Part shown: one piece after another, positions 1 through 64,000 of the stretch
Layout of the letters: every line of letters begins with the position of its first letter
Position numbering within the stretch: the stretch's first letter is position 1
From: Camelus ferus
Taxonomy: Eukaryota
Direction: 5' to 3'
DNA: 64,000 bases
Assembly (NCBI RefSeq): GCF_009834535.1
Contig: NC_045717.1
Coordinates: 21,390,001 to 21,454,000, forward strand
Notes under the pieces: model-generated
Database searches by the model: none
What the model was told of the DNA's origin: nothing
The model's input: the letters and a program-made list of their open reading frames with translations, nothing else
Position numbers and translations under genes: made by a program

Positions 1-340
1 CCACCTTTTCCTTTACAATGTGTCTCATTTAGAACTCCCGTACCCAAGTGCATAAATTACACTCTCTTAGGTTTTCTTCCCTTAATTTTTAAGTCTTGCT
101 TTCTTACTCTTAACTCTTTATTGAGAGTTTGATCATTTGTGTGTGTGGTGTGAGGTAAGGGTTGGATTTGGGTGTTTTTTCTTCCCCAGTTGTATGACAT
201 ATTGTTGCGCTGACTGACTGGCTCATCCAGTCCTCCTCTGTCTCCACTAGTTTCCGTTATGCTTGGGTCTGTTCTGGGCACACTGCTCAGTTCCATCAGT
301 ACATATGTATGTCCCCCACGACCACAACACTATGGTAATT
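1..340 (-). mobile_element. Old L1M fragment
   Basis: Degenerate text resembling the antisense end of L1 ORF2 (tctgggcacactgctcagttccatcagt...ccacaacactatgg). Confidence 0.55.
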
Positions 341-750
341 GCCAGGCATGCACAGTACACGTTTAAACACATGGGGTGTGTATTTCAAGCATGATCACGC
401 AGTTGTTAGCATGTCACAGGTTTTATGTGTCTCACTCATTCTCATACACAGCTGTGACCAGGCATCTCCCCAAAGTCCAGCTCCCAGCATCCCCATTCCT
501 ATTTCCCTTGGAATTGTGTCTGAGCTGATCATCCCATCCTAAATTTAATCTGTCTCCAGCATCGTTTGTTTCCCTTCCTCCATGGTATTGTTGTAAAACT
601 CCAGCAATTTCAATTTGGGGTTTTCAGGGAGATCCTTGCTCCAGCATCTAGCCACCCCTCAGAGTATAAACAGCTTCAATGGTTATTAAAGTGCCCGTCC
701 TCGCCCTCCTCCTCCCCCCCTGAATCTCCATCATCTCTTGTTTCCTTTCT

Positions 751-1103
751 TTTTTTTTTAAATATATTTTTATTGATGTATAGTCAGTTTACAATATTGT
801 GTCAGTTTCTGGTGTACACCACAATGCTTTGGTCATGTAGGAACATACATATATTTGTTTTCATATTCTTTTTAACCATAAGTTACTACAAGATATTGAA
901 TATAGTTCCCCATGCTATACAGTAGAAACTTGTTTATCTGATTTTATGACACTCCTCTTGTATTTCAAACTGAGAGACACTCTGCTAGATCCGACTCTGT
1001 AGGTGCTTCTGTGCAATTCAGTGGGTTTGTAGATGTAATTCTTGGTGCATTTGTGGGAGAGGGCGAGCTGTGAGTCTCCACCATCTTGGCTCAACCCCCT
1101 CTC
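751..1103 (-). mobile_element. Bipartite L1 element (5'UTR start fused to 3' end) with poly(A) and TSD
   Basis: The minus strand starts GAGAGGGGGTTGAGCCAAGATGGTGGAG (L1 5' end with a YY1-like motif). At ~948 it switches to an ungulate-type L1 3' end with AATAAA and an A tail. TSD GTTTCCTTTCT (740-750) / GTTTTCTTTCT (1104-1114). Confidence 0.78.
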
Positions 1104-1194
1104 GTTTTCTTTCTTAATAACCTCATTCAGCAAATAGTTATTGAACAGGTCCTCTGCCTACAATAGTTTATCTTCAATAGGATGTCGACATTAT

Positions 1195-1344
1195 CTTTTT
1201 TTTTTTTGTCACTCATTTTTGAATTAAAAAAATTAAAAAAATTTTGGGGGAGGTAATTAGTTTTGTTCATTTATTTATAATGGAGGCACTGGGGACTGAA
1301 CCCAGTGCTAAGCGGGCACTCTACCACTGAGCTACACCCTCCCC
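1195..1344 (-). mobile_element. tRNA-Ala-derived camelid SINE (Vic-1-like), internally deleted
   Basis: Contains CTCTACCACTGAGCTACACCCTCCCC and the GGGGGAGGTAATTAG tail motif. Confidence 0.85.
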
Positions 1345-1553
1345 TCCATGGATGATCTGTAGTTCAATTTGGAAGAATCAAAGAGTCCTTCCTCTCACAC
1401 CCTACGTCCAACCTATTGGCAAATCCAATCAACTTTACCCTCAGCCTCTGTCCCATCCAAAGCCTCAGAGACCACACTCAGAAAAGTAAAGTCCTGATGG
1501 CCTTGGGAGCCACGAAGGGTTCTGAGCAAAATTGTGCATGGACTCAGGTGCTC

Positions 1554-1572
1554 AGGGCGCCCTCTGGCGGCT
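1554..1572 (-). promoter_or_regulatory. Candidate CTCF site
   Basis: The minus strand reads AGCCGCCAGAGGGCGCCCT; its core CCGCCAGAGGGCGC fits the CTCF consensus CCRCYAGRKGGCRC exactly. Confidence 0.6.
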
Positions 1573-2215
1573 ATGGGGGACCAGAGGGCCGGGGACAAGT
1601 ATGGAAGACTGTGCTGGTCCAGGTGGGAGATGGTGGGGGCTGGACGCGGTAGGGCTGTGGAGGGGGTAAGAAGTGGGCAGAGTCGGGATAGATTCTGCAG
1701 ATGGAGCCAGTAGGACTTGCTGACGCCTGGATATCTGTCCTCGGAACGCCTCAGTCATGCAGGTGTTGGGAGATATTAATATTAATTTGAATCCTTACAA
1801 TCTGATACAGGAACCACTCGTCTGGGGTCTCACAACTGCCTCCATGTTTGTCCTTGTTGGCTGCGGGTACCTGCGGTGTGTATCCACTGTGCTTTCCTGA
1901 TTCTCTATGTCAAGGGCAGATGAGCCCAGCCATCGGCCAGTCTGGTGACTCAAAGCCTGAGTTATCAGAGATTTTAATAATAATAAAAGACATAATTGGA
2001 AAGAGATCAAAGGGGAACCAGGAACTGACCTGTCTTTGCCCCCTTCCCCAAATCTGGCTTCTAGAAGCTCCACAGAACCCACTGAGACCCCTTGAGCTGG
2101 CCCCACCCCTACGTTGTAAAGATTGGGAAACTGAGGCTCAGGGAGAGAAGCAGCTTGAAGACCTCCCCTCTGCTTACCGTATTTCCCACTGTTTCCCACC
2201 AGGCATGTGAATTTT

Positions 2216-2380
2216 TATTTTTTATATTTTTGCTTTCTTGGATTTGTTTTTGTTTTTTTGGGGGTAATTAGGTTTAGCTATTTATTTTTAAATTATTATT
2301 TTTAATGGAGGTACTGGGGATGGAACCCAGGACCTCGTGCATGCTAAGCACGCACGCTACCGCTGAGCTCTGCCCTCCCC
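2216..2380 (-). mobile_element. tRNA-Ala-derived camelid SINE with a 17-bp TSD
   Basis: TSD CCAGGCATGTGAATTTT (2199-2215) / CCAGGCATGTGGATTTT (2381-2397). Confidence 0.9.
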
Positions 2381-3496
2381 CCAGGCATGTGGATTTTATC
2401 AGAAACATGAGGCGGCATATGTTGGTATTTTCCCGCGGCCCCCACCGACCTGTCATCTGTCATCTCCTCTTCAGTCTCATCACCTCTCCCCGCAGTTTGC
2501 ATGTCTGGGGTTTCTTGGCCTTGCCTCTCCTCCCCTCTTCCTGCCTTGTTCAGTCCCCCTCCTGTCCTCCTCTCCATCTGCCCCTGCTGTCTGCACACAC
2601 AGCCTTCGCCTCACCCGCAGGTCCCCTCTTAAGCCTCCCGGACTCCCAGAAAGGGCTGAGCCTGAAGTGGGGCTCCAACTAGCAGCTCCTAAGAATACTC
2701 CACTGCCAGCATCTTGGACCACATTCAGGAAAGCAACACATGGAAGAAATAAAACACTCCCCCTTGCCCCGAGGCCTGAGTTCTTGCAAACTGGAGGGGC
2801 CATGGTGGCCTTGGGGTGGGGTGGGAGGACTCCCAGCGAGTTCCCAGCCTCCCTCTGCCCCGCTCTGTGTCTTCCAGTGTTTCTTGTTCATGGTCATCAT
2901 TCTCATCGTGGAAATCACAGTCGCCACAGTGGTCCTTGCCTTCTAACTGATAGTTAAGTACAGCACAGCTTTTCCCACTCCGCATTAGAAATCCACAGAA
3001 TTAATAGAAGCCCTGGGGCCCCCTCCCAGGCACCCACGCTCGCTGAGATCCGGTGATGGCGGTAGACTGGGCCTCCAGAGATGGGCCCAAAAACCTCAGC
3101 CTTCTTCTTAAAGGCTCCCCTCAAGAAACCTGTTGAGTTAATTTGACCAGCTCTCCTGCATTTGGGGTGAGGCTGAGGGAGTAATGGGAACAGCTGTAAA
3201 AGTTGTTGGGGTTTTGAAATGTATTCAAAATAGAGGGCTATTTAGCAAAATCCATCAAAATGACAAAGCACGGATCCTTTGACCCAACTGTCTGGTCTCT
3301 AGGAATTAACCAAGGATTTGCTTGTTCGCACGAAGAATGACATACATACCAGAGTGTGCAAAAGATTGCTTCCAGCCTAGGGAGCATCAGTGGTGGGGAG
3401 GGTTTAATGTATAATAATCCACATAAGCAAAGCCGACACAGATGGAAAGAAGGAGGCTCTATATACAGGAGACGGTCCATTTTCCAGGACATAGTG

Positions 3497-3895
3497 TTGT
3501 CCTCGTTTGTGTCCCCACAGAGGCCCACCCTGAGACAAAGATTTGAAGGCTTGTGGTTTATTTGACAGATGATTCCCGAGAAGCACCTTTCAGGACTGGG
3601 GCAGTGAGGCAGGGAAGGGCATGTAGCCCTTAAAAGCTGACACTATGGGCAACTGGACTCAGTGCTCAGTCCTGCCCGGGGACGTCTGGGATGCAGCGAG
3701 GAGCATGCAACTATTTTCTCCATCCCAGGGACGAGGGAGCCGCAGTATTGATCCGCCGCCTCCCATCAGTCATTGCTTGCGGGCTGCTCCCAGGCGCATG
3801 CGTGCTGAGAAGCCGCAGCGAGAACTTCGGTAGCTGGCGGGGAGCGTGCACAGAAATGAAAGAAGCCACCAGGATTTGAGCAAGTGCACTGCTAC
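3497..3895 (+). mobile_element. MLT1-type (ERVL-MaLR) LTR relic
   Basis: Typical MLT1 text (accctgagacaaagatttga...ggtttattt...gcagtgaggcagggaaggg). Confidence 0.6.
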
Positions 3896-4689
3896 TCTTG
3901 TTGAGAACAGCCCCGTGCAGAACCATGAGAGTAGTATAAAGCAAGGCGAACCATACTGAGAATATGCTTTGACACACATAGCAGGTCTCTTTTGGGACAC
4001 AGGAAACAGTAACAGTCGTGGCGGTGGAGTGGGAGAAACTTGTTGGCTGGGAGAAAAAGGTGGGAGGGAGACTTTTCATGGTCTACCCTTCTGTGCTTTG
4101 TGAATTTTGAACCATGTGACTATTTCACCTCATTGGAAAAAAAATTTGTTTTAATTTAGGTCTCTATTTAAAAAATAGAAAATTAAAGTTGTCCTTTTTG
4201 TGCAGAGAGATTCAGTTGCTAAAGATGATATTCAAGTCTTTAATCGAGTTACAGCCAAATCCGGGGTGGGGCGTAGCAGGCGTGTGGGCGACTCGAAAGA
4301 GCAGATGATTCAAACTCGTTTGTGTGGGTGGGTACACCCAGATGCGCTGGGCTTGAGACCCACGCTCATCCCCGTGTCTTTTTCTCCGGGCAATGGAAGC
4401 CTGAGTTCGTCGTCGTCCTCCTCCGGCGCAGACCCAGGGCTGGGGGGAGGGGCCGTGAAGGAAGCAGAAGGGAAGTCCCCCCTCCCCAACCCCAGGTCCC
4501 CAGAAACTTCACCCAGTGGAGCACCTAGGTGTCTTCTGTGTTCACCATTTTCCGTTTCATCTTTGAGGGTCACAAAGTGGCCTTCGTGACACTGAGGAAG
4601 AACTACAGAAGTTACAACGAGCCAGATGAACTATTCCATGGAATGGACTTTGGTCGTGGAGAAGGTGAGAGTCACATCTTTGTTTTTAC

Positions 4690-4910
4690 TGTGGTAAGAG
4701 AGACATAACTCAAGTTGATCATCTTAGCCATTTTGAAGTGTCCAGTTTTGTGGCATTAAGTGTGTTCCGTGGTTGTGCAACCATCCCCGGAACTGAAACT
4801 CTGTCCTCATTAAACAGTAACACTCCTTCCCTCTCCCCCCAGCCCCTGGCACCCACTGTCCTGTGTTCTACCAGTTTCTAGGAATTTGACTCCTCTGGGG
4901 ACCTCCTATA
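4690..4910 (-). mobile_element. L1MB/MA-type 3' end running into the N gap
   Basis: ttgtgcaaccatc...gaaactctgtcctcattaaacagtaac...cccagcccctggca...tttgactcctctggggacctc. Confidence 0.7.
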
Positions 4911-5163
4911 NNNNNNNNNNNNNNNNNNNNNNNNNNNNNNNNNNNNNNNNNNNNNNNNNNNNNNNNNNNNNNNNNNNNNNNNNNNNNNNNNNNNNNNNNN
5001 NNNNNNNNNNNNNNNNNNNNNNNNNNNNNNNNNNNNNNNNNNNNNNNNNNNNNNNNNNNNNNNNNNNNNNNNNNNNNNNNNNNNNNNNNNNNNNNNNNNN
5101 NNNNNNNNNNNNNNNNNNNNNNNNNNNNNNNNNNNNNNNNNNNNNNNNNNNNNNNNNNNNNNN
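4911..5163. other. Assembly gap (N run)
   Basis: 253 N. Confidence 1.
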
Positions 5164-5230
5164 AGAAATGTTGTGTAATTCTTTGAATGGCCGTGCCCTG
5201 CCCCCTTCCTTCCTGTCTCATTCTTCTCTC

Positions 5231-5318
5231 TTTTTTTTTAGTAGAAATACTGGGGATTAAACCCAGGACCTCATGCATGCTAAGCATGTGCTCTACCACT
5301 GAGCTATAAGCTCTCCCC
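5231..5318 (-). mobile_element. tRNA-Ala-derived camelid SINE
   Basis: actggggattaaacccaggacctcatgcatgctaagcatgtgctctaccactgagctata. Confidence 0.85.
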
Positions 5319-5534
5319 TCCTCTCTGTTTCTTAAACACACTTAGTAAGCTTCAGCCTCAGGGCCTTTTGACAGCTTGTTCCCTCTTTTTGGAATGCTGT
5401 TCCCTCAAATATCTGCATAGCTCCCTCCCTCACTTCATTCAGGTCTCTGTTCAAATGTCCCTTCCCAGGAAAGCCTGCCCTGCCCTCTCTTTCCAAGTTA
5501 TCCTCAACCCCTGTATCAGTCAGGCTGGGCTAAG

Positions 5535-6132
5535 TGATGCATTTAACACCAAGATGGTGGAAGATTCAACTCCCAGTAGACCTTGAGGCCCAAGATGGTG
5601 GGAAATTTAACTTCCAGTAGACCTTGAGCTTCATTACATGCTCCTTGTAATATATTAACATGGTAAATGGCACTCCCACAGGCACCATAACAGTTCTGAG
5701 GCTGACCATAAATGGCTAAAAAGTGAGCGGTGGCCCAATTCCTGGGAATCCCAGCCCCTTCCCCAAAGTAGTTGAAATAATCTTCCCACTTACTAGCATA
5801 TAAAGCTACCGAGCTCATAAAAACCAACAACCCCTACACCTTGTAGCCACTCTCCCTTCTAAGTGAGATGGACCACAATCTGTTTACGGACTGTGTATCT
5901 ACTTTTACTTTAAACTGAGCACCCAGCGCTACACCTCATGGCTTTTGTCTTGCCTTCTGAGACAGCCTGCTCTCTGTCTATGGAGTATGTATCTCTCTGA
6001 ATTAATATGCTTTTACTCAACTGTGGCTCACTCTTGAATTCTTTCCTGTGCAAAGCCAAGGACCCACACTTGTTGGGTTGTGTCCCAGGGACTCAACCGA
6101 GACCTGGGACATGGCCATCCTCTTACCCAACA
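5535..6132 (+). mobile_element. ERV1-type solo LTR
   Basis: Ends in the typical U5 text ctcttgaattctttcctgtgcaaagccaaggaccc...CA. Contains an internal ~41-bp tandem duplication at 5551-5630. The left boundary is approximate. Confidence 0.7.
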
Positions 6133-8991
6133 TTTTTCCTGTATCAAGACCAGCGTGGCTGGAGCTGAGTGAGTTAAAGGGAAGAGAGGGGAGATGAGGG
6201 CCCAGAGGTGACAGGGCAGATCGTGCAGTGCCTTGTGGGCAATGGTGAGGAGTTCAGCTTTTACCCCAAATAAGATGGAGCCATGACGGGGTGGTGAAAG
6301 GAGGTATTTAGCACAGGCTCTGGAACGTGGTGACTGCTCTAATAGTAGACCATTATTTCTATTGTTTTCAATTATTTTGATCATTGAAAGGGAGTCTTCA
6401 AGTGTCTATTCTCCTCGCTGCAGCTAAAGTGCTGTGGAGTGAGGAACTACACAGATTTTGCTGGCTCCTCCTTTGAAAGGACCACTGGCCACACCTACCC
6501 CAGGAGCTGCTGTAAATCCATTGAGACCGTGGCCTGTGATGGGCGCAATGTGTCCACAGATGTCATCCACCAGAAAGTAACTTGAGATTTTGTTGCGCGT
6601 CACCTGGGTAGACCCTGAGGGCTGGTGACTTCTACAAAAATTGCATTTTGGCAGGAACGCCAGTGATTTCAACCACAATTTCAGCTCATTTCGACCACAC
6701 AACCTAAGGTTACTATCCCCATTTCACAGATGGTGAAACTGAGGCCTGGGGAGGGGATTGGTTCAAGGTCACGTGGCTTTGGTTGAGCTTGAATTTGGAT
6801 CCGTGTTGGCCTGCGTCCATTGCCGGGGCCACACTGCCTCCCTCACCAAGATATTAAGCTCTAGCAATTATAATGGAAAACAATCGTTCTAACCATAGTG
6901 ATGGCCGCCATGTGACTGGGCACTCCTGCTGTGAATTCAGTCTCCATTGCACCCCTTGAAGTGGGGACTGCCCTTCTCCCATTTTACAGATGAGGAGACT
7001 GAGGCACCGAGAGGTTCTCATGGCCAGAGAGAGGTGGAGCTGGGCTTCAAACCCCATCCCTAGCTTCCAAACCCCTAACTTCTGCTGCAGATGAATGAAC
7101 CCAAGGCTCTCCCCCTGAGGGAAGAAATAAGAGTCATTTCTTAATTCATCCCTTCATATTGAATGGCTCCTGCTGGGTGCCAGGCCAGAGCCTCGGAGAT
7201 GGACATGGTGCTACACGCTGGCTCACTGTGCCTGCACAGCCTGCCTGTCAGCTCCCGACCTCCTCTCCCACTCACTCCATCACTCATTCCCCTCCAGCCA
7301 CACTGGCCTCCTCGCTGCTGCACAGATAGACCAGGCACATGCTTGCCTCAGGGCCTTTGCACAGGCTATTCTTTCTTCCAGGAATGCTCTTCCTCTAAAT
7401 GTTTTCCTACCTCACCCCTTTCAAGCCTGTGTACAATTGTCAGGCTGTTCCTGACCCCCTATCTATAAAAGGACACTGCCACAGTCACCATCACACTCTG
7501 TCTCCTTACCCTGCCTCAGGGTCTGCCCAGCACTGAATCACCACCTGACAATGTGATTACTGTACTTGTGTATTACCTGTTTTTTCCCCTCAACCCCATC
7601 AAGGCGGAAATGTCTATTTTGTATGTTGCTGGGTCTCCAGCACCCAGTCCAGTGCCCAGCACAGAGCGAGCACTTAATAAATGCCCATTAAATAAAAGGG
7701 GGACACTGACCCTTTGAGCTCAAGGCCAGTCAAGCTTCCAGAAGAAAGAGGAGCATCTCAGCGACCACAGGAAGGGAAGCGGGGGCCCATCCCCTGCAAG
7801 TGGCTGGCTGTTCTGCCCAATCACTGTCTGGTCTGTTGATCTCTCTAAACCTTAGTCTCTTCATCTGTAAAACAGAGAATAGACTAGTGCCCACCTTATG
7901 GGGCGTATAGTGAGAAAATACATGTAAATGGCTGAGAAGGTGGTGGATGCAGGTTAGCCCTTCTGTTCATATGTAAAGAGCTCTCGGAAATGACAGTTCC
8001 TGAATGCCGACTATGGGTCAGGCCACTGCTGTAGATTCTGTCTTAAACCTCACAAAAATCTTGTGAGGCAGATCCTACTGGTCTATTTACACTTGGGGAA
8101 ACCGAGGCACAGAGAGGTGTGGTGATTTCTCCAAGGTCACACAGCTAGCTTGGGACACAGCTTGGGACATCTGGTCCTGCTCTTAATCACCATACTAGGA
8201 TGTTAGCACAAATGGACACTGGGGAGGAAGTGGTATGTTCTGGAGTGGGGTAAAGGAATGAGGAGGCCAGGGAAGATGTTGGGGTGGGGGAAGCAGTCCA
8301 GCAAGAACGAGCCAAGGTCCTTGTCACTGTGTCCCTTTCTCTTCCCTGAATCTGAGAGGAATGTTGGTAGTCTGCCTGGCGGGGGGTTGATGGGGACTTG
8401 GAATCCACAAGTCCCTGACCAGGTCCTGCTTACTCTGATGTTTGTATCCACAGGGCTGTTCCCCTAAGCTCCTGAAAATAACCAAGACTCAGAGCATCAA
8501 CCTGAGTGGGGTCTCCCTGGGGGCAGCAGCAGTGCAGGTATGGCCCAGCTCCTCTGCGACACACTGAGCTCTTTCATCGAGCCCCTACTTACTGTGTGCC
8601 CAGCGCTGTTCGGGACACTGGGGACACAGCAGTGACAAAAGACAAAATGCCTGCCATGGCGGAGCTGACATGGTGGGGATGGATGACTGTTTGGTTTAAG
8701 ATACCTGCTGAGAAGGAAGTAAAAGAGGGTGATGAGATAGGGAAAGGAATCAGGGATGGCCTCCCTGAGGAGGTGAGGAAAAGCCATGTGTGTGTATATG
8801 GGAGAAGACAGAGGGAAGAGCTGGTGCAAAGGCCCTCAGGTTGGCTTTTTCAAGGACCAGCAAGGAGGCCTTTATGACTGGAGAAGGGTGGATGAGGAGG
8901 GTGGTAGGGGGAGATGAGGGCAAGGCCTTGTGGGCTACAGAGAGGGGTTTGGTTTTTATTCTGAGTATGATGGAAAGCCGTTAGAAGGGTT

Positions 8992-9143
8992 TAATTTTTT
9001 AAAATTATTTTTATTTTCAAAAATTTTTGCGGGGGAGGTGATTAGGTTTATTTATTTACTCTTAGAGGAGGCACTGGGGATTGAACCCAGGACCTAATGC
9101 ATGCTAAGCATGCGCTCTACCACTTGAACTATACCCTACTCCC
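8992..9143 (-). mobile_element. tRNA-Ala-derived camelid SINE
   Basis: Full head with A and B boxes and the GGGGGAGGTGATTAGG tail motif. Confidence 0.88.
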
Positions 9144-9145
9144 GC

Positions 9146-9870
9146 CAGAAATTTTAAAATATAACAAAACAGAAACAGAGTCATAGATACAGAGAACAAA
9201 GAGGCGGTTGCCAGTGGGGAGGGGTGTGGGGGGAAGAGAGGAAGAGATGAGGGAGATTAAGAGGTACAAACTTCCAGTTGCAAAATAAATGGGTCAGGGG
9301 TATGAAATGTACAGTGTGGGGAATACAGTCAGTAACTGTGTAATATCTTTGTATGGTGACAGACAGTCATTAGACTTATCGTGGTGATGATTTTGAAATG
9401 GATAGAAATGGCGAATCACTATGCTGTGTAATAGGAACTAACATGGTGTTGTTGGACAGTTATACTTCAAATACAAACAAACAAACAAAATCACAGGAAA
9501 AGAGATCAGATTCATGGCTGCCAATGGCAGGGCATGGGGGGAAGAGGGAACTGGATAAAGACAGTCAAAAAGTACAAACTCCCAGTTATAAGATAAAAAG
9601 TACTAGGAATACAATGTGCATGATAAATAGAATTAACACTGCTGTATGTTATGTAGGAAAGTTGCTAAGAGAGTAAATCCTAAGAGTTCACATCAGGAAA
9701 AAAATTTTTTTTTCTTTAATTTTGTGTCTATGAGATGACGGATGTTCACTAAACTTATTTGGTAATCATTTCCCTATGTGTGTAAGTCAAATCATTATGT
9801 TATACACCTTACATTTATAGAGAGCTGCATGTCAATTACATCTCAATAAAACTGGAAGAAAAAAAAAAAG
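9146..9870 (+). mobile_element. Two adjacent L1MA-type 3' ends with A tails
   Basis: The first unit ends in (CAAA)n at ~9490; the second ends tctcaataaaactggaagaaaaaaaaa at ~9870. Confidence 0.8.
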
Positions 9871-9877
9871 AACCGTT

Positions 9878-11085
9878 TTTACTCACAGCACTTCTGACAC
9901 CAAATGTGTGGGGGTTTTCCACACCACTTCTCTGTGGGCACCACCTGGGTGCCCTACAGTTCAATTCCAACCCTACCTAAACTCTACAGGCTAAGGGCTC
10001 AGTCCCACAAGACCGCCCTCCACCTCAGATGCCGGTCACCAGTATTGGGTCCCCAGAGTACTCGTTATGAAGTCCAAGTTCGTACTGCTCGCTGCACAAC
10101 AGGCCAATAAATCGAGAGACAAGTTGTTGAGGCGAGGGAGCAACCCTATTCGGAAAGCCAGCAGACCGGGAAGATGATGGACTAGTGCCTCCAAAGAGCC
10201 ATCTTGCCTGCATTAGAATTCAGGCTTCTTTTATACTGAAAGGGGCGGGAGTAAAGCCAAGCATTTCCGGTTCCTGTTGGGCTCGGGGTTGTTAATTTCT
10301 TCCTGCCTTCACAGGTGGGCCTGGTCACAATGTTTCCTGTGAGCTAAAAAGGCATTTTCACTTAATGGTCATTACCTGGGAAGCAGGATTCCCAGAGATG
10401 GGCTTATAGGCAATGTCCCTTTAGTGATTAACTAGCAAGAGAATACAAAGGTTAAAGTAAAAGAAACATGGGACACAGAGTCAGGTTTGTTCTCCCCTCT
10501 GACATGCCATACTCTTCTCTGACTTGGCTACAAAATCAGGGGGCCCTTGCAATCCCCCCTCCCTTTCAGGTTTGATAACTAGAATAATTCACAGAACTTA
10601 GGAAAGTGAGTTACTTACTATTACCAAGGATGTAACTCAGATGGGAGAGATGTACAGGGCAAGGTATGGGGAAGGGGCCCTGAGTTTCCATGCCCTCTGT
10701 GGGTGTGCCACCCTCCCTCAGTGTGTTCACCAAACGGGAATCTCTCCGAACCTTGTTGTTCAGGGTTTTTATGGAGATTTCATCATGTGAGCACGGTTGA
10801 TTAAATCACCAACAGTTGGTGATTGGCTCGATCCAGCCCCTTTCCTCCCTGGACCCTCACTCCCAGGAGCTGGGGTTGATAGTTTCAACCCTCTAATCAT
10901 GATTTGGTCTTTCTGGTGACCAGCTTCCATTCTGAAGTTTCCCAGGGGCCCCCAGCCTAGGCTGTCTTCTCATTTGTATACAAAAGACACTCTTATCACT
11001 CCGGAGATTCCAAGGGTTTTAGGAGCTGTGTGCCAAGAAAAACCAGGACCAAAATCCAACTATTTCTTTTCTGTTGTATCAGACA
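9878..11085 (-). mobile_element. MER21-like LTR interrupted by a younger LTR
   Basis: Both halves resemble MER21 (actcacagcacttctgacaccaaatgtgtggggg...; aaaagacactcttatcactccggagattccaagggttttaggagctgtgtgcca). Confidence 0.75.
10063..10504 (-). mobile_element. ERV1-type solo LTR nested in the MER21-like LTR
   Basis: gttatgaagtccaagttcgtactgctcgc...ctctgaca, with TATAAAA on the minus strand at ~10230. No clean TSD seen. Confidence 0.7.
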
Positions 11086-11180
11086 GGAAAGAGCTGGATG
11101 TGGCCACAAAAATTTTTTAAATCCATGCATTTGAAGTGCTGATATTATAGTGAAGAAACACTTGTTTAAGTTAAACAAGA

Positions 11181-11315
11181 GGGGAGGGTATAGCTCACTG
11201 GTAGAGCACATCCCTAGCACGTATGAGGTCCTGGGTTCAATCCCCAGAACCTCCATTAAAAAAAAAAAAAAGTAAACCGAATTACCTCCCCCCAGAAAAT
11301 AAATAAACATAAAAT
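11181..11315 (+). mobile_element. tRNA-Ala-derived camelid SINE with TSD
   Basis: GGGGAGGGTATAGCTCACTGGTAGAGC...GGTTCAATCCCC. TSD AAGTTAAACAAG / AAGTTAAGCAAG. Confidence 0.9.
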
Positions 11316-14300
11316 TAAGTTAAGCAAGTAAATTATATAGTATTTTAGACACTAGGGGCTATGGGGAGGAGGACACATAGAAAGGGGCATCAGAAATGCT
11401 GGGGAGGGGTTGCAGCACTAACTAGGGGGGTGGGGAGGGAGATGAGTCAACAAGAAGGTGAGATTTGCACAAAAGGCATGAGGGGAGCCATGTCACTCCA
11501 GGCTGAGGGAACAGCCAGTGCAAAGGCCCTGAGGCAGGAGCCTGGTGTGTTCAAAGCAGCAAGGAGGAGCAGAGCAAGTGTAGGGGGCAAGTGGGAAGAG
11601 TGACAGGGAGAGCAGTGAGGTGACAGGTCAGATCATGCAGGGCCTTTTGGGTCACAGAGTCAGGTAGGAGCCATGGAGGGTTCCGAACTGACAAGGGACC
11701 TGACCTGGCTCAGGTATTCACTGGTGCCCTCTGGCTGCTATGGGGACCAAACTTCTTGCCAGAATTGGTTGAGGAAACATCAGCTTCCTTGCCCTCCATG
11801 CACTGAAACTTTCCAGGGTCAAGGTGGTGGCCACGAGGCCCAGCTAGAGGCAGCCCCACATCTGAGGCTCCCTGGCCTGATCTGGGTTCTACTATATGAC
11901 ACACAGCCCTTGACCAACCATCTACTTGGCTGTGTTTCAACCATCCTCTTCCTGGAAACTGCATTTCACTAATGGAAATAAAAGAACCACCACATACGGA
12001 CATAATGACTTTAATTTTCTTTTTCTTTTGTGGAGAAAAATGCACACCTTTCTGAGTGGACATCAAAGAATGGCTTATATGGGAGAACCACATCCAGGAT
12101 ATAAATGACCAGGTCCAAAGCTTGAGCCATAGAGTATTTTGGGATCATTGGGAAGAAGCCAGTTAGCAGAATCAGTGCTTCAACAGAGAGACCAAAATGT
12201 TCACCCCTTACTTATTTTTTTTTTTGGTTGAGTAGGAGAGAAAGCTACAAGAACATGGTCCCTGGAGAAGCCAAAGAAAGAAAAAGAAAGAAAGAAAGAA
12301 AAAAAACTAGAAACCCAAACCCAAAATAGCAGTCATAGCAATTTCCCACTGAAACTGCCTATGGAAAGACAAGTTCCTGAAAGCAGGTGATAAGAAGGCA
12401 CAGTGTGGATGCAGGAAACAGCCTCAAGTCACCTCCCCAGATCCCAGCCTCCCTGGAGTTGGGAAGTCGTTTTCCCACAGCCTTTGGCTTAATTTCTGTT
12501 TGTAAACTCAACACACTTCCATCCCCTGCAGTGATCTTCATGTATGTTTCAGTTTCCCAGAGACCATCAGGAGTGAAACCTCCCCTTCAAACATCGTAAA
12601 ATAAAAACTTGCATTATTTTTAGAGGAAACAACAAAAAAAATTCTTCTACATCATTCCCAGTCTCGAGAGAACCCAGAGGCAGCTGTCTCAGTCACTACT
12701 TGAAGCTGAACTACTGAAAAATCTTATGTAAACAGAAACCTTAGGCCAGGTCAGGGACTAGATGCAGCCAAAGCTGTGTTTCATCACATGGGAAAAGTCA
12801 GCTTGTCCCTCAGATAATGGCACTCTGACCTGCTGTATTTTTTCTGGCTGCAGTCTGTTGGCCAGTCCAACAGAATCTTGACAGGCGGTGGTGCATCTTA
12901 AGAAGCCTTTTTATAGTTGCTTTAAATTCTCCCTTATGTTAAAGCAACTAACATGTTTGACTCCCACCCCAAAGCTTCAGGTACCCTCACCTGATGCATT
13001 TCCAGGAACTTGTCCCTCCCACCACAGTCGTCTAACTTGGTGGACAAATATCCCCACTTTGAAGCTCTAAGAACAGCCCCCAGTATGGGGTGAACGGAGC
13101 CCTGTAGACATAAACTCAATCTTCAGCTTCTATAAAGAGCTATGTTGAACTTGAACCAGATCTTCCCCACTCCTGGGAGGAGGTTGAGTTCTTCAAGGCT
13201 ACGGGAATTTGTTTTGGAGGCGGAGGCTGGGAGGCTGCCAACGGGAACACAAATCATTCGCTTTGGCCATCCGCAGTGTCAGGTTCTGGAGTGTTAGTGT
13301 TGCAGGGCAGATAGAGGTGGCATGCTACCAGAATTTGGACTCTGGTGGGTAGAAAGAGCTGCTGAGTTGGGTGGGGGGCGGGGAGGCATCAAGATATAGA
13401 TCTCCAAACTGCGCATCACTTCCTAGCAGGGGCCCCTGGCAGCTGAGGACCCCAGTTGGGCCAGTTCCCTGCTGGTGCCTCCACCTGGGAGGCCGGTTCC
13501 CCGCCCATACCCCATCAGCGCGCCACTCCCAAGGTGTATCGCCTAGTGCAAGCAGCAACAGCCGTCAACCAACCCTGCCTCCTCGCCTCTCTAGCCCAAC
13601 CCCAAAGCATTCCTTAGATGACTCCTCCATGAGCAGAAAACATCACTGGACCCTTGCGGTGACATGGCTCGGGAAGCCAGCCATGAGTGGTCTAGGGTTT
13701 TCAAGTCGGAGGAGCCAAAGTCCTCACATCGGAAAAGCTGTCCCGGCAGCTCAAGCTACAGGAATGTTACTCAATTTCCTTTTCTAGCAGGATGTCAGAT
13801 GTGGAAAGACCTTGCTTAAAACATTACCAGGCAAAGAAGGCCGGGGCGGGGGCAGTGGGGTGGCAGGTCTGGGTAGGAGAGCCCCATGCTCCTGGCTCCT
13901 GAGTTAACTCCTGGTAAAAAGCCCCCAGCAGGAATGCCAGGGGTTGAGTAATTCTCTGCCTGGCCCGATGAAGCCCATAGTTCCAAAATCCCATTCTGGA
14001 TCAGGGATCCAGTGGATAAGCTGAAACAGTGGCAGGGACATGAGTGATGTGGAATTCTGGGGAAGCTCAGAAGGCACTTCTGGGGTCCCTGAAGCCGAGT
14101 GGAGTGGGGCGGGGGAGGTCTGACCCCCTCTTCCTTTATAATGGGAAAAGCCGCTTTAATACTGCTTTCACAGGCAGAGAAGCTGCAGGTCAGAAGGGAG
14201 GGGTCTGCCAGGGCCAAAATCCACTGCCCCGCCTCGGAGCCCTGAGGTCTGAGAAGGTTCACAGGCAGAGCCACCTTCCTCATCTCCAGGGATGAGAACC

Positions 14301-14717
14301 CACACTGCACGAGACAGATGAACCATCTTCAGCCAGCACGTGAACTCCAAGCCATGACCAACACAGAACGGAGTGGACAGTGGTTCTGACCCAGAAGGCA
14401 CTGTGGATGTCCCTCCACCAGGTGGGGAGGGACACGCTGCCCACACTACCCCCATTAAAACGCCTGAAAGCAGCAAGCTCGTGCACGCCCATATCCCCAG
14501 ATTCTGCCCACAGTGCAGGATCCTCAGGGTCTGGAGCCTGTGACAGCGGCTGCTTGGGCAGGCTGGTGGCCATGGCCAGCGAATGAGCCATGCAGGGCTT
14601 GGGGATGGCTGAGGGGAGGCGAGGGGGCGCCCTGAGCTTGGAAACAGCCCTTGTGGCTCATGCCTCAGTCACAGTCCCTGCCGAGGCAGGAGGGGGTGGG
14701 GGGATGGGGGACCATTT

Positions 14718-17700
14718 CTAGCAGCTGCAGCCACTGGGCTGCGGGGGTGGGGTGTCCCCCAAGGCCGGGCCTTTCCCATTGCTGCCCGGGCTGGAGCTAG
14801 GTTCCAGGGACTCATTCATCTTCTCGCAGATGACGTCCACCAGGCGCTCAAACACCTGCTTCACGTTGATGCTCTCCTTGGCGCTGGCCTCGAAGAACTC
14901 AAAACCTGGAGGGACATAAGGGGGAACACCTATGAGACCTCAAGGGGCATAGCCTGGGCTGTGGCATCACCCGAACTTGGGTTCCAAGCCCAGTTCTGCC
15001 CTTTGTGCGGCTGTGGGACCTTGGCTGAGTCTCTTAGTCTCTCTGAGCCTCAGTCTGCTAGTCTGTAAAGTGGGAACAATGATGCTTTGGATGCTGATAA
15101 AAATCTGTGGCAACAGCTCTTGCCTGCACTACTTTGCACATCTCTTTGTCACAAGGCAGTGGTGGCCAGAGTCCTGGTTGTAACATTCTGGTGTCCAGCA
15201 GGTATGGGGGTGCCTGGGTGAGTGGGGTTCATTTTCCACCCAATGTCTGCTGCCCAGGAAGGCACAGCCAGGCTGCCCACAAAGCCAGATATTTATGTGG
15301 ACTTTTTTAATGCAGCCAAGTATTTCACATGTTCTGGAAAATAATGCTCCAGGTCAAGTGAAACAGAGGACTGAGCAGTGGCTGAGGGCTGGCTTCAGCC
15401 CAGGGGCTGGTGGGTTTCAGACTTTGTAGAGAGTATACAATGTGCACAGTCCCTGGCCTACAGAATACACTAAAAATGGTGATACTAATGTTAATAGGCA
15501 GTGCTGACGTCACGCTTATGACGTGGCAGGCATTTTTCTAAGCACTTTATGTAAACTAACTCATTTAAGGATGCTCTGAGGTTCAGACTTTTACAGCCCA
15601 TTTTACAGTTGGGGAAACTGAGGCGCGGAAGAACAGTCATTCATGTAAACTCACCCAGGTAGCACAGCCAGGCTGCCTGGCTGGGAATAATAAAGATTAA
15701 ACATTCCTATTGTGTCACCTGGGGCCTCAGGAGGGAGGGCAGGCTGGCTGGCTGACTTCTGGGGAGGGAGATGATGGTGAGGTCGTTTTGAATATATTCT
15801 TAGCATCACAGTGACTGTCATAACCTGTTTCTCCTTTTCAAAAAATGTTTATACCCCTAGAGGTGAGAAGTGGTACAAATGCTTTGGGGACTTGCCCAAG
15901 GTCCCTGGGCTATAGAAGTGACCACTCAACCTACAAATAAGGGTGTACATAACAGTCCTTCTTGCACCCCTAAAAGGCTGGCTCAGGATCTGCCTGCTGG
16001 GAGCTGACCCTGAATGGTCCCTGATGTGTCCCCATCTGCCATCCCTGCCAAGGTAGGCCAGGAATTCAGACAAACACCCACCCTACTGCATACAGAACAG
16101 GGTAAACGGTCTTTACCCTAGCATTGTATCATGCTGCACTATAAAAATGTACTCATAATTATTTATGTGTGTAATTATCCATTTACTGTCTCTGCTACTA
16201 GAAAACCAGCTCCAAGAGGCCAGGATTTCTGTCTGCCTTGTCCACGTCTGCAGCTTGGTGCTGGGCACAGAGCAGGTACTCAAAAGTACTTGATAAATGA
16301 TGGATTGATGGATGGATGGATGGATGGATGGATGGATGGATGGATGGATGACAGAGGCAGGGAACCAACACAGATCTCTCCTCTAAGCCTGGTGATCATC
16401 AGTGTCGCCCCTCTGTCTTCCTAGGCAAAGCTGGCATTTCCTTAATTGTGTCTGGCTCTGCCTCAAATAAGCTGAGGACTTTTTTCTTTTTGAACACTTT
16501 TTTCTTTCTGATTATAAATATTCAGTGAAGAAATTCACTGGAGAAACTAGAAACTACTGAAAAATATCAAGACAGACAGAAAAGTGTAACCTCATCACCC
16601 AGAAACAATTACTATTGGCGCTTTGATGATCAACTTTCCACTCTTTTTGAAAATATAAATACACAATTGTTGGGGTTCAGTTTGTAGAGGGTATGTGCAT
16701 GTGTGTGCACGTATGTGGCCTTTTTCTTACAACATGGGGGTCAAATTCTATCTCCCGCTTTGTATTGTAATATTTTAAATTTAATGGAGAGTGGGAGTCT
16801 CCCCTCACCCCCAGGAACTAGCTGTTTTCTGCAAGGAGGTGTGGGGAGCATCCTCAAGTATTCCAGCCCAGGGCCAGGCCCCCAAAGCTGAATCCCCAGC
16901 ACATCTGGAAATCAGACCCAGGCTGAGGTTCCCAGAAAACACAGGGGACAGAGGAGCAGGTTAAATGGCACCATGATGGAGCAGACTGAAACCCCAAATG
17001 GGAGACATTCCACAGACATTCCAGTTTCTCCAATAAATGATGGCAAGAAAAAAAAAAAAAAGAGGGGGCGGGTAGAGCTTGTGTTTGGCATGCATGCGGT
17101 GCTGGGTTCAATCCCCAGCACCTCCATTAAAGTAAATAAATAAATAAACCTAATTACCTCCTCCACCAAAAAGAATTTAAAAATTTAAAAGATTAAAACA
17201 AAAAAGAAAAAAAGAAAGGGAAAAAAAGAAGAAAGGAAGAAGGAGGACCATTATGGTCCAGGGGTCTGCAAACCATCTCCATAAAAGACCGGAGTAAATG
17301 TTTTAGGTTTTCTGCACAAGCATCAGCAATAGTTCACAATCATGCTAGCTAACACCTGAATGCAACCTAAGAGTTTGCCAGGCTCTGTTAGAACCGCTTC
17401 ATACATCATACCTCGTGTAACCCTCCTGACGACCTGATGAGGTGGGGCTGTTATTATCTGCATTTCACACATGGGGAAGTGCAGGCCCAGAGAGCTGAAG
17501 TCACCAGTACAAGATCACAAAGCAATCAAGAAATAACACGAGTTAATGTTCAATCAGAGCATTTGCTTATTGAATCTTTCTAACAGCCCTAAAAAGGAGA
17601 CGTAGTTTTCACCTGTTTCCTAGATGAACACATAGAAGCCCAGAGAGGGTAGGCGAGGTGCCCAAGGTCACACAGCTAGTGGGTTGCAGAAGGGGATTCT

Positions 17701-19935
17701 AGCTCCAGAGTCTGGATCCTTAACCCACCCTCCCCTGTAGTGGTTACACTGCCTCCCGCAAGGGAAGTCCAGGGGAGGGCCTAGAATACTAGGATACTCC
17801 AGGACAAGATTTTCTTCTAGCTTAAACTGAATCACTAATCCATTCACCTGATTCAGAGAGGTGGACTGAAAAGTTCCCCTCCCACCGAGGTGCCCTGGCC
17901 TCCTAGTTCTCAGACACAAAGCTCACCACTGTTTCTGTATCCTCTTGGAGTTCCTTTCAGCAAACCTAAGTATACATCCTTCTTCTCACCCATTTTATAG
18001 GCTAATGTAGGAGTTGGCAGACTTTGAGCCACAGGCCAAGTCTGGCCTGTTGCCCATTTTTGTAAATAAAGTTTTACTGGCAGATAGTCACCCTCAGTCA
18101 CTGACGTATTATCTATGGCTGCTTTCAGGCAGAGCTGAGTGGTTATGACAAAGACCCTAGGGCTGAAAATATTTCCTTCCTGGCCCATTAAGAAAATGTT
18201 TGCTAAAAAAAAAAAAGTTTGCTGATCCCTGGACTTAAAGGAAGTGGCCATAACCACTATTCTGCAGTTTGCTTATTCCATTTAACCATATACCACAGGG
18301 ACCCCTGAACATAAAGAATGTCCTCATCCTTTTTAACAGCTGTGTAATATTCCACCACAGCACTATACTTCATGTGTAGCTGTCTTCTCCACTGTGAGAT
18401 ATTTGGAAAGTTGTCAAGGTTTTCTACTACTAACGGTACTATAATTTGATATACTTGCCACTTCCCACATAGGTGCAGATGTTTGTAGGATAAATTTCCA
18501 GAAATGGTTTTGCTGAGTCTGGGTTCCCAGGGCAGTGGGGAAGTAAGGAGTACCTGTGGGTGAATCCTCTGAAATTAAATGGAGAAGGTGATATACATGT
18601 GGGTATTCTTCTGGGCAGATCTTCAAAGGGCAAAGGGTTGATGACTGTGGTAGGATCTGGGACTCGAGCACGGGGATGGGGGTTTTGTTCTGGGAGGTCC
18701 AGGGCCTGTGGCCCAGGCTGGGCACTAACCAAGGTCATCGGCGAGCCTCCGGCCCTCCTCAGTGGGCACCACACGTTCGTCCTCCAGGTCACACTTGTTC
18801 CCCACGAGGATGACCTGAGCATTGTCCCAGGAGTAGGTCTTGATCTGTGTGGCCCTGTGGAGTTTGAGGGCTGTTAAGCCAGAGATTAGGGTCAGGGGGA
18901 GAGGGCAATGGTCGGGAGGGGTCAGCAAGCACTCACCAGTCCTGCACGGCAGCAAAGGACTCCTGGTTGGCAACATCATACATGAGCAGGAAGCCCATGG
19001 CTCCGCGGTAGTACGCTGTGGTGATTGTACGGTAGCGCTCCTGGCCAGCCGTGTCCTGGGCACACAGCAGGGTCAGGCATCTAGAAGTCACTCTGTTTCC
19101 TACCTCACCCCTGCAGGACCCTGTCACAGCCCCAGTCTGATGGGAGAAACACAGACCCCTACCTTGAGGGGTTCCCAGTCTAAGGGGTCAGTAGCCTCTC
19201 AGGGATTTATCAACCTCTTTGACCTCATCTCCAAGAACCAACTTCACGACAACAAACAAGAACCACCTGGGCCAGAGCGCGCCACCTTGACGCAGGCAGC
19301 CTGGTGCTCGTTACCATGACAACCACTAGTAGCCGGAGTGATTTTTTTGGGGGGGGAGCAGGAGCATGGCTCTGAAGAGCAGGCAGGCTCAGTGGGGGCA
19401 CCCCTGGCTTACCCAGAAAGGGTACCCAAACCTCTTCCCCATTGGTCACCAGGACTTGCAGCCCACATTGGGTGAGTACTGTCTCCCCCTCAGACCCCAC
19501 AGGGCAGGGCACGTCCCCCCCACCCTGATGAATTCATCTTGTAGATCACACCACTCTTCACACCTACCCCGAGCCCCCTCCCTGACTTTGGGCCACTCTC
19601 CCTCAGCTGGGACCCATCCCCACAGCCCGACACTGTCGCCTGGACTTCCCATGAGGAACCCTAGGTCCTGCCTGGCCAACAGACCCACAGACAGCTGCCT
19701 GGCCCACCCAGATCTGCAGCTTGATCCTCTTGTCATGGCGGTAGACCGTCTTGACCTTGAAGTCGATGCCCACGGTGCTGACAAAGGCGGGCGTGAAGGA
19801 GTCGTCGGCGTAGCGGAACAGGAAGGACGTCTTGCCCACGCTGCTGTTGCCGATGAGCAGCAACTTGAACATGTAATCAAAGTTCTGGTCTGCTGCATCC
19901 CGCTGGCCCGTCTGGGGGTCTCCCGCTGATGCCAT
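14718..19935 (-). CDS. RAB3D: Ras-related protein Rab-3D, 219 aa
   Basis: Coding exons 19935-19708, 19055-18937, 18854-18730 and 14905-14718 sum to 660 nt. Motifs [20 protein letters not shown] and SAK are present, and the C-terminal CSC prenylation motif is followed by TAG. Exon 2 acceptor at 19984; non-coding exon 1 at ~21510-21380. Confidence 0.98.
15490..15670 (+). mobile_element. MIR
   Basis: tttctaagcactttatgtaaactaactcatttaa...cccattttacagttggggaaactgaggc. Confidence 0.7.
15505..15529. promoter_or_regulatory. Full CRE plus UPRE/CREB3-XBP1 motif in RAB3D intron 4
   Basis: TGACGTCA at 15505-15512 and ATGACGTGGCA at 15518-15528. Confidence 0.5.
16299..16350. repeat. (GATG)n tetranucleotide microsatellite
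   Basis: Directly visible at the end of an L2 tail. Confidence 0.95.
17063..17240 (+). mobile_element. tRNA-Ala-derived camelid SINE with deleted A box
   Basis: gctgggttcaatccccagcacctccattaaagtaaataaataaataaacctaattacctcc followed by an A-rich tail. Confidence 0.85.
18010..18231 (+). mobile_element. MER58A-like hAT-Charlie MITE
   Basis: aggagttggcagact...gcccatttttgtaaataaagttttactgg...aaagtttgctgatccctg, with terminal inverted repeats recognisable. Confidence 0.8.
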
Positions 19936-21157
19936 CTTGACAGGGAGCCTCCTGAGGGGGCGGAGGTGGGGAGGGCTGGAGCCCTGCAGGGAAATATAAT
20001 GCCAGGAATGGCTCCAGTGTCTACATCGGACCTGGGCTCAAATCTTGACTCTGTCACTTGGAAGCCAGGTGACCCTCGATGCAGCACTTGCTCTCTATCA
20101 GCCTCAGTGTCCTTTTCTGGACAATGGGGATGTTTGTCAAATTCAAGGACCTGGATTTGGGGCAGGAGGCATGGGGTGCCCAGTAGGGCGGCTGAGGAAA
20201 CAGACCCTGTGGAAGGTACAGGTGTGGACTTTGCCCCGGGGTGAGCAGCCGGCGTGGCCCAGGTGTGAGCTGGAGGGAGGAGGGGCTGCCAGCTGGATAG
20301 AGCCCCCGCCACCTCAGGGCCTGGGTGTTGACTTTGGCAGGTGTTGGCCACCTGCCTGCTCCTACCGAAGCCATGTTTAACCCCTTCCATGACCCCCATG
20401 GGGAGGGGGGTTTCAGTGGATACAGCCCAGGTTTAAAGCCCAGCTCTACCCCCCAGTAGGTACTGCCATCTTCTGTTTGTCAAAAGGGCCGGGCCCATCT
20501 CCCTCCTGGTAGGGCTGACTCACCCCAGCTCCAGCCCATGGAGGCCAGAGCGACAGTCCCCAAATCCAAGGAAACCACCCCAGCCGCCACCACGACCACC
20601 TGGTCCTGCCTTTCCCGGCCACCTGTCCCCACAGCTGGGCTGCTTCATCTTGGTCCAGCATATCCCCTCAGCCCTCATTGCGTCCCTTGGCCTCAGCTTC
20701 CCCCAACAGTTTACGGCTACTCCCTGAGCCTCTCAGAGAGGCTCCAGAAGGCCTGGGTGAATGGGCAACCGGCAGAGGAACCCCTGGTAAAGTCATTTCT
20801 CAATTGCCCGTGTGGCTTTTTTTCCATTTTAAAGGAGGACCCAACCGGCCTCCCCTTTCCTGCCCAGCCCTCTGCCCCACCCCATGTTCCGGGAGAACGA
20901 GTTTCAGGAGGGGAAGAGAAGAGGCAGGAAGACTTTCCCCATGCCGAGCAGGGCTGCCAGATTGGGTCCCCCGCCCCACCCCACCCCCAGCCCCAGCCCA
21001 CCTGTTTGGCCTCTGGTCCCACTTCTTTTTGATCATCTGCGGACCCTTCCTCACGCCTGGCACTAGGTGAGAAACCCGGAGGGCTCAGCCTTGTCCCCCA
21101 TCACTAGATGTGGGGCGCCCCAGCCAGTGCAGGAGAGTGCAGGAGCTTCCTCCCATC

Positions 21158-21167
21158 ACCATATGGT
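21158..21167. promoter_or_regulatory. MIST1 (BHLHA15)-type E-box in RAB3D intron 1
   Basis: Perfect 10-bp palindrome ACCATATGGT. Confidence 0.65.
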
Positions 21168-21379
21168 CCCATCTCAAGTCCCCAGCTGGGCTGTCTGCCC
21201 CGCCCGCGCCCCATTAAGGCTCCCCGATGAGCCCAGCTGGCTGGGGGCGAGGGAAGAGGCGTCCCCCGCCGCCTGCCTTTGTTCCCAGGCCCCGGGCCCT
21301 CCCCCTAAGCCCCTGTTGCCCCAAGACCTGCTGGGACGCGGAGGTGTGGGTCTGGTTGCGCTCCCTCCGAAGGGGTCAC

Positions 21380-21600
21380 CTCGCGTGGGGGGTGCTGCCC
21401 GCGGGGGTTCTGCCTCCAAACTCGCTGCGGCCTGGCCCCGGTTGCGACCCCGACCCCGCAGCCGCCACCGCCGCCGCTGCCCGCAGCCACCCGGATCCCG
21501 CGCCGGCTCCGCCCAGGTGGGGGTAGGAGGGGCCGCTCCCGGCTGAGGGCGGGGCGGGGCTTGTGGAGAGCGGGGGAGGGGCTGGAAGCAGCACCGCGTG
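21380..21600 (-). promoter_or_regulatory. RAB3D: RAB3D CpG-island promoter and non-coding exon 1
   Basis: CpG-rich segment with tandem GC boxes (GGGGCGGGGCGGGGC, ~21546-21560) and a candidate donor GAG|GTGACC at 21380/21379 on the minus strand. Confidence 0.75.
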
Positions 21601-22743
21601 CGCAGCTGTCGAAAATCCGTCCCTTAACAATAAACATTTCATTTTAACTAAACCATACTTAGAACTTCTGCTTGTGTCCACAGCTGCTAAGAGCGCGGAC
21701 TCTGGAGCCTGTTTCCAATCCCAGCTCTACCCCTTTCCAGCCCTGTCGCTTTGGACATGTTAACCTCTCTGGGTCTCATTTTCCCCATCCATCACGTGGT
21801 CCATAACAAGAGCACCCACCTTATAGGGTTGTGTGAACGTTTCGATCTGAGTTAGTATTTGTCAAGTGCAGCGCCTGGCCCTAAAGTGGGCTAGACCCCC
21901 CTTTCTAAATACTCTTAAGGGCCCTTATAATTAACATCCCTTAACAGATAAACTGGGGATCAGAGAGGGGCAGCCTCTTGCTTGAGGCCACATGATAAGG
22001 AAATTTGGCATCCAGGCTCAGCTGAGGTCTCACACTTTTCTTCAAGCCAGCAGGAGAGGATCTGCAGTTATAATAATTCAGGCTTTGGTAGGGTTCAAAT
22101 CCCAATGACTCCACCTGAAGCCACTTGCTGAACTTCTCTAAGCCCCCATTCCTTCATGGGAACATTAGCTGCCTCCAAGGGCTGCTGTGGATGAACTGAG
22201 ATGACTTGCACCAGTCAGGAAGGGCTGGCATATGCTCAGTAACAAGCAGCCCTACAGCCTCCACAGCAGCCAACCCCCAAGGTTTGCTTCTCACTCACAC
22301 TGCTCATTGCAGTGAAGGGATGATGTGGCAAGTCATGCACTGGCTTGCATACTTCTCTTTGGAAGTGACTCTGCTTATATTTCATTGGCCAAAGCAAGTC
22401 ACATGGCCACCCCCAATGTCAATGGGGTGGGAAATACGCTTGTCCTCCAGGGATCAGAACCAGCTGTTGTCACAGTAATGGGTGGTACATGCAATGGGTA
22501 GCGCCACGCCTGGCACACAGTGGGTGTTCAACAAATGGGCACCGTTATAGGAAGAGTTGAGGGGCGGCAACAGCTAACATTGCAAATCACTGTGCCACAT
22601 GAATCCAGAAGCAGAAGCCCTCAGCTCTACCCTTGCCTGCCCCTCCCCGCTGCTTCCCAGTTGGAACAAAATGACAGCAGTCATTTCCAAAGAAGGATTT
22701 ATTGACATTTGGGGCCCCAGCAGAGACAAAGAGTCAGTGGGTA

Positions 22744-24447
<1,704 letters not shown>

Positions 24448-24947
24448 TTAGCCCCTGTGAGAGGGTCACAGCCAATCTAACACAGTTTCAGAGGTAGAAG
24501 CCCAGGAATAGGGGTGGGGGAGAGGCCCAAGGCAGTCCTACGACATCCCCAGACCCCATCTCTCCAAATGTCAGCCCTCAAGATCTTAAGGCTCTCTGGT
24601 CCCCAACAACCAAGCCACCTCCGAGACCCCCAAATTTCAGCCCCAGCAGCTCAAGATCGGAGCCCTAGGTCTTCAGAGATCACCCCCGCCAATGACTCCC
24701 AAGTATCACCCCGGGGACCCAGTTCTAACAGCAGATAGCCCTCCTCTCGTAACAGGATCCCAGACATCACTTTGAAGATCCCCAAAGCACCCTCCGGAGG
24801 CGCCATCTAATCCTAGGAAACCCCAAATCTCATCGCGAGGACACCGACCCCACCACTGGACCCGGACTTCGACCGTGAGCATTCAAGAGTCCGAGACCAG
24901 AGGCTCCGGGGCCGGATCTCGGGGACCTGGCAAACTGGGCTCAGTAC

Positions 24948-25348
24948 CTCACTCCCGCGCTCCCGGTTGGAACGCGGACCTCCTCGGCCACCTCCCCTCT
25001 TGGAAACAAGAATTCGTCCCGCCTCCCCGCTAAGCTTGAAGCCAATCAGATCGGAGATCTGCAGCCTCCTGTACAGTCCTCTTAGATATCGACTAATCGA
25101 TTAACAAAAACCAGCCTGGAATCCCGCCCCCTCGTTAGGCTTTTATCCAATTACACCGCCGCTCCTAGAGCTGCGGAAGCCAGAAGGCGCCAATGAGGCC
25201 TTAGGCTGCATCTGCGGGGGCGGAGCTAAAACGCCAGCCACACCCCTCTCTGTGACTCTACCTTTGGGCTCCGCGCGTTTTAATGCGATGGTGTCCCCAC
25301 AGGACCAAATTTCACCGTCACAGCTGGGGACTGGCTTCACAGTCCCCG
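24948..25348. promoter_or_regulatory. Bidirectional CpG promoter of TMEM205 and CCDC159
   Basis: CpG-rich. CCAAT boxes at 25042, 25147 and 25190, CGGAAG (ETS) at 25174 and a GC box at ~25125. TMEM205 non-coding exon donors at ~24948/24953 (-); CCDC159 ATG at 25349 (+). Confidence 0.8.
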
Positions 25349-28300
25349 ATGGGAGAGCATGAGCAGGTGGTATGTGGTAGGTGGGGGTGGAAGGGGTCGG
25401 GAGCCTGGCGGGACCAGGATTCAAGGCCCGGGGGGGCGGGGCCCAGACAAATGACCCCCGCCCCCTCCCCCCGAATTCTAACCTGAAGGACTGAGGGAGA
25501 AACAGCTGTTGTGGGAGGGAGGGGGGCTCGACTGGGGACCTGCCTGCAATTGTTACTCAGAAATGCATTTTCCCTTTTCCCCTCCAAGTCCCCCAGGTCC
25601 CAGGTTCTCAGTGTGACATTCAAGGACACACACTGAGCTTCCCACTACCATATCAGGCGCTGGCATGGATTAATTTACTTAATCACAACAACGCAGTAAG
25701 ATGGATAGTATGACATCCCATTTTATAGTTGGGGACATTGAGGCACGGAGAGGTTTAGTAACTCATCTAACATCACACAGCTGAGAAAGGGGCAGAGCTA
25801 GGATTTGAAACCAGGCCATCAAGCTGGAGGGTCTCCTTGCTTAATTATCATGCTGTACTGCCTCTGGAAGTGAGGACATCCCTGAGGAAGTAACTCTTAA
25901 AGGGGTAGCTTAGAACATATCAGGCAGAATGGTAACTCCTACATCACAGGGTGAGTGTGAAGACCCAGCGAGGGCTTAGGGTAGTGCCCAGCACTCAGTA
26001 AGATGCTCAGAAAATACGAACATAAAAAAGAGTTAAGAAAGATTTTACAGAGGAGATGCTGAATAGGGTTTTGAAAGGTGTATAGGAGTCTTTCGGGAGG
26101 ACTTGGCCAGGGGAAAGACACCAGAGGGCCCAGCAAGGACAGAAAAAGAGAAAGGCCTGTAGTGTGGCCTTCTGGCTGAACGTGACTTGTGGCAAGATGC
26201 CCTTCACCTGGAAGTTTTTCCAGACAGACCTGCCCCAGGTTTCTTCAGCTGTGCCAGCCATGACTACACTGGAAGGGCAGGGGGTGTGGTTGTGAGACCT
26301 AGAGCTGAGTTCTTCCCTGTTCCCAGCCTCACCTAGTGCAGGCCTGGGCCCCAGTTCAGCTAACATTTATTGAATAGATACCCTTTGCCTCTCCTGCTCA
26401 TGTTCAATGGCTTCCATTTACCTGGGGAGCCAGTTTGAAACTCGCCTTCTTGGCTTCCCATACATTACTTGAGCTGCCTTTCTAACTTCCTGTTCCTTCC
26501 TCCTGGACCCTGCCTCCAGCCACCCTGAATTTGTCAGCACAGAGAGCATGGTTCCAGGTCTCCAAGCTTTTGCACATGCTGTTTCCTGCCAGGGATGTCC
26601 TTCCTTTAGGGCCCAATGTTGAGAATTTTTTTCTTTTAGGCTCTTCTCAGGCCTCACTTCCTCCTGTGGGGTCTTCTGGGTCCCCCTCTCTGGATCCCTT
26701 CTCACTGCCCAGCCCAACCCCCGGGGCTGGAATCATCTTTCACCCAGATTTGGCTCCTACCATAACTAAGAGGCCCTGTGTTCAAGGCTGAGGCATCTCT
26801 GGGATGTCAGGGAGGGTCTGGGAGTCAGGACCTGGGAGCTGGTCTCAGTGCAGCCCCCTCTATCCCCTCTACTCAAAGCAACCCTCTTCTGGCCGGCCTA
26901 CCCCTGGACCCTGACTGCTCCGTGCCTTGCTACTGCTCACATCCCTCACCCTCCAACGAGTGTTTGCCTGCTAACAAGAAGTGTGACAAGTGCTGGGGTT
27001 CGTTGAGGGGCTGCCCCTGGGGCTGGGGAGCAGGATAGGCTGGAGCACTCTGGGCTGGCTCTCAGGAAATCCTCACTCTTACACCCTCCTCTCAGGCTCT
27101 TCCTCAGACAAGACCTTGGAATATACTTTTCACTGGTCCAGGACCCTAGAACCAGAGACCTTGGAGCCCCCTGCATCTGAGAACACAGCCACAATTGGTG
27201 ACTGGAGGCCAGGGAGGGATCCGGGGCCTCAGTCAAATGGATCTCCCCCACTCCCCTACTCAGAATCACAGGAGCACTGTAATGACCAGGACCTTCCAAA
27301 GAGGCATCACAGCAACGCTAAGGTCATTCTCACCGGGGAAACCCCTTCCTGCCACACTGCAATTTACCCCTGCAGGGCTTAGGGAGGGGGTTGTGGGGGC
27401 AGAGAGTCCACTTCAAGAGCCCTCATACCCTATGTCTTCAGCACCCAGAACAGCGCCCAGTGCTCAGCAGGGCTGCAGCACTGAAAATGTCTTGAATGAA
27501 TGAAACGGATGCATGATTGTGTATCTTAATGGGGTCCTGTCTGTGATTGTCTCTGGGTGTGACTGCCTGTGTGTCTGAGATGGACATGAGTGGGTGCCTT
27601 GGGTCTTAGGATTTCGCATGCATGGTTGAGTCTGAGGCTATGTGTCTGGTTGTGTTTCCATGACTGTGTGTCGTTGTACATCATGTACTACTGGTGCTCC
27701 CTGCAGACATTGTTGATGTTGTTTGCCCTTAAAGAGGAGGGCCGTTACCTGAGCCCAAGCCAGAGACAGGGCTCAGAAGACCCATGCTACCAGAGGCAGC
27801 CCATTGACCTGTCACACAAATGCACTTCTGAGCATGTGCAGGCTGGGGGTGGGGGTGAGTGAGTGGATGGGTACTTGCATGTGCCTGGAGGCAGCTTTGC
27901 CTGCACTCGGAGGTCTGGAACACCCAGAACTCAGCCAACCCAAATCGTGTCTAACTCCCACACGCTGAGTTGGGGTGAGCAGGGAGACAGCCCAGGGATG
28001 AATTTCTACTGCCCTCATGTCCCCCTTCTCTAGAAGTCCTTGGAGACCGGCTCTTCCAAAGCCAAAGGTGAGAACCTTCCCTCCCAACCAGACTGTGGGT
28101 GGAAGCCCTGATATTTTCTACTTCCACCCTCTGCCGCAACCTCAGTGGAAGTCCGCCATTGCTGCCTGCTCATCCCTGCCCCATTGTCAGCTGACTCTTG
28201 CCTCTGACCTTGACCCCTACTCCTGCCTCTACCTCTGCTTCAGCCTCCCCCAGCTCCTTACCTTGTCCTCTGCCTCACCCCTACCCTTAGCTTCTGCTGA

Positions 28301-31238
28301 CTTCCACCCTGACCTTACCCCTGACTCTGCCCCTCCCAGCCCTGGCTGACCCTCACCTCTGCTCACAGTTAAGCCCACCGTGATGATCCCCGACTCCCAG
28401 AAGCTTCTGAGATGTGAACTGGAGTCACTCAAGAGCCAGCTACAGGCCCAGACCAAGGTGAGCCACCTTGAACCACCCCCTCTGGCGATCTTTGCCTCTG
28501 TTTTCCCACCCCCCCAACTCCACTGCACTCCCTGCCCCCCAGACCTGCCTGACCTCTTCCCCTAGGCTTTTGAGTTCCTAAACCACTCAGTGACCTTGTT
28601 GGAGAAGGAGAGCTGCCTGCAGCAAATCAAGATCCAACAGCTTGAAGGTGAGGACGGGCCAAGGGTCAGGGTCAGTCTGGAGGTTGCTGGTCCTGTCAGG
28701 GTCAGGCCAGCGGGAGAGAAGTTGGGTGAGTCTGGGTTCAGGGCTGGGGTCTGGTCAGGGTTAGGGCAATCTGGGTTTAAAACTGGGCTCGGGGTGGGGG
28801 TGGGGCTCAGTTAAGTACCCACCGTCTCTGCAGAGGTGCTGGCCCCCACGAGCCGCCAGACAGACAAGGAGGGGCACAAGTGGGACTTGGAGGAGGGAAG
28901 GCAGGAGCTATATGGGGCCCTGGCTCAAGGTCTGCAAGGGCTACAGAAGAGCCTGCGTGATAGCGAGGAGGTGCAGCGGGCCCGCACCACCCGCTGCCTG
29001 CAGCTGCTGGCCCAGGAGATCCGGGACAGGTGGGTGTTGCCAGGAGGGCAGCCTGGAAGCTGCAGGAGGGAAGAGAGGCCAGGGAGAGGGAACCACAAGC
29101 AGGATGGGAAAGTAGGAGGGGCCAGAGTAAGGGAGACTTGGGGGCCAGGGAAAGCCTGGGGGGACAAGAGGAGGGGATGGAGAGATGGAAGGAAGTGGGA
29201 GTGTGTGGGAGACTTGGAGGCCAGAGGAAGGGAAGACAAGAAGTGGTTGGGAAGGGAGGCCAGGGGATCAGATGCTGGGGTGTAGCATGGAAATTGGGAG
29301 GGGAGGGGATGTTGTGGGGGAAGAAGCTGGGGATGTTGAAGATTGAGGGGCAGAAGCCAGGCAATGGGAGACTGAGGGAGTGGGAGGCTGGAGGTCAGGA
29401 GGAGAAGACAGGAGGCTGGGGATGGCTAGGAGGTGGGGGATAGTAGCCAGGAAGGGAAAGGTGGGTAGGCAGGTTGGGGGAGAGAGCAGAGCCTGGGAGA
29501 TGGTGACTGAACACCTGGAGACATGGGAGATGGAGGAGGCCTTGGGAAGGCAGGTAGGCCAGGAAATGGGAGGCCAGGGGTGGGACAGAGAGTGTAGATC
29601 TAGGCTGCACTGTCCCCTCAGCAAGAAGTTCCTGTGGGAGGAGCTGGAGCTGGTGCGAGAGGAGGTGACCTTCATTTATCAGAAGCTTCGTGAGTGCCCA
29701 AAGCCCATGGCCAAGGGAGGGGGGTCCTTCTGCAATTCCAGCCCTCCTGAGTCCCCTCTCCCCACAGAGGCACAGGAAGAGGAAATCACACAGAACCTGG
29801 TGAACATCCAAAAGATGCAGAAGACACAGGTGAAGTGTCGCAAGGTGAGCAGAGAGGACAGGGACCTTGCATGAGTTGGGGGCATGGGGATCTCTGTCAG
29901 CCTCTACCATCAGACTGGAGCCAGAAGGCCTGGGTTCAAATCTCAGCCTTGCCACTTACTGCTCTGTGACTGTCGGCAATCACTTCCCCTCTCTGGGCCT
30001 CAGTTTCCTCATCTGTACAATAGATATAACAACACAGCCCTACTTGACCCAGTAGTTGCATTAACTGAGTGATAAACACTTTTAAGGCACCCTGGCACGT
30101 AATAAATGCTGTATTACACCTTTCACCATCATCATTGTTATTACTACTGTTTGCCCATTCCCCCCGGCCTCAGGTCCTGACCAAGATGAAACAGCAGGGG
30201 TATGAGACATCCAACTGGCCAGAGACTGAGGAGTTGAAACCAGGAGGCAGTGGCTCCTGGAGGGATGACCTCCAGAAGGAACTGGGTGACATATGGTGAT
30301 GCCCAGCTCCCACTCTAACCTCTGACCCATGACCCTCATTTGTCCTGCCCTTCTCCCAATAGATCAAGAGGCAACAACCAGAATCTGGAACCCACCTAAG
30401 TCTAGATCTCCCTCTTCTCCCAAGACTCATCTCTGCCCCTGCCCCCACCACAGCCCCCCTACCCCAGCCCTGAGCAGTCTAGAGTCTCCCAGGGTCCCCA
30501 GATCCCCATCTCCCCACAGGTCTGCTGTGCACGTGCTACAGAACTCCTTTGATGGCCTCGCCATATCCTCAGGGGGCCGCCCCAAGGCCGCAAGCCTCAG
30601 GGGTGAGGGGGGTTGCACACTGCTCCAGGGTGGGAGGGTCATTCTCCAACTTCACACAGGAAAGTCATGTTCAGAGGCCAAATTTGGGGGTCACATCTGT
30701 TGGGTCTTATTCTGGGGTTGCATTAGTTCCTGGAGGTTTCATCCAGGGGTTTCTCAGGGTCACCATGATCTTTTTTAAGGGTCAGTGGGGTAAAATGCAA
30801 GGGTCATCAAGGCCATACTTTGGTGTTATATCATATTCAAGGGTTATGATCAAAGATCATTAAGTATAATACCAAGGGCACTGGGCCCCTATTCAGAGGT
30901 CGCTCAAGGATCCCGTTCAGGATTCATGCCAGAATTGCACCTGTCCCTCCTGCAGGTTATAAGGGGCACCGATGCCTGAGCCCTCCACTCCCCTCCTGGG
31001 ACTCAGACTCAGACTCAGACCAGGACCCTTCCCAGCCACCGCTCAGCAAGAGCCGCTCCTTCCCACCTGGTGTGGATCCTCCCCTGCCTCACCCCAGCCT
31101 TCCCCTCCTGGCCTGCCCTGGAATCCCACAGTATGGACCCTCCCAGCTCCCAACCTGGGCGTCTGCTCCCTGACCTCCATCCTTGGGGTCCCCTGGACTA
31201 GGCCAGGCTCTGACACACCCTCTCTCTCCACAGTCTGA
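25349..31238 (+). CDS. CCDC159: Coiled-coil domain-containing protein 159, 296 aa
   Basis: Eleven exons: 25349-25369, 28034-28067, 28369-28457, 28566-28647, 28834-29029, 29622-29689, 29768-29844, 30174-30295, 30520-30602, 30956-31069 and 31234-31238, summing to 891 nt. Reads MGEHEQVKSLETGSSK...SRSFPPV*. AATAAA at 31279-31284. Confidence 0.95.
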
Positions 31239-31719
31239 GCAGCTGGGACTGCTCTCCCGAAGACCCCTCCAGAGAGAAAATAAACTAGCTGAGACCCTCC
31301 TCCACCTGTGGACTGTTGCTCCTGCTGTTTCCTGTGCCTGAGAGTGACCCCACCTCAAATTTACTACCCAGTCTTGGGGAGGGTGTGGAGACTTCAGGGG
31401 CTGTGTGGGATGTGTAGGCCTAGGGTCAGGGGACAGTGTGAGGCTGCATTTACAATATGGCAAAGTCAGGGATCAGTCTGTTTAGATATGAGTGGCCAGA
31501 TAGGTGTTCCACACAAGCCACCAGCCTTCCTTTCTGGGGTGTCCTGACTATCTGGCCTACTGTCCCTACTGCCCAAATGGGGGAAATTGAGGCCCAGGGA
31601 GGGAGGGTCGTGGCCCCAGGTCATGCTCTGACACCCTACCCTCCTTTTCCTCTCAGCACTCGCCTGGGTCCTCCCTCTCAACCTCCAATCTCCCTTCCCT
31701 CCTGAATCTATTCTGACAC

Positions 31720-31985
31720 GCCCCGCCCCCAAGAACAACCGAGGCTCCACCCCGGATCACGCTAATGAGACACCTCGAGACCCCGCCCCACGGGTTATGC
31801 AAATGATGTTCCCGGAGGCCCCGCCCCTCGCCCCGCCGCTGAGTCTGCGCGGCGCAGCCGGGCCGGCAGGCAGCATCTCCATCTCTGCGTTGGCCCGCTG
31901 GCCAGCCCTCTGTCTGTCAGTCCGTCCCGCCGCGCCGGGGCCGTCTAGGCGGAGCCGGGGCTCAGGCGGAGGCAGTCTCGACCCG
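31720..31985 (+). promoter_or_regulatory. PLPPR2: PLPPR2 CpG promoter and non-coding exon 1
   Basis: Several CCCCGCCCC boxes, a perfect octamer ATGCAAAT at 31797-31804, a CpG-rich exon and a donor CCG|GTGAGG at 31985/31986. Confidence 0.72.
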
Positions 31986-32194
31986 GTGAGGGGTAAGGGC
32001 TCGGGGTGCCCCCTATACCCCTTCTTGCGGGCTTCCGACCCTCGCGGTCTGTCTGTCTGGCCAGGGTTCGGTTCCTGTGGGTCGGGTCTCCTGTGGGTCC
32101 AGCGCTGGGAGGGGGAGGGGAGGCTGCGAGCTGAGGCTTGGGGACCGGGCTGGGGGAGGGGACCACGGGGAGGGGACCCAGATGAGGCTGGCGG

Positions 32195-33100
32195 TGATTG
32201 TGTGGTTGTCGTTATGTGTCAGAGTGTGGCTGTATGACTGATTGTGCGGCTTCAGGGGTGCCTGTGTGGTTGTGTCTCCTGTGGCTGTCATTGTGCAGCT
32301 GTGTCCGTGGGTATCACTCTGATTGTGTGTGTGTGTGTGTGTGTGTGCTGGCTGTGTGGTTGTGGCCACCTTTGAGTGGCTGTGTGACTGCTATTCCAGT
32401 GATTGTGTGGCTGTCTTGGTTTCTGTATGGTTGTGTGCCTATGACTGTCATTGTGTGACCGCTGTTGTGTGTTCCTTCGGATGGTGTGTGGGGGGCCGTT
32501 ATTGTGTTCCAGTATGTGGCTGTGATCTTGTGCCTTTCTCGTGTGGCTCTGTGTGCAAGTCTGTGCCATGGTCCATGTATGTGCCCTTGTGTGGCCATGT
32601 GGCTGTGGTTGTGGATGGAGCGGTGCTTTCCTATGACTACCAGTGTGGATGAGAGACCATTAATGTGTGTCATTGAGTGCGTTGTAATTGGGGGTGTGAC
32701 ACTGTGACCAGTTCTGTGACGCCCCCATTGTGTGTGGTGACTTTTTTGATCTGGCTCTTAAGTGTGTTGGCAGCCTCGAGTCTATGTTCCTGACGGTGGT
32801 GGAGTGAGGGCTCCAGTGGGGCTGTATGTGGGGCTGTGAGGTGTGTGAAGGACCTCCTGTTGTGACCCAGTGACTCCCAGTGTGTTGGGGGAGATTGTTT
32901 GATCTGTGTGGGTGTTTGTGACAGGCCGTGTGCACACTGTGCTGTGTGTGAGTGTGCAGTTATATGTGTAGTGGGTGTTGGGCACCTGTCTGAATGAGCG
33001 AGCCTGTCTTGTTCACCACAAGGCTGGTAACCAGGGCAGTGCCTGGAACCGAGCAGGCCCTTGATCCTTGTTGGTGGGATGGACAACTGCTCTGCCACGG

Positions 33101-33136
<36 letters not shown>

Positions 33137-33200
33137 GTGTTTGGGATGGAGGCTCTTGGTGAGTTGTGTACTCTGGGGGAGCCAGTGTGTGTGATTGTGT
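32195..33200 (+). repeat. TG-rich low-complexity tract with (TG)n microsatellites in PLPPR2 intron 1
   Basis: Degenerate tgtg/tgattg/tggctg units, with (TG)n runs at ~32325-32347 and ~33103-33135. Confidence 0.85.
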
Positions 33201-34282
33201 CTCTGGGAGGCGGAGGGAGCCATGATCAGGTGGGCATCTCAGGCATCTGGGATCTCTTATGACCCTCACCCCACATGTCACACTGCAGAGCAAGCCACTG
33301 GATGGGGCACTGGACTCAGAGTGCCTACCCTCACCTGCCTGGGCCTCCATTTCCACATCTGTGCAATGGGGGTGACCATCCCTGCCCTGCTGGCCACCAG
33401 GAGCGGCTGTGAGTCTGTGGGTGTGGCAGCAGTGGCCTGTGGGAAGCCATAGGGCCCTTTCACAGGTGAGGTCAGGCTGGGAGAAGGGATCAAGCAGGTG
33501 TGGCTGTGTTGGCCCCTCAGTGCTGGGGACTGAGGTTTGACTAGGGGGAGGGAGAGCACTGAGGGGGAGATAGCCCCCCCCTTGCGATACAGGGAGGCAG
33601 ACAGACTGGGAGGAGGGGGAAGAACGGAGGGAGGGAGAGGCATCTGTGAGAGAAGGAGGGCCTGGCCATCAGCCCAAACCAGTCAGGCACAGCCCATGGG
33701 GACAGGAGAGAGAGGACTCTGTGGGCCATGGGGGAAGGAGCTCAGGGGAGGGGCCTGGTGGAGGTGGGGAACAGGGAGTATGGGTCTCATGTAAAGTATG
33801 TAGGGAAAGAGGATGGGGTCTCCTGAAAACTAGTGAGGCTGAGGACCCTTCTAAATGGTCCCTTCTTTGCTGGGGGGGTTCCCACTAAGCTGGAGAAGTC
33901 TCTGCTAAAGACTGAAGGGAGGGGTCCCACAAGCTAAGGAGGACGTGCCCTCCTAAAAGGTATGGGGGTGTGACCCTCCTATGTAGGCTGTGGGGGGAGA
34001 AGACCACGATACAACCTGTGGGGTCCCCAGCAGAGGCTGAGCTGAGCAGGTCATGTCAGGGGAGACCCATGCCTCCAATGAGCATGGGTGAGGGCAAGAC
34101 CTGGATTGCAGGGGCGTGGCCAGAAGCCTCAGGGGGCGGAGCCAGGCTCCTCAGCTGTAGCTCCAGGGATGGGGGCTAGGGTGTGGCCAGAGGACTCCCT
34201 GAGCAAGGGACAGTGAGCCTCCCCCGAGGCCCTGCCCTGGCGGCCCCACTCCCTTCCCATCTCCACAGGCCCAGCCTTCACC

Positions 34283-37200
34283 ATGGCGGGAGGGAGACCT
34301 CAGCTGAAGAGGAGCTTCTCCATTATTCCCTGCTTTGTCTTCGTGGAGGTGAGGATCACGCGCTGGTACCTCCCCGCCAGACCCTCAAGGGCACCTTCAG
34401 AAGTGGAGCTCCCGGTCTTCCAATCCAGCTCTGCCCATCTTTACAGTGGGACTCTGGGCACCTCATATACCCTCCTGAGCCTCAGTTTCCTCATCTGTCA
34501 AATGGGCATAATTTGAGTCCCTTTCTCCTGGGGCTACTATGAAAGTAAAATGTATTAATTCATGGAAGAGGTTTGGTGTGATGCCCTGCCCACAAGAAGC
34601 GTTAAGGCTGCTAGTACTTATATCAGTAGTATTCATTCTTTCTCTATTAGTCAGTCCCTCCAACACCCACTGTCTCTCTGAGCACTGGCCCTGTTCTCTC
34701 TCCCTCTCCCTAGTTCCATCTCCTATCTCCTCTTCATCTCTCCTTGTCTCTCTCCTTCTTGTCTCTTGTCTCCATCTCTGTGTCTCCATCTCCGTGGCCC
34801 ACCTCAGGCCTGACCCTCTCTCTCCTTTCTCCATCTCTCTCCCTGCCCTGGCTGGGCGACAGTCTGTGCTGCTGGGCATCGTGGTCCTGCTTGCTTACCG
34901 CCTGGAGTTCACGGACACCTTCCCTGTGCACACCCAGGGCTTCTTCTGCTATGACAGTACATACGCCAAGCCCTACCCGGGACCTGAGGCTGCCAGCAGA
35001 GTGCCTCCGGCACTGGTCTATGCGCTGGTCACTGCTGGGCCCACACTTACAGTGAGACTTGGGGTAGCCCGGCCTGGACTGTGGGGAGAGCCTCCCAGGA
35101 GGCAGGAGGGCCAGGTGGAGGTGGATGGGGGCTGGGCTTGAAGGCCAGGAAGACACCCCCCACCCCAACACCTTGGTCTTGCCCACAGATCCTGCTGGGG
35201 GAGCTGGCGCGTGCCTTTTTCCCCACACCGCCCTCAGCCATCCCTATCATTGGGGAGAGCACCATCGTGTCCGGGGCCTGCTGCCGCTTTAGCCCCCCGC
35301 TGCGGAGGCTGGTCCGCTTTCTGGGTGAGTGACTCTGCCAGGGGTCAGCTACATGAAGGCATATGGGCCGGGCTCAGCCATCATAAGAATCCCAGGGGGA
35401 AGAGGGCCTTGAACTGCCATGATAGTGACTTCATGCGGCAAAGGGGTTAGACATAGTGGAGGTTCTAGGGACATGGTGGGGGGGCGTCTAAGCAAGCCAT
35501 GCTGGCACCTATAAGAGGAGGGCCCCAAATTGCCACAAGGAGAGTCTCAGGCAGAAAAGACACAGGACAAATGCCAGGGGGCCACAGGGGCAGGGAGATG
35601 AGGACCCTGGCTGTGCTATGAATTTGGTCCCAGCCACAATTGGTGGACTTGGGGTAGCAGAAGGGCAGAGCTTGTCCAAAGTAGTGGTCCTTGTGGCAAA
35701 GGGCTGGAGATTCAGCTCTGGCTGATTGATGATCCAGGAGAAAAATGATCAATTCAGCAATCAATAGCGAGTCCAGGGACAGGTATAGGAGGCCCAGAAT
35801 TGCCATCAGTGTGGTCCTAGGAGGTCCCAGGCATGGGTCCAGTCCTGATGTAATGCTACTGAGGGGTCCCAGCCCAGCTATAATGTGTTCCAGAGGAGGG
35901 TCCCCTCCTGACATAGTGGTAATCCCAGAGGGACAGAGGCTAGAGGCCCAGAGTGCCATCATGGTGGTCCCAAGGGAAGAGGAACATGGCCCCACTATTA
36001 TGGGGTATGGTGTTAGGGGAAGTCCCAGGTGTGCCTTAATGGCAGGCATAGGAACAAGGAGACAGGGGCCCAGATGAGCCATAGAGGACTCACAGGAGGA
36101 CAGCCACCGGGGCATCAGGGCCCTGGCATGAACCCCTTCTCCCATCCGATTGCAGGGGTCTACTCTTTCGGCCTCTTCACCACAACCATCTTCGCCAATG
36201 CGGGGCAGGTGGTGACCGGCAACCCCACGCCGCACTTCCTGTCCGTGTGCCGCCCCAACTACACGGCCCTGGGCTGCCTGCCACCGTCACCGGACCGGCC
36301 AGGGCCCGACCGTTTCGTCACTGACCAAGGCGCCTGTGCCGGCAGCCCCAGCCTGGTGGCCGCAGCGCGCCGAGCTTTCCCTTGCAAGGACGCTGCCCTT
36401 TGCGCCTACGCCGTCACCTACACGGCGGTGAGCCCCGAAATGGGGGCAGGGTTGTACGGGGCGGCCTGCGGGCAGTGGACCCCCAGGGCTAGAGCCTACA
36501 GGGTTGAGGCCACGCCTCGTTGCTGTGACACCGCCCCTGGGGCGGAATCTACTCAGCTCAGGCTCTGACTCCTCCCCTCACCCGCTGGCCACGCCCCTAG
36601 CTTGAGTCTGGCTGTAGTCTTGACTGCATCACTTGGTATCTGCCCACGCCTCCTGACCTACTAGTGGCATGCCTGAAGGAGGTTATTGGTTCTTTGGACC
36701 GCAGGGCCTGGAGCGCAGGACTCCATCTCCTGACGCCAAGTTATGTCCCCTCGATGCTATAGGTCCTGGATATTTGCTGGGTGACTGGGTAGTGAGCTTT
36801 CAACTCCATTCCCTGGATCTCTTGTCATTCACTTTGTCCTTGCCCTTTATTGATCTGGCCATGCACCTGACTCGATTTTGCTGGAACTTCCTGACTTTGT
36901 CCCTTGCATTTCCCTGGTTGCACCCCCTGTTGCTTTGACTCCTTTTTCTAGCGTTGGGGATTATGCTTCTAACCCTATGGTCCCCAGGGGTTTGGGGACC
37001 ACCTCCTGGAGCTCCTGGACCTGCCTCTTGGGCCCTGACTCCACTCTCTGGTTCTGTGGCCACACCCCAACCCAGTATGCATCTTTCCCCATCTGGGACT
37101 GGTCCTCCAGAGACTTGAGCCCCTACCCACTGCTCTTTAATGCTCTGGTCACAACCCCATCCCTGCAAGGGCCCACTGGGGGTCCATGACTCCACTCCCT

Positions 37201-39016
37201 GAGCCCCTGTCCCCCTGGCTCTGTTCCCTGGAGCCCCTAGCCAGAGCCTTCATCGGCTCCTCAGGATTCTGGCCATGCCCCCTAGCCTCGAACGCAGTGT
37301 TCGGTTGCGTTTGGCGACTGCCACTGCCGTGTGTCCTCTGACCCATCTGGCTTTTGCAGATGTACGTGACACTTGTGTTCCGTGTGAAGGGCTCCCGCCT
37401 GGTCAAACCCTCACTCTGCCTGGCCCTGCTGTGCCCCGCCTTCCTGGTGGGCGTGGTCCGCGTGGCCGAATATCGCAACCACTGGTCCGACGTGCTGGCC
37501 GGCTTCCTGACCGGGGCGGCAATCGCCACCTTTCTGGTGAGCCTCTTAACATCTGTCCTTGTCCCAAGAGGCAGGACCATATGATGGTGAAGGGTGTGGA
37601 CTCTGTGTGATCTTGGGCTAGTCCCTTAACCTTACCTAGCTTGGACATTCTCATCTGTCAAATGGGATAACGGCACTGGGACCAGGATAAGGCAAGTGAG
37701 GCCCTCGCTTTGAGTACAGAACCTAAGAGTGCCAAAACACTCAATAATAAAGATAAATATTATTTTAATGAAGCATTTTTAAAAATTAATGCAAAAGCCC
37801 ATAATGTCCAAAACATCAAAGATTCAAATGAGGGCAGGATCAGATCCTGCTGGCACACGACTTGGCCTTGCTTATCCCCACCCTTGTGGAATAAATAATG
37901 ATAGTATCTATCCTTAGCAAAGTGGGAACAACAGGGTTCTGCACATAGTAAGCACCATTAAAGTGTTGTTTTTGAAAACCTGAGCCTCAGTTTCCCTGTC
38001 TGAAAAATGGGGATGGTAATTACCTTATTAGCCTCAGACCTCAGCCCACCCTTCTCCCTCTGTCACAGGTCACCTGTGTCGTGCACAACTTCCAGAGCCG
38101 GCCACCCTCTGGCCGAAGGCTCTCTCCTTGGGAGGACCTGAGCCAAGCCCCCACCATGGATAGCCCCCTCGAAAAGTTAAGTGTGGCCCAGGTAAGGGGG
38201 GCTGGGGGCTGCTCCCGGCTGGAGAGGGTGGTGGGTGGAGGGGAACCACGGAGGTAGACAGTCAGGCAGGAGATGGGGGGTCTCAGGGCCATGGATAGGT
38301 AGAGAGATCGCTTATCTCTGTGGATCCAGGTGTGCCCCCTTCTCCCTCCCAAGGGGACCTGGTTAATCCTGAAAACTGGTCGTCTTTTCCACTGGGTTCT
38401 CTGCCCGATGAGCCCCTCGTGGCTGTGGCCAGCGGGGCCCAGGGGGCCGCTAGCCCCTTCCCTCTGCCTCTTTGCTTCAGGAACCTGAGGCCTGCAGGCC
38501 GCATTCGACACCGGCACGGCTCACCCCATCCAGTGAGTGTCAAGGGAACGCGGGGAAGTGGGGGGACCTCCAGATGGCAGTCACTGCCACAGAGGTCTCA
38601 CCTGTGCTCTTGTGGCCCCCCTCTAATCCCCTGACTTCTGATTCCTGATCCCCAGAGCCGCAGAACTGCGCCCGCCGTGGCCACCTGATTCCCAGCTGCG
38701 TGTCGTCCAGGGCTCCAGCCATGTGTTCGTCGCCCCGTGTGCCCCGCCCTCGATTGAGGTCTGAGCCGACGCCCCTGCCTCTGCCCCTGCCCCTGCCAGC
38801 GCCAACCCCCAGCCAGGGCCCCTCCCCCTCCTCCCCTGGGCCTGGGGGGCCAGGTGGGGNNNNNNNNNNNNNNNNNNNNNNNNNNNNNNNNNNNNNNNNN
38901 NNNNNNNNNNNNNNNNNNNNNNNNNNNNNNNNNNNNNNNNNNNNNNNNNNNNNNNNNNNNNNNNNNNNNNNNNNNNNNNNNNNNNNNNNNNNNNNNNNNN
39001 NNNNNNNNNNNNNNNA
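34283..39016 (+). CDS. PLPPR2: Phospholipid phosphatase-related protein 2 (LPPR2/PRG4); long-isoform stop lies in an N gap
   Basis: Exons 34283-34348, 34863-35051, 35189-35324, 36156-36427, 37360-37536, 38069-38191 (alternative donor after 38175), 38481-38532 and 38656 onward. Short isoform is 343 aa with a stop at 38686-38688. Long isoform runs into the N gap at 38860. PAP2-like motifs are degenerate (FPCKDAA, EYRNHWSD), as known for the PRG family. AATAAA at 39948-39953. Confidence 0.95.
37673..37850 (+). mobile_element. hAT-Tip100-like DNA transposon relic
   Basis: ggataaggcaagtgaggcc followed by the AT-rich aaagataaatattattttaatg...aaaattaatgcaaaa. Confidence 0.45.
38860..39016. other. 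Assembly gap (N run) inside the PLPPR2 last exon
   Basis: 157 N following a G-rich run. Confidence 1.
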
Positions 39017-40639
39017 GAATCTACCCGGTCCCCATTTCTCCCTGCCACATGTGTGTGCGTGTGTTGTGTGAGTGCCAAAGCCCCTGTCCCCAAACCAGCC
39101 AGGCCCAGACATCAGAGGATGACTGGAAGGACATCTGAGGAACCCCCTGCCTCTCTTGCCCAATGGGACATCTTCCAAGTGGGCAAAATTGGGTGGGGGG
39201 TTCTTGCCTCCTAGGATTGACCTTTTAAGGGCCAAAGCCCCCCCCCCGGCCATTGCTCAGCCAGTGGGGGCCCCCCAGTTCTCAGAATTTTAACCAAAAG
39301 GAGTTTACTCCAGCCAATAGTAGCCTCCCCATTACTTCTTAGACTCCTCAGGCAAGTGGGCAACTCCAGCCAGTGTTCAGCATTTGAACAACCAATAAGA
39401 GTCCTTGGTTCTCAGAATTTTTAGGGTGGGTGGGTATGATTCCAGTCAATGGGGGACCACCCATGTCTAAGCATATACAAAGGAGAGGAGGGAGATGGGG
39501 TCATCCTTTGTCATTGGGTACTCTCTCCTCAGAATCAGAGTCCAGTTGGAGGGTAGGGGGCAGGCTCCCCCATGGCAAGGTCCTTGGGGTGCCCCTTCTC
39601 CTCTCTGCCCCTCCCCCACATGCAATCTCTCACCCAGTCCTCTTGACTCCTTACTTATGCAGGGCTTGCCCCAGTTCAGAGGTTTTGGGTTTCAGGGTGC
39701 TGTCTCCCCTTCTCTGTGCCCAGGCCACCTCAAATCCTTCTGTTATTTATTAGGGCTGTGGGAAAGGACTTTTTTCCCCCTTAGAACCCACCCCTGTTCT
39801 TCACACTGCCACCTATGCCTCAGCCTCATACAGTTGTGCCATCACAGAGGCATGGGTGGAGCAGAGAGGGTTCTCCACCCTAGGCAGCCAAAGGCTGTGG
39901 GCAGGGGAGACACTGCCCCCCCCCTTTCCTGCCCGCTCCTCATCTTTAATAAAGACCTGTTTGTAACAGAAGTTTGGCCACCTGCCTTCCTCTCCCAGGT
40001 GGCAGGGTGTGGAAGACTTTAATTGTGGGTCTAGGTATCAGTGAGGCTGGATGTGGAGGTATTGTCACAGTATCTAAGGGCGATTGTGGAGAAGCACTGT
40101 AGGGCTGTGGGATCTGTTACTTGGCTTCAAATCCTGGCTCAGCATTTTCTGGTTGTGTGGCCTCAGGAAAGTTCATTAACTTCTCTGTGCCCTTATTTCT
40201 TCATCTGTCAAATGCGAGCAGCCCCACAAGCCACATGTAAGGCACACAAACACACTGTGAGGGACCTCACTTGACTGTTTTCCCCAGATGGCTGGTCTGT
40301 TTCTGACCATGACCAGGGTGCAGAGAACACAGGGAATAATAGGGTGAGGGGACCCTAAATGTTCTAACGGTGAAGGGGATACTGAGGATGATAGGAACCT
40401 CCAAGCTGAACCCTTGAACTACATGGACTACAGCAGGGATTCTGATCATGAGCTTGTGCTGAGAACCAACCCCTGAGGACCCAACAGAGACCAGGGAAGG
40501 TAGTAGGAACAGGGAGCCACAGACCCCCCTCCCCCCACAAACATTTTAGCTCTAAGCAGCTTCAGACAGGCCATGCGGGGCAGAGTCAACCAGAAACTAG
40601 GAAAGGGGAGTCTGCTTTCCTTTGTTCCTCGTTTACTCA

Positions 40640-43000
40640 CTCATCCACCCACTTATTCATTCAACGAACACTGTGGGGCACCTACTACATGCCAGGTGCT
40701 ATTTAGTTAAGCACAGTGGCTGCAGCAAGTGAGCAGAACAGACACAAGATCCTGCCTTCATGGAACTCATGTTCTAACACCCGAGAGACAGACAATAAAC
40801 AAGGTATATAAGTTATACATAATACCACAGTTCCAAATTTCAAGGTCTGAAAACCAAAAATGTTTTCATAACTCATCTGTGGCAATATCTGGCCTGAACT
40901 GACATAAGGTTATTACAGTTTTTATTAATTTAACTTTATATGAATATTCTTATGTTTTGTTGCAGATAGTGTTTGGTTTCGAATGTCATCCCAGGTCCAA
41001 CTAGGGGTGTTAGTACATAGCATTACGTCTTTTGAAAATCTGAAAAATTCTGAACTCCAAACTCTAGGATCAAGGATTTAGGTCAGGGATTGAAATCTCT
41101 GATATGTTAGGTATTGATAAGTGATAAGGAGAAAACTCAAGCTAGAGAACACAATGGGGCAGCTTTGGAATAGGGACACGGTTTGCAGTTTAAAGGGGGT
41201 GGTCAGGGAAGTTCTTTTGGAGGAGTTGGCACTGGAGATGAGGTGTGAAGGAGGGAGGGAGAGGAGCCAGGCAAATATGCGCGGTCAGGGGCGGAGGAGA
41301 GTTCCAGACAGAGGGTGCAGCAAGAACCAAGGCCCTGAAGTGGAAACGTGTCTGCTGTGTTCACGGAACAGTGAGGAGACCTGTGTGGCTGGAGCTGAGC
41401 CAGCGAGGGGCAGAGGGAGAGGAGGTGGGGGAGGTGGTGGGGTTGATTGTGGGCCCCAGGGGAATTAGATGGGAGCATGAGAGGGCTGAAGGCAGAAGAG
41501 GGACAGAATCATGGAGTCCCCTGCTTCACCGCCCAGAGCTCCTGTTTCCAGGGATTGCACCCTTGAGACCCGTGGTCCCTCCTGTTGCACAGCTGCTACC
41601 ACTGCGGGCAGGGAAAGAAGCAAGACTTCAGCACGGTGGACAGCGCCCACCAGCCAACCCAGTTGGCGCTGTCCATGGTTCTGATGCTAAGCACGAGCTA
41701 GGAAAGGGAAAAGTCGGGGCCGCCAGAGGAGACAGCAGCCCTGGTCTTGCCCACACCCCACCCTAGGCTGGAAACTCTTAGGTAGAAACTCCAGACTAAA
41801 GTGTGCTTTCTTATTCAAAGGGCTTCTTTAATTGACCCAGTGGGTCTCATAGCCTGTCAAACTCAAAGGGACCAAAACCAAGCTCTGCTTTACAATGTAA
41901 GTCAGACCACAACCCTCCTCTGCTCAAACCCTCTCAGGGCTCCCCATGGCACTCTATGTAAAAGCCAAAGTTCTCCCAGTGCATCCAGGCCTTTACACTT
42001 GCAGGTGCTTCCACCTGGAATGGTCTTCTCCCACATATCTGCATGGTTCACCTCCTCAGCTCCTTCAAACCTTTTCTCAAATGTTACCTCCTTAGTGAGG
42101 CCTGCCCCTACCATCCTATTCACAATTGCAAGAACCAAACAACTAGCCTTTCTAACTTCCCTGTGCTAACTTTTTTTCTTCTTTCACACACTTATCATCT
42201 GCTCATAGACTATTTAAACTTCTCTTTATGCTTGGTGGCCATTATCTCCTCCCTCACTAGGATGTCAGTCCTCCAGGACAGAGAATTTTTGTCTTTTCAC
42301 TGCTGAACCCCTGTGCCTAGAACAGAGCTGGCCAGGCACACAGTAGATGCTCAAGAAATGTTTGCTAAATGAATGAACTAATCACTGGAGGATGCTGATA
42401 AACCAAGGAGAAGCACACACTGAACCTGAGCTGTCCACTTCCCTGTACCCTCACCCTTCAGTCCTGCCTCCTTCAGGGAGTCCCTCTATGGTAAGGTTCC
42501 TTCTATCAGGATGTGAAAATGGGATCTGGAGAAGTGAAAGAAAGAAGTACTGTGTTCATGAGAGATACACCGAATGTCTGCATCTCTGCAATGTACTCAC
42601 TCAGCTACATTTAGGAGCATCTACTGTATGCCAGGTGCTATTCTAGGAGCTGGGGACCCAGCAGTTAAAGAAAGATGGACTCTACTCTGGTGGAACTGAC
42701 ATTCTAGTGGGGAGAGAGGCAATCAAATTACTATATAAGGTTGGAAGTGATGAGTTGTTTGAAGAGAAAGATGATAAGCAGTTAGAATAAAGGAGGTGTG
42801 ACTTTACACGGGTGGCCAAGGAAAGCCTCTCTAAGTAGGTGATATCTGAGCAGAGACCTGAATGGAATGAAAAAAAAATGAGGAAGCTCTGGGAGCTGAG
42901 TGTTCTAGGCAAGAGAACAGCAAGGCAAAGGACTTGAAATGGGGCTATGTTTGGCATGCTCCCATGTACAAAACTGCGGAACTGCAATACGGGTGTCACT
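40640..43000. mobile_element. Cluster of L2 fragments and a Tigger-like relic flanking a unique island at ~41480-41800
   Basis: L2 3' motifs (cattcattcaacgaacact, gggtggtcagggaag, aggcctttacacttgcaggtgcttcc, aagcctctctaagtaggtgatatctgagcagagacctgaa). The Tigger-like stretch is at ~40830-41080. Confidence 0.65.
41627..41685. promoter_or_regulatory. Inverted pair of REST/NRSF RE1 silencer elements
   Basis: TTCAGCACGGTGGACAGCGCC (+, 41627-41647) and ATCAGAACCATGGACAGCGCC (-, 41685-41665), each one mismatch from NTCAGCACCNNGGACAGCGCC. Confidence 0.85.
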
Positions 43001-43087
43001 ACTAGGTGCCTGTGCATTTAGAGTGTTGCAAAGTGAGGTGAATCATGGGGCTGAGGTAGTGCATTTGACAATGCAATCTAACAGTGT

Positions 43088-43132
43088 GCTGTGTGTGTGC
43101 GTGCGTGTGCGTGCGTGTGTGTGTGTGTGTGT
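43088..43132. repeat. (TG)n/(TGCG)n microsatellite
   Basis: Directly visible alternating purine-pyrimidine tract. Confidence 0.9.
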
Positions 43133-44149
43133 AGAGGGGTGTGGGGGTGCCTAGCTGTGTGAGTGGGTGTATCATAGGATGTTGTTCAGCTGTGTTCTGG
43201 CCCCAGAGGGAGAGCGAAATCCCTGGAAATCACAGTTCTGCCCTGCCCCTGGGTCTCCTGGCAACAGCACCACTTTGAAGTTACCAGGAGACAGAGTTGC
43301 CAGGGCAACAGGGGCATGAGTGGCTGCTCTGGGGAGAAGTCTAGGTGAAGAGACCCAACCAGTGATCACTTGATCACTCACTTTGTTCCTCCTTCTCTCC
43401 CAGTTTTATATCGATCCTCCCTTCTTTTCTTCACTCACTCCTTTAATGAAACTCTATTGAGAATCTACAAGGCGCAAGGCACTGTTCTGGGAGCTGGAGA
43501 TACCAAAGTGAACGTGACAAACAAGGTCCTGTTGTGGCTCTCCCTCAGTCTCCCAGCCCCTGCCCCTTTGCCTCGTTTCTTCTGGCCCCTTTTTTGTTCC
43601 GTGGTCCTGCCTTCCCCCACCCTCGTACCCCAAGCAGGACTCCAGCAGGCCCCCAATCAGTGAGGAAGCTGAGACTCCCCTTCTCAGATCCTCGGAGGTG
43701 GCTGCTGCTGTTTTGCACACGAAAATCCACAAGCCTGCAGGCCCAGACAAACACTTGTGCAGGTACTCAAAAGCAGAGAGTGGAGCACACAGCTCATCCA
43801 TCTCTCCACCTCTCCACTGTCATTGGGTGACATCAGCAGAAACACAGATACATGCTCATCACAATATTCTTGAGATATCATGAGCTCCATATTACAGGTG
43901 AGCAAACTGAGGCTAGGAGACTTTAAGTAATGTATCAGTGATTAGGGCCTGCTCCCTCCAAATCTTAGCCCTTATGTTGTCTGATTAGCTGATTAGCTCA
44001 CAATAATAGTATTCGTGCTGCTTCCGCCGGCGGACTCACCCAGGGAAGAACCTTATCTCCCTCAAAAGCCTCCTTTTCTTCCTCAGACTAGGTTATTTGC
44101 CCCTTCACCAGGGAGGAGCTAGGAAACGTCGATTTGGCTTTGATGAACA

Positions 44150-44257
44150 GATCCTTGGACCAATGGAGAAGCTAAGTGCACTGTAACCAATGAGACCTCA
44201 TCTTGGGCGGGATTAAAGACAGGAAGGGGCCGCCGATTGGACAGAGGTACGCTGCGA
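44150..44257 (+). promoter_or_regulatory. SWSAP1: SWSAP1 promoter (NF-Y/Sp1 type)
   Basis: CCAAT at 44160 and 44187, GGGCGG at 44205 and ATTGG at 44236, immediately upstream of the ATG at 44258. Confidence 0.65.
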
Positions 44258-45607
44258 ATGGCGGAGACGCTGAGGCGGGTGCTCAGCTCAGGCAGCGCGG
44301 CTGGGACCGGGGAGGGGAACACAACTGAGGTCGGACCGCCTTTGCTGCTGCTCGGTGGCCCAGGCTCTGGAAAGACAGCCCTGCTATTCGCATCGGCCCT
44401 GGAGGCGGCAGGGGAGGGTCGAGGCCCAGTCCTTTTCCTGACCCGGAGGCCTTTGCAAAGCCTGCCTCGAGGGACTAGAGCCCCTCTCGAACCGCTGCGG
44501 CTACAGGTAGGGAGAGGCAGGACCAGAGGCGGACCAACCAGTAGCGGGGCGGATGGGGGAGTAACAGGTAGGCCGACCTATGGCGGAGACGAAGGAGGGG
44601 CAAGCCAGAGCAGCCTTTACGGGATAGATTCTGGAATGAGTCGGGGGTGGGACCATGCGAAGCTTTGTTAAGATTGAGTGAGAAACTACCCAATGATGGG
44701 GCGGAATTAGCAAAAGCCTGTGCCAAAAGGGTGGAGTCAGGGGCGAGGAAGGGGTGGGGCTAAATCTGGGTCTTGTCTTGGTTGGAGTTGGTTTCTGGGC
44801 AGCCAGAGTTAATGATAGGGTCCGACGCTACGGGCGGGTTTTCTGTGGAAAGACTGCCCTAGAGATTTGGCAAAGACGTACCTTTTCTCAACTAATACCG
44901 GCCAGTGGTGAGCGCTGTATTAAAAAGAAGGGGGAAGGAGAGGCGCAATCAGAATAGTATTCAACTACTCTGAACAGCTTCACTCTGGAATCACCGTCCT
45001 GGGGAGTGAGAGCCTCGTCCAGGAAAGTATGCAAGGAAGCAAACCGTCTATAGCTGGGAGCCTGGCTTCCTGTGCTGAATCTGACCCTTTCCTTTTTTCC
45101 TCTCTGTAGAAGATCCGCTTCCAGTACCCACCCTCAACCCGTGAGCTCCTCCGGTTCCTGTGCTCTGCCCATGAGGCCCGGGGGCCAGTCCCCTCTCTCC
45201 TGCTGCTCGACGGCCTGGAGGAGTACCTAGCAGAAGACCCCGGGACCCAGGAAGCTGCCTACCTGGCTGCCCTGCTTCTGGACACAGCTGCCCACTTCAG
45301 CCAGGTTGGGCCTGGCGGGGGCTGTGGGCTCATTGTGGCCCTCCAGACCCAGGAGGGAGACAGTGGGGATGCCCTGCAGCTTGCGCTGCTCCAGAGGTAT
45401 TTCCCTGCCCAGTGCTGGCTGCAGCCGGATGCACTGGGCCCAGGTGAGCACTGCCTCCGAGCCTGCCTGGAGCCAGGTGGGCGGGGCCCTAGGGCAGAGT
45501 GGTGGGTGGCTTTCCGACCAGATGGAGAGATGACAATCACCCCATGCCCCCACCAGCCTAGTAACCCCAGCTCAGACAAGGGTTCAAGCTCTGGAGGCCA
45601 GCCTTGA
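44258..45607 (+). CDS. SWSAP1: ATPase SWSAP1 (RAD51 paralog, Shu complex), 248 aa
   Basis: Exons 44258-44506 and 45110-45607. Walker A GGPGSGKT, Walker B LLLLD, C-terminus KGSSSGGQP*. Confidence 0.96.
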
Positions 45608-46295
45608 GCTTTGGTGTGTGACAAGCTCTCTGTGCCTCAGTTTCCCATGACTGGAATACCTACCTCAGGGACATGAGCAGATTCAAAGACCTAAAGATTA
45701 TAAAGTGCTTTTTTCTCTTGTAAACATAGCATTTTCACATCCATATTGTGCCCAGTCAATGTGTTGTTTAATTTTGCTGTTTTGAACTTTATAAAAAGAG
45801 TTTCATGATAAATGTAATCTTCTTAGACTTCCTTCTTCTCCTACTCAGCATTGTCACTAAGATAGGGCCACATTTTTTTCACTCACTCCTTTTTCCCTAC
45901 TGCATATAATTCCGTGGGTGACTATACCCCAATTTACTCATCAGTTTGGCTTACTTACTGCTATTAACATTCTTGCAGACATGTCCTGGTTCATGTATTC
46001 GAGGGGTTTTAGGGTAGATACCTAGAAGTGGAATTGCTGGGTATGTTCATATGTTCAGCTTTCCTAGGTTATGTGAAACTTTTAAAAAGTGGTTAAACCC
46101 AAACTCCCAATTCTAGCCACTTGATGACATTCGGTGTCATCAGAGTGCTTTCTTAGAACAGGGCTGATTCAGAATAAAGCCTTATGAATGCATGTTATTG
46201 TTGTTATTAGTGGCAGGGACTAGCTGGCGTTTCATTAAACAGCTTTTCTCTCCTGGGTGCACAGCTAAACTACATTTCCCAGCTGTCCATGGTTC

Positions 46296-46935
46296 TGTTA
46301 GAGGAGCCAGATAGTTAGATATGAGCAGAGAAAGGAGGACGCAGGCCAAATGGCAGGAATTGGGCAAAAATGGAGGAGCACAGGCCAAATGCAGAAAACC
46401 ATACAGCATGTAAACAACAGGGGTCCCTGGGCAGAGAAGGAAAAGGAGGAACCTCTGGGCTGATAAGAAACCACACATTTTGGGGTGACAAGTGGCCTGG
46501 AGGCCAACAAAGAAAGGTGGGAAAAGGCAAGAATCTCTAGTGTCCGAATGTAACCTTTTGCAACTTATGCCCTCATTACAATAAAATTAGCTTTGCAGAT
46601 AAGAAGTACCCATCATGCGCCGATGCCATGACACTTCCGATCCAAACTAAATAAGGATAAAAATCCATCTTCCCTTTGGGAAGGTGTAGTTGGGATGAAA
46701 ATCAGGGAATACAAACCCAAACCCTTCCCTCCCCAGTGAATAGTCTGCTGATTCATTTTTACGCTCTATGTAACCAACTTGCCAAAGAAACTCAGGGCAG
46801 CCACTCACTTGAGCCTGCCTGCTCTCCCAAGTGTACTATCTATCCTTTAATAAATCCCCATTTTACTTTCTTAACCTCTATGTCTTGTCTCTGAATTCTT
46901 TCTGCGACGAGACAAGAACCTGATCATTGGCAACA
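46296..46935 (+). mobile_element. ERV1-type solo LTR inserted in an MLT1 relic
   Basis: TGTTA...CAACA ends, AATAAA at 46849 and the U5 text ctctgaattctttctgcgacgagacaagaacc. Flanks GTTC/GCTC may be a 4-bp TSD with one mismatch. Confidence 0.75.
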
Positions 46936-47257
46936 GCTCTAGCCAGGGTCTTATGACCATTTCTGGCCAGGAGAATTTGTGAAGAGAGAGCACTCACCCC
47001 TAGGCTAGATCCCTAAAATGGCCCACAGAATATTCTGCTGTCTCCCTCTTTGCTTGTTGGTTGGCGAGATGCAGATTATCCATCTAAAGGCCCCAGAGTT
47101 GCCCTGGGCAAAGCCACAGTCTGGCCTTCTGACTCATCCCAGGGATAGCTGTCACCTTGTTTCAATTGAGATATGAGGGAAAACATTTACTATGTTAAGT
47201 CACTCAGATTCAGGAGTTGTTTGTTAGGGCAGCTAGCATAACTTATACTGACTAATT

Positions 47258-47422
47258 CATTTTATTTTATTTATTTATTTTTCATTCTTTTTTTAAAAGC
47301 TTTCTTTTGGGGGGAGGGAGAAATTAGGTTTATTAATTTTTTTTAATGGATGTACTGGGGATTGAATATAGGACCTTGTGCATGGTGAGCACATGCTCTA
47401 CCACTGAGCTATACGCTTCCCC
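47258..47422 (-). mobile_element. tRNA-Ala-derived camelid SINE, followed by (ATT)n at ~47435-47480
   Basis: gtactggggattgaatataggaccttgtgcatgg...ctctaccactgagctatac. Confidence 0.85.
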
Positions 47423-47819
47423 TAAATTCACTTTATTATAATTATTATTATTATTATCATTATCATTATTATTATTATTATGGCCAGATCAGAATTTCAG
47501 ACTGAACTCAAGGCCTTTTTGGCTGCCCCTATGGTCTGGGCCTAGGGAAAAGATGGGGCTTACAGGGTATTGATAGAAGTCATGACAGAAAAACTTATAC
47601 GTGTTTATATATATTATATATATATCTACATAGAAAACTGTACATGTAAAAATAACTGCAAGGTTGTGACTTTTTGAGTAGGATGAATTGAGCCGAAAGC
47701 CAAGGTCAGCAACGCCTCTAGTCCTGAGGGAGGCCACACTGACGCTGCCTGATAAATCTTGGGTCTGCAGTAGCACTTGAGGTCACACTGGGTCCCCCAA
47801 GCACCTGAGGACTGGAGTC

Positions 47820-50800
47820 CTAGGAGCAGGCCACATAGTTCGGGGGTGAAGGCTCGGAGGCTGGGACGAGGCTGTTCTCATAAGGGTTGGAGTACAGGCC
47901 ATTGGATGAGCCCCCCTGAGCTCCCTGGGAGCCCCCTGAGCTGTAGTCAGTTGAGATGCCAGAGTCAGACACCATGAGGTACAGGTACTTGAGGTGGGGT
48001 GGGGTGGGGGGCAGCTCAGTGGGCAGTGCCCTTGGGCGCAAGAGCTGGGAGCTGGGATCCAGGATGGTGTACTCAAAGCTGGCAGCCGAGGCCCCCTCTG
48101 GCCCAGGCTTCAGGGCCGAAGCGGAGGAGCAAGAGGATGCTTCTGAGGCTTCATCCACAGCTGCTGTGTCCAAACCGCCACCAGGCCGTGGGAGGTCCTC
48201 ACTGGGCAGGCTCCGGGGCAGCAACCATCTGTCCAGCACCAGGTAGGTGTCTCGGGCATGCTGACTGCCCACAGGTTCCAGGAGGGCCCCCTCTTCATCT
48301 GGTCCTGGCTCCCCCACCTGGGTGACCCCCCAGCAGTGCTCAGAGAGGACTTCCAGAGGGGCAGGTGGGTCCTCTGCGAAGGGGGTGCAGGGGCTCCACC
48401 ACAGACAGCCGTCAGTCTGGTACAGCCACAACTGGGGAGACAGCAGCAGCCTGCTCAGAGACCGGGCCTTCAGCCACAGGAGCAGGGAACCCCCAGGCCC
48501 TGAGGGGACAACCGGGCCACCTACCTGGAAGTTACCCTTGTGGGTGGTGAAGAGGCCCTCAAACTCGCTCTCAGGGCTTGGGATGCCAGGCCAGATCTTC
48601 TGTTTCAGAGCCCTGGTGAAGCCAAATGAAATGAGTACTTGGGCATGTGTCCTTGCACATTCATCAGTACCCGTCTCAGCACCAGTCACTGGGTGTGGAT
48701 ACTGAGTCCCTCGTGACTGTGGTGGAGGCAGAGGAGTGAATGGGCTGAGGAACAGGGGCTCTGCCAAAGCATCTGCAAAGCCCTACAGAAGGGCAACTGG
48801 AACAGAGTTTTGAAGGATGCATAGGAGTTCAAATACACTGCTTTATGTCCCCTCTAAAACTGAATCAGGCTTGCCTAAAAGTCTATTACTTCTCTCTTCA
48901 CTCCTTTCTATGGTTCCTCAATGTATTCAGAATAAAATCTAAACCCCTCCCCACAGCCTTGCAGAAGACCCTGCATGATCTGACCTGTCACCTCCCTCAT
49001 TCATCATTCACCACTTCCCCTCACACACTCTGCTCTAGCCATATAGCTTTTCTTGCAGCTGCTTCAGTGTTCCAAGCTCATTCCGTTCTCAGGGCCTTTG
49101 CACTTGCTGTTTCTCCTCCTTGCTTGTCATGTGGCTGCCTCCTTCCAGGCTTCAAGTTTCTGCTATGATGTCACCTCCCAGAGGCTTTCCCTGACTATCC
49201 TCTCATGTCCCCATGCCCCATTTGTTTCTGTGATATCACTCATCACAATTTACAATCAAATATCTGCAAGTTCCCTTATGTATATCTGTCTGACTCAACT
49301 ATGAGATCCACAAGGTCAGGGACATGTCTGGTTTACTCTACACTTTCTCCCCAGTGCCTAGCACATAGTTGGCACTTAATATGTATTTTCCAACCAAGTA
49401 GATGAACAGGGCCTTGAAAGACAAGGAGACTGATTGGCAGACATGGTAGGAAGGAAAATCCAGGCAGAAAGAACAGCATATGCCAAGGGTGGGGGTGTGA
49501 AACCACATGCTATGTACTTGGAGTTTCAAAAGCCTCAGAATTGCTGGTCATATCATAAAGCGCCTGAGGAGCTTGACAACGGGGCAGGAGGCACTTGGGG
49601 TTAAATTGTTCCATTAAGCCCATCTGGTTGATTTTACAGAAGTTGATGAAATTGGGAAAAGGAATCCAAGAATCCAAGAAGAGATTCTTGGATTCCCAAG
49701 GAATCCAGGAAGGGGCAGTCACTGAGGTAGGAGGAAAACCAGGTGAAATTATGCCCAAGAGTGGAGGATTTTAACTAAGAGTCTGGGTCTGACCTGGCTT
49801 GCATCCTAGCCCTGCCACTGACTCCTCATCGTGTGACCTTGAGCAAGTGCCTGCCCCTTTCTGCCTAGTTTCCACACGGAAAGGGGAACGTTGGTGAGGA
49901 GTCCAAGACAGGTGCCTGAATGGGGCGCTCACCGGCGGTGGGAGAGCAGGGCGAGCACGGCCAGCAGCAGCAGGATGAGCACGAGGATGAGGGAGAGCGT
50001 CAGGATGAGGGGGTCCAAGTCTGGGGAGCAGGGAAGAGGTCAGGGTGATGAGCTTGCCTCGTGCTCGGTCCAGCCCCTCCTACACCCCTGCCTGGGGTCT
50101 CACCACTAGCGGTCAGCAGCGACGCAGGCTCAGACCAGGCGCTCCAGAAGCCACCGAAGCTCGGCTCGGCCATACGCGCGCGTACCATGAACGTGTAGCG
50201 CGTTCCGCCGCGCAGGTTGCTCAGCACGCATTCAGTGCGGCCATCGAGGATCTCCACCTGGGAGCGAGGCCGGAGTAAGAGGCGTGGTAGGCAAAGAAGG
50301 GTACGTGGTGGGTGGGCCCTGAGGGACGGAACCAGTCAGAAAGAAAGAATCTAGCCGAAGCATGGGGAGGCGGGTAATAAAAGCAGGAAGTAGAGCCCGG
50401 GAAGGCTCAGTGCCAATCAGGACGGGGCCCCAGGTAGCTGGGGGCGGACTCGGGCTATTTGCCGGGCCAGAGTACACAGGGGGCGGGGCTCTGGAGAGGT
50501 CTAGGGTTTGGGACAAGGGGATGAGACTGAGTCCAGGTGGACTGGGGAAGGGGTACATTGGGAAAGGGGACAAGTCGGTGGATGTGGAGCTGCCTCGGCG
50601 GCACGTGGAAGGGCGAGGCCATGGGAGTGGGGCTGTGGTGACCGTCTGGTTGGGACTTAGAGGGGCTGTCGACCCGAGCCTTTGGCGATAGGCAGTAGAA
50701 TTAGGGCCTCACCCTCTGCGAGCCCCCTGCGGCGTTCTCTGCCGAGATGTTCACCTCGTAGCGGATAAGACTCGCCATGGGTGCCCCAGGCGGCGGAAGC

Positions 50801-52572
50801 CAGCGCAGTACTACGTGGCCGCCCTCATCGGCTCGCCGCGCCAGCAGTTCAGCGGGAGGGTCTAGGAGCACTGCGGAGAGGGGTTACTCAGGTAGGCGGA
50901 GACTGGGACCCCCTTTCGATCACTCCTCCATTCTCAACGCACTTACCCACTTCGTTGATGTGGATAATACGGTGATAGCGTGGAGCTCCCGAGGAGGCAG
51001 CAATGACGCGCAGCTCTAGGGGCACGAAGCTCGACGTATCGGCTGTAGGCAGCGAGCACCAGAAACGCACCAAACCGCGGGCCGTGGACGCCTGATGCAA
51101 GCGGCACGGCTTCCACGGCTCACCCCTGTTAGCCGAGGAACCAGCGAGGGATGGGATCAAGATGGGTGGTATTGCCCAGGACCGAGGATGCGTTCTGGAC
51201 ACTACAACCAGGGGGCATCGCAGCCCCTACATAGGCGATCCCTTAGTCCTGATTTGTAGCAGTAATGTCCCAGCCCTGAAGTTTGAAGTCGGGCTCCACC
51301 AGTAATCACGGGAGTGTTCCAGCCCGGGCCACTAGTGGGCGTGTCTGCCCTGACCCCGCAGGATTCCCACTAGGAACCAGCAGCGGAGGTGCGATCCTGC
51401 CCCTAGCACCAGGAGATGTCCCAAAGTGCAGGCTCTGGGGAGCTCTGCCCGGCCCGCTCGCCCTCTCCACCCTTGGGGCGCTCCACCTGCCCCGTCGGAC
51501 TCACTCCAGTTGGTAGGAGAAATTGTAGTCAGCCGGACCGACCCCGGCTCTTGCCGACTCCTCCCAGAAACACACCAAGTCCTCTAACCGCTCCGTGAAG
51601 CACAGAAGCTCTTCGGGCCCGCGGGCTGCCAGTAGGGCCGCTAGGGGTGAGGGCCAGGGGAAGGGGGCGGTCAGGGGACCCGGGCCCGGTTCTCGGGCAA
51701 CATCATCCTCCCGTCTCCTGCCGCCTGTGCGAACCGATAAGAAAAAAAGCCCCGCCCCGCTCTCTACCCAGGCGGTACTCTTCGAAGGGTAGGGTGAAGT
51801 GTTGCCCCCCGAACTCCCAAGTTCAGGCTGCGTGTCTCACTGTCCCGCCCCGCACCCCGCTCCTGCCCACCCCGCGACGGGCTGAGCTGAGAGCAACATT
51901 CAAGGCCTCCGCGTCCCACTGCCGGCCCCGCCCCAGCCCTGGACAGGCGTACGAGTGAGTGTGTGCAGGAGGAGGGGCCCCCTATCGGCCCCGGCAGGCT
52001 CCCGGCCTCCCGATAGCGCCAACCGTGCCCCCCGCCACCCTCCCTCAACCCGGCGGACCCATGGATCTGGCGCCCGCACACAACCATGTTTACAGTCTCC
52101 TGAGTCCTGGCCCCTCTACACGGACCCGGGTTTATTTTCCTTCCCCCACTGTAGGGTCGGCCAGGTATCCTCCCCTCAAGGACTCTAGACTGCAGGGCCT
52201 GGACTCAGCACCACCCCTGCCCCATTTAGGGTTTAGCATGTCCCAGGCTCCCTGAAAAGATAAAAGAGGACTCATGTCCCTCTCTAGCTTCTCCCCCAGA
52301 ACCCAGTCTGAGAATATAGACCCCAGTCTCCCATGTCAGGTGCCAGTCTAGGGGTTCAAACACCAGCTTCGCTCCCAGGACAGACTGGAGGTTCAGAACC
52401 TGTCATGCCCCCCAGGACCCAGTGTGGGGGGGGGTCCACATTCAGCTCCATCCTTACCTTTGCTTTCAAATTTGGGATCCTGTGGGTTGGGTGGGGGAGC
52501 CCAGGCTGCCCCAGCGAGCAGGAGGCAGAGTGAGCCAACTCCAGGACAGAGGGACGCCCTGAGGTGATCCAT
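47820..52572 (-). CDS. EPOR: Erythropoietin receptor, 509 aa
   Basis: Exons 52572-52458, 51640-51505, 51125-50947, 50870-50713, 50257-50104, 50020-49933, 48612-48525 and 48431-47820 sum to 1530 nt. Signal peptide, WSAWS motif, TM helix, Box1 (WPGIPSP) and all distal cytoplasmic Tyr motifs (DTYLVL, FEYTIL, KYLYL, DYSS, YSNPY, YVACS) are present. Confidence 0.99.
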
Positions 52573-52739
52573 GATGCAGCCCCTGCCACGGGGGTGGGGT
52601 GGGGGTGGGGGCACAGGACTCCTGCCCCACCTTCTTCCACCCCTGGCACAGTCCACAGCTGGGTCAGCAGCTGCCTCCGCCGGACACAGCTGACCAGGCC
52701 CTTCCCGGCCAGGCGCCTCCAAGTGGAAGCTCCTCCGAG

Positions 52740-52791
52740 GGGGTGGGACCAGCAGGCAGCCTGGGCTGAGATAAGAGGGAGGCAGCCGCCC
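52740..52791 (-). promoter_or_regulatory. EPOR: EPOR proximal promoter: GATA site with GT/CACCC box and GC box
   Basis: AGATAA at 52769-52774, GGGGTGGGA at 52740-52748 and CCGCCC at 52786-52791, about 170-220 nt upstream of the ATG. Confidence 0.75.
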
Positions 52792-53124
52792 AGCCTGGCT
52801 AGAGGGCTGGGGCCCTCCAGGGTTCTGAAGCCCCTTGGGGGGAAGGGGGCAGGAACAGCTCTGTTTTCTGCTGCAGACACAGTTTCTTGCTGTGTGACCC
52901 TAGACAGGTGACTTACCTTATCTGAACTTCAGCTTTCTCATCTGTAAAACCTGGCTTGGCACATAGCAAACATTCCAAAAATGTAAGGTACTGATATTAT
53001 CATACTGATCAACATCTCTTCCCAGTCTGTGTAGGAAAATAATACTTCTAATAGTGAGTGGCAGTTGAGTGTGAAATGCCAGGCAGTGTTGCCAGATGGT
53101 GTGTGTGAATGAGCCTGTATTTGT

Positions 53125-53364
53125 TTGGTTTCTTTCAGTTTTTTTTTTTTAATGGAGGTACTGGAGATTGAACCCAGGACCTCGTGCATGCGCTCTACCA
53201 CTGAGCTATACCCACCCCAAATATTTTATTTAGTTTGTGGGTTTTTTGGGGTGGAGGTAATTAGGTTTATTTATTTAGTTGTTTTAACAGAGGTTCTGAG
53301 GATTGAACCCAGGACCTCGTGCATGCTAAACATGTACTCTAACCACTGAGCATATCCTCCCCCC
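53125..53364 (-). mobile_element. Head-to-tail SINE dimer within a single 14-bp TSD
   Basis: Units at 53364-53219 and 53218-53125; GAGCCTGTATTTGT at 53111-53124 and 53365-53378. Confidence 0.85.
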
Positions 53365-54232
53365 GAGCCTGTATTTGTAAAATTACACATATTCTGGAGT
53401 GTGAGATTTCATTTGTGATTTTTTGGAAAAAGTTGTTGTTGTTATTGTTGTTTACTGCTTACATTTGTATACTCAGGATTTTATTTTACAAAGAGTGTGC
53501 AGTTCTTTTGATAATCTGGAAAGTATAAAGCAAGCCATAAAAGCTTTTTGCTTGGGCTGAGCTTAAACTGGGGGGATAGAGGTACATGCCTCGGGGACCG
53601 ATGAATACCTACCTCACTGCTTCAGACTGCCAATAAGAGAGCACCATTCCCTGGAGCACAGTGATTGGTTCAGGGTGGGCATGTGACCCAAATTGATTCC
53701 GTGAGTTTCCATCCTGGGACTTTCCCTGGAGTTACTAGGAAAAGGGATGCCATTTTCTGTTGGGTAATGAGGCAGGTAGATGGCGTAGCCAGAGACATCT
53801 TGGCCATTAGGAGGGAAGAAATTGCCTGATAATGAAGCTCACATGGGCTTCTGCACTGTCTGTTCCCTCTACCTGGAAGGCTCTTCCTCTAAATATCTGC
53901 AGGGCTCACTCCTTGACTTTATTCAGGCCTCTGACTAAATGTCACCTTCTCAGTGACGTTCTCCTTGATAACCTTACTTAAAATAGAAAACCTCTCACCC
54001 CACACTCCCCACTGGCCTTTAAATGGCTTATTTATTTATGTATTTTTGCATTCCCTGTACTTATTATATCTAAATTACTTAATTCTCCCTAGTCTCTGTT
54101 TTTCATTTATTAAATAGGTATGATAATGACGCCTCCTCCATAGGTCTATTATGAGGATTATGAGATAGATTATGTCAAGTTCTGAGAACACGCCTGGCAC
54201 ATAGTAAGCACTAAGTAAGGATAGCAATTATT

Positions 54233-54345
54233 TGCTTAGCGTGCTTGAGATCCTGGGTTCAATCCCCAGTACCTCCGTTAAAAACAAACAAACAAACAAA
54301 CAAACAAACAAACAAACCTGCGTTACCTCCCCCACCCCCTACCCC
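54233..54345 (+). mobile_element. 5'-truncated camelid SINE with a (CAAA)n expansion
   Basis: tcctgggttcaatccccagtacctccgttaaaaacaaacaaac...gttacctccccc. Confidence 0.85.
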
Positions 54346-55801
54346 CCAAAATAGGCATTTATTTCTTGCTTTTGTAACAATCCAAGTAGCAGCAATAAAA
54401 TATGGCTGCTCCCTGGTCTCAGAGAGCCATGATTCTTCCAGTTTGTGGCTATTATTCAGAGGGTATGAACCACCCAGTCCAAGATGATCCATTCCATGTC
54501 TTCATTCTAACCAACAAGAGGCAGAAAAGGGGGAAGGAGAGGACACATCACTTCTCTTTAAGAGGCAGGACCTTGTATTTACCCACATCCTTCCCCTTTA
54601 CATCTCATTGGCCCAGACTTAGTCATATGACCACATTTTGCTGCAAGGGAGACTGGAAATGTGGTTTTTACTGGGGGTGGTCAGCTAAAAATCAGTGGTT
54701 CTATTACTATAGAAGAAGGTGATAGTGTTTGGGGGAAACAATGGACAGTCTCATCATCAGAACAAATCGGAGCCGAGAGATTTTGTTACAAAGTCCTAGT
54801 GACATCTTTTGAGTCCCTGGATCCAACTGTGCCTGAAGCTGGACCCATGGAAATTTTCGATTACACAAGCATTAATTTCATTTTTTTTCCCACATACCTC
54901 TTTGAATTGGGTTTTTGACAACTTGAAACAGAAAGAACTCTGCTTAATACAGTTAGATATAAAGGCCTTAGCTGATGTCAAGCAGAGTGGGAGTTCATAA
55001 GTGGGTATTATTATTGTTGTTACTGTTGTTGTTATGGCTGTTGCAGGGTCCTGCAGCTCACTTCGACTGTGCCTTCTCCACCTGTTTTTCAATCTACTGC
55101 AGTACTGCTAGCTCACCCCTCTCCTTTCATCCTCACAGCCCTTATTGACTCATGGGTGATGATCTTATTTGTTTCTGATTCCTGTGGAATTTTGTTTTTT
55201 TACTCTTCCATATACATGACAGAAAGGAAGCATTTCACCCCAACAATGTTGGGGGGGTCCTGAATCCTCTATGTGTGACAGAGAACGCCCCCCTCCCCCC
55301 CCCCCGGTGTCTAGTCATGTCTCACCCAACCTTTTTCTTAGGGCTTTTAGTTTTTCTTTTCTTTTCTTAAATTTTTTTATCCTGATGAACAGTGAACATG
55401 GTGTACAGGCGCAGAACAAACAAGACTGACTTCTGTTTCATAACTTTGGTCACTATTTTCATCCACTTCTGTCACTTCTGATGTGTCTCCAACAGTTACA
55501 AGATTTCTCTGGGGAAGGGTCTGACCCCTGACCGCCTACCCCTGTCTATGTCTATGGGCTGAAGCTCTGCAGTTACCCCATGGGCTGATGTCTTTGGAAC
55601 AGAGATCCAGTGCCAAGAGGGTCAGAGTGATGGGGTCCGATAAAGTCGGGGGGTGGTTTACAGGGTGCAGAGAGAGCACAATGGCCTATACTGGAGAATA
55701 GGAGCTTTCCAGAGAGGAGCCCCCTCCCCTGCCCCCTGATGATGGAAGCCAGGTCCCTTGCTGCCCATGGGCCCATTTCCTGGAGGGAGGGGAGGGCCAC
55801 C

Positions 55802-58800
55802 TCAGGTCGGGGAGTTTGAGGTTGTATGCTGGGTCCTCTCCTTTCGCCGCAGCACGAAGTCTCCCGGAGCGGCTGGGCTCATGGCGTAGAAGACATTGGC
55901 ATTGTCAGGAATTGGGAGCTCTGGCCAGGCATGGAGAGGATGGTGAAAGGCCCACACAGCCCCACACTTCCCCGCAAAGGACTTACATAAACTTCCACCA
56001 TTCACTCTGGAGACTGAACCACCTTGGGTCCCTCCAGCCAGTGCTCAGCCAACCTCATCCTCCTCTCACTGGGAAACTGGACAGCTTCCCATTCGAAGCC
56101 TGTACAACTTCTTTGACTTGGAACCTGGGCAACCTCCTGCTATTTCCCTCAGGGTCTAGACAACCTGCACTGCGAGCTTAAGCAAACTCAGGCCACCCAT
56201 CCCAGTCAACTTCCTTCTCACCCCACCCTTTCTCCCTGCAGCCAGTTCCCAGCAAAGTTCATGCCACCCTCAGTCTTTCACTCCAGAGGGCTGAGCCTGA
56301 ACAACCTCATAATTCTACAGATTTAAGCCCAGACAACCTTCTACCCTCCCTCTTCCATTTGACCCTGGACAATCTCATTTTCCCATAAATCCTAGGAAGA
56401 CATTTTTAGTGCCCGCTTCCCTCACACTGAACCAGGACAACCCTCTGACCCCGCATACCAATATTTTTCTTCCTCTAATCCTGGAGCCTGCTTCATCTGA
56501 TCCCTACTCTGTGCCCAGAACCACCCTGGTCAGTCTGCCGCCCTCCCAGATGCCCCCTAGCCCGGGCTCTAAGCTGTCCCTGCTCACCCCTGTCCCCAGG
56601 AAGGACTTGGAATAGCTGGTAGTCACGGGCCCAAGACTGGGCCACATTGTGCTTTTCCAAGGCTCGCTGTACCACGATGGGGGCCTTGTCCTGACTAGTG
56701 AGCTGGGAAGAGAGGGTGGGAGGTGAGTTATTATGGCCTAAGCCCCCAGGGCAGGGCTGCCCCCAGTGGGTCCCAGGCCCAGCCTCTCACCAAGATGCTC
56801 CGATACAGATTCCCGTGGTCGTTGTCCATGCTGACGCGGATGATGCGGGCTTCTGAGCCCTGCTGCCCCGAGAAGGGGATGTGAAGGCCACTCAAAGGCA
56901 AGGCCAGAGACCGGGGGCCTGACAGGTCCGGACTCAGGGGTAGCTGTAGGCAGTGGGGGTGGGGGCTGAGCGGTGAGAGCATGAGGCCCCTCCCTCACTG
57001 TATTAAACACACCTTCCCCCACATCCCAAGCCTGGGGACATGAAATCAGGGAACATACAAACACAAGCCCACATCTTTGCCATCCCATTGCATACAGACT
57101 TTTATGCCCAAATTCACACATGACCCATGTTCACACACAAACAACTCTGTGTGCCCAGAGAGCAGTGAGTACACACATATGTTCACAATTGTTGTATGTG
57201 CACAAGTCCATGTCCACGAACTACCCTGCACATGGTGCCATGGATGTTGTGGGAATTTATGCCCACATCTCCCATCTAGGTATGCTGGAGACACACATAT
57301 CCTTGCAAAAGTGTGTGATTGCACCCCAGAGGGCCACTGTGGGCAAGTGGAAGCTCTGGTGCAAATTTAAGCATAATGGATGGACAATCCCCCAAGCAGG
57401 GCCACGGAGAGGCACAGGGCCTCCCAGATAGACATCCAGGGTGCTTAGACAACTGTGTGTACAGTCTCCTGGGTATATACCTGGCCCCAAAATCCTGTGT
57501 ATGGACACACACACACACACACACAGCCCTGGGTCCCTGCAGTCCCATATGAACACACAGTCCTGGTACCTTGGTGCTGGGGCCCTGAGGCCCTGGAGAG
57601 GCTGGAGGACTGCCAGGAGGAGGGTCCTTGATTCTAGGACTGGATGGGGGGGACGCTGGGGACAGACTGGGGAAGACACAGAATTGAAGGTGGAATGGTT
57701 GCCCTGATCTCTGACCCTGCCATTTGCAATCCCTTCACCAAACGGGATGCTCACCTGGAGGTGGAGAATGAGGGGTCCCCGGAACTTCCCCCAGGGGATG
57801 AGCCTCTCTCTCGGGACAGCTTCCTGAGAATAGGGACAGGGGTTGAGGCTGAGGCTAGACCCAGTGCCAGGAGCGGCCCCCATTTCTGCCCACATCACCA
57901 CCCCACCACACACTCCCTGAGACTCACGCACTGAGGCGCTTGGTGAGGCTGATTCGCCGCCGGATGCGTGGGGAGCTAGGACAGGAGGCAGCCGGCGGCT
58001 CAATGACACGGGAGATGCGGTAACTGAGGGGTCAAGATCCAGGTGGGGTGGGTGGGTTGGGAAATGAGAATTAGAATCAGTCAGGAGCTGGGTTTTGGGT
58101 ATATGTTGCAGGGAGCAGCCAGGGACTGGGCAACAAATGTCAAGGTCAGGGTAACAAATGAAATCATTACAGCATCAGGGTCGTTGTCTCAGGGATGCAA
58201 TGAGATGGCTGGGTTGGCAGGTCACATGGGGATTCACAGAGCGGGACTGAGGAGTCAAATTGGGGCAAGGATAGAATTCAAGGTCAGATAATTACTGGGA
58301 TTAATGGTTAGGGTCATAGATTCAATAGAATGAAAGGAAACCACTGGGACATTTGGGCTGGGTGGTCTGACCTGGAGCCACAGTCAAATATACGTCAAAG
58401 TTAGAGTCAGTTGTTCAGAACTGGGAGTCAATGATTAGACTCAGAGAGTCAGATGGAGGTCATGAGTGTGGTCAAGAGTCAAGTAGGATCAGAGATGTGG
58501 AACAGAATGGTTGAGTAGAATGGTCAGCCTCCCATTAAAAGGTTGAAGTTGGAATGTCAGATGGGGTCAGAGTTCGAGATCAGAAGTTGACTGAGGGGAT
58601 TCAGGGTTCAGGAGGGGGTCTTAGGAGGAGCTGGAGAGGTGCGTGGGGTAGGTGTGATCCAAGGTTGGCCGGTGAGGGGGTCGGGCCAGGCTGCGGGCTG
58701 GTCACCTCTGCTCCTCACTGAGCTGGTGCTGAGTGCGCAGGGCAGCCAGGATGGGCAGGCAGGGGTTCAGGCAGTAATTCTGACAGCGCCTCTGCAGCTG

Positions 58801-61800
58801 CTGGATGCGAGCCAGGATCTCCCACTCCTGAGGGGACAGCCTCTGAGAACCCTCCCCCGCCCTGTTCCCTCTCAGATCCCTCCCCTCATGCCCACCCCAG
58901 TGTGCCCACTTACCTTCCTCCTCTTCTCAAAGTTGATGAGATCCCCCTAGGGGCAAACTTTGTCTGAACTGGAGCCTCCAAGGTCAAGGATCAAGGGTCA
59001 AGGTCAGGGGCTGGGATGTAGGAAACCTGACTACACTAAGGGGACTAGGGTCAGGAGCACAGGCAGGGTCAAGGGTGTGATGTCAGGAGGCCCACTGGGC
59101 TGAGGGTGAGTGGTGCTGGGGTCAGGAGTCAGGGCTCAGGGCTCAAGGCTCAGACCTCCAGCATGTCCGGCAGGGCTGTATCCAGCATAACCAGGTCCGT
59201 GAGAAAGGTGCCAAGGTATGGGATGGGGCCTGGGGGCAGCTTCTGTGGGGGCCCCAGAACTCCAGTCACTTCAGCCATCACTGACTCCATCACGCTCCAA
59301 CCCCTCCCTGAGGATCCCGCTGGTCCCTCGTTCCAAACCACATCACTCACTGAGGGCAGGCTTCCTAGGGGGGCGGCGTCCTCCTCTTGGGACCCCTCGG
59401 TGGCCTCCTCCTGTGGGGAGGGGAAGGACTGGGCAGTCCTGGGGTCTCTTTGACCCCTCCCTTGGGGAAGATGCCTCAATCACAAGCAATTGTAAAGGCC
59501 ATACTCAAGGGAAAGGGAAAAGGGGGAGAGAGCACATAAGCAGCAGGTAGCAGGCCACACCGAGGACGATGACAAGTGGGGCTCATGGATGCCGTGGAAT
59601 CCTTGCACCTGGCCTGGATGGAACAGGCCCACTGGTGATCCCCAGGAGAAACCCTGAAACTTGCTTTCACAGCATCGCTCTGCCTGGTCATTAGTGACAT
59701 AAATTGCTGGGCAGCTCTTTTACTGTGTGTCTCCCCATCTGGGGCCTGACTCCCTCCGAGGGTAGGAAGCTTGTCCGTCCGTTCACGGCAGAGACTTCTG
59801 GCCAGTGCCCGGCACACAGTAGGTGCTTAATGCAGATTTCCATTCATTCACTTTACAGATACTTACTGAGCACCTGGGCCAGGCACTGTTCTGGGTGCTG
59901 GGGAGGCAGCAGTGAACGAAACAGACAGAAACCCTGGCTGCATGGAACAGACATGAGCTAGGGAGAGACGGCAACCACGGAGCTAGCCAGACAATGTAAG
60001 GACAGGCAGAGATAAGGACAATGGAGGGGGGCTGGAGGTGCTGCGGGTTCAGGGAGGGCCGCTTGGAGGAGGGAACATGTGAGAAGACACCTGCAGGAGG
60101 TGAACATGAAGAATGTTCTGGGCAAAAGGACGGGCTTCATGTGCCATAGATTCTGAATTCTCCCTATGAACCAGCATCTAATTGCAGTTAGAACCTAAAT
60201 CTTGCCTACAATATGTTAGACTTGTTGGCACACATTTTTTTGTTGCTGTTGTTTTTAGTTTTTGCTTATCAAAGTCAAATCCTTAGCACAAATTTTTCCC
60301 CCTTCACTCTGTTCAATCTCTGGCCTTCAGCGACCTTTTCCCTGTAACTTCTGGTATTTGTTGAATGAATAAATAAGGCAGCCACCAAGTGTCAGCTATA
60401 ATGAGGGCAGCAGAGGCAGCTAAAAACATCAAGCTGCCCACAAACAAGAGGAAGGTCATTCCCGCAGCGTAGGAAAAGGACACTGAATGTTGTGACAATG
60501 ACAAGAAATGCCCTGCCAGGCCTCAGGTCCCCTTCCTGAGCCCGGAGGCCGAGGGCTCCTCACCCATCCGTACCTGGGAGAGAATCTCTCTGCTGCTGAG
60601 GTGGTTGTTCTCATCGGAGAAAATCTGCGAAAGTTTCCTGAAAGTGGATAATGGTTCCCTGGCAGGGGGGACAGGAGATGGGTCAGGGTTGGCAGGGGGG
60701 AGAGTCAGAGATGGGAGGGAGTGGGCAAAAGGTCTGGCCCCAGTATCCCTACCCCCAAATCCTTGCTCACCGGCTCAGGGCGCCCCAGCTGCGCTTGAGC
60801 CGGTATATGGGGTTAGACTGCAGGGCAGACAGGATGGCTCGCAGGGAGGAAAAATTCCGCAGTTCTCGGCAGCGCTAGAGGGCAGGATGGGGGACGCTGG
60901 TCACACCCCAAGGCTAATCCCCACATTTGATCCATCTTTCATCCTGTGACTTGTGACCCTATGTCAGACCCTTACAACTCGCCTCACATCTGAAGAGCTA
61001 CTCAGATTCAGACTCCTCCTCCAGGGCCCCTCCTCCCCCACCTGCAGCCCCAGAGCTCCTAGAAGCGCTCATAGCTCTCCGAGACCCAGACCTCTCCTCC
61101 CAGGAGAGTTCAGGTGTCAACTCTCTTCTTCCTTCCCCTCCCCCCTTGGCCCGCCCCCACTCTCTTTCCTGGGCCCCCGTTTCGACTCTTCCTATCTGCC
61201 CTGAGGCTCCTGCCCCACTTCCACCCAGTCTCTTTCAAGGCCCCCGCCTCCTCTTGGCTTTGGCTCCTCCAATCCTATCCCCTCCTCAATGCCCTCTTCC
61301 CCTCCTTATTATTCCTAGACCTGCCCAACGTCCCTCTGCAGTCCCAGCCCCCACACCCCAGCCACCAGCCTTGCCCAACCGCCTCCTAGGCTTTCCTTTA
61401 GGCAATTTGGAGCTCCAGCCCTCCCCTTATCCCCAGACCCGGGTCCCCCACCTTTCCGCCCCCGGCCCCTCCCCGAGCCTCGGCCCCGCTCCTACGCCCC
61501 GCCCCCAAGCTTCCTCCCACCCTCACCCCTCAACAGGCACCTGGGCGATGCGGATCCACTTCTCCAGCCGCTGTGCCCTCTGCGAGGGGGCCAGACCCGG
61601 CGCCCCGAGCACCGAGCCCAGCACGCAGCCGGTCACCGTGTTGAACTGGGTCACAGTGGCGCGTACAGTGGGGGCGGTGCCTGTGGCCCCCGGCCGGTCC
61701 CGCTGCGACCACACGGAGCCCAGGCACTCGCAGGGCCGCACGCGCGAGAAGAGTTCCTGGGCCGGGGGATGGGGTGGGTCGGATCTGTGCTCAGCGGGGC

Positions 61801-61986
61801 TTGCCCCGACCCCTGGCCCTGCGGCGCCCGGACGGATCCTCACCACGTCCATCAGGGTCAGCTGCTCAGCCACCTCGTCTACACTGAAGTCCAGGAGCTC
61901 AGGGCCTTCCCGCAGGGGTCCTTCCTCCTCTTCCAAGCAGCCTACCGGGGAGTCTGGGCGGGGAATCTGGGCAGCCCTAGGAGGTC
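55802..61986 (-). CDS. RGL3: Ral GDP dissociation stimulator-like 3, 3' part (14 exons; 5' exons lie beyond the window end)
   Basis: Exons 61986-61844, 61756-61541, 60874-60771, 60658-60574, 59410-59351, 59242-59156, 58946-58914, 58827-58706, 58023-57928, 57823-57755, 57666-57570, 56943-56791, 56702-56588 and 55920-55802 are all phase-consistent. They encode the CDC25 RasGEF domain ([33 protein letters not shown]) and the C-terminal RA domain. Confidence 0.97.
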
Positions 61987-63879
61987 CTGAGGGAGCATTA
62001 CAGAGGCTTAAAAATCCTGAAGTTTGAATCCAGGACTGGCTGTGTGACCTTGGGCGTCTCTGAGCCTCACTTTTCATATCTGTGGAAGAGCTATCCCTGA
62101 GTGTTTTTAAGAAGGTCAGGACAGCAGTAACGTTCATTGAGCACCTTGGGTGGGTTAACTAGGAAATTTAGCACACTAACTCAGAGAGGGAGGTCCTATT
62201 ATGCACCTTCTACGGGTGGGGAAACTGAGGCAGGAATTTGCCCTAACTCACACCTTCAGTAAATGGCTGGGCAGGGATCTGAAACCAGGTGCTCGGAGGC
62301 TAGAAGAAAAAATAGAGATTTTTGACTTTGAACTTGTTTTGAGATAAGATCTGTCTGCCCTTTTCTGGTGGTGAGTGGTAGTGGTATAACTCTGTGGTAT
62401 AACTTTGTGTTTAAGAGGAAGTTACTGCCATGAAGTCCCAAGTTCAAATCCAAACTTGTCCATCGGCCTGCTGTGAGAATTAAAGCAAGACTTTTAACCT
62501 CTCAGTGCCTTAGTTTCTTCACCTGGAGTCTCTCTCTCTCTTTTTTTCCAAATGAGATCACACATACCAGACTTATATAAATACTATAAGTACTCACTAA
62601 ATATGGTTTTTTCGAGGTGGGTTTCAATAGTGGCTCCCTCTAGGGGACATTTGGGGAAATGGAATGTTGCCACAAAGGGAGCCTGACATGCACAGTGAAG
62701 CATTGTGCCATCCAGCCTCTAGATGTCCCTCCAAGATATTTGCGTCCTTGAAAAGTCTGTTTACAATAATGTGCATCTAGAACCCAACTAGCTTGTTCAT
62801 AAACACTAATTATTTTGGCTCCAGGAATGCAAGGTCCGTGAAAGTCTGGACTTTGTTCTGTTTGGAAATTGCAAGTGCTGTTCACCATTTTGGAAATCGA
62901 TGTTACCAACATCTATGTTCTTGTGTCTGTGTCGTCAGTGTCACCAGTGCACTCCCCTGCATTAGTCTGTGGCTGTCACATTCACCATGATGCTATGGCA
63001 GACAAACTGAACAACTTCAAGTCTCCTAGTGAGGCATGTCCAAGTATTGACACACCGACTAGTACAAGTTATTGTTGTATAAACTGTTTTTGTTTTACTT
63101 CTCCTTCCTACTACATTTCCACTGTCATATTATTATTTTAAAATGATCTGTGTGAGTCTGCTTAATTATCTTTCATTTCAAATTGGGACAGATGGCATTG
63201 CAAAATATTGGTTAGAAAAAGTGGGCATTGGGGGGAAAATTGCATCTAAATCTAATCAAACCTTTAGATCTTACAGCAAATGTGGGGGATAGAGGAACAG
63301 GCTTCATGTCACGATGAGAAAGCAAACAGGTAAATGGAGAAGAATGTAAGAGACTCCTCAGGACAAATGATCCTTTCCCTCCCCCCAAATGGCATTAAAC
63401 AAAAGGCAAAGGAGAACTGTCATAGAATAAAAGAGACCTAAGAAATGAATTCCTTGAATGGATCTTTGGATTTGGAAGAAACAACTATAAAAAAAAGACA
63501 ATTTAGGAACAGTGGGGGGAGGGTTTGAATATTTTAAGTAATTATTGCTGATTTCCTTGGAAAAGATTGTGGACATGATGGTTATATCTTTTTAAAAGTC
63601 CTTGTCAGTTACAGGTGTAAACCAAAGTGTTTATGTATAAGGTGACATAAGTCTGGAATTTGCCTTCAAATCATCCCCCCAAAAAAAATATTTTTCGTCA
63701 AACTGATAATTGTTAAATATAAGCAGTGGGTGTTTGAGTACTCTTCATACTATTCTTTCTACTTCTGTACGTGTCTGAAAATTTCCATGGTAAAAATAAA
63801 GATGTTAAGTTTCCCAGAGCCTAGCATACAATCAATATTCAATAAATGTTCATTTTTCTCCTCTGACCTCAAGAACTCA

Positions 63880-64000
63880 TAGCTTAGGGCAGCACTTTCA
63901 ATAGAATTTTCTGCAGCAGTGGAAATATTTTCTGCTTGTGTTTACTAGTGTCAGCACTAGAAATGTGGCTAGTGTGACCAAAGAACTGAATTTTATTTTT
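63880..64000 (+). mobile_element. MER3/MER33-like hAT-Charlie MITE, cut by the window end
   Basis: cagcactttcaatagaattttctgcagcagtggaaatatt...agcactagaaatgtggctagtgtgacca. Confidence 0.7.

What the first reader, a model, noticed from the sequence alone, without database searches (positions are those of the whole stretch)
2878..2960. Premature TAA and damaged donor in TSPAN16 exon 3: lineage gene loss
Seen: the 75-nt TM3 exon carries TAA at codon 23 (2944-2946), and the donor reads GTTAAGT, resembling GTAAGT with an inserted T. Together with the independent exon 4 lesions, this argues for real pseudogenisation rather than one sequencing error. Inference: TSPAN16 is a unitary pseudogene in this lineage.
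Basis: partly seen in the sequence, partly recalled or inferred. Interest (0 to 1): 0.7.

Follow-up and report, generated by a model that had tools for sequence, protein, structure and literature searches.

The report
Dead TSPAN16 gene in a camel
The camel copy of TSPAN16, a little-studied membrane-protein gene expressed in blood and testis, is a real dead gene at its normal chromosomal place, with a stop codon, a frameshift and a missing last exon; this is a clear but ordinary gene loss.

Summary
Window 2878-2952 (+) is the 75-nt TM3 exon (exon 3) of TSPAN16. Codon 23 is TAA (2944-2946), where cow and hippo have TTC and rhino has TTA. The donor GTTAAGT carries one extra T compared with cow GTAAGT.

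The gene is identified by Pfam, by 80-84% identity of exon 5 to TSPAN16 proteins, by intron-level homology to hippo, cow and rhino TSPAN16, and by RAB3D lying downstream on the opposite strand.

There are more lesions:
- Exon 4 (4568-4664) is 97 nt instead of 108. It has a 12-nt deletion and a 1-nt insertion that shifts the frame into a TGA in exon 5.
- A deletion of about 6-8 kb removed the last coding exon.
- Exons 5 and 6 are intact. Exons 1-2 lie upstream of the window.

The lesions are not an assembly error. Contigs from an independent RNA library match exons 3 and 4 with no differences, and six other samples hold every sampled 31-mer of 2700-4760.

Skipping exon 3, which is an annotated isoform elsewhere, does not rescue the frame. 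No camelid TSPAN16 protein turned up in two homology searches.

Not settled: whether alpaca and llama share the lesions, and read support for the terminal deletion.

A beaked whale copy is also decayed. This is a new member of a known kind, of low to moderate interest.

The parts
2878..2952 (+). TSPAN16 exon 3 (TM3 exon, 75 nt, phase 0), with an intact acceptor
   Evidence: translation aligns to residues 90-114 of cow, hippo and rhino TSPAN16.
2944..2946 (+). Premature TAA at codon 23 of exon 3
   Evidence: the orthologous codon is TTC (cow, hippo) or TTA (rhino). A contig of RNA run X24 is identical here.
2953..2959 (+). Intron 3 donor GTTAAGT, with one inserted T compared with GTAAGT or GTGAGT
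   Evidence: alignment. Only 3 of 9 positions match the CAG|GTAAGT consensus, against 5-6 in the orthologues. A bulged register is possible.
4568..4664 (+). TSPAN16 exon 4, 97 nt instead of 108, with intact acceptor and donor
   Evidence: An X24 contig covers 4551-4727 with 0 differences.
4581..4582 (+). Junction of a 12-nt in-frame deletion that removes the conserved L-E-H-N/T of the VALEH motif
   Evidence: alignment to hippo, cow and rhino exon 4.
4629..4630 (+). 1-nt insertion (GATGAACT against GATGACT), a +1 frameshift
6424..6576 (+). TSPAN16 exon 5 (CCG and PxSCC motifs of the large extracellular loop), intact in its own frame
   Evidence: Pfam PF00335, E 2.7e-6; 80-84% identity to TSPAN16 proteins..
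6474..6476 (+). TGA reached in the frame imposed by the exon 4 insertion
   Evidence: conceptual translation with or without exon 3.
8454..8537 (+). TSPAN16 exon 6 (84 nt), intact with its splice sites
9018..9152 (.). Junction of a deletion of about 6.4-8.3 kb that removed most of intron 6, the last coding exon (LPGILATLLLFIKLG-stop) and the sequence downstream of it. A tRNA-derived SINE fills the junction.
   Evidence: window 9018 to 9152 corresponds to hippo L001 17659 to 25982 and rhino L003 14514 to 20948; hippo and rhino share the missing DNA; no exon 7 anywhere in the 64 kb; tRNA-like SINE head at 9070-9135.
19708..19935 (-). First coding exon of RAB3D, the synteny anchor downstream of TSPAN16
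   Evidence: Rab motifs; 97-99% identity to RAB3D proteins.

Best explanation
Window 1-9150 holds the 3' two-thirds of the orthologous TSPAN16 gene, which has become a unitary pseudogene. Any transcript that includes exon 3 stops at TAA inside TM3. A transcript that skips exon 3, as the annotated 219-aa isoform does in other mammals, hits the +1 frameshift in exon 4 and stops at a TGA 17 codons into exon 5, before the CCG motif. No transcript can encode the end of TM4, because the last coding exon is deleted. So no four-pass tetraspanin can be made, and any spliced mRNA with these early stops would be expected to undergo nonsense-mediated decay. Shown: the lesions, the orthology, and the presence of the exon 3-4 lesions in independent samples. 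Inferred: absence of protein, mRNA decay, fixation, and the age of the loss.
For: Identity: Pfam tetraspanin hit on exon 5; best library matches are TSPAN16 proteins; collinear intron homology to hippo, cow and rhino TSPAN16 loci; RAB3D downstream on the opposite strand. Lesions: TAA; donor +T; exon 4 with -12 and +1; TGA in the shifted frame with or without exon 3; terminal exon deleted. Reality of the sequence: X24 contigs have 0 differences over 2844-4253 and 4551-4727; X15-X20 hold 1.00 of the sampled words of 2700-4760; X1-X14, under three organism labels, hold 0.97-1.00 of 2300-4800. No camelid TSPAN16 protein appeared among 115 and 160 hits, whereas cow, deer, pig and hippo did.
Against: Exons 5 and 6 and all their splice sites are intact. 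The window-branch dN/dS of 0.58 (bootstrap 0.29-1.28) is not clearly above the 0.36 of the other lineages, so long neutral decay is not demonstrated. The terminal deletion rests on this assembly alone. Exons 1-2 and the promoter lie outside the window. The k-mer shares show that the broken allele is present in each sample, not that an intact allele is absent.
Confidence: 0.9

Rival explanations
1. Assembly or sequencing artefact: the true gene has a sense codon and a 108-nt exon 4.
For: The finding came from a single assembly. Raw-read depth in X22 was only about 2x, and differences are listed only from 3 reads.
Against: An independently sequenced RNA library gives contigs identical across both exons. 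Six further samples hold every sampled 31-mer of 2700-4760. Four separate lesions in two exons would not arise from one error.
Confidence: 0.02
2. A segregating loss-of-function haplotype: the broken allele is common, but an intact allele persists in the species.
For: K-mer presence cannot exclude heterozygosity. dN/dS on the window branch is not clearly elevated, which allows a young loss.
Against: At least 20 runs under three organism labels hold 97-100% of the words. The haplotype carries at least four independent lesions plus a multi-kb deletion, which takes time to accumulate. No camelid TSPAN16 protein model was found.
Confidence: 0.05
3. Residual function: the locus still makes a truncated two-TM peptide from exons 1-2(-3), or acts as a non-coding RNA.
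For: RNA runs from reproductive tissue hold 73-79% of the words of 2700-4760. Exon-3-skipped isoforms are annotated in many mammals (PMC6773723). A GUUAAGU donor can be used through a bulged U1 register.
Against: The RNA contigs are collinear with the genome across intron sequence, with no splice joints, so they may be pre-mRNA or contaminating DNA. Every spliced form ends early and lacks the end of TM4.
Confidence: 0.04

Closest known systems
Intact TSPAN16 of other laurasiatherians (Bos indicus P0068/L002, Diceros bicornis P0058/L003, Hippopotamus amphibius P0063/L001)
   Same: Same chromosomal position, same exon sizes for exons 3, 5 and 6 (75, 153 and 84 nt), same splice phases, and 72-83% identity across introns.
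   Different: The orthologues have a sense codon at codon 23 of exon 3, a 108-nt exon 4 and a seventh coding exon. The window has TAA, a 97-nt exon 4 and no seventh exon.
Exon-3-skipped TSPAN16 isoform (219 aa; human isoform 3, NM_001282510)
   Same: It removes exactly the 25 residues encoded by the exon that carries the TAA (PMC6773723), so it would bypass the stop and the altered donor.
   Different: In the window this isoform still meets the exon 4 frameshift and has no terminal exon.
Decayed TSPAN16 in a beaked whale (Mesoplodon densirostris, L010)
   Same: Independent erosion of the same gene. There is no match to exons 2 and 7, the exon 3 donor is mutated, and exons 4 and 5 carry indels.
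   Different: The lesions differ: the donor G is changed to T, exon 4 has -4 and -2, exon 5 has -6, and CCG is changed to CCD. None is shared with the window, so the events are separate.
Absence of TSPAN16 from mouse and rat
   Same: Another mammalian lineage that lives without the gene. Mouse is reported to have lost two more tetraspanin lineages than human (PMC2965184). That the missing one is TSPAN16 is my own recollection; the paper text I read does not state it.
   Different: Other rodents keep a TSPAN16 model (gerbil, Acomys, Sigmodon, Peromyscus). The rodent event is unrelated to the camel one.
Other unitary pseudogenes reported by this scan in the same genome (TNFRSF6B, HELZ2, TSPO2, CPNE7, NOX5)
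   Same: The same kind of finding: an orthologous, intron-bearing dead gene in a camel genome (AI notes that I did not check).
   Different: Different genes. For several of them lesions shared with alpaca were reported, which I could not test for TSPAN16.

Membership tests
Tetraspanin family (PF00335), TSPAN16 orthologue | Sequence match to the tetraspanin profile, with the CCG and PxSCC motifs of the large extracellular loop | tested here: met
   PF00335, E 2.7e-6 on the exon 5 frame (27.6 bits, below the whole-protein cut-off because only one exon was scanned). LKCCG...PRSCC is present.
Tetraspanin family (PF00335), TSPAN16 orthologue | The closest relatives are TSPAN16 rather than another tetraspanin | tested here: met
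   the best hits to exon 5 (80-84% identity) are proteins named tetraspanin-16.
Tetraspanin family (PF00335), TSPAN16 orthologue | Conserved synteny and intron-level homology | tested here: met
   collinear blastn blocks through introns 2-6 with hippo, cow and rhino. RAB3D lies downstream on the minus strand.
Unitary pseudogene | Keeps its introns at the ancestral locus (not a processed or duplicated copy) | tested here: met
   exons 3-6 are separated by introns with canonical AG and GT boundaries at the orthologous positions.
Unitary pseudogene | Lesions that destroy the open reading frame and are real in the DNA | tested here: met
   TAA, +1 frameshift; no last exon. Searches give independent sample support for exons 3-4. 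The terminal deletion is supported by the assembly only.
Unitary pseudogene | The gene is functional in related lineages | tested here: met
   full-length 244-aa models in ruminants, pig, rhino, horse, bats, primates and afrotherians. Pooled dN/dS is about 0.36.
Unitary pseudogene | No intact paralogue elsewhere in the genome | not testable with these tools
   Only the 64-kb window is available. Indirectly, no camelid TSPAN16 protein was found.
Unitary pseudogene | Lesions fixed in the species and shared across the lineage | tested here: inconclusive
   97-100% of the words are held in more than 20 runs under three organism labels. New World camelids were not reached (searches were blank).

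The most novel reading that the evidence does not exclude
TSPAN16 was lost in the common ancestor of all camelids and, independently, in cetaceans and murid rodents. That would make it a recurrently dispensable blood and testis tetraspanin whose repeated loss tracks some shared change in sperm or blood-cell membrane biology, rather than plain drift.
Probability: 0.07. Interest if true: 0.5.

Novelty: new member of a known kind. Interest (0 to 1): 0.25.

Why it matters
TSPAN16 has no established function; the review table I read lists only blood and testis expression (PMC8761850). A natural knockout in camels, alongside a decayed copy in a beaked whale, shows that large mammals can do without it. 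That is useful for anyone weighing TSPAN16 variants in male-infertility or blood-expression studies. It also helps genome annotation, because camel annotations should carry it as a pseudogene. It does not open a new mechanism. I found no paper that mentions TSPAN16 together with camels.

Tried and rejected
1. Laying DNA contigs of the other two organism labels (X2, X14) on exons 3-4 laid nothing, because a filter left them out.

2. Reaching other camelids failed by every route I had:
- Exact look-ups of 16 ATG-started window ORFs near the lesions: none is in the collection.
- A RAB3D-exon search gave no camelid entry, only 90% clusters headed by other species and ORFs on metagenome contigs. 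The contigs I fetched (L004-L009) are from a non-camelid mammal, about 79% identical in introns.
- Two metagenome scans with exon 3 and exon 4 patterns found nothing.

3. Pig and warthog loci: the isoform proteins are not on record.

4. Dating the loss from dN/dS: the bootstrap interval is too wide to be useful.

5. Rescue by exon 3 skipping, or by alternative GT or AG sites near exons 4 and 5: the frame is not restored (and inspection).

6. An RNA gene or another feature on either strand at 2878-2960: Rfam finds only the tRNA-like heads of SINEs elsewhere in 1-12000.

Full report
**Observation.** After the acceptor ...tcttccag comes a 75-nt exon at 2878-2952 that translates CFLFMVIILIVEITVATVVLAF*LI. 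TAA lies at 2944-2946, codon 23, and the exon is followed by GTTAAGT.

**Identity of the gene.**
- A downstream open stretch at 6424-6576 carries LKCCG...PRSCC and matches Pfam Tetraspanin.
- A search of 1.8 billion representative proteins with that exon returned TSPAN16 proteins at 80-84% identity as the best hits.
- tblastn with those proteins placed exon 3 at 2878-2952, exon 4 near 4568-4664, exon 5 at 6424-6576 and exon 6 at 8454-8537.
- I fetched genomic TSPAN16 loci of hippo (L001), Bos indicus (L002) and black rhino (L003). They align collinearly with window 1-9000 through the introns. Window base 1 lies about 140 nt downstream of exon 2, so exons 1 and 2 are outside the window.
- RAB3D lies downstream on the minus strand. 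The scan's other notes place PLPPR2 and EPOR further along the window; I did not check those two. This gene order matches my recollection of the human 19p13.2 region, which I did not check here.

**Lesions**.
1. Codon 23 of exon 3 is TAA, against TTC in cow and hippo and TTA in rhino.
2. The intron 3 donor has one extra T after GT. Only 3 of 9 positions match the CAG|GTAAGT consensus, against 5-6 in the orthologues.
3. Exon 4 is 97 nt instead of 108. A 12-nt in-frame deletion removes L-E-H-N/T of the conserved VALEH motif (junction 4581|4582).
4. A single A is inserted at 4629-4630 (GATGAACT against GATGACT). This shifts the frame and leads to TGA at 6474-6476 in exon 5.
5. The last coding exon is missing. 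Window 9018 to 9152 corresponds to hippo 17659 to 25982 and rhino 14514 to 20948. Hippo and rhino share the intervening 6-8 kb, which includes exon 7. Neither tblastn nor short-word blastn finds exon 7 anywhere in the 64 kb. A tRNA-derived SINE fills the junction. That fits a repeat-associated deletion, but this is an inference.

Exons 5 and 6 and their splice sites are intact.

**Are the lesions real?**
- Run X24 is an RNA library from reproductive tissue. Its contigs cover 2844-4253 and 4551-4727 with no differences or gaps.
- Six further samples (X15-X20) hold every sampled 31-mer of 2700-4760.
- Fourteen DNA runs under three organism labels hold 0.97-1.00 of the words of 2300-4800.
- Raw reads of X22, at about 2x depth, show no listed difference.

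An assembly error is therefore excluded for exons 3-4.

**Can the gene still work?** The donor GUUAAGU could still be used. A U1 register with a bulge at +2/+3 has been validated experimentally in human genes (PMC4856993), so I do not count the donor as a killing lesion on its own. The 219-aa X2 isoforms of hippo and human lack exactly exon 3, and such skipping would bypass the TAA. The exon 4 frameshift still stops translation before the CCG motif, and no transcript can encode the end of TM4. The RNA contigs are collinear with intron sequence and show no splice joints, so they do not demonstrate a processed mRNA.

**Extent and age.** No camelid TSPAN16 protein appears among the hits of two searches, although ruminants, pig, hippo and many other mammals do. 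This fits pseudogene status in annotated camelids, but it is only an absence from a list. A parsimony count on 127 codons gives dN/dS of 0.58 (0.29-1.28) on the window branch, against 0.36 (0.20-0.62) pooled for the other three lineages. That is too imprecise to date the loss. Earlier notes of this scan call the genome Camelus; I did not test this. I could not obtain alpaca or llama sequence.

**Context.** TSPAN16 evolves fast in mammals (PMC2965184) and is listed as expressed in blood and testis without a defined function (PMC8761850). A beaked whale copy (L010) has no match to exons 2 and 7. It also has a mutated exon 3 donor, indels in exons 4 and 5, and CCG changed to CCD. None of these is shared with the camel, so that decay is independent. 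Several other mammals have only partial or 'LOW QUALITY' models. I found no paper that links TSPAN16 and camels.

**Verdict.** It is an ordinary gene loss: a new member of a known kind, of modest interest.

Noticed in passing
L001:9033-9038 (hippo) and L010:12436-12441 approx. (beaked whale): The first base of the exon 3 donor is not G in either whippomorph: hippo has CTAAGT and the whale has TTAAGT. Both gene models still read ...FFPIL-RD... across the junction. Exon 3 splicing may already have been altered in their common ancestor.
   Followed up: partly
L010 (Mesoplodon densirostris TSPAN16 locus): The whale TSPAN16 looks decayed. There is no match to exons 2 and 7, exon 4 has -4 and -2 nt, exon 5 has -6 nt, and CCG is changed to CCD. 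A ribosomal protein S26 retrocopy is called inside the gene range.
   Followed up: partly
window:2941-2959 and 4568-4576: Seven substitutions and one insertion are crowded into six consecutive codons around the exon 3/exon 4 boundary (FFPIVQE becomes F*LIGHK). This is far denser than in the rest of the coding sequence. It could be one complex mutational event or local relaxation of constraint.
   Followed up: no
window:2700-4727: Four RNA-seq runs labelled 'reproductive system metagenome' hold 73-79% of the words of exon 3, intron 3 and exon 4, as unspliced contigs at depth of about 4. This may be pre-mRNA, read-through transcription or contaminating DNA; no silent control stretch was laid.
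   Followed up: partly
window:2252-2390, 5231-5338, 9040-9146, 11163-11268: Copies of one tRNA-derived SINE family, seen as Rfam tRNA hits and self-blast matches. The copy at 2306-2355 tripped the read-laying filter. The copy at 9040-9146 sits exactly at the deletion junction.
   Followed up: partly
window:4911-5163: A run of 253 N lies inside TSPAN16 intron 4. It does not touch any exon.
   Followed up: no
L004-L009: ENA metagenome assemblies and Logan contigs carry the RAB3D first coding exon of a non-camelid mammal, about 79% identical to the window in introns. This is host DNA in metagenome assemblies.
   Followed up: no

Follow-up and report, generated by a model that had tools for sequence, protein, structure and literature searches.

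An inverted pair of RE1 sites lies between PLPPR2 and SWSAP1

We analyzed a 64,000-nt stretch of Camelus ferus DNA (NCBI RefSeq assembly GCF_009834535.1, contig NC_045717.1, positions 21,390,001 to 21,454,000 of the forward strand), referred to below as the window; coordinates are positions within it. Translations of open reading frames placed the exons of PLPPR2 at ~34.3-38.9 kb on the plus strand, and an AATAAA motif at 39948..39953 on the same strand is its likely poly(A) signal. Coding exon 1 of SWSAP1, identified by translation and also on the plus strand, spans 44258..44515 (ATG at 44258, end approximate) and shares 98% identity across this exon with SWSAP1 of Camelus dromedarius. EPOR, again recognized from its translations, occupies 47.8-52 kb on the minus strand. 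PLPPR2, which has been called the least studied of its family, is expressed in hippocampus, neocortex, olfactory bulb, and cerebellum from development through adulthood, although expression is not strictly neuronal, as it also occurs in microglia, cancers, and muscle (PMC9520309).

The interval between PLPPR2 and SWSAP1 contains two RE1 sites. Reading the window letters, the PLPPR2-proximal site (site 1; 41627..41647, plus strand) is TTCAGCACGGTGGACAGCGCC, while the SWSAP1-proximal site (site 2; 41665..41685, minus strand) reads ATCAGAACCATGGACAGCGCC on its own strand, and a spacer of 17 nt (41648..41664) separates the two 21-mers. Since the AATAAA lies at 39948, the pair is ~1.68 kb past the 3′ end of PLPPR2, and it falls beyond both PLPPR2 AATAAA signals. 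The start of SWSAP1 is 2.6 kb away and that of PLPPR2 >7 kb away. An earlier interpretation made from the letters of the window, here called the sequence-only reading, had described an inverted RE1 pair with 17 nt between the sites, 1.7 kb 3′ of PLPPR2 and with SWSAP1 and EPOR as neighbors; both the arrangement and its placement proved correct. Two dromedary assemblies match the camel sequence without a difference over the 644 nt on the right side of the dyad.

The RE1 (also NRSE) is a 21-bp bipartite element in which a left half (TCAGCACC) and a right half (GGACAGCGCC) are joined by a 2-nt gap, with TYAGMRCCNNRGMSAG as the published degenerate core. REST binds the RE1 through its zinc-finger array and recruits Sin3/HDAC and CoREST, which deacetylate and compact chromatin. 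Both camel sites are recognizable as RE1s by comparison with the core: site 2 matches it with 0 mismatches, and site 1 has a single mismatch, a G in place of the second C of CACC (motif position 9). When the whole window was searched for the core at ≤1 mismatch, 9 matches were found compared with 1.31 expected from shuffles. From these figures, our own arithmetic gives a chance of ~0.001 that a second site would fall ≤60 nt away on the opposite strand.

The two sites converge, so that their GCGCC tails are face to face in the window sequence. A perfect 11-nt inverted repeat, TGGACAGCGCC at 41637-41647 and GGCGCTGTCCA at 41665-41675, had been noticed previously and is indeed present, and an inverted-repeat search extended the arms to 23 nt with 83% complementarity. 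The sites are thus not a tandem, same-strand RE1 pair; they are on opposite strands, and convergent, in every species that has both.

The pair is conserved among placental mammals, with one site more constrained than the other

To examine conservation, we used SWSAP1 protein anchors to take the PLPPR2-SWSAP1-EPOR interval from 11 species: camel, humpback whale, arctic fox, plains zebra, Myotis bat, woodchuck, sand rat, elephant, armadillo, bushbaby, and platypus. In a motif scan, camel, whale, fox, bat, woodchuck (marmot), sand rat, and armadillo each had both sites at ≤1 mismatch, and the plus-strand site always came first. One further copy of the pair was recovered when metagenome contigs were scanned for the pattern, on a contig that is a mammalian ortholog of the region (L016). 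The orientation seen in camel has been kept since before the placental radiation.

Alignment of 11 mammals revealed that 12 of the 21 columns of site 2 are invariant. For site 1, which is kept in 10 of the 11, the number is 3 of 21. The 100-nt flanks contain 3/100 and 6/100 invariant columns, and the spacer contains none (mean majority-base share 0.59). This alignment indicates that the motif, compared with its flanks, has been under purifying selection. As judged by motif match and alignment, site 2 is the better and more conserved site.

Departures from the two-site arrangement were of several kinds. In Equus, site 1 is cleanly deleted and site 2 is intact, while in Loxodonta, site 1 carries 2 mismatches. 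Position 9 of site 1 is A or G in all Laurasiatheria, Xenarthra, and Afrotheria sampled and C in Euarchontoglires. Otolemur presents the reverse case, as its site 2 has a 1-nt deletion and its site 1 is perfect. Non-murid placentals have a spacer of 15-17 nt, compared with 3 nt in Psammomys and 5 nt in mouse. Thus, of the two properties whose conservation the sequence-only reading had proposed to check, orientation is maintained across placentals and spacing is not, given the 3-5 nt of the murids. In platypus, we found one good RE1 (L012:4357-4372, minus strand) with a possible half-site relic, GGACGGCGCC, 31 nt upstream; BLAST comparison of this locus with the placental region did not reveal orthology.

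The orthologous mouse sites are occupied by REST

The mouse data considered here use the name BC018242, which we take to be the old symbol of Plppr2; its neighbors in the annotation, C19orf39 and Epor, fit this assignment. Dataset S1 of Johnson et al. (2008; PMC2573930) contains both members of the pair. The ortholog of camel site 1 is mus18091 (TTCAGGACCGTGGACAGCACC, chr9:21700901-21700922, score 0.947) and the ortholog of site 2 is mus18108 (GTCAGCACCAAGGACAGAGGC, chr9:21700927-21700948, score 0.949); 18/21 and 16/21 positions, respectively, are identical to camel. Both are annotated as 3′ proximal to BC018242, 5′ proximal to C19orf39 (Swsap1), and 3′ proximal to Epor (PMC2573930).

Occupancy of these sites was strong in all three cell types reported. 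In ChIP-chip, enrichment at mus18091 was 7.44 in E14 ES cells, 7.08 in NS5 neural stem cells, and 6.35 in NIH3T3 fibroblasts, while mus18108 gave 5.52, 4.87, and 5.09 in E14, NS5, and NIH3T3 cells (p=0 and FDR 0 for both sites); most enrichments among the bound sites listed alongside are 1.5-5 (PMC2573930). In the ChIP-PET tables of the same study, mus18108, on the minus strand, is given as the canonical motif of clusters 9.21695 (ES) and 9.21697 (NS). The NS5 cluster 9.21697 has 38 overlapping tags and lies 1546 bp 3′ of BC018242; the adjoining entry, a cluster in Snap25 intron 1, has 37 (PMC2573930). Expression of BC018242 rose 1.485-fold with dominant-negative REST (DN:REST), as listed on the NSC sheet (PMC2573930). 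The sequence-only reading had proposed that the camel pair is a REST silencer and had named REST ChIP at the mouse ortholog as a check. These data bear the proposal out for mouse, where the ortholog is bound in ES, neural stem, and NIH3T3 cells, with a strong ChIP-chip signal and a 38-tag ChIP-PET cluster, and Plppr2 is modestly de-repressed by DN:REST.

The mouse and camel pairs are alike in lying ~1.5-1.7 kb 3′ of Plppr2 and 5′ of Swsap1, with the plus-strand site followed by the minus-strand site. Since the lower-coordinate site is on the plus strand in Psammomys, mus18091 is presumably on the plus strand as well, and convergence would extend to mouse. The pairs differ in that the mouse spacer is 5 nt rather than 17 nt and that position 9 of site 1 is, in mouse, a C as in the consensus. 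Although the mouse sites are REST-bound by experiment in three cell types, they appear in supplementary tables only, and their inverted layout passed without comment (PMC2573930). A literature search found no main text that connects PLPPR2 or LPPR2 with REST; the link sits in the 2008 supplementary tables. For human, the supplements of four REST papers (PMC4055426, PMC3320604, PMC9903721, and PMC11025195) contain none of the names PLPPR2, LPPR2, SWSAP1, and EPOR, and those of PMC4055426 and PMC3320604 also lack C19orf39, which is no evidence of absence.

The RE1 sites lie in unique sequence between copies of an old repeat

We characterized the sequence on both sides of the pair. A copy of an old interspersed repeat at 41182..41436 (minus strand) flanks it on the left and has many non-orthologous copies in the window and at other loci. 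On the right, a copy of the same family, which also has many interspersed copies, lies at 41980-42137 (plus strand), followed by a tail segment at 42249-42377 (plus strand), whose interspersed copies include seven in the platypus locus, where the tail is the only part of the repeat that matched. The repeat is putatively L2-like, as it was called in the sequence-only reading and as the L2 3′ region would suggest. The segment between the copies, 41437-41979, which bears the RE1s, had no repeat match in ~320 kb of sampled sequence. That the pair occupies a unique island between repeat copies, as had been suggested, is roughly correct, although the island measures ~540 nt rather than ~300 nt.

The flanks are inverted copies in a near mirror-image arrangement, with 41115-41409 and 41913-42197 lying 247-541 and 257-541 nt from the center of the pair. 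Alignment of the left flank to the reverse complement of the right gave a score of 88, compared with 29 ± 4.5 for the null in the window, and when the flank-to-flank alignment was performed on a 10-species consensus, the score was 151 versus 29 ± 3.6. We considered an ancient inverted duplication centered on the pair and rejected it: the family is a common interspersed one, the arms are 67% alike mutually compared with 70-76% to unrelated copies, and the inner arms (35-250 nt) show no significant likeness (P=0.07). As each arm resembles unrelated copies at least as closely as it resembles the other arm, the flanks are best described as two independent insertions of one old repeat.

Alternative explanations for the pair and its action

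Two alternatives concern the origin of the pair and its palindrome. In one, it is a by-product of transposable elements, whether of two L2 copies or of an inverted duplication, and has no selected function. Inverted copies of one repeat do lie on both sides at near mirror-image distances, and there is precedent, as ~1 in 7 RE1s overlaps or flanks a LINE2 and one RE1 family resides inside the L2 coding region (Johnson et al., 2006; PMC1557810). The camel pair resembles these LINE2-associated RE1s in that an old interspersed repeat lies no more than a few hundred nt away on either side; it differs in that the RE1s themselves are in sequence without detectable repeat copies. Moreover, the relationships among the arms described above do not favor an inverted duplication. 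Whatever the origin of the two sites, which may still involve L2, their conservation greatly exceeds that of the repeat arms, and REST binds the mouse ortholog, making a by-product with no selected function very improbable. In the other alternative, the palindrome itself is functional, either as a DNA cruciform or, if transcribed, as a hairpin RNA, as the sequence-only reading had also proposed. The single strand folds with -17.4 kcal/mol compared with -8.9 ± 2.0 for shuffles (z -4.3), and the right halves of the two sites are identical to each other in camel, whale, fox, and bat, with parallel changes to GCGCT in fox and GCACC in bat. However, such folding is expected of any two inverted copies of one motif, and on this ground, selection for a hairpin or cruciform was rejected together with the agreement between the arms: across nine weakly constrained positions, within-species agreement was 36/81, compared with 34.2 ± 2.6 when species were permuted (P=0.30). 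The arms thus do not co-vary beyond what the motif imposes, and complementarity is not kept up beyond the shared motif. Complementarity of the tails is gone in 5 of 9 species (marmot, sand rat, mouse, elephant, and armadillo). An Rfam scan of 39000-47500 found no family, and the position of the pair past the PLPPR2 poly(A) signals also argues against a transcribed hairpin. A loop of 11-17 nt disfavors cruciform extrusion. We consider a function of the palindrome as such extremely unlikely. That fox and bat each have the same tail change in both sites is noteworthy, but two cases are too few to weigh.

Other alternatives accept REST binding and concern which site is used and which gene responds. 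Site 2 alone could be functional, with site 1 a decaying relic or a low-affinity bystander, in which case the element would effectively be a single RE1. The imbalance between the sites in invariant columns (12/21 versus 3/21), the loss of site 1 from Equus, its 2 mismatches in Loxodonta, and its non-consensus position 9 in all sampled Laurasiatheria, Xenarthra, and Afrotheria are what this would predict. Yet apart from position 9, the site 1 core CAG..AC...GGACAG has been kept in 10/11 mammals over ~100 My, far above the spacer and flanks; both mouse sites score >0.94 on the RE1 matrix (PMC2573930); and Otolemur combines a damaged site 2 with a perfect site 1. Enrichment was also higher at the probe beside mouse site 1, though ChIP cannot resolve a 26-bp separation. 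On balance, a single-site element seems somewhat unlikely. It is also conceivable that the element is bound by REST but acts on a target other than PLPPR2, namely SWSAP1, EPOR, or a repressive chromatin boundary between the genes. The start of SWSAP1 is nearer than that of PLPPR2 (2.6 kb versus >7 kb), the response of Plppr2 to DN:REST was just 1.49-fold (PMC2573930), and Figure S13 of that study indicates that REST represses best at promoter-proximal sites. Against this, SWSAP1, a RAD51-paralog partner, and EPOR are non-neuronal, and when BC018242, Lppr2, Plppr2, Swsap1, Epor, and Prg4 were looked up in the DN:REST tables, only BC018242 was found (Dataset S5, PMC2573930). We regard a target other than PLPPR2 as unlikely.

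A model for the camel element

What is established is that the motifs are present and conserved and that REST occupies the mouse ortholog; from this, we infer that the camel pair would be occupied by REST, that its sites would bind independently, and that PLPPR2 would be the target. More fully, we think it probable that the pair is the ortholog of an ancient element in the PLPPR2-SWSAP1 intergenic region that is constitutively occupied by REST, with PLPPR2 as its likeliest target. In this model, each 21-bp site would be contacted by the zinc fingers of a single REST molecule, which would in turn bring in the Sin3/HDAC and CoREST co-repressors, so that nearby chromatin would be repressed in non-neuronal and progenitor cells. 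Site 2, on the minus strand, would serve as the anchor. Site 1, on the plus strand, would be a weaker and partly redundant partner that raises local occupancy. PLPPR2 would be repressed modestly, from its 3′ side. Points against PLPPR2 as the target are that the mouse effect is small (1.49-fold) and comes from one cell type, and that the site lies 12 kb from the transcription start site.

Independent, additive binding is favored over a fixed geometry because the murid spacer has shrunk by ~12 nt with binding that still ranks among the dataset's strongest, because the spacer otherwise drifts between 15 and 17 nt, and because Equus has lost site 1. For the same reasons, the cooperative geometry implied when the pair was described as a high-avidity silencer is doubtful: a spacer of 15-17 nt is set against 3-5 nt in the strongly bound murids, and Equus is without site 1. 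In camel, site 1 may bind weakly or not at all, since it has a G at position 9, where nearly all bound mouse sites listed have a C.

Comparison with other RE1 arrangements

The RE1s of KCC2 flank the transcription start and are far apart. Like this dual RE1 of KCC2/SLC12A5 (PMC7730145, PMC9305173), the camel element would provide two RE1s for one neuronal gene; unlike it, the camel element has 17 nt between its sites and lies 3′ of the gene. Tandem RE1 pairs, such as those of SNAP25, L1CAM, and KCNN4, likewise consist of two full RE1s ≤100 bp apart (PMC1557810), but these are head-to-tail and the camel pair is convergent. As all 27 reported human RE1 pairs within 100 bp are head-to-tail (P = 7e-9; Johnson et al., 2006; PMC1557810), the convergent layout is atypical and mildly unusual. 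Non-canonical RE1s with convergent or divergent half-sites (Johnson et al., 2008; PMC11025195) also place opposite-oriented RE1 parts within one REST peak. Those, however, are a single site with one half flipped, whereas the camel element consists of two complete canonical 21-mers that face each other. A phrase search for inverted or palindromic RE1 pairs found no paper.

One pattern scan of metagenome contigs also detected three unrelated contigs (L013-L015), all CpG-depleted, that each carry a convergent near-perfect RE1 pair with a spacer of 14-21 nt, indicating that convergent RE1 dyads recur. It is conceivable that such dyads are no accident but an architecture in their own right that selection maintains. 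The facing REST molecules might share one co-repressor assembly, and the dyad, situated between the 3′ end of one gene and the promoter of the next, might block mixing of PLPPR2 and SWSAP1 chromatin regardless of direction. We regard this extension as quite unlikely.

Significance

In mouse, the element had been recorded before and its REST binding demonstrated. What is new is small: the convergent orientation is conserved, an invariant anchor is combined with a partner that has been repeatedly weakened or lost, and the murid spacer has collapsed by ~12 nt with no loss of binding. Together, these three features argue that paired RE1s can act additively and are not bound to one geometry. The PLPPR2-SWSAP1 element thus provides a clean example of a REST element that has been conserved for ~100 million years and that could be spotted from sequence alone.

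Presence and absence of RE1 sites across the locus

In Equus quagga, a clean deletion of ~21 nt (locus L005, ~7155-7175) removes exactly RE1 site 1, the plus-strand member of the convergent pair, or dyad, between PLPPR2 and SWSAP1. Site 2, on the minus strand, and the spacer are undamaged despite this deletion. A third RE1-like site, AACAGAACCATGGACAGCTGG, lies on the minus strand at window positions 46279-46299, in the interval that separates the 3′ end of SWSAP1 from that of EPOR, and has an exact 16-mer in common with site 2. It carries at most one mismatch in camel and fox and two in whale, and was not found in the remaining mammals sampled.

The platypus locus contains, in L012:4290-4380, a lone canonical RE1, CTCAGCACCAGGGACAGCTCC, on the minus strand within a GC-rich tract 5.6 kb upstream of SWSAP1. 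The string GGACGGCGCC-CAACC, 31 nt upstream of this RE1, looks like the right half of site 1 followed by the first bases of the spacer. BLAST could not demonstrate orthology of the region.

For the dromedary, the PLPPR2 gene call in GCA_000803125.3 (L002:1-7446, 713 residues) extends through the RE1 pair, and the model in the other assembly (471 residues) does not. The 713-residue model is probably an over-extended prediction.

RE1 pairs elsewhere

Three more convergent, near-perfect RE1 pairs, with spacers of 14-21 nt, were recovered from metagenome contigs (L013:4453-4513, L014:1040-1093, and L015:1286-1346). These contigs are unrelated, CpG-depleted, and derive from a single sequencing project (MDSQ01). 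For L015, the palindrome continues ~12 nt further out past each RE1 (92-nt arms region, 78%). In mouse, an RE1 pair (mus10759 and mus10758; chr5:112959104-112959166) spaced 41 nt start to start, orientation not given, lies in an intron annotated MY018B and showed very high enrichment, up to 12 (Johnson et al., 2008, Dataset S1; PMC2573930).

Sequences surrounding the camel dyad

Two copies of one old interspersed repeat, inverted relative to each other, flank the dyad at window positions 41115-41409 and 41913-42197. Their distances from the dyad centre (247-541 and 257-541 nt) make them near mirror images. Since the copies seem to be separate insertions, this symmetry looks coincidental. Directly 5′ of site 1, the 20 nt at 41607-41626 (camel sequence GGAAAGAAGCAAGAC) match that site in their degree of conservation, with a mean majority share of 0.80, compared to 0.56-0.71 in the wider flanks. 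This stretch may be a site for an additional factor.
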